Source of the DNA: Chrysomallon squamiferum
Taxonomy: Eukaryota > Animalia > Mollusca
Reading direction: 5' to 3'
Assembly: GCA_012295275.1 (NCBI GenBank)
Contig: CM022667.1
Location: forward strand, 496,001-560,000
DNA: 64,000 nt
Shown here: positions 1 through 64,000 of the stretch, in pieces
How positions within the stretch are numbered: position 1 is the stretch's first letter
How the letters are laid out: the number at the start of each line of letters is the position of its first letter
Made by a program: the position numbers and the translations under genes
Notes under the pieces: generated by a model
The model's input: the letters and a program-made list of their open reading frames with translations, nothing else
Database searches by the model: none
Told to the model about the DNA's origin: nothing

Positions 1-2271
1 CACAGACAGACAGACAGACGAACGACGGGGAAAATCAAATGCAGATCAATTGTTTGCCCTTATCTCTCTGTCAGTCAGCTACATCAGAGACAACGTCCAG
101 CTGTTGCAACATGTTGCCAAAATACTGAGGAAACATCGTCATAGATGACTGTGTGTGTCTCTGTATCTCTGTCGGCCATATTGGTATTGATTAAGCTGGT
201 CTCCTCAAAATTGAGTTCGATGTTTTGAAATTTATTTTCTGTTGTGGATTTTGTGCACGGTGAAACTTGTTTAAAGGGAGATTGGTTTTAATTGTGTTTT
301 TCTTGTTGATTCTCTTTTCTTTACGGTGAAAACAAAAAAGAAAGAGAGGAAATATGGCTCGGATTTCTGTTGGATGTTTTGAAATGACGTAGTCGGTTTG
401 TTTGTTAATTTTATTCCCTAAATGTTTACCGTAAATAATTTTGATAAACAAAATAGCTACTGTGTGAAAAAGGACCCTTGAAGACATTGATATACTTTCA
501 TTTGTAATGGTTGTAGTCAAGATATTGATGAGAAAGTTCATTAAATAAAATAAAAAAATAAAACAATGTTTAAAAACCCAACATGATTTCTGGATGTTTG
601 ATGTGTTTCAAAAAGATTGAATACATTTATTGATTTTTTTAGTGTTTCAAAGTGGTCTTTGGACAATGTAATCTGTGGCAAATAAAACCAAATTTGTCAG
701 TGTTTTGAAAAAACAACACCCAAAACACAACCAAGTCAGTTAAAAATACTGACAACTGTTCAAAACCAATGGATGATAATTAATGTTAAGGAGTAACAGA
801 TGATTGTTTCAGCTGTGTTATGGTAACAGACTATCACTCATTTATATTTTGATGAAATCTGGTTTTAACATTAACAAATATTTCAACTTGTATACTTCTT
901 CTGTTGAACAAACCAGTTTAAATCTTACCCATCTACTGATTTAGATCAGGTTTTTAATGGACATTTTATTTTGAAAAACCATCTGAAAATATATTGCTTT
1001 ACATAAAAAAGAGGCGATATTATGAAAATATACTGGGTTCTATATGAGATTATAAATTAAATACTGGTCAAGCAAATTGTCTGGGGTTTTATGCATTATT
1101 TGAACAGATTGAAATTATGAAAATATATTGCACTGTTTAATAATATTATAAATGGACTGTATGAAGAATAAGAACATTATGAAATTATACTGGATGGAAT
1201 GTCTAAAACAAAAAAGTGTATAATGAAAAGATAAAAAATTAAAAAATTACAAAAATATTCTGAACTGTATTTGAATTATTTTTCTTAAATTTCGAAAAGA
1301 TTTTCCAAATTTATTGAACAGATATTGAAAAAAAAAAAGAAAAAAAGAAAAGGAAACCATTAGAAAAAAGATAAAAGAATTCAAATTATCTTTCCAGAAA
1401 TATTTTCATCTTTTATCCTCTATTCCTCATCTGGAAATCCACCATGTTTTTATTTCCTGCTGGTTTTATAGCAGTCATCTAAAGTATTAGTCATTGTTTG
1501 TGTGTTTTGAATGATTCTAATTAACCACCATTTTGTCAATACAAAACATACCCCTGTCTACCTAGAATATGAACAAACATAGCATATTTTACATATTGAT
1601 TCTCTTTGTATTGAACCTTTGAACAACGTTTTTTTTTGTTTGTTTAAAAATATAAATATTATTCATATTTCTACATTTAGTGATATTTTTGACAACAGGA
1701 GAAAATATTAATATTTCTGTTGCAAGAAGAGATATGAATTTTATTCATTTTTCATTTTCACTGACAGGAAAGCACTAATCATGTTTGTTTTTAATAACAA
1801 AAATGCAAATATTCAGTGTGTAGCTATGTACAACAAGCAATAAGACTGAAACATTGATCATTTTTTTTTTTTGAAATTTCAAATACCGAAACATTAACCA
1901 TTTCTTTGAGTTGACTTATTGATGTCTTCATTTTGAAGCCTGGGAAATTTTCAAAAGATGCAATTACCAAGTACTGTTTGAACATCTATCCCTTTCAAAC
2001 AAACCAACAGAGAAAAGGATTTTTGTTTATAAATCATATTTTTTTTGGATTTATATAATCACCCCAGAGGTCCTAGTGCAAACTGCTGTTTAATCCGAAA
2101 CAGAAACAAACAAAAAAAATAAAAAAAAAAAGAACAAAAACTTAATCACATGAGACATGATTTCATGTTCCTTGTTCTGCGGTTTCGAGAAAAGAAATTT
2201 CTTCTTCATCGTCATGGTACAAGCCTGAACAAACCAAACGGTTGCTTAAATGCAAATCAAAAATTACCTAA

Positions 2272-28968
<26,697 letters not shown>

Positions 28969-31900
28969 GAAAACTTGATAATTTCACAGCTGTGAGAAAA
29001 TTTGATAATTTCACAGCTGTGTAATACAGTGTGTTCTTGTACAAGGAACTCTTCTTGTGAGACAGCTGTGAGAAATCTTGATAATTTCACAGATGTGTAA
29101 TACAGTGTGTTCTTGTACAAGGAACTCTTCTTGTGAGACAGCTGTGAGAAATCTTGATATTTTCACAGCTGTGTAAAAGTGTGTTCTTGTACAAGTAATT
29201 CTTCTTGTGAGAAAACTTGATAATTTCACAGCTGTGTAATACAGCCTGTTCTTTATACAAGTAACTCTTCTTGTGAGACACAGCTGTGAGAAATCTTGAT
29301 AATTTCACAGCTGTGTAATACAGCATGTTCTTTATACAAGTAACTCTTCTTGTGAGACACAGCTGTGAGAAATCTTGATAATTTCACAGCTGTGTAATAC
29401 AGCATGTTCTTTACAAGTAACTCTTCTTGTGAGATGAGAAATCTTGATAATTTCACAGCTGTGTAATACAGCCTGTTCTTTATACAAGTAACTCTTCTTG
29501 TGAGACACAGCTGTGAGAAAACTTGATATTTTCACAGCTGTGTAAGTGTGTTCTTGTACAACTTCTTGTGAGACAGCTGTGAAACAACTTGATATTTTCA
29601 CAGCTGAGTAATACAGCATGTTCTTGTACAAGTAACTCTTCTTGTGAGACGCAGCTGTGAGAAATCTTGATATTTTCGCAGATGTGTAATACAGCATGTT
29701 CTTGTACAAGTAACTCTTCTTGTGAAACACAGCTGTGAGAAAACTTGATAATTTCACAGCTGGATAACAGCACGTTCTTGTACAAGTAATGTCTTGAGTT
29801 GTATATTTTTCAAGCATCAAATAATAATAATAATAATAATAGTATCACACATACACACAAATAATATATATATATTATTACACTCTTCTAACACTGGAAC
29901 TAGTCAGAAACATAAATACTGTACAGATAAATATTTAATATTTTAACTAACTTTGACTTTCTTTTGGTTGAAAACAGTCATGAAATATTCAAATACAAAT
30001 ACAAATAGAGATAATAACAATAAATAAATCAAAATATATATAAAATGTTTTTAAATAATTTTATATAATAATAATAATAATAATAATAAATAACAAATAC
30101 AAAAAGAAATAAATGAAAAAAGGAATAAGCATTAGGTGTAATAGGTACTGAGTCAGTACCACAGTACAGCCTTCTACATATATCTGTCAGATTCACACAC
30201 ACAGACAGACAGACAGACACACACACACCTTCTAACACACTAACAATGTATGAGACCAAAAGTCTCTCTTCAAAACAACTTTCTAATGAACTGACACTGA
30301 ATTGAACCGACAAAAATGATTCCTTGATTCTCTGTCTGACTTGAATATTCATAATCTTTGACTGTAAGACAAATATGAAATAAGACAATGTATGTATGTA
30401 TACTGTGACTCATGAAAGAAAAGAAATAATTAAAATAAAATGTTTGAAATCATTAGTTGTTTTCTTTTTATTTTCTTTCATTTTTTTTTTTTTAATGTTT
30501 AACTGTAAGACAATTCTTTGTTTTTCAGTTATCATTTTCTTGTTTAGGATGACACACTACTGCTCTTAACACAGTTTGACAGTAAAATTATATGGTTACA
30601 AAAACAAATGAATGCAACAATTTCACCAAACTGGAGTTGTGACATATCTGTGTACTGTGTGGATTGAAAGGTGTGGCATTTATTTTTGTTTATTTATTTA
30701 TTTTTGACATCTCTTGAAGAAAATTTGGACTAAATTGATCTGTGAAGTATATGATGACATCACCTTTGCATAAAATGGCAGCATCCAGATATTTTAAAAT
30801 TGTGATCTTTTTGTTTCATACTTTATTATTAATTAAGACTGGATAATAAAAACTAACTAAATAAAATAAAACAACAAATCAATAATACATATATATAATA
30901 AATAATATAATTAAATATTTTTTTTTTAAATCTTAACTTTTAAGTATGAAAAATATATTTACCATTTATTCTCAAAACTAAAAAAGGAACAATATAGGCT
31001 AAAGCTAATGGTAAAAAAAAAAAAAAAGATTTTAATTTCTAACCTGAGAAGGACTGAACTTATATCCTGTTGCATTTCCAAAGCTATACTGCTCTTACTA
31101 TTAATTAAGCTTCTGGACATTGCCAGTGTTGATTTTCAAAAGTCATCATCATAAAACAAACAAGAAAAACAGCCTAAAATTGATAAAACAGTTTATCACG
31201 TAAAGAACAGTTTGAAAGCAATAACAGCATGTGGTAGATTATGAGTTAAAATACATACAAGAAGGTGAATGGGGCAGGAGGAAGGATTTTTTTTTTTTTT
31301 TTCTATTTTTTTTATTTTTTTTTTTTTTTTTTGGTAAAAATACCTTCCAAATAAACATTATTACTTGTACTAAAATACTGGTAAACAAAAGATAATTTCC
31401 TCATCACAAAATACTGATGATAATGTCATACAAATATATACATATATAAATCATATATAAAACATTAAAATCCATTGCTCAGGTATCTGTTACTAGCATG
31501 TATTACACATGCTACTAATAATAATATATTTATTGAAATACATTCTTTGTAATTTAGCTCTAGATGACAATTCATTTTTTTTTTTTTTAATTCTGTAAAC
31601 CACTGTAAAATGTCATGAATATCAAATATATTTTTAAAAAATCCATAATTAATTTACATGAAATATACACAATTTAAAAAAGAAGCATTGAAAAGAATAA
31701 TTTTTTTTTTTTTTTAAAACAAATCAACTATTAAGTGAAATTCAATTAACCAAACGAATATTAATTTTTAACTTCAATGTACAAAGAACATTTACAAAAA
31801 ATTCACATTAAACAAAACTTCACTAATAAAATGTAGCCTACACATGCATCTTTGATGTAATTTTCAATTGTTATTCATGTAACAGATTTTTAAAATTCAA

Positions 31901-33059
31901 ATACCACTTGAAATATAACAGTAATGCTCATACAAAATGCATCTTATTTATATAACTATGATATCTGATTTGCAAGCAGATAATTAAAATATATAACCCT
32001 CTTAAATTTACATTATTAAAATTTAATTAGCAATATATGTATATAATTAATTAACCATTTAAATTTGAAGGTATTTTAATGTCTTTCTATTCTTATGTTA
32101 TTATTAAACTTTATGATAGCAATATATGTATAACAGCTTAGCCTATTTTTGCTAGCAGTGTATCTATAAATTAATTAACACCTTAATGAATGTGAATCAT
32201 TAAAACCCCCTTTAATTTTATCTTATTAAACTTTATCTAATTAATACTGGTATACTTAATACCTATGCAGATTATTAAAACATACAATTCTCTTGATTTT
32301 ATGTGTATGATAAATGTATAATAAACAGATTATACTAAAGTATATTTTTGTATATACATATACGAGAAAATGTGGTTATGACTTTTCATATATATGGATT
32401 ATTGATATATTGTTTGAGGAGGGAGATTAAAAACAAAACAAAAATAATTGCAATTATTAACCATGGTTTTGATTGTTGCATATATGACCCAGTCTTTTCA
32501 GATTTTTAATTTGGTTTACACAATCAAAAAAACAAATGTATACCTATTTTGTTAAATATACATTTTTTTTTTTTAATGGAACTAACTACTGTTAGCAAAT
32601 GGGACAAACCAAATATACAGTACGTAACTTTGGGACATGTATTTATTTATTTACAGTCATTAAATGTATCAGAATTTGGTTTTTTTGGTTACAAAAATAT
32701 AAATAAATTTAAATACAAATTAGAATAATAAAAAATAAAATAAATAAATTTAAAAAATTAAAAAAGGAAACGTTTAAAAAAAAAAAAATTAAAAAAGGAA
32801 AGAAAGGTAAGAAGAAACAATAATTATAATAATAATAATAATAATAACAAACAATTAATAAAATTTAAAAATTATGAAAATGTCTTACCATAACATATAA
32901 CAAAAGAAAGAAAACATGTGATTGTATGTATACATGCCAAGCTATACATATACATATACATATATAAAAATTAAGTATCAATCTGTAAGTATTATTAACA
33001 CATATACATATAAATTTCATTGTGGTTGCTATATAAATACAGTAACAGTCTTTTAAAGT

Positions 33060-33400
33060 AACCAGATTAATTCAGAAGTGTAACCATAATGAAGTATGTC
33101 ATTCAAAGTGTGACCATTGCGAATTATCTAATTCAAAAATGTAACCATAATGAATTATGTAATTCTAAACTAAACATAACGAATTTTTTAATTTAAAAGT
33201 ATAACCATAATGATTTACATAATTCAAAAGTGTAACTGTAAAGAATTATGTAATTCAAAAACATTATCATAATGAATTATTTAATTCAAAAAAGTGTAAC
33301 CATAATGAATTATCCAATTCAAACAAGCAACCATAATCAGTTGTGTTAATTCAGAGATGTAAACATAATGAATGAGAAGTATGAATTATGTAAAACTAAA
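33060..33400. repeat. Degenerate tandem repeat of about 30 bp
   Basis: GTAACCATAATGAATTATGTAATTCAAAA-like units. Confidence 0.75.
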
Positions 33401-34789
33401 ATGAAACTTACTTACTATAATAAAATACATTTAATGATCAATTTTTGGCAGTAGGGTTAATGAATATCTATTTCCCAATTAAAGATGATACACAACTGAG
33501 TAAAATGTGGTTGTTATGGTAAAAAGTTAATTACAATGTCAGGTAACTTTTGAAAGGTAATGAAACGGTATAAAAAAAAGTTTAAAAAAATATAAATAAA
33601 TAAATAAATAAATAAATTAAATTAGTTTTATTAGTAATGAAAAATATAAATCTCTGAGTCATGTTTTTTATTTTTGGTTGTTATCATTTGTTATTAAATT
33701 TTTTATAAAACTGAAATGAAAAATTTTGTATTAGAAGATAAAGACTGGAGTACATTTAAGAAATCAAATATTTCAAGAAAAAAAAAAAAAAAAAAAATTA
33801 AAAAGGCAAATAGCAGTCTTCAGTATAGTTCAAAATTAATTTTAAAACTTTAGCGATTAACAAAATGCTCTTAATTACATTTTTAAAGAAGTAAACAAAA
33901 ATTAAGAATCTGTTTTATTACATTTTAATAAAAATGAACATAAGCACCTTTTAATATAAAAGGCATTATGTCAAGGTAATATTTTATGCATTTCTGAATA
34001 GCATATATGACTACTATTGTATCAAGTTAACATATAAATTTAATGAGAAACTATTTAAAAAATGTATACTTATTCATGAAATAAACTTTTTATTTAATTT
34101 ACTGCTATATCCTTTATGTTTATATTTAGTGCACTTTAGCAGACTTAAAATTTGTTCTTGTTTGAAATGTTGTTAATATAAGTCACAATATATTAGGTTG
34201 TACATTTTAAAAAAAAAGTACTAATAAAGTTAATGTGAGAGAAAAAATTATTATTTCTTTTCAAGTAATTTAACAAATAAAAACAAATAAAAAGAAACTA
34301 ATTTCGAAGAAATGGAATATAATAAAATAAATAATTTTATTATATATAATAATAATAAACTACATATATCTGAAAACTAACAAAATTAAATTAAATTATT
34401 AGAACAAAACTCAAAATTATGTTGCCAACATATCACAAATTCTAAAAAAAAAAAAAAAAAAAAAAGAAGAAAATTATTTTCTAAAATTCCTACAAAGTCT
34501 ATCCACTCATTGTTTTGCATTTTTAATTGTTCATTTATCCACAGACTAGAATAATGGTATCAGAAACGTTTTGATTAAACTTACAATCATATTTTTCATA
34601 TAATGTATGACAGAAACATGATTGTCACAAAACAGGTACATACCAACACATCAACACACAAGCATGCATTATTATGGCGAAACACACCTGATTATTTCTC
34701 AACACAGAACTTTTCAGGAATGGCCTGACTTTCATGAAGCTATTATTCCATCAAATAATATTTACCTGAAAGCACAAATTTTCACACAC

Positions 34790-35579
34790 CAGTTGTTACA
34801 GTTTCACATACTGAAAATACGTAACATTGAAATGAAAATGAAACAATTCTGAACTATTACAGAGTGGTTACACTTTCAAACACTGAAAAAATAACATTGA
34901 AACAAAAATGAAACAGTTTGAACTATAAAAAAAAAAAAAAATGGTCCTGTTTCATATAATTGTCGTACAAGAAATATTTAACATTTAATTCAAAATGAAA
35001 TGTTATGAATAAGGTACCTTTTTGTACAATGTTATTTACAGTATTAGGAAAGTGTTACAGTTTCATACACTGAATGTGTAACACTGAAATGGAAATGAAA
35101 CAGATGTGAACTATAACAAAGTGTTACAATTTCATTCATTTTTGTATTCAGTCTCAGTAATCAAATTTACATTTAAATGTGAACAATAACAAAGTGATAG
35201 TTACATAAAATGTCAAGAACTGAACACATAATAAGCAATGTAACAATTGTGAACTTAACAAAGTAGAACGGTTTCAGTCACTATTATTGAGAGCATCAGG
35301 AAATGAAACACAATTGTGAACTACAATAAAACTATCATTTCATACACTGTTATACTTAATGTAAAGAAATATCTAATACCTAACTGAAAATGAAACAGTG
35401 TCAACTATAACAAGTAATTTTACAAAATAACAAGGAATTCACATATAAAAATTAATGAAACGGATGTGAACTATACGAAATTGTTTTTTTCAGAGTATGA
35501 AGAACCATATGTATAAGAATTAATGAAATGTAATTGTGAATTACAATTACTGTTTCATAGAATATCAAGAATTTGACCC

Positions 35580-35610
<31 letters not shown>

Positions 35611-35710
35611 AACATAATTGTGAACTGTAAGTACTGTTCAATAAAATATCAAGACTAAAGGATTTTCATAGGCAGTTCAGGTCAATGATAATGAATACTG
35701 TGAACAGTTT
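34790..35710. repeat. Degenerate tandem repeat (about 60-90 bp)
   Basis: Recurrent AATGAAACA..GTGAACTA..GTTACAGTTTCATA motifs. Confidence 0.6.
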
Positions 35711-36464
35711 ACAGTTTATAAAATCTTTATTTATTAACAAGGATAACTGTGAAATGAGTGTCTGTGATCAATTTTTTAAAGTCAAATGCAGAATAATCAT
35801 TCATTGTTTTATTAAATTAAAAAAAAAAAAACATTTCACAAATAATTCACAATTATAAAAGTATTTAAATTTTAAAATTCTTTATCTATAAAGTAATTAA
35901 ATTTTTATCTAAATGCGATGTATTTTAATGTATATCATAAAAAAAAAAATTATCAAGAAAAAATATGTATCAAAAAGATTAATATTTAAGTGAAATATTA
36001 TTTCAAACAGTTCAAATTGAAATTAAAAAGTAAAATATGCTTTATCAAATATTCATCTCTAAATCAATCAGAGAATGTTGTAAAAATTTTATAAAAACTG
36101 AAATCTCTAAAACTGAAATCTAAATGCTGTTAAATATACATATTTTTTTTTTTATTAACTTTCAATATAATAAACTTTTAGAAATCCTTAATTGTTTCCA
36201 GTGAAAAATCTGATATATATGAAGTTTTTAATGTACAATATTATTTTATATTAACTTTTGTGAAAAAACAACAATATATATATATATAGAGATATCTTGG
36301 CTAAATATTACATTTATCCAGATAAATGATTTATTCCATTATAGATCCAAGTATAAAGTTCAATATGAATTCCAAAAAACAAAAAGTAAAATACAAAAAA
36401 CACAACAAAACAACAAAAAAATACCCCCACTGAAATGTGTCTGAGTAAGTTGTAGACTTTAATT

Positions 36465-36735
36465 AACAATGTTGATGATGTCCAGTTCTGTTGTGTTAGG
36501 ATAATGTGATAATGTTCAGAATATTTTTATTCACATAATTGTAATGTCAGTTCTGCCATATTTAGATACTGATGAAGTCCAGAATTTTTGTTTAGATATT
36601 GATGATGTCTTGTTTTTTTATTTAGATATTGATAATGTCCAGAATTTTTGTTTAGATATTGATAATGTCCATTAGTTGATGATATCAAGATACTGATGAA
36701 ACGAGTACTAAAGGTAAGTGTAAATGTTGATGATC
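36465..36735. repeat. Tandem repeat of about 30 bp just downstream of the PLCG stop
   Basis: TTAGATATTGAT(G/A)ATGTCCAGAATTTTTG units. Confidence 0.75.
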
Positions 36736-36828
36736 TTCAATACCAGTGTATCAGAGAACAACAAGTGTCAACATTTGTGTGTTGACAGTATCACAGGCAG
36801 TCAGTTCTCTCTCTCTCACGCGGACAGG

Positions 36829-36986
36829 TCAGTTGTTTGACTGGCGGCGGTAGACAATCTGTTGTCTAGGGACATTTCTGAAGTAAAAAGCAAATAATAA
36901 CAAAATAATAGCTGAACAAACAGATTTTGTAAACAGTACTTACAAGAAATCCTCAAGTTGGGTTCAAATGATATTTGTTAACATGA

Positions 36987-37031
<45 letters not shown>

Positions 37032-37760
37032 TTTTAAATGTAGTCACTGAAAAAGCAGAAAAAGATTGACTGGAAACAGATCATAATCAACTGTACAAAA
37101 ATGAAACTTTCAGTGTTAAAAACAATTTAAAATATCTGTTTAAAACAGATTTTTTTTATTATTTATCATTTGTCAACCATGTTTTTTTTTTTGAAAATAA
37201 ATGACCATCACCCCACTATCATTAAATCCAATAGAAGAATGGAATAATTTTATTTATATATATGTATATACACCTTTCTAAACATAACTTTTGTACTCAA
37301 GTACTCAAACACTTGCAGGAACAAGAAGATACATTTCAACATTGTCATCTAAATTACAAAATAATTCCATCATCTATAATATACCACCCACAAGCTGTAA
37401 CCAGTCTGCTACAACATTTGGTTACAAAATACATAGATAAATATATTTATATTATTTACTGTTACCATAGTAACCAAGCTACTTACTTTCTGCTGCTTCT
37501 CTCCTTTGTGTTTGGCGAGCAGCATCTCCTGAACCTCTTCCAGGCGAAGACGTTGCATGGTGGCAGTTTCGCGGTCACCGCACTGTTCCAGTTCACTGAT
37601 TTGTGCAGCCAGCATGTCCGACTGGTCTCTCAGTTCTTGGATGGAAGCGTAGATATCACACTCTTCTCCTTCCTGTCATCAGTTACATAGTAAATATAAA
37701 AAAATAAAATAAAAATAAAATAAAAATAAATAATAAATAATAATAATAATAATAATGAAT

Positions 37761-37791
<31 letters not shown>

Positions 37792-37990
37792 TGAAATTAA
37801 AAATAATAATAATAATAATAATAAAAAAACAATAAAAAATAATAAAAATAAAAACATAAAAATAAATAAAATATAAAGAGAAAGATAAGTAAATGTTGAT
37901 AATTATTAATGTGGATTTTGTATAAGAAGACAGGTTGGTATGTAGGCATAAAAATAGAAACAGAAATAGAAATAGATACAGATAGATAAA

Positions 37991-38054
<64 letters not shown>

Positions 38055-38735
38055 ATGAGATTTCTAGATCAGTAAAAGATATAGGGCAAGATAGAGACAA
38101 CTGATAAGAAAGTAGATAGGAAAAAAAGACAGATAGGTAGATACAGATCAGAGATATAAACACAAACAGACAGATAAAAACAAATAAAAAAGGAACAGAT
38201 GCAGACAAACAAATAAATAAATAAGGAACTGACCTTTGGATTGCTGACAGATTTATAAGTAGATAAATTATTCTTAAACAGAGAGATAGATACAGATGCA
38301 GACAGATAGACAAATAAGTATTAAATAAGGAACTGACCTTTGGATTGGTGATGTCAAGAAATATCAGTAGAGAGGCGAGCTCCAAATCTTCGCTGTAACC
38401 ATTCTTCAGTGGCACACTTCTGTAACCTGCAGTGTGTTAATAATTACAATTCACTATTATAATTACTGTTACTAATATACCTTAGTACAGTCACAACAAT
38501 CTGCTAAAAATATGTGTTCTGGTCTATCAAGACACTGATTTCCCCTACATCATTTGTTTAATACAGAGATTAAAAAAGCTGAAGATAATCACAGGGAATA
38601 AATTCTTTGAAAACCTATAACATTGCTATATAATTTTCTCTTATAACAGACTGACTGAACATAATGTTAAAAGACTAACACTATTTTATTTTATTTTTTT
38701 TAGAGGAATTAAGGCTTGAGAATATACTTTTCATG

Positions 38736-38772
<37 letters not shown>

Positions 38773-39607
38773 GTATATAATATAAACACACTATACTAAA
38801 TTATAACAGAATTTTCAAAATGGCAATGACCATCTTGTATTTATATAATAAATCTGCTTGAACATTACTAGCAACCTTTTTGTTTCTAAATCAAAACTTC
38901 CAGCAGACAAGAACATTTTTTTACACAAATGACAATGCCATTGTTGGTAGTAAACAGATTAGCATCATTACCTGGTCTCAGGCTCTTAACAGAAAATGTT
39001 GCATGTCCAAGAAAGTTCGGATCACCAAAAATATCCTCATCCATGACTGCGAAGCGAATAAGGGCCAGATCTGGACACAGCACATCAAACACACAGCAGT
39101 CATTCCACACTGGGTTCAAGCCATTGTCTACTTTGGTTCCTGTTTTGAATTTCTGATTGTCACACTCCATTCCTGTGATTTCTATCTCAACAAATGGGCT
39201 GGCGATGCCCCGACCTGACTTCACAACGTGTCGAGCACCAATAATCTTTATAAACAGCAATAATAATAATGATAATGATGATAATAACAGTAATGATGAT
39301 AATAATGATAATAATAACAATAATAATGATAATGATAATGATGATAATGATAATGATAATGATAATGATAATTGATAATAATAAGTAACAACAACAGTAA
39401 TAATAAAAATAAAAAAACGGTAATAATAACAATAGGAATAAAAAAAAAACAAAAAAATGCAACAACAATCACAGTAGAATATAACGATGATGATGATGGT
39501 GATGACAACAATAATAATAACAGTAACAGGAACAATAATAAAAACAGTAACAGTAACACTAATAATAATTTTAAAAATGACAACTAAATATACACAACAC
39601 ACTACAT

Positions 39608-39642
<35 letters not shown>

Positions 39643-41526
39643 TATGATCATTCAATGGTTAAGAAAATAAAAGTAATTTTATATATAATTTACACATATT
39701 TTTAAAATAAGCACTGACTGTGATTTGGAAAATGTAGTCCTTGTCTTTAACACAAATGATTAAATTCGGTGAGCAGAATGCAGATTTCTGTGATAACACT
39801 GATTTAACATACAAATGAATGAATAAATCATTTAGCTGAAAGCTAATACTGTTGAAATTATCTAATTCTTCTCCAGAAAGTATTTAACAATTTAGTTTTA
39901 AAAAATGCCATATCCTTTAAAAAAGAAGATTGTGTATTTATTAGACTTACATTAATAGTGAGGGTGACTGGATCAACTCCTATCTGTGTGAGAAATTTCT
40001 TCTCGTATGGATTAAACAGATCAGAATCCATCAAATCTGGCTTCAGCACAAAACCACATCTGAAAAAAAAAAAAAAAAAAATTTAATTGTCGAAAATGCA
40101 ACTCAAGTATACCAATGGTGGTATGAACAGTCTATTTAGTAGACTGCCAAGTGATTAGTGATTTGTAATTTTGCATATTTCTAAAAGGTTGTTCTGTTTT
40201 ACTGATGATTTTGCTCATTCTAAGCAATTATTAGTGATTTTGAATACTTCCAAGTGACTGTTTTATTTTACTGTAACATACTTCAAAGCAATCATTTCAT
40301 TTTACTCATGAATTTTGCACATTTCCAAGTGATGAAAGTCTTACTGGTGATTCTGCATCATTACAACTGACATTTTTAAACTAATGATTTTGTTTATTTC
40401 TCCAGTGAAAAATTTACATTACTGCTGATTCTATCTACATTTTCCTGGTGATTTTGCTCACCAGCCCCCAACAGATATTTTATTAATGATTTTGCACATA
40501 ATAAAATTATCATTTTATTTCACTGGTGATTTTGCATGCCTGTTGCTAAACAATGTAAAACATCAAAATTTCATGCCTTCACTACTATAAATTGTCCTGT
40601 TCATATTTTGCAGTTTTTTTTGTGTTTTTTAAAATAAATACATTACGTGCCTTATTTCAAGTATATAAGAACAAATGCTGAATATTAATATAAATTATCA
40701 CTCTCCCAATTCGACTAACCTTCCATTCATCAGAAATCGGCCCTGGTACAGCTGCATGGGTCTGTCTGGAGTCTGGTAGTTCATAGCCAGCAGCTGTGAC
40801 CCACAGTTCCATATGGGCACTGGGTCGTAGTTGGAGGAATCCACACGGGGACCTTTTGGGTAAACACGACTCAACTGTTTTCTGTGGTATGTGAGTTTCG
40901 TTAAGGAAAATAAACTAATTAATAATAATAATAAATATATATATATATATATATAAATAATAAAAAATTGAATTAAATTAAATAGATAAAAATTAACAAC
41001 AAATGACTTTTTTTTCTTTTAATTAGAAAAATAAAAGTAAATAAAATCAAGTGTCTGAAATTCAAAACAAATGTATTTTGTATCCTTTATTGTATATCCA
41101 CAAATTACATCAGTGATCAAAATTTCAAATACATATTTTATGTTAATTATATCAATTAATGAATTTATTCAAAATTAAATAAGGATAAAATATACCACAT
41201 AACTGATATTAGATATTTCAAATATCTGATGTACCATACTGATAAAAACTATTTTGATGCTACCATATAATACAACTATATGTAATGTAAAATATATATT
41301 AATGAAACCAGTAGTCAGTATAAATATAGTTTTTAATTTAAAAAAGGATATTGTACAAAGAATTTAGCTTTAGACTTGTTCACCCATTTTTCAACTTTGG
41401 TTTCAGGGAAAGAAGACATTTCATAGTAAGATCCAGGTAGTTCTGAAGAAAGAAAAAATTAATATATATTGAAATTTAAATGTTTTCTTTTTCATAAGTA
41501 ATTTAGTTTATACATGTATAGGTGTG

Positions 41527-41606
<80 letters not shown>

Positions 41607-43641
41607 TGTGCATATGTGTTTCTGTATCTGTGGATATATGTCAGTGTATGTAAATGCACTGAATACGTTTTTACACAACTAAATTATAAAACAATATTAA
41701 AAATTACACAGGAAAAAATATATACAAGAAATAAAATAAAATACCATTTTGCTAAATGTATAATTATATTATTAATACTGAACTTGACACTACTATTACT
41801 TAACTATTAAGATCACAAATGCCTTAAAAACCTAAAAAAATAAAAAAAAAATAAAATTTGAAAAATAAATAAAAATATTTACCATCTGGGACAAAGGGCA
41901 CGGCTCTGCAGTAGACAATAAGATCAGAAAACTCTCTTGCAATTCGCATTGTTCTCTCCAACATTCTCTGCTCAGAGGTCTTCACAAAAACAAATCAGTT
42001 TAATTAACATCCATTGAAAAGAAACCATAATATCAAATTAAACTCACAAACAACTTAATTATACTGCTTTTAAGTTAGCTACAATCTACAATAATAATAA
42101 TAATAATAATATTATATAAATACACACACATACATTCTAGGTGGTATCAGACATATGGTTAAGAATTGTTTTTACATCATGGGCTATTGTTTTTTTTTTT
42201 TAATTAGTAGAAAGGGATATTTTATATGTACCAACCCAGTGATAGCGTAGTACACATCACAGCATTTGGTATAGCAGTTTTGGAGTAATATCTCAAAGGT
42301 AAAAAAAAATAATAATAATAAAAATATTATGTTTGAAAACTAAAAATGATATATGGAATGTTATTACAATTATAATGAAAATTTTATTTGGTGTTCATTT
42401 GTTGTCAGAAATTCTGTGAAAAAAAAATGTATTTGATAAAAACCTCTGCAGAAGAAGAAAAAAAAAAATGAAAGAAAGAAAAATAAAAGAAAATCACTAG
42501 CTAAAAACAGATTTAGATGATATGGGGGATTTATTTATGACTGAAAACTGTTGTAAAGATTATCACTGAAAAAAACTATTTTTCCGTAATTATTTCATAA
42601 ACTTCATTCATGTTTAAAACAAGTGTATCTTCTAAAGAAAGTAACAATCTCATTTATTGTGGGCATTTTGTTTCATACTTACCTTAATACCAAGCTGCTA
42701 ATTCTTTTTTTTAAATGTTTAATTCAACTAATATCATTTATATAGCATTCTTCACTAGTAAGTATCAAATTATTTTTATGGTTTTGTTAATAGATTAGTC
42801 AAGATTAAAAACAAAAGGATCCCTTATTTTAAAACACAGATACCGAACCATTTATCTGGCTTCCAGAAAACTGATTTTAGATGTTTATATCTATTAAAAA
42901 CAAATTTTATATCTTACTTTTCATTGTTTATTTTATATTTTAAGCACATATTGGTCCAGAAAATGTGAAAATGTAGTAAACTGGATCAACTTAACTGCCA
43001 AGATTGCCCGATATCAGGTCTGGTATCTGAACTATTCAAACTAATTTTACACATTTTTTTGAATACTGTGAAAGCATATACTGACACTTCCTAAGAAATA
43101 CATCAAATAGATAAATACACTGCTGTGTCATATATGTAAACCTACTTATTACATTAATTTATTTTATCACTAAGCATGCCATAAAACTCCAAATAAAATA
43201 ACACATGATTAGCAATATATTAACTTAATATATTGAAAAAAATGTTACTTAAAGATACGTTAATAATGCATTAATAATTTAGTGACAATGTATTAAATAA
43301 TAAATTAACAGGGTACAAAACAAATAAAGCATAATAAAGTTACAAAGCATGCAGGGAAAGCTTTTTCAAAAACATTCTCTCTGTGTTCAGACAAATTTTA
43401 AAATTGTTTAAAAATATAATAATAATCCTTATTTCAAATTTGTTCTCTGTTCAGTTTCTTTCTCTCTCTCTCTAAATATCTCTCTCTCTCTCTCTAAATA
43501 TGATGTTCATCATTTTAAAATAATTATTAGTTTATTATTATCTACATTTCACCATACACCCCTCACACACAAACACACACATGAACAGACACTTTTCATC
43601 AATTCTTTATTTCTAAAGTAATGTATTAATAATATTCCACA

Positions 43642-43693
<52 letters not shown>

Positions 43694-45524
43694 ATAATAA
43701 ATAATTTATACAGGTAAAAATAAAAAACATTTAAAAAACAAAACAAATGAAACATAAATGTATAAATTGTGCAAAGAACAGTGAAACTAAAATTAAAAAC
43801 AAACAAAAAAAAAAAAAATAAATACAGTGATTTAAAGGTGATACTTGATATGGGAAAAAGATATACTGAAAATGATAAAAAAAAACAGATAACAATGAAA
43901 TTATAATAATAATAATAATAATGAATAAAATACACACACATATTTTAAAAGATTATGTATTTATTTTAATGGTAAAATTAATTCATAATAGTGATATAAA
44001 AATTTCTGAAGAATTTTACTAACAAATTTACTGTATCAAACCTTCATTGACAAGTCACACAGAAAAAAAAAATAAAACATCAAAATGTGTCCTATTAAAA
44101 CAGATGGTTGTTTAACACAGGCCAGATAATACAGATATAGTCATTAATAATAATACAAGTGACTGGAATAGCAGGTCTGCCATCAAGTAATAGTGATTTA
44201 AAAACCTGATGAAGAATTTTTGGAACAAAACTGTAGGTGACATAAAAACAAAGACCACAAAGAGAAGGTGAGTAAAGGTGAGCAGAAGTGAGAAAGATGA
44301 TTAGCTATGCTGATGTGTAATAAATCAAATACTATTGACAATTTGGAATTTTTATAATTTATTAACAAAAATATATGATTCAAAAGATTTCGTATTTAAA
44401 AATTAAAATAAAATAATAAAAAGGATCAATCATTAAGATAAAAATTAAAATAAAATAAATACAAATAACAGTTTAACACAAATCAAAACAAATATCTGTG
44501 CATGTGTACATTTTGGCAATGTATCTATGATGTTCTTTTTTAAAATGTGTATATTAGAAATAGAACAACAATATTTTTTTCTTTTATAGTTCCATCAAAA
44601 ATCTCTTAATAAAAAAAAAAAAAAAAAACACACAAATCAATTGGGATATTTAACTATTGTTATATATGATAAAACTGTTCTAATAACATTAACAGGTTTT
44701 TAAAATTCTCAAATAAATAAAAAAATTAAAAATAAAATAATCCTGCAAAACTCTGATCACAGTATAAACTAAAATTTTACAAAATTTGTTGTTTATAAAA
44801 ACCTACACATACAAATATAAGCAGAAATTTGTGAATAGTGTAAATATGATAAAACAAAAAGCTCTATATATTAATAGTAAATTAATTATGAATAACTATG
44901 AAAAATATGAATAAAATCCAAATATATAAAATAACTTTTGGCTATAATAGCAGTCATTATGGGAGGAGTTTAAGTAGTTTACAAGGTAACATCAATCAGC
45001 ATTAGCAGAACCAATGAAAATGTGTGTTAGCATTGTGGGCGGAGCTAAAGCTCTATAAAAGGAATATTAATAAACCAATGAGAGTGAAGATATTACAGAT
45101 CAGCATAGCTAAAAGTCTATAAATATCCTTTACATACCAGTTTTTCTAAGTCACTCTTAGAAGAGAATTTGGAAATCTGCAAACAAGTGAAGGTAAAAGA
45201 GGCAAGGTGATTTCACATTCCCCATGCAGTGTCAAGAATTAATTAGTTAACATTTTAGGTGCCAAGGCCCCTAAGCTGGATCTAAGTAAAAATACCAAAT
45301 GCACAATAGAAGGGCTTTTAAACAAAACATCTACTGATTAAATAATATATAATATTATTTTAGATACATATAATGTTAAAAATCCATTCAGTTTATAAAT
45401 AAACATATTATGAAATTCTAGTGACATATCTGTTCTATATAAAATACATTTTAATAAAATTCTGTAATTCAATATGTCAATTTTTATATTTTTTAATTTA
45501 TATTTTTTCTTAATTAATTAATTA

Positions 45525-45558
<34 letters not shown>

Positions 45559-45572
45559 TAATAATAATAAAA

Positions 45573-45603
<31 letters not shown>

Positions 45604-46799
45604 CCAACCATAATAATAATTATTAACAGTAACAAAAAAAATTATTAAAAAAATAAAAAATTAAAAGGAATTATAAAAAATTACTATATTATTTTCTGCT
45701 GTCCTACAACACTGGTTGACCCAAATGTTAATGAAAAAAATCCTTCAAAAGATCCCAAAGCTGAAGCACATCTCCAACCATAGAAGCATCAAAGAACCAG
45801 AGGCTTTAGAAACATATTGTTTTAATTATTTCAATAACCTTATCATAAATGGCAGCCTAAACTGCGGATTTAAGTTATAAGTTACAAAATGTAATTTAAT
45901 TTATTTTCTGATAAAATTAAGCAGCAACAGTTAATTCTATTTTTTTTCTGTATATAAATGTCCCAAGAAACTGACCTAATCAATTAATCTTCAGGAGTTA
46001 TGGTTTTTGTTTTTTTGTTTTTTTTATCACAAAGATGAAATAAAAAATATTAAATCAGAGCTCTTTTTCTCAAAATCAAGAACTGTTTTATGTTGTTCTG
46101 TGCATTTCTAATGAAAGCAATACCTTTAAGTCTGTTATACAAGTAAAAAATTAAGTAATTTAGGATTTACATTCCTTCATAAGTTTTAAATATTCCTAAA
46201 CTGCATTACTCTCATAATAATAATAATAATAATAAAATATTAAAAAAATAATTATATAAATATGTTTGAAATATGAAAAAATGTTCTAAATTGAAAAATT
46301 ATTAATCCCCTAATTGTATTAATCAACAAAATCATTCACAGTTTGTTTATAATCTAAAAAAAAGTTTCTTATCATGACTCAACTCTCATGCTATTAAATT
46401 GTTATTACTAACCAAGACATAAAAATTACAAAAAAAAAAATAAAAAATATATTAACTTTGTTATCATTCTACTTAAAAAAATCACGTAACAACAATTTTT
46501 AAAAAGTATTTTCAAAACAAGCCTTTCACCCAAGTTATATTTAAATGGATGGACAAATGGACAGACAGAGAGACAGACAGACAGACAGACTCTCACCCTC
46601 TGTATCGCACTTGTAGAACACTGCGCTATTTTTTCGATCCAGTCCTTCATGTCAGCTTCTGATTCGCAGGCGACCTCTAGTGGCAGACCCTGGCTTCGAC
46701 TATAGATTTTGAATGCAAATGGCTGCCCTGGTCGACCAACAGATACTTCTAAAAATATTAAAAAAAAAAAAAAAAAAAAAAAAATAAAAATAACAATAA

Positions 46800-46850
<51 letters not shown>

Positions 46851-49800
46851 TACAACAAAAATAACAACAATAATAATAAAAAATATGCATCTTCCTATAT
46901 TATCAAAATGTGGCTTGATCTTTAAATAGGTCAATGACCACAATAAAAAGAACTGACTTTATGACCCTTGGAACCTTAGGCTACAGCTATAGCAACCAAA
47001 ATGCTGCTTATTTTCCTATTCAAGATGAAAAATTTAAAGGTAGGCATAAAAAAGATAGGAACATGAAAAAATGTCAAATTAAATAAGTAATTTAAATTTT
47101 AACCAACAATCCACAATTTGGAGATTTCATTAAGTCCTGTTTCAAACTGATTTCATCATTTATTAAAAAAAAAAGTAAAAGAAATCATTTTGAATTATCT
47201 GAAATACAACTGCAGCCATTAAAAAAAATAAAGAAAAAAGACTATTAATATTGAAACATTCCAAAAAACAATGACAGCAGACCTGTCTTTGATATTTCAA
47301 CCATCTTTTTTTTTTTTTTTTATTGCATTTCCATTTTACAAAATAAACATTGCACTGAACAGAAACACACTTTTAGTGATAAAAGCAATTTCCCACAAAT
47401 ATGAAGCAAACAGATCTGTGTTTGTTATTCCAGACAGTACTATTTTTCAGTCATCTTACTATTTTAGAAAATACTTAGACAGTTCAGAAGAAATGCCTCT
47501 CTAGTCATAAAAATGTTTTGTAATTGCCTGTTTGACACCCATGTACATCAATGGATCCTTGTTGTAGAGAGCCCAATGGGGTGGATTCGTTAGATAAAAC
47601 ATCTGACGGAGAATCAATTTCCTCAACAAAGTTTGAAGGAAACCAGTGCTGTTTCTTGTTGCCATAGTCACCGCGCCACCTTAAAAAGATAGAAAAAAAA
47701 AATTAACAAAAAAATTTAAATTAAATAATAATAATAAAAAAAAGAAAAAAGCAAGAATGATAAAACAGATACGGATAATTATATTGCCAAAATTTTCCAG
47801 ATTTAAGTTTAGGACAAAAATAATGTGTGAAAAAAAATTGTCATCACAGTGTTATTATTATTATTAATGTTTAAAACGATGGTTAAATGTCACTTTTTAA
47901 CAAATAATAATAACAATTCTTTTAAAATGTTTTCAAATTATGAACAAAGAATGAAAAATGAGACAAAAAATGACTCCCAAGGCTTCTGTTGTGTTTAAAA
48001 CTACTCAAAGAGCTGTTATGAAATCAAACTGATTAAGACTATTATTTTAACATCAACCTCAGATGATGTTTTAATGGGTTTTTTTTTGGGGGGTTTTGTG
48101 TCAAACATTGGATGAAAATCTCAATGATATTTTCTTTCTCTCCTTTTTTTTTCTGTTTGCCAGATGAAGTCATGTGACCACTTACCATCCTCCATCATGC
48201 TTTGTGACGTTTGTGATAATGGCACCCTTGAGGAAAGCCAGTTCATCAGATCGGCTGGGTGCGTATTCATGTAGAGCTTTCACTCGCAGCTGTATCAAAA
48301 TCAAATGTCAGATACATAAATATATTTCACAAGCATATCATATATTTCATACCGTATTATCATATTATATCCTTGTATTTTTTATGTAAAATAATTGGTT
48401 GATCTGAATCATAGATTAAAACATTTTAAAGATCCATTTCTCTGAAAAATATATATATATCTATCTTTTTATTATTATGTTTTATTTATTTTTTTTACAA
48501 TAATAATAAGAAAGAAGATCATCAAAATTAAATTTCTCATTTCAACAGACAAAAAAATCTAATTTTATTTCCATTAGGATTGAAATAAAATTCATTTTTA
48601 CCAATTTAAATTCTTTTACAGATTTATATATAAACAGGCAATATATATAAATTTTAATAGTTATTTATAAGTAAATTAAGTTAAAATAAATGGTTAATTC
48701 TAATCTATTTCTACAGAAAACACAATTACAACACTAAAGTATTCTATGAATTCCAGCCCAAAAAGCTATATACATTTTTGCAAAGATACTTGCTGCTTAT
48801 ATAATAAATGCCACATCTATGTATACCAACCATTTTTTTGGTGAATTTGTAATAACAAACATTGTTTCTTAAGAATTATATATATTTGTAACTTGCCATG
48901 AGATTTTTTTTCCTATTTATTTTTCAGTAATGACATCACTGCTTTGTATACTTCCAAATGATTTTAAATTCTACTAACAACTAAACTTTACTAATAACAA
49001 AGTCAGATAATAATATAACAATTCATTAAATAACTGTACAGGGAAGTAAAACATAAAATCATTAAAATGAGTAAGTAATAGAAAATGTTGGTCTCCATTT
49101 TTTAGAGTGTTATATTGCTATCAAAAGTTCAGTTTTGCAAAGAATGGTTTTCTAGTTATAAATAAAAATCACTTGAAAGTATACAAAAATGCATTATTTT
49201 CCTACATAAGTAAACCTAGGCTTGGTTAATTTGTGTCTGCATAATAAAACAACAACAACAACAAAATGTTTATCAACAAATAACAGAATTTAGATATTTA
49301 AAAAGCCCCCAAAACAACAAAAAAGACAGAAAAAATAAACCTACCATAGTTCAGAAATTGCTGTAATATTGTTATTTTCATTCAAAATTGTAAAAAAAAA
49401 TAGTCTTCTGTTAAGAATTTTTACTCACTGTTAAAAATATTAAAACACACACACACACACCTCAATACTCACCTTAGCTGTATTAATATTTTCATTAACT
49501 TGAAAACAATGACAGAAATATTATACAACCCACCAATTAAAGATATCAAACTGCTTACCAGTACAACAAAAAAATATATATATATTTTGCTCCTGTGAGT
49601 AACTCTTATTTCACTCATATAATCAAAAACAAAAAACTGCCCAAAATTATCACTAATCAACCAACACTTCCCCCAGTTAAAAAAACAAAAAAGAAAAACC
49701 ACTTGTGCTCACGCAAGTAACTCACCCTGGTGACAAAGACATTGGGAAGATGATAAATCCCGGGCTCATAAACCTCACTGTCGTCTGCTTCCTAAAAAAG

Positions 49801-50131
49801 CCATGCACAGTGAAGTGTCCATAGAAAGTAGCCACCGTAACCACGGAAACCACAAATTATGTCAGTGACCAACACAGTTTCAGTAAAGTAATGCTAATGC
49901 AGTCATTTGGCAGTGTACGAGACATGTTGTGTTTCAGCAACATGCAGTTAAAAAAACTAACTAGGCAGACAGAACTGAAAACAGTTAAAAAAAAATTGTG
50001 CTGCATTTTAAGCATTAAGATGTTGTACTACAATCAGGCAGCATGTGAGACCAATAAATGTTATGTAATTAAAATATTTCTGTCTTTCTAGCACTATGCA
50101 GAGCAGTTGTGTTTCAGACCCCACACGCACG

Positions 50132-50163
<32 letters not shown>

Positions 50164-50596
50164 CACACACACACACACACACGTTAATACTAGCAATTAT
50201 ATCCTCATGCTGTTTTGGGGTACTGAGTTCATTTTATAACAAAACAAGAGGTAATTTTATTGTAAACAGTTCTTCTGAGATTTGCACCATTCCATGTAAG
50301 ACAGTTTGAAAATTCATGCAATAGTTCAGTGGTGCAAAGGACTGTTAAGAATTCATGCTGTTTCTGCATATAGTTTATATATTCATGCACCAAAGTCTTG
50401 AGAATATATTACATGTTTTTAAATCTGCATTATTTGTAAACAGTCAACATGCTGCAGTTTGAAGGGTGGACAAATTTTTCATTTAGTATTTCATAAAAGG
50501 ATGTAATATATAGTTTATTTTGAACAAAAAAATTCTGAAATTTAGATTTAATTCATCATGTGCCCACAGATTGGAATAAACATATACTCACCCACC

Positions 50597-50641
<45 letters not shown>

Positions 50642-51614
50642 AAACATTTCGATCCTTAATTTTCATTCAAGAGACAGTAAACATTATGATGATTCAGAAA
50701 CTATTAAGTTTAACTTTTCCTAAACATCATTAATGTGAAAATTGTTATTAATAAAGATTTGAGAAGCCAAATTTCCTGAATGAGAATAAAAACTGTCTTA
50801 TGTTAACAACTGACATATTTTGTGATTTATAAATAGCTGCCTTTTTTCTTTTCTTTTTTGATCATACTAGTTATAACCAATTTACTGTTATATTGAAATA
50901 ATAATAATAATAATAATAATTATTATTATTATTATTATTATAACAAAATGAAAATCAGTTTTCACCTAATAGCATAAAGAGTAGTTAATAACAGAAAATA
51001 TAAAATATTAAAAATTTTAATTCTTAACCAAAAAGGTTGTAAACCCACATTCAAAATTTCATAGAATGAAAAGATGAAACTGAAATTTCTTTAATCATAA
51101 AGTTATTAATGTAAATTTCAAATTACAAAAGATGATTAAAAAAAAAAAAAAAAGAAATAAAGGCAACTATTTTACAACAATTTAACATCCATGCTAAAAC
51201 CAAACTAAAAATAAATAAATGCTAATTGAAAAAAGAGAATAAAAATTAGAAAAAACAGAAATAATAAACTGCCACAACCAAGGTAACAAGCTGCTACTGC
51301 ATCATGACAACATGCCATTCCTAGATGTGTGTTACCTTTGTTGTAAAATCATTAGGGTTAATGTAGAGATCAAGACTACCATATATCCCAGTTTCATCAG
51401 GAGCCTGGAAAGGGAGGTAACTCTAAATGTCATTTAATGCTTCAATATTCAAGAGTTGTCTTTATTATATTTAAATAATAAATACAATAATAATAATAAT
51501 AATAATAATAAGCATATATATGTTTATGTGCGTGTGTTTGTATGTATGTATGTATATATGTAAGCATGTACAATTATTATTTAATAAAATAAAATATAAT
51601 AACAGAAATCTGAG

Positions 51615-51655
<41 letters not shown>

Positions 51656-52927
51656 AATTTAAAGAAAAATATACAAAACAAAAAATAAAAATGTTAAAAA
51701 TAAACAAAATATAAACATTAATAAATCCAAAGGTATTTAATTTGTATTCTAAAAATTACAAAATATTAAAATTTAGTTAATGTTTTCCTGAAATATATAA
51801 TAATTACTTTTACACTATAATGAAGTATATATATGAAATTTACATAAACAAAATCTCTCATTAAAAAGAATCATAAAAAAAAAAAAAAAAAAAAATCAAC
51901 TCAGTTTGATGTTGCCCCATTAAAAAAGAAAACAACCTTAAATTCAAAAAAAGTCTAAAAAAATTTAAAACAAAATTAAATCAATGAAAAAGTAGTGGTG
52001 TTTTTCTACACACATACCATATTGAGTCTTTCCACAACCTGCTGATTGACGGCGTATTTCAACTTCATCTTCTTGTACAGTGGGTTCCTCTCATAGTAAT
52101 TGACAAGCTCCACTAAACTTTCAAACTGTGCATTGCCGATGAGAAACAGTCGACCCTCTTGTTTGATCCTGCAGTGCTTGATTTTACCCTCAGCTCTACA
52201 AAAAAAAAGATATTTCCAACTATCATTTATGTATTACAGATACAACAGCCTAAAAATAATTTGAGCCTAAGATAAAAGCATCAACTATGCTGAAATGTAA
52301 CCAAAAACAGCACAGCATTTTTTATTTATGCAATACTATCTGCCAGAAAACTTGAAATTTCTGTAAACTATAATTCTCAATATATTCAAATGGATTACAA
52401 AATAATGCTGTATCAAGCTTGTTTTAAAGAATTCTTCCTCAACTGTAGAAAACTGATTATGATCACTAAATGCATTTGCAGGCAAGCACACACTAGCAAG
52501 CATGCACTTGCATACCTAACCCAAGTATCATCTGGAATAGAACTGCTCAGACACACAATAAGATAGCTACTGCTGGTTTTATAGGTTTATATATCTTTCT
52601 GCCTAACCTTTGAAACTCAAACCTATAATATACGCACATATATATACATATACATTCATGCACACACACATTAACACAGTCTCATTCACTCACTCACGCA
52701 TGCACACATGATCCACAATGCATGACTAACTCACCTGAAAGAGATGGCATACGAGTACTGGTCTGTTCCACTGTGTCGTACCAGGTAGGCTCCATCATAG
52801 GGAATTCTCTTCAGCATGTCTTCAGCCATCACCCGACTCATTCCTTCATGGTACCACCTTCATTGGAGAAAGAAATATTTTACTTAACTATGTACTGAGT
52901 ACATTAGTAATCTAAAATTTAACATGT

Positions 52928-52964
<37 letters not shown>

Positions 52965-55675
52965 TGAGTGTATATAACCAACACATAACATTAAAGACAT
53001 AACAGATAACATTAAAGATTTTGAAGAAAAACAGAAATTAAAATAATCTGTAATAATGAGGCAGTCATTTTCTTTGACAGAATGGTGTGATTAAGAACGC
53101 TAAAAAAAAACCAGTAGCCTATTTTACTTACTCTTGTGCTTTTAACTTACTCTTTTCCCTCGTGACTCTGAGGCTGTGGTACTGGTTCTTTGAGTATCAT
53201 GGTGAAGTCGGAACTGCGGAGGGGAAACTGCCGGTAGTGTGTGATGAGGCTGTACAGACTGTCGAAGGTTATGGGGTCAATGAGGTAATACTTCACCTGT
53301 CCTCGCTCCTGTCGCGACCGGATTCGACAATGGTTCACTTTACCCTGTCGCCTGAAATAATCAAACTTAAATGTTTAAAACTTCACAGGCAAACTGTGGT
53401 TGCTGATTTTTCTGAATGGCATGCTTAATCTCATGAGGAAAATAATGCCTGACAATGAGCTATTTTATATGCAGGATGCTTCTCAAAAAATATTGCCATG
53501 ATTTAAAACAATGAAGGATTTTAAAAACATCTGTTTCTGTTATTTCACAGGAGTGTACTATGACTTTATCAAGTTTCTACTTAAGATCTCTGGCAAATAT
53601 TTTAAGGTCTTTCAAAGAGTATATTTGGAAGAAAACAAAATAAATTTATAATAATAATTATAGCTAATAAAATTAAACAGTAAAAATCAATTATATTTGC
53701 CTTTATAAGAGAATATTACCAATCATGTACCTTTTAACTGTACTGTGAATAAAACAAATTAATTTGTAATTTTAATTTATTTTAAAAATTCTTTTAAAAA
53801 AAACATTTCTTAAAGTCAGGAATCAATCATAAGTATTTTTTTTGTTTTTTGTTAAAAGGATCAAAAAATAGAAAAATACTTTAAATTTAGCACAGTATCT
53901 TCATTAAATAACACATCTTATGTACTCATAAATATACAAAACTTTTATGCTGATGGGATATCCATTACAAATCATATGACACTAGTCATGTAATTAATGT
54001 TAGTAAAGAAAGAATGTTGTTTAGTGTTACTAACCAGAAGATAAAGAGAAATCTCCCACAAACGTGTCACTCTCCCTGACAAGGAAGGTTCCGTCGCCTA
54101 GGTAACTGTACTCCTTAAGAAGCTCTTCTGCACGACGTCTGCCCCCCTCCAGTCTGCCATGAAACCACTTTTCACTGAAGTGCAGCTCATCAGTTGGTCT
54201 ACCCTGTTCAAAAGGATCAGTGTACCAGTACTATTTTAAGAAGAATATTCAGATGGATGAGTACAATTTCTAAATAGAACGTTCAAATGGATCTGCTTGC
54301 CAGCACTATTTTAAAAAGAATATTCAGATGGATCAGTACTATTTTAAACACAATGTTCAGTATTAGTTATTTTAAATAGACTGTTCAGAGGGATCACAAC
54401 TGTTTCAAAATAATATTTGAATGGATCAATATATCAGTACTATTTTGAACATAACAATCCATTGGATCAATATTATTTGAAATACCATGGTGAAATGATC
54501 AAGTACACTCTGAGCAGTTGCGGTCAGCAGTCCACTAATCTTGTCTGCTATTACAAATAACCATATTACAGACCACCACCAATTTATTTGTAAAAGAAAC
54601 TTTGTTAAATTATGATGTTTTTATTAATTCCTCAAAATGATTATATATTATTCTGCCTTAATTTCAAACTAAAACACATGATGAAAATAATTTTTGACTC
54701 AAAATTCTCCTTTATTTTCACTGAAAAAACAAAACAAAATTTAAAACAGACGACAAATTAAGTTGTTAAAACATTGTTAAGATGTTATGTATTTTTTTTA
54801 ATGGCAATACAGATTTATACTGATTGTTTTTTTGCAACAGGATATATTAGATCTGGATTTTAAAATAAATAAATATGTAAGTAACATTTGACAATCTCCT
54901 GATGCATAAGACCATAATATTCAAACTGATTGTGCATTGTATATTTTTGGAATAGCATTAGATTTATACAGGCCTTTGATTTTAAAATAAATAAATATAT
55001 AAATAACATTCCTCAATTTCCTTGATGCATAAGGGAAGAGTATTCAAATGGATAGAATACTGTTAGAGATGGATCAGTGTATTATTAGACAGAGTATTCA
55101 AACAGATCACAAATCAAAGCTGTTGTTCTTGTTAAAGAATAAATAAAAACTACCTCAGGAGACCCACTGTCCTCTTCGTCATCGTTGTCATCGTCTTCCA
55201 TGCGAGTCTCCTCAGTGTAAAACAATTTCTGCTCGTTCAGCACAAAGAAGTGCGGATGCCAAGACTACAAAATAAAATAAGTTAATAAAAATTAATAAAT
55301 AAAATAAATAATAGTAATCTACAAAGATTTCTGAAAAAAATACAATAAATATCTTAGGTTTAAATATTGGTGCCAAGACTACAAATGAAATTTAATAAAT
55401 AAAATTTTGACAAACTAATGATTTAAAAAAAAAAAAATTAAATTATTATTACTACTAAAAACTAAGCTAATACAAACTAGAACTATTATTTATTACTTGC
55501 TAATACTACTAGAAAGATTTACTACCAATACTACTTCTTTTACTACAACATTTACTGCTATTCTACTATTGCTAATATAATTCCTTTTACTATTATTTTA
55601 CTACTACTACTGCTGCTCCTGCTACTGTGACAGATTTTGCTACAGCTACTGCACTGTTGTAACTACTATTGCTAC

Positions 55676-55726
<51 letters not shown>

Positions 55727-58292
55727 ATTATTCATTCTTTTTGAATTAAAAAGAAATTAAGAAAATTTAATTTACATGGTCTACTGGGTCTTCCAGGTAC
55801 ATCATTCCATTCTTCACCGAAGAACTCAGATCACCATCAGCATAACCTGAAATAACACAGGATAAACATAGGTAAAAATAAAACAGTTAAATAAAAATAA
55901 ATTAATACAGGTAAATTAAAATATTTTTTTGAAAAAAAAACAGTTTACAAATATATATATAAACTAAATTAAAATGAGATAATGAAGGTAACAGTAATAC
56001 AATAACAAACAAAAGATAAGAATAACAAAAAATAAAATAAAAATAGTTAAAATCATTAAAACAAAATCTATCAGAAACATCCATATTGTAAACTTTCTTA
56101 CTATCTTCACTAGAAACTGTGTATTTCCATTCATTTCCATCCACCCATTCAGGTAGTTTCTTATGCTGTAAAAAAAAATCAAATCACATAAAAAATAAAG
56201 ATATTGAAATCTTAAATTTTAAATTTAAAAAAAAAAAAGTGAACATTCATATGGAATACCAATATATATTTACACAAATGATACCTCAACAAATTTCAAT
56301 ATTAGTAATGAATAGATTTCAAACAAACCTTTTGGAGTAATTATTTCTGTTACAGAAAAAAAAAACCTCTTTGCTGCTCCACATGGATTTTTTTTTTCTA
56401 TTAGATATCTTTTATACAGGTTTCCTGCAGCTACCAGAAAATTATAAATGATTTTTCAATAATAATTATAATGATAAAATTGTATGACAACTGTTTCTTC
56501 CACAGACTGTAAAGAGAATCAAGGAAATTTAAACAAACAAGCAGTGAGGCTCTGTGTGGAACAGGAAAATTATGATTAAAGGTTTGGTGTGACAGCTCAC
56601 CTTTAGGATTATTTTGTGTTTTAGTTGTGCTGGGGACGGCAGTGTGGTTGCATCCTTGCAGACTGGTTCCATCAACAAGTGATCTGAAATATTAAAAAAA
56701 AATAGTAAAAAAATGATTCACAAAAATCAGGGGAAATTTTACTTTATTTCCACTTAACCTCAAAATGAAAGTCTTTATATTTGTATACTCTCTTTAGATA
56801 TACACACACACACAACATAAAGATATAGATAGATAAAAGACATTGGTCAAAGAAATGAAAACAACATTCTGATGAAAATTTTAATTTTAAAATTTTTAAA
56901 GTTTTTAACAATTTTTGAATAAATATCATATTCATCAGTTAAAAGACATATATCAATGGTGCATACAATACTAATAATATACTTAAATAGCAACTAAAAT
57001 CACTAAAGATACGCTTACCACCAAATATTTCTCTGAAAGCCATTGCCATATTTCTCTGCTGCCCTAAACTACAGTGGTTTTCTATAGACAAGATCAGTGG
57101 GTACCTGTAACACAGAACAATCAGTTCATTGTGGAGGGATAATAAGGTATTAAATATCTAAAAATTCATTGTTAATGCATACATTTAGTTTTGAAATATA
57201 AATTTAATTTATGAACACAGATAAACATTATGTCATCATTTTGTGGAAAACAATAACAGAATGATTTCATCATACAGAGAAAAAACAGATATAAAATGAA
57301 GAGAAATTTTATTTTCCTGTATAAGTCTATAATACAGTAAAGCAGTAACATATAAGGTAATTTCTGAACTGAAAAACTGACCATCCCCCAACCAAATTCA
57401 ACTGTTGAAAAATATATATATAAGTATACTTACTCTGATGCCACCCAGGCATGGTCTTTGATGACTTTGAGGACATCAAGGAATTTTATTTTAGATGTCA
57501 GTGTGTGACCATGGTAGATATATGGATGAGCATCTGGGCCATCCCAACAGTCCACTAAAATAACAGAAAGTAATAACAATAACAACAGTAATAACATATA
57601 TATATTTAAAATCAAACGTTAATTAACAAACAGAGAGAGAGAGAGAAAAGATGAAAATAATTAAAAAAAAGAGTTTTAACCAAACTGTTCTAAAACAATA
57701 AATTTGCATTCAACCAAAGCAAAATATACTAACAAAAAAAAAAAAAAAAAAAAAATCTGTATTGTATATCATTGCAGAAATTCAGGTTAAAATACAGCTT
57801 TTATTCTAAGAACCATTCAGTTTTTATTTCATCTATCATAACATCAGTGTCTTAAAGTATAATTTAACAATTCTAATGAATTGCTTGTTTTTCTAATATA
57901 CCATGTACAAGTCTGCCATTATAACTTTACCTAGACTGATACAGGTAAAGATAAATGTAAGCAATTTGACAAAAGTATATAACATACTTTTAGTAGTTGG
58001 TTAAATATTAATAATATTTATTTATGGAAGAATTAATTCTGCAAATTGGAACATGTTTTTAGGTCATCTGTCATGTTATTTGCTATTGGCTTGAGAAGGA
58101 AAATGCTGGGATAGCTAACACAAACCAGTGATGTCTGTTAAAACCAAAAATGTTAACTATCAGACAGACAGACAGACAGACAGACTGACTCACACTCAAG
58201 AGATCTGCAGCCCATCCGTAAACACCTGGCATAGGCTTCAACTGATGACTCACTAGACAACTGATCTCCTGTCAGATACCTGAAGTAACAGA

Positions 58293-58361
<69 letters not shown>

Positions 58362-58928
58362 GCAGTAATAACAATAACAATAACAATGATGTTGATGATA
58401 ATGAAAATAATGACAATGACAATAACAATAACCATAGTAATAATAATAATAATAATAACAGTAAAAGCTCAATTATAGTACAAAAAACAATAACAATAAA
58501 AATAATAAAAACAAAAATACAAGTTACAAAAAGCTTTCTGTCACATAAATGACATTAGAAACTACAGAAAAGAGAATTCTTGCATGTTATATAATACTGC
58601 AACCCAATAGTTTGAGAAGAGAGAAAAAAATCCAAAAAAATCAGTGTATTTCTAAAAATGATACAGATACGTATGATAAGTCTTGTCTGTTATGTAATGA
58701 TACCACAGAAATGTATCTGACGACCACAACTACAGCAGTGTCTTACGTGTTATGCGATGATGCAATCCAGTATTTGGACAGTGGCTGATTCATGTCCATT
58801 GTGACTCCATCCTTCGCAACATCCCAGACTGTGTTGTGTGGAGAGAACAGGTACTCTTCAAACTGTAAACATTACAAAGTTAAAACAAATAACAATAAAT
58901 TTTAAACAATTTTAAAACTGTATGTGAC

Positions 58929-58960
<32 letters not shown>

Positions 58961-58961
58961 A

Positions 58962-59003
<42 letters not shown>

Positions 59004-62000
59004 GTTTTCAATAGGGGGCATATCAGCATGTGATTTATTTTCACAAGTAATTGAGATAATATATGACCTATATACTTATTGCAAAAGGTGAACAAAAGGG
59101 CATATGTGTAACTGAATAAATCTATGTTCAAATATTTAAACACTATCTTTGAATTCCTCTTAAAAACACTATGAATTTTTCTTCCATCCCATATCTATAT
59201 ATATATTTATAAAACACAAAACACACACACATGACATTCAATATTCAATCCTAAAATTAAAGGCTGTAAAATTATCATAGATATATATATATATATATAT
59301 GAAAGCATAACTGGTTTCAAAATAAATTTAGGAGGTAATCAATAAAAAAAAAAAAAAAATAAATAAATAAATAAACAAATAAAGTAATAATAATAACACC
59401 CAGTAGGAAATACCAATAAAGTGAATTTAGTAGCAGCAAAAAAAAAAATTAGTAATAATTCCATTATATTATCTTTCATAATTTGTATATCCTCAAATTA
59501 AAATCTTTTTTCCAGTTCCAACTCTTTACCTCATATTCTGTGAAGTATAAACCACCAGCAGCTCGAACCATCTCATCAAGAAATCTCGTCATGATGTTTC
59601 TCACAATGGACAAATCTGTGGCACATTCGTACTGGCAAAAAAAAAAAAATTAAAATAATAATAATAGAAACAATATATTTAATGTTATTCACTAGTGATA
59701 TTTGTTTCCTAATATACATATCATTATAAATCTTACATAGGTGGCATAAAATAAGAACCATAATAACTAAATAATAAACACCGAAAATATTTTTTTTTTT
59801 TTTTTTTTTTTTTCAAATTACACTTTATAGGAATCAAATTTGATTATATACCTTCTGTTCTTGAACAAGGAATTGCTGAAACTTCTGAACATTCATTCTC
59901 CTGAAAAAAAAACCCAACAACATGAAAGCCATATTACTTTACATATTAAAAAGAATTACCAATAAATTACTGAATATCATTAATTTAAAATCTTCTTACT
60001 GAAATGGAAATATATAACAGAAGTAATGGTGACTTAAGTAGGAATATTACATGTGTGTGTGTGCATGTGTAAATACCAACTCATATACATACTTTAATAA
60101 TAAAACTTAATCTCTCCTTTTGCATGAGCATAATATAGTAAGAAAAGCTAGAACAGTAATTAATTTTCATTACATGAATTATAATTATCTCTGTTAATTA
60201 TAACTTTCACAAACCTTTCATTACCAACTGTTACAAAATAATTTTCAAAATTATCTGTAATTATCTGAAAAATATAAAATTATCAAAACTTAATATTAGA
60301 ACAGAATGCATTTATTTTTAAAAAATAAAGTAATAAAAATAAAAACCAAAAAATGTTAAATGAAACAACATGAAAAAAAAACCTACCCACAAATTTATGC
60401 AATATCAAATTACCAAAGTAACAAAAAAGACTAAAATAAATAACAAAAAGGATATCAAATAACCAATATAATAAAGATGCAAATGAGGCTGACAATAATA
60501 TATTAGATGAGGATAGAGCTAGTGAACACAACTGACAGTGGTTAATTTTCAAATTTAAATATTTAAATGTTAAAAGATAAATTGTTTGTTTTCATCTGTG
60601 TGGCTTAAATAATTTCGGCTTTCAAAACACAATATAATATGTAGGCCTCTCCCAAAATAAAACATCAGATTCTGTTAAAAACTAATTCATGTAAGCATAA
60701 AACTTACACTTTTCACATTGACCAGTTTGTGGTAGAGAGAAGAAAACTGCTCAAACACAATCTCTCCTTTTCCACTTGAGTCCACCTCCTACAAAAACAA
60801 AATACAATACAATTAACTATGGCTTCCATATTGTTTATTTCATCCAAATGAAATCTGTGTGAGACAGAATCAGAAAGAAGTTTTTTCAACAAAGCTGTGA
60901 GATGTACATATATTTGTTAGTCATTGATCAATGAAAAATAAGGTAGAATTCAATTTAATAATGGTAACAACCCATTATTACTACTATCATGGTTTAACAA
61001 TCCTTTATCCAAAATTCTACTGGAAAAATCACAAACATGCTACAGGTTATATCTGTACAGATAAATGAAGGCAAATACATTTAGACATATACAGATTGTG
61101 CACACACAAACACACACATACACACACACACACACACACACATTCACACATGTAAGACACACACGATATATTTTCACATTTTCTTCATTGTTAACTTCAT
61201 CAGTCTGGTAAAACTGAAAACCACATTATTCTCAATTTCAATACCACTAATGTAACTTTTATTTTGCTTGAATTGTATTGTAAGAAAACAAGCAGAAAAA
61301 TGACAGATAACCTACTTGAAATCTTTCTCTTAGCTTGTTGGTAGACATCTTGTAATTTATTCTGGGAAGCCATGCCTTTAGGCTCTTCAGTGTAACACTT
61401 GTTAAAACAAAAATAAAAAAAAGGTAAACAAATGTTAAAACATAACCTTACTATAGTAAAGTGAAGACAACCAAGAGTTAAGTTCATTCTGTGCACTTTA
61501 AAACAACATTTATTTTGTTTTTGTTGTTGTTGTTGAAATCTGAACCTTTGTTATTATTAAAGTTTGATGATAAAAAAATATATATATCCAATCAGTTCAT
61601 TTCAAGCATAGAAATGTCTTTTCAAAAAAGATCAAATATGTTACAAACTTCTTCTATCCTCAAACTATTGTTAAAAAGCTCTTGTTATCTTCAAATTTTC
61701 AGATTTTCATTTTTTTTTTTTTTTTTAAATATTTCCAGGTAGGAATTTACATTTATCTATATTCATTGTCAATTCTTTATTACTTACATCTCTGAACCCA
61801 CTTTCTCCATCAAGTAAAACTCTTTCCTTAGCCATCTGAAAAAATTTATAAATAAAAACATGAGTTTATTTTAACAATGATATACAATCATTAGTATTTT
61901 TTTTGAACACCCATGGAATAATAATATTAGGAATACATGAACAGGTAACTGAATATATAAACTAATATACACAGCATCTGCCATAGCAATTTTCTCATTA

Positions 62001-62901
62001 ATGTGGCTTGAAATTTGAACTCTAAGATATACTGTAAACAGTAATTAAGACAAGAATAAAAAACAGAATGCTGTGAGAAAAAATAAACTAAAAAGCCAAA
62101 GCACTGCCGACTTCATGAGTATCTGCAGAGGTTGCCATTGGTTACTCTGATTTTCTCAACCATCGTTTACAAAATTTTGGTAAAAGTTCCTACTCTTTCT
62201 GGAAGTCAAAGGGTTAAAAGACTGATAATTGTAATGGATAATATGAAGAATACTTTTACCTTTCAAGCTGCAGTTGGTATGATGCCTCTTTTGTGTCCTG
62301 TATTAGGTAGTCCAATCCTTTCATCCAGATGTTAAACTCATCTGAACTATTTGCTGTTTATAATATTAATCAAAATACAAAATAATGTTGAGTATGAAAG
62401 AAAGAAAATCACACAAATGTCATTCAGATTTCTGTTAGTAATAGAACAAACACAAAATAACATTAAAATCAAGACTGATCAAAATTAAAAAGAAAAATGA
62501 TATAACAGAAATATTAATTGTGCCTGATTCGGAAGGTTTAAATATTTTATGTGAAATAAAACAATTTAAAATTAAATAATAATACACAATACATCTCTTT
62601 TTGTCTGTCTACAACTCAGATATATCGTTGAGTCAATGTCATTACTTACTGTATATTTACTATCAAAAATCATAAACAACTGATACTTTTCCACAAACAA
62701 AGAGATGAATGAATTTTTTACAAATAATAAATAAAATAAAGTTTTACTTACCTACAATAGACAGTGTTTTTAATTTGAAGTCGTTTCCATAAAACACTGT
62801 AAAACAGAGTTTGCTTTCAAATTTCCTAGCCTCTTCTGGCCATCGCTCAAAATCCCTCGCATTTTTCCCTGGACGAACCTCTTTTACTTCCCTTAGACAG
62901 A
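36829..62901 (-). CDS. PLCG1: Phospholipase C-gamma (PIP2 phosphodiesterase gamma), 5'-partial
   Basis: Exons in transcript order: 62901-62752, 62353-62260, 61835-61788, 61397-61316, 60788-60708, 60264-60215, 59900-59852, 59631-59530, 58862-58747, 58279-58194, 57554-57434, 57104-57019, 56683-56601, 56165-56102, 55846-55776, 55264-55154, 54203-54035, 53351-53151, 52857-52735, 52195-52018, [51404-51336 or 49791-49726], 48289-48186, 47679-47528, 46748-46597, 41979-41883, 41442-41352, 40890-40720, 40059-39951, 39245-38972, 38426-38338, 37672-37487, 36877-36829. Domain order is PH ([17 protein letters not shown]), EF-like, X-box ([32 protein letters not shown]), split PH, nSH2, cSH2, SH3, cPH, Y-box ([22 protein letters not shown]) and C2, which is diagnostic of PLC-gamma. 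A single invertebrate gene would be co-orthologous to PLCG1 and PLCG2. Confidence 0.96.
38338..40059 (-). CDS. PLCG end of Y-box and C2 domain exons
   Basis: CGFVLKP.. / [60 protein letters not shown] / [26 protein letters not shown]. Confidence 0.96.
40140..40540. repeat. Degenerate repeat of about 30-45 bp in a PLCG intron
   Basis: Recurrent ACTG(G/A)TGATTTTGC(A/T)CATTTCCAAG motifs. Confidence 0.6.
40891..41351 (-). other. U12-type (minor spliceosome) AT-AC intron in the PLCG Y domain, 461 nt
   Basis: 5' end ATATCCTTTT at 41351, branch site TTTTCCTTAAC at 40910-40900, 3' end ..GAAACTCAC at 40891. Splicing joins FVQ to [13 protein letters not shown] in frame. Confidence 0.95.
42140..42290. 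mobile_element. Possible decayed SINE-like fragment
   Basis: GACATATGGTTAAG..CATGGGCTA..ATTAG..AAGGGATATTTTATATG(T/C)ACCA resembles, from memory only, an abundant gastropod tRNA-derived SINE. Not verified by search. Confidence 0.35.
45138..45176 (-). CDS. Candidate 39-nt PLCG cassette exon ([13 protein letters not shown])
   Basis: TTGTTTGCAG| acceptor, CTG|GTATGT donor, frame-preserving phase 0-0 inside a phase-0 intron. No homology support. Confidence 0.45.
46749..47527 (-). other. Probable GC-AG intron in PLCG
   Basis: The exon reads ..GCQT G|GCAATT. The next exon needs phase 1, and read-through hits TGA after 7 codons with no GT donor. Confidence 0.75.
47528..48289 (-). CDS. PLCG SH3 domain exons
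   Basis: [44 protein letters not shown]. Confidence 0.95.
49726..49791 (-). CDS. PLCG cSH2-SH3 linker exon, variant B ([22 protein letters not shown])
   Basis: Acceptor TTTTTTAG|, donor AGG|GTGAGT, 66 nt, phase 0-0, open frame. YE-PGIY resembles human PLCG1 YEGRNPGFY783. Confidence 0.8.
51336..51404 (-). CDS. PLCG cSH2-SH3 linker exon, variant A ([23 protein letters not shown])
   Basis: Acceptor TTCCAG|, donor AAG|GTAACA, 69 nt, phase 0-0, open frame, two Tyr residues. Confidence 0.8.
52018..54203 (-). CDS. PLCG tandem SH2 domains (4 exons)
   Basis: [27 protein letters not shown](FW) / [25 protein letters not shown] / [22 protein letters not shown] / [38 protein letters not shown]. Confidence 0.96.
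54204..54480. repeat. Degenerate repeat of about 35-45 bp abutting the nSH2 exon acceptor
   Basis: TTCAGATGGATCAGTACTATTTTAA-like units, with related copies near 55040-55110. Confidence 0.65.
56601..58862 (-). CDS. PLCG catalytic X domain exons
   Basis: [62 protein letters not shown]../[20 protein letters not shown]../[14 protein letters not shown]. Both catalytic His residues are present. Confidence 0.97.
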
Positions 62902-63680
62902 CTGGAAAACAAACACAGTATTATGTAATATACAAAATCTTTTAAATTTTTATCTTAACTTCCATCAGATATACCGAAAGAGTGAGTGAGTGAGTGTGTG
63001 AGTGTGTGAGTGTGTGTGTTATGTGTTATGTGTGTGTGTTTAATTAATTTACTGTATTACATAATAAGATAAACATCCTTCATCCTTTTGACACAACAAA
63101 AAATACATATAAATTTATTTTGTAATTACTATGTACAAGTAAATATATTTTGTGTTATGTAACTTGTAAATCAGAAACGACAGCAAAGGCATATATTAAA
63201 CTGATTTATTTACATTACTGAATATTTATTGTAATGCATGCTTTAGAATGAGTGTCACTACTTCTGCAAAAAGCAGAGATGTTCTTTTGGTCATTTTACC
63301 AATTATTTTCAACTTCTCTGACAATTATTAACAGATCATATCAAAAGAACAGTCTAAATATGAAAGTATACTTCACTTTTGCCCCTACCTCTTGTTTTAA
63401 AATATGTTATTTAAAGATCAGGCTTTGTATTTTCTGAATAATTAAACAAAAAGAAAAGAAAAGGCATGTTTAAGTACAGTATACTGTCTGAATGATCAGT
63501 TAATGTATAACTCTATTATTTATTGAAAAGCTGTCAGGACTATAGATATTTCTGTAGGAATAAATAAATCACTTTGAAATGAGATAAAATTTTAATTTTT
63601 ACCTGAAAGTGGATGAAGCATCAGCCACTAAAGTGTTCATTGTTAATTTAAAGAATTTAAAAAAAATAAAATAAAAAAAA

Positions 63681-63731
<51 letters not shown>

Positions 63732-64000
63732 TAAAATTAAAACAATTATTTTTTTCCTATTACACTATTTTATAAATACATTAACTAAAATTGATTTTGG
63801 TAATTTTCTTGATTACAATATTTTTTGTCATGTCATGTATTTTCCTGCCCATTAAAAAGTGCTTATAAAAAGAGTATTTGCTGCTAATAATAAACAGACC
63901 TCCTAGTACCAGTAGAGGTTTTAAGTTTGTGTAGCTACCCTTATATAACATAATCTTATGTTTAACACCTAATATTGCAATAACCATTCATCGATAAATG

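What the first reader, a model, noticed from the sequence alone, without database searches (positions are those of the whole stretch)
49726..51404. Duplicated, probably mutually exclusive PLC-gamma exons that swap the activating phosphotyrosine linker
Seen: between the last cSH2 exon (ends 52018) and the SH3 exon (starts 48289) lie two phase 0-0 exons with clean splice sites and open frames. A (51404-51336) encodes [23 protein letters not shown] and B (49791-49726) encodes [22 protein letters not shown]. They align position by position (D[ED]..Y...Y..PN.F.T[KR]) yet are deeply diverged, which suggests an old, maintained duplication. Known: human PLCG1 has one such segment (EPDYGALYEGRNPGFY783VEAN), and phosphorylation of Y775/Y783 (Y753/Y759 in PLCG2) engages the cSH2 and relieves autoinhibition. 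Either exon alone gives roughly the normal linker length. Inference: one invertebrate PLCG gene may use splicing to make two isoforms with different kinase-recognition and cSH2-binding sequences (pY-INP versus pY-HLP), parallel to the vertebrate PLCG1/PLCG2 split. I know of no description of this, but I could not search.
Basis: partly seen in the sequence, partly recalled or inferred. Interest (0 to 1): 0.85.

Follow-up and report, generated by a model that had tools for sequence, protein, structure and literature searches.

The report
Swappable PLC-gamma activation loop in molluscs
Molluscs carry two old, diverged copies of the short exon for the loop that in mammals holds the phosphotyrosine on-switch of the signalling enzyme PLC-gamma, and they splice in one copy or both, which likely lets a single gene tune which kinases switch the enzyme on in different tissues.

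Summary
Exons A (51404-51336) and B (49791-49726) are as described, and they align to the Tyr775/Tyr783 loop of rodent PLC-gamma1. RNA contigs show exon B joined to the SH3 exon in 4 of 4 runs. The cSH2 exon joins B directly, skipping A, in 3 of 4 runs, and A joins B in 1 of 4. So the exons are real and alternative, but not strictly mutually exclusive. The pair occurs in chiton, cephalopods, bivalves and gastropods. Of 185 mollusc proteins, 48 carry A only, 55 B only, 75 A+B and 3 neither; 4 venerid or myid clam proteins carry a third copy, C. In 11 of 11 species or groups, A resembles other A copies and B other B copies, which points to one ancient duplication. None of 252 non-mollusc proteins has a doubled loop, but two genomic loci that fall outside the mollusc clade carry two such exons. 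The A-B intron holds 9 GCATG (Rbfox-type) motifs (0 of 2000 shuffles reach 9), one inside B's acceptor, which suggests a tissue switch. Effects on kinase choice are inferred, not tested. I found no description in 10 literature searches.

The parts
36832..62902 (-). PLC-gamma gene, part inside the window (about 33 coding exons; the 5' end lies beyond the window)
   Evidence: tblastn of the G. aegis X1 protein over the window; Pfam architecture of the orthologue
52018..52195 (-). last cSH2 exon; phase-0 donor into the linker cassette
   Evidence: cSH2>B junction in 3 of 4 runs
51336..51404 (-). linker exon A, 69 nt; Tyr-x5-Tyr, second Tyr followed by Ile-Asn-Pro; ancestral-type copy
   Evidence: identical to the G. 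aegis linker; A>B junction in run X3; Tyr pair aligns to Tyr775/Tyr783
49792..51335 (-). A-B intron, 1544 nt, with 9 GCATG motifs on the sense strand (starts at 51315, 51194, 50452, 50388, 50358, 50319, 50210, 49945, 49806); predicted Rbfox control region
   Evidence: 9 sense against 1 antisense, 0 in both flanking introns, 0 of 2000 dinucleotide shuffles reach 9
49802..49807 (-). TGCATG inside the 3' splice-site region of exon B; predicted Rbfox repressor site
   Evidence: the same motif lies before the second linker exon in loci L008 and L016
49726..49791 (-). linker exon B, 66 nt; Tyr-x4-Tyr, second Tyr followed by His-Leu-Pro; derived copy
   Evidence: spliced in 4 of 4 RNA runs; orthologues across molluscs
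48186..48289 (-). first SH3 exon; phase-0 acceptor after the cassette
   Evidence: B>SH3 junction in 4 of 4 runs

Best explanation
This is a mollusc-wide tandem duplication of the exon for the cSH2-SH3 loop of PLC-gamma, spliced as a combinatorial cassette (B alone and A+B seen here, A alone seen in relatives), which likely gives one gene several activation loops with different kinase and cSH2-binding properties and is predicted to be switched between tissues by Rbfox. [quoted passage not shown] Each mollusc exon carries its own Tyr783 equivalent with Pro at +3. A has Ile/Met/Val at +1 and mostly Asn at +2; B has His (Tyr in cephalopods) at +1. Choosing A or B would change phosphorylation rate and intramolecular affinity. 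A+B would give two triggers on a longer tether. Skipping both would give an enzyme that stays autoinhibited and cannot be activated through this loop. Rbfox bound in the A-B intron would sit downstream of A (enhancing) and upstream of B (repressing), so Rbfox-rich cells would favour A and other cells B or A+B. Shown: exons, B-containing junctions, conservation, motif excess. Inferred: A-only transcripts in this species, Rbfox control, tissue pattern, all effects on kinases and activity.
For: RNA junctions: B>SH3 in 4 of 4 runs, cSH2>B in 3 of 4, A>B in 1 of 4; a 4012-nt contig carries cSH2-B-SH3. Both copies are seen in 16 of 27 mollusc groups tallied, including chiton, cephalopods, bivalves and gastropods. 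Orthology test: 11 of 11 for A and 11 of 11 for B. Logan-assembly cephalopod proteins show B (7), A (1) and A+B (2) of 10. The second Tyr and Pro+3 are present in all 22 modules listed, while the first Tyr is present in 6 of 11 A and 9 of 11 B. cSH2 Arg675 and C2 Asp1165 of rodent PLC-gamma1 align to identical residues in 4 of 4 mollusc proteins. GCATG excess and the acceptor site. Rbfox positional rule (PMC11874969, passages). Rbfox repression of a mutually exclusive exon through an upstream UGCAUG in C. elegans egl-15 (PMC3585155, passages).
Against: Only the neighbourhood of exon B was laid with RNA, so cSH2>A and A>SH3 were not seen directly in this organism; A>SH3 is inferred from where contig X3-6 begins. 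The four runs come from one study, are contigs, and carry no tissue information here. Only the X4 contig has 31 or more letters on both sides of its junctions; the A>B record has 30 and 29 letters. RefSeq isoforms are predictions, and their counts do not measure abundance. Six groups (Gigantopelta, Patella, Pomacea, neogastropods, Mactra, unnamed Logan gastropods) show only A and five show only B, which may be loss or missing annotation. The full hexamer TGCATG is only weakly enriched (4 sites; 60 of 2000 shuffles reach 4). I noticed the motif by eye before testing it. 1 of 20 single linker exons in other loci also has it at its acceptor. PMC11874969 notes that the repression rule is less clear than the activation rule. 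No mollusc intron other than this one was available.
Confidence: 0.7

Rival explanations
1. The exons are strictly mutually exclusive, and A+B transcripts are splicing noise or annotation artefacts.
For: Chiton models (8 of 8) and abalone models (9 of 10; one has neither) carry one exon only. In runs X2 and X4 exon B is joined to cSH2 with no A>B record.
Against: An A>B junction is present in run X3 and A+B in 2 of 10 Logan cephalopod proteins. A+B is annotated in heterobranch snails, octopus and most bivalves. Both exons are multiples of 3 with GT-AG sites and lie 1544 nt apart, so no frameshift, steric block or U2/U12 mismatch enforces exclusion. The 25 longest inverted repeats shown (of 251) are AT-rich or simple-repeat matches, with no convincing docking or selector element.
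Confidence: 0.15
2. A+B is the main product (a doubled four-Tyr loop), and single-exon forms are minor skips.
For: A+B is the commonest annotated class, 75 of 185. In X3 the A>B record has a higher depth figure than cSH2>B (4.17 against 2.4), though the tool warns that contig depth cannot rank forms.
Against: cSH2>B is seen in 3 of 4 runs and A>B in 1 of 4. Logan and ENA assembly proteins mostly carry one exon: 22 of 24 across five groups. Chiton and abalone have no A+B model.
Confidence: 0.1
3. The two copies are functionally interchangeable and persist by redundancy; splicing differences have no effect on signalling.
For: Both keep the same core (Tyr, Pro+3), some lineages show only one copy, and no functional data exist.
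Against: A and B keep distinct signatures across chiton, cephalopods, bivalves and gastropods (11 of 11 each), which redundancy alone would not be expected to preserve. The intron between them carries a strand-specific motif excess.
Confidence: 0.12

Closest known systems
Vertebrate PLC-gamma1 and PLC-gamma2 cSH2-SH3 loop (Tyr775/Tyr783; Tyr753/Tyr759)
   Same: Same domain order and the same position of the Tyr pair. Pocket arginine and the C2 aspartate of the autoinhibitory interface are conserved.
   Different: Vertebrate proteins examined have one loop per gene. Here one gene has two (three in some clams) exon-encoded loops. Neither A nor B is closer to PLCG1 or PLCG2. Activation by phosphorylation is untested in these proteins.
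Tandem duplicated exon substitution (homologous mutually exclusive exons), as catalogued in PMC9741552 (passages and one supplementary text file seen) and PMC8373072 (search listing only)
   Same: Homologous neighbouring exons of the same phase, ancient, substituting a functional segment.
   Different: Co-inclusion occurs here, so it is a combinatorial cassette. The swapped segment is a disordered phospho-switch, not part of a folded domain. PLCG does not occur in the text or the searched supplement of PMC9741552.
[quoted passage not shown]
   Same: An UGCAUG element in the intron upstream of the repressed exon; tissue-specific choice in tyrosine-kinase signalling (egl-15).
   Different: There it is shown genetically; here only the motif pattern is seen. 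The exons here are not strictly exclusive.
Engineered PLC-gamma1 delta-25 loop deletion (PDB 6PBC; PMC7004563, passages)
   Same: The annotated neither-exon isoforms (1 abalone, 2 octopus models) lack the same loop. The engineered form stays autoinhibited in cells.
   Different: The natural skip forms are gene models only; no such junction was seen.

Membership tests
PLC-gamma | PH, EF hands, X box, split PH, two SH2, SH3, Y box, C2 in this order | tested here: met
   Pfam on the G. aegis orthologue; window exons map along it; best solved structures are PLC-gamma1 and 2
PLC-gamma | Tyr783-equivalent in the cSH2-SH3 loop, with intact cSH2 pocket and C2 interface residue | tested here: met
   Alignments. 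In the chiton B isoform the automatic alignment slipped, but the Tyr pair is present.
PLC-gamma | Activation by phosphorylation of the loop tyrosine | not testable with these tools
   Needs biochemistry; inferred from PMC7004563
Tandem duplicated exons | Adjacent homologous exons with the same phase and similar length | tested here: met
   (24 of 20000 shuffles)
Tandem duplicated exons | Both copies expressed and conserved as separate orthologous classes | tested here: met
Mutually exclusive exons (strict) | The two exons are never spliced together | tested here: not met
   A>B junction in 1 of 4 runs; A+B in 2 of 10 Logan cephalopod proteins and in 75 of 185 mollusc proteins
Mutually exclusive exons (strict) | An exclusion mechanism (steric block, U2/U12 mismatch, frameshift with NMD, competing RNA structure) | tested here: not met
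   1544-nt intron, GT-AG sites, both lengths multiples of 3; no convincing inverted-repeat element among the 25 longest of 251 shown
Rbfox-regulated exons | GCAUG/UGCAUG enriched in the flanking intron, downstream of the enhanced and upstream of the repressed exon | tested here: met
   (GCATG strongly enriched, TGCATG only weakly)
Rbfox-regulated exons | Motif position conserved in orthologous introns | tested here: inconclusive
   Present at the second exon's acceptor in L008 and L016, but their orthology to mollusc B is unresolved and no other mollusc intron was available
Rbfox-regulated exons | Rbfox binding and splicing change on depletion | not testable with these tools
   Needs CLIP, knockdown or a minigene

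The most novel reading that the evidence does not exclude
An Rbfox-driven splicing switch, older than the split of molluscs from other lophotrochozoans, chooses the activation loop of PLC-gamma and so sets which class of tyrosine kinase can turn it on. One-Tyr loops (A in oysters, mussels and decapod cephalopods) would answer to receptor kinases, two-Tyr loops (B in the same animals) to soluble kinases. A+B would be a double trigger and the skip form a phosphorylation-deaf enzyme. Splicing would then rewire the on-switch itself.
Probability: 0.25. Interest if true: 0.82.

Novelty: new variant of a known kind. Interest (0 to 1): 0.62.

Why it matters
PMC7004563 states that receptor kinases need only Tyr783, soluble kinases need Tyr775 and Tyr783, and how the two sites cooperate is an open question. 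Molluscs supply a natural series in one protein background: loops with two Tyr, loops that lost the first Tyr, a doubled loop, a tripled loop in some clams and a loopless form. This makes the question directly testable. It also predicts tissue-specific wiring of growth-factor, immune and neural calcium signalling in model and farmed molluscs (Aplysia, octopus, oyster, mussel, Biomphalaria). The isoforms are already in RefSeq, but I found no paper that notes them.

Tried and rejected
No whole genome is held for this window. RNA was laid only around exon B, so exon A's other junctions remain unobserved. A search for further phase-0 exons with consensus splice sites in the three introns returned none; it did not model weak sites. 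Inverted repeats gave AT-rich or simple-repeat matches only among the 25 shown. Seven other motifs were counted; none stood out except GCATG/TGCATG. A region search with the Owenia linker brought no new annelid full-length proteins among the 120 listed. The search of 50% cluster representatives gave 56 of 150 hits with both flanks and no doubled loop; three pattern flags were single modules on reading. Peptide similarity does not tie the second exon of L008/L016 to mollusc B (32/25 and 29/17 against the A/B sets), so a shared origin is open. The AU test did not reject L008 as sister to molluscs (p 0.104). Contig depth was not used to rank isoforms. No structure or complex job was run, because phosphotyrosine cannot be modelled and the pair would pass by likeness to solved structures. 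Two look-ups in earlier findings returned nothing.

Full report
Observation. The two exons are present as described: A at 51404-51336 (69 nt) and B at 49791-49726 (66 nt), both AG/GT-bounded, open and phase 0-0, between the last cSH2 exon (52195-52018) and the first SH3 exon (48289-48186). Their peptides are more alike than chance (24 of 20000 shuffles). A profile of 120 homologous linkers finds only these two hits in the 3728-nt interval. The gene is a PLC-gamma. The closest named relative is Gigantopelta aegis (98% identity in the cSH2 exon), and both of its RefSeq models carry a linker identical to A. The Tyr pair of A aligns to Tyr775 and Tyr783 of rodent PLC-gamma1.

RNA evidence. Contigs of four RNA runs (one study) were laid on 49700-49940, and the loose ends were matched to the window. 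B is joined to the SH3 exon in 4 of 4 runs. The cSH2 exon is joined directly to B in 3 of 4 runs (X2, X3, X4), and in X4 a 4012-nt contig carries cSH2-B-SH3 with long flanks. A is joined to B in 1 of 4 runs (X3). That record begins with 30 letters of A plus the first G of B. In a 31-mer graph this implies a second path leaving A with a base other than G, which fits the SH3 exon (starts with C) and not the intron (starts with G). A-only transcripts are therefore inferred in X3, not seen. Tissue and abundance cannot be read from these contigs.

Distribution. I collected relatives with three protein searches and three cluster look-ups (large clusters were listed only in part, for example 15 of 85 for Mytilus and 15 of 81 for Magallana). 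Among 185 mollusc proteins that span the region (6 more lacked it), 48 carry A, 55 B, 75 A+B, 3 neither, 2 a third copy C alone, 1 A+C and 1 A+B+C. C occurs in Mercenaria, Ruditapes and Mya. Both copies are seen in 16 of 27 groups, including chiton, octopus, decapod cephalopods, oysters, mussels, scallops, clams, abalone and heterobranch snails; 6 groups show only A and 5 only B. Most of these are RefSeq predictions. A cephalopod cluster from Logan assemblies, whose full-length frames on contigs of about 2-6 kb suggest mRNA, gives B 7, A 1 and A+B 2 of 10. In a leave-one-out test each A is closer to the other A copies and each B to the other B copies in 11 of 11 species or groups, so one duplication predates the split of chitons from other molluscs (Cambrian, recalled). 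None of 252 non-mollusc proteins has a doubled module (20 flagged by a loose pattern, all single modules or mis-predictions on reading), nor do the 56 of 150 cluster representatives with both flanks.

Genomic loci beyond molluscs. Of 80 metagenome loci (best 80 of 89), 27 span the whole cSH2-SH3 interval: 20 have one linker hit, 5 none and 2 have two. Coral-like loci have a single 69-nt exon with the same boundaries, so A is the ancestral type. L008 and L016 have an A-like 69-nt exon followed by a second phase 0-0 exon of 66 or 84 nt. Their profile scores are low (8.0 and 5.4 bits, similar to spurious hits), but they have AG/GT ends, open frames and a shared peptide pattern. L008 falls outside a strongly supported mollusc clade in two trees, loosely among annelids in the first; an AU test does not reject it as sister to molluscs (p 0.104). 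Its second exon is not closer to mollusc B than to A. A shared origin and an independent duplication both remain possible.

Likely splicing control. The A-B intron holds 9 GCATG on the sense strand and 1 on the antisense strand; the two flanking introns hold none. No dinucleotide shuffle of 2000 reaches 9, and 215 overlapping windows of equal size elsewhere in the gene reach at most 4. GCATG ranks third of 1024 pentamers after two words of the GT microsatellites. The full TGCATG is weaker (4 sites; 60 of 2000 shuffles). I saw the motif by eye first and counted eight motifs. One TGCATG lies within B's acceptor (GCATG at -15), and the second exons of L008 and L016 have it at -19. Among 33 approximate exon starts in the window only one other has GCATG within 60 nt, far from the acceptor, and 1 of 20 single linker exons in other loci has it. 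Rbfox binds GCAUG and usually enhances an exon from downstream and represses from upstream, the latter less clearly (PMC11874969, passages). In C. elegans it represses egl-15 exon 5B through an upstream UGCAUG (PMC3585155, passages). Sites at +21 and +142 after A and at B's acceptor would therefore favour A and block B where Rbfox is active. This is a prediction.

Likely protein effect. [quoted passage not shown] The loop is not needed for autoinhibition itself, receptor kinases need Tyr783 alone, and soluble kinases need Tyr775 as well (PMC7004563, passages). Modelling shows that activation depends on the intramolecular cSH2-pTyr affinity and on phosphorylation rate (PMC9097458, passages). 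The pocket Arg675 and the C2 Asp1165 are conserved in 4 of 4 mollusc proteins aligned. In the 22 modules the second Tyr and Pro+3 never change. Position +1 is Ile, Met or Val in A and His (Tyr in cephalopods) in B. The first Tyr is kept in 6 of 11 A and 9 of 11 B; in oyster, mussel and decapod cephalopod A has lost it while B keeps it. Exon choice would thus alter kinase preference and cSH2 affinity, A+B would offer two triggers, and the skip form would resemble the engineered delta-25 protein. None of this was measured.

The duplication, its age and the swap of the phosphotyrosine loop hold. Strict mutual exclusion does not: A>B splicing occurs, and nothing in the gene structure enforces exclusion, though chiton and abalone models show single exons only. 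The PLCG1/PLCG2 parallel is an analogy.

Novelty. Ten full-text searches listed no paper on this event. PMC9741552 does not mention PLCG in its text or in the one supplementary file held. In the 12 of 17 passages shown from the review PMC12195575, splice variants are given for other PLC classes and not for this loop. Subscription journals and closed preprint supplements were not searched, so an earlier mention may exist. The isoforms themselves are in RefSeq. Tandem exon substitution and PLC-gamma phospho-activation are each well known; a conserved, combinatorial, exon-level exchange of the activation loop is a new variant. Interest 0.62.

Noticed in passing
window 45138-45176 (- strand): A further 39-nt cassette exon of the same gene, with AG/GT ends, matching the 13-aa insert that separates G. 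aegis isoform X1 from X2; a TGCATG lies 52 nt upstream.
   Followed up: partly
proteins P0143, P0039, P0146 (Aplysia, Biomphalaria, Bulinus): Heterobranch models have an extra basic segment after exon B (10-19 aa, Lys/Arg-rich); no such exon was found in this window by a consensus scan.
   Followed up: partly
proteins P0009, P0040, P0016, P0048: Nucella and Babylonia each have two PLC-gamma proteins, both annotated with an A-type linker only; whether B was lost is unknown.
   Followed up: no
loci L014, L015, L022, L025, L027, L034, L038: These related loci, grouping with the leech protein, have a single 66-nt linker exon with Tyr-x4-Tyr spacing and no A-like exon in the complete interval; Owenia and Paralvinella proteins have the same spacing.
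   Followed up: partly
window about 20900-29000 (+ strand): A gene with a cyclic-nucleotide-binding domain (Pfam hit at 24629-24748), probably a CNG-type channel, with a 368-aa open frame at 27862-28965 that has no Pfam match.
   Followed up: no
window 28986-29789 and 16210-16649: A 76-nt minisatellite of about 11 copies, and a 171-nt repeat containing GT runs.
   Followed up: no
window 52506-52704 (- strand): Three TGCATG in the intron between the two cSH2 exons, near simple repeats; no alternative exon is known there.
   Followed up: no
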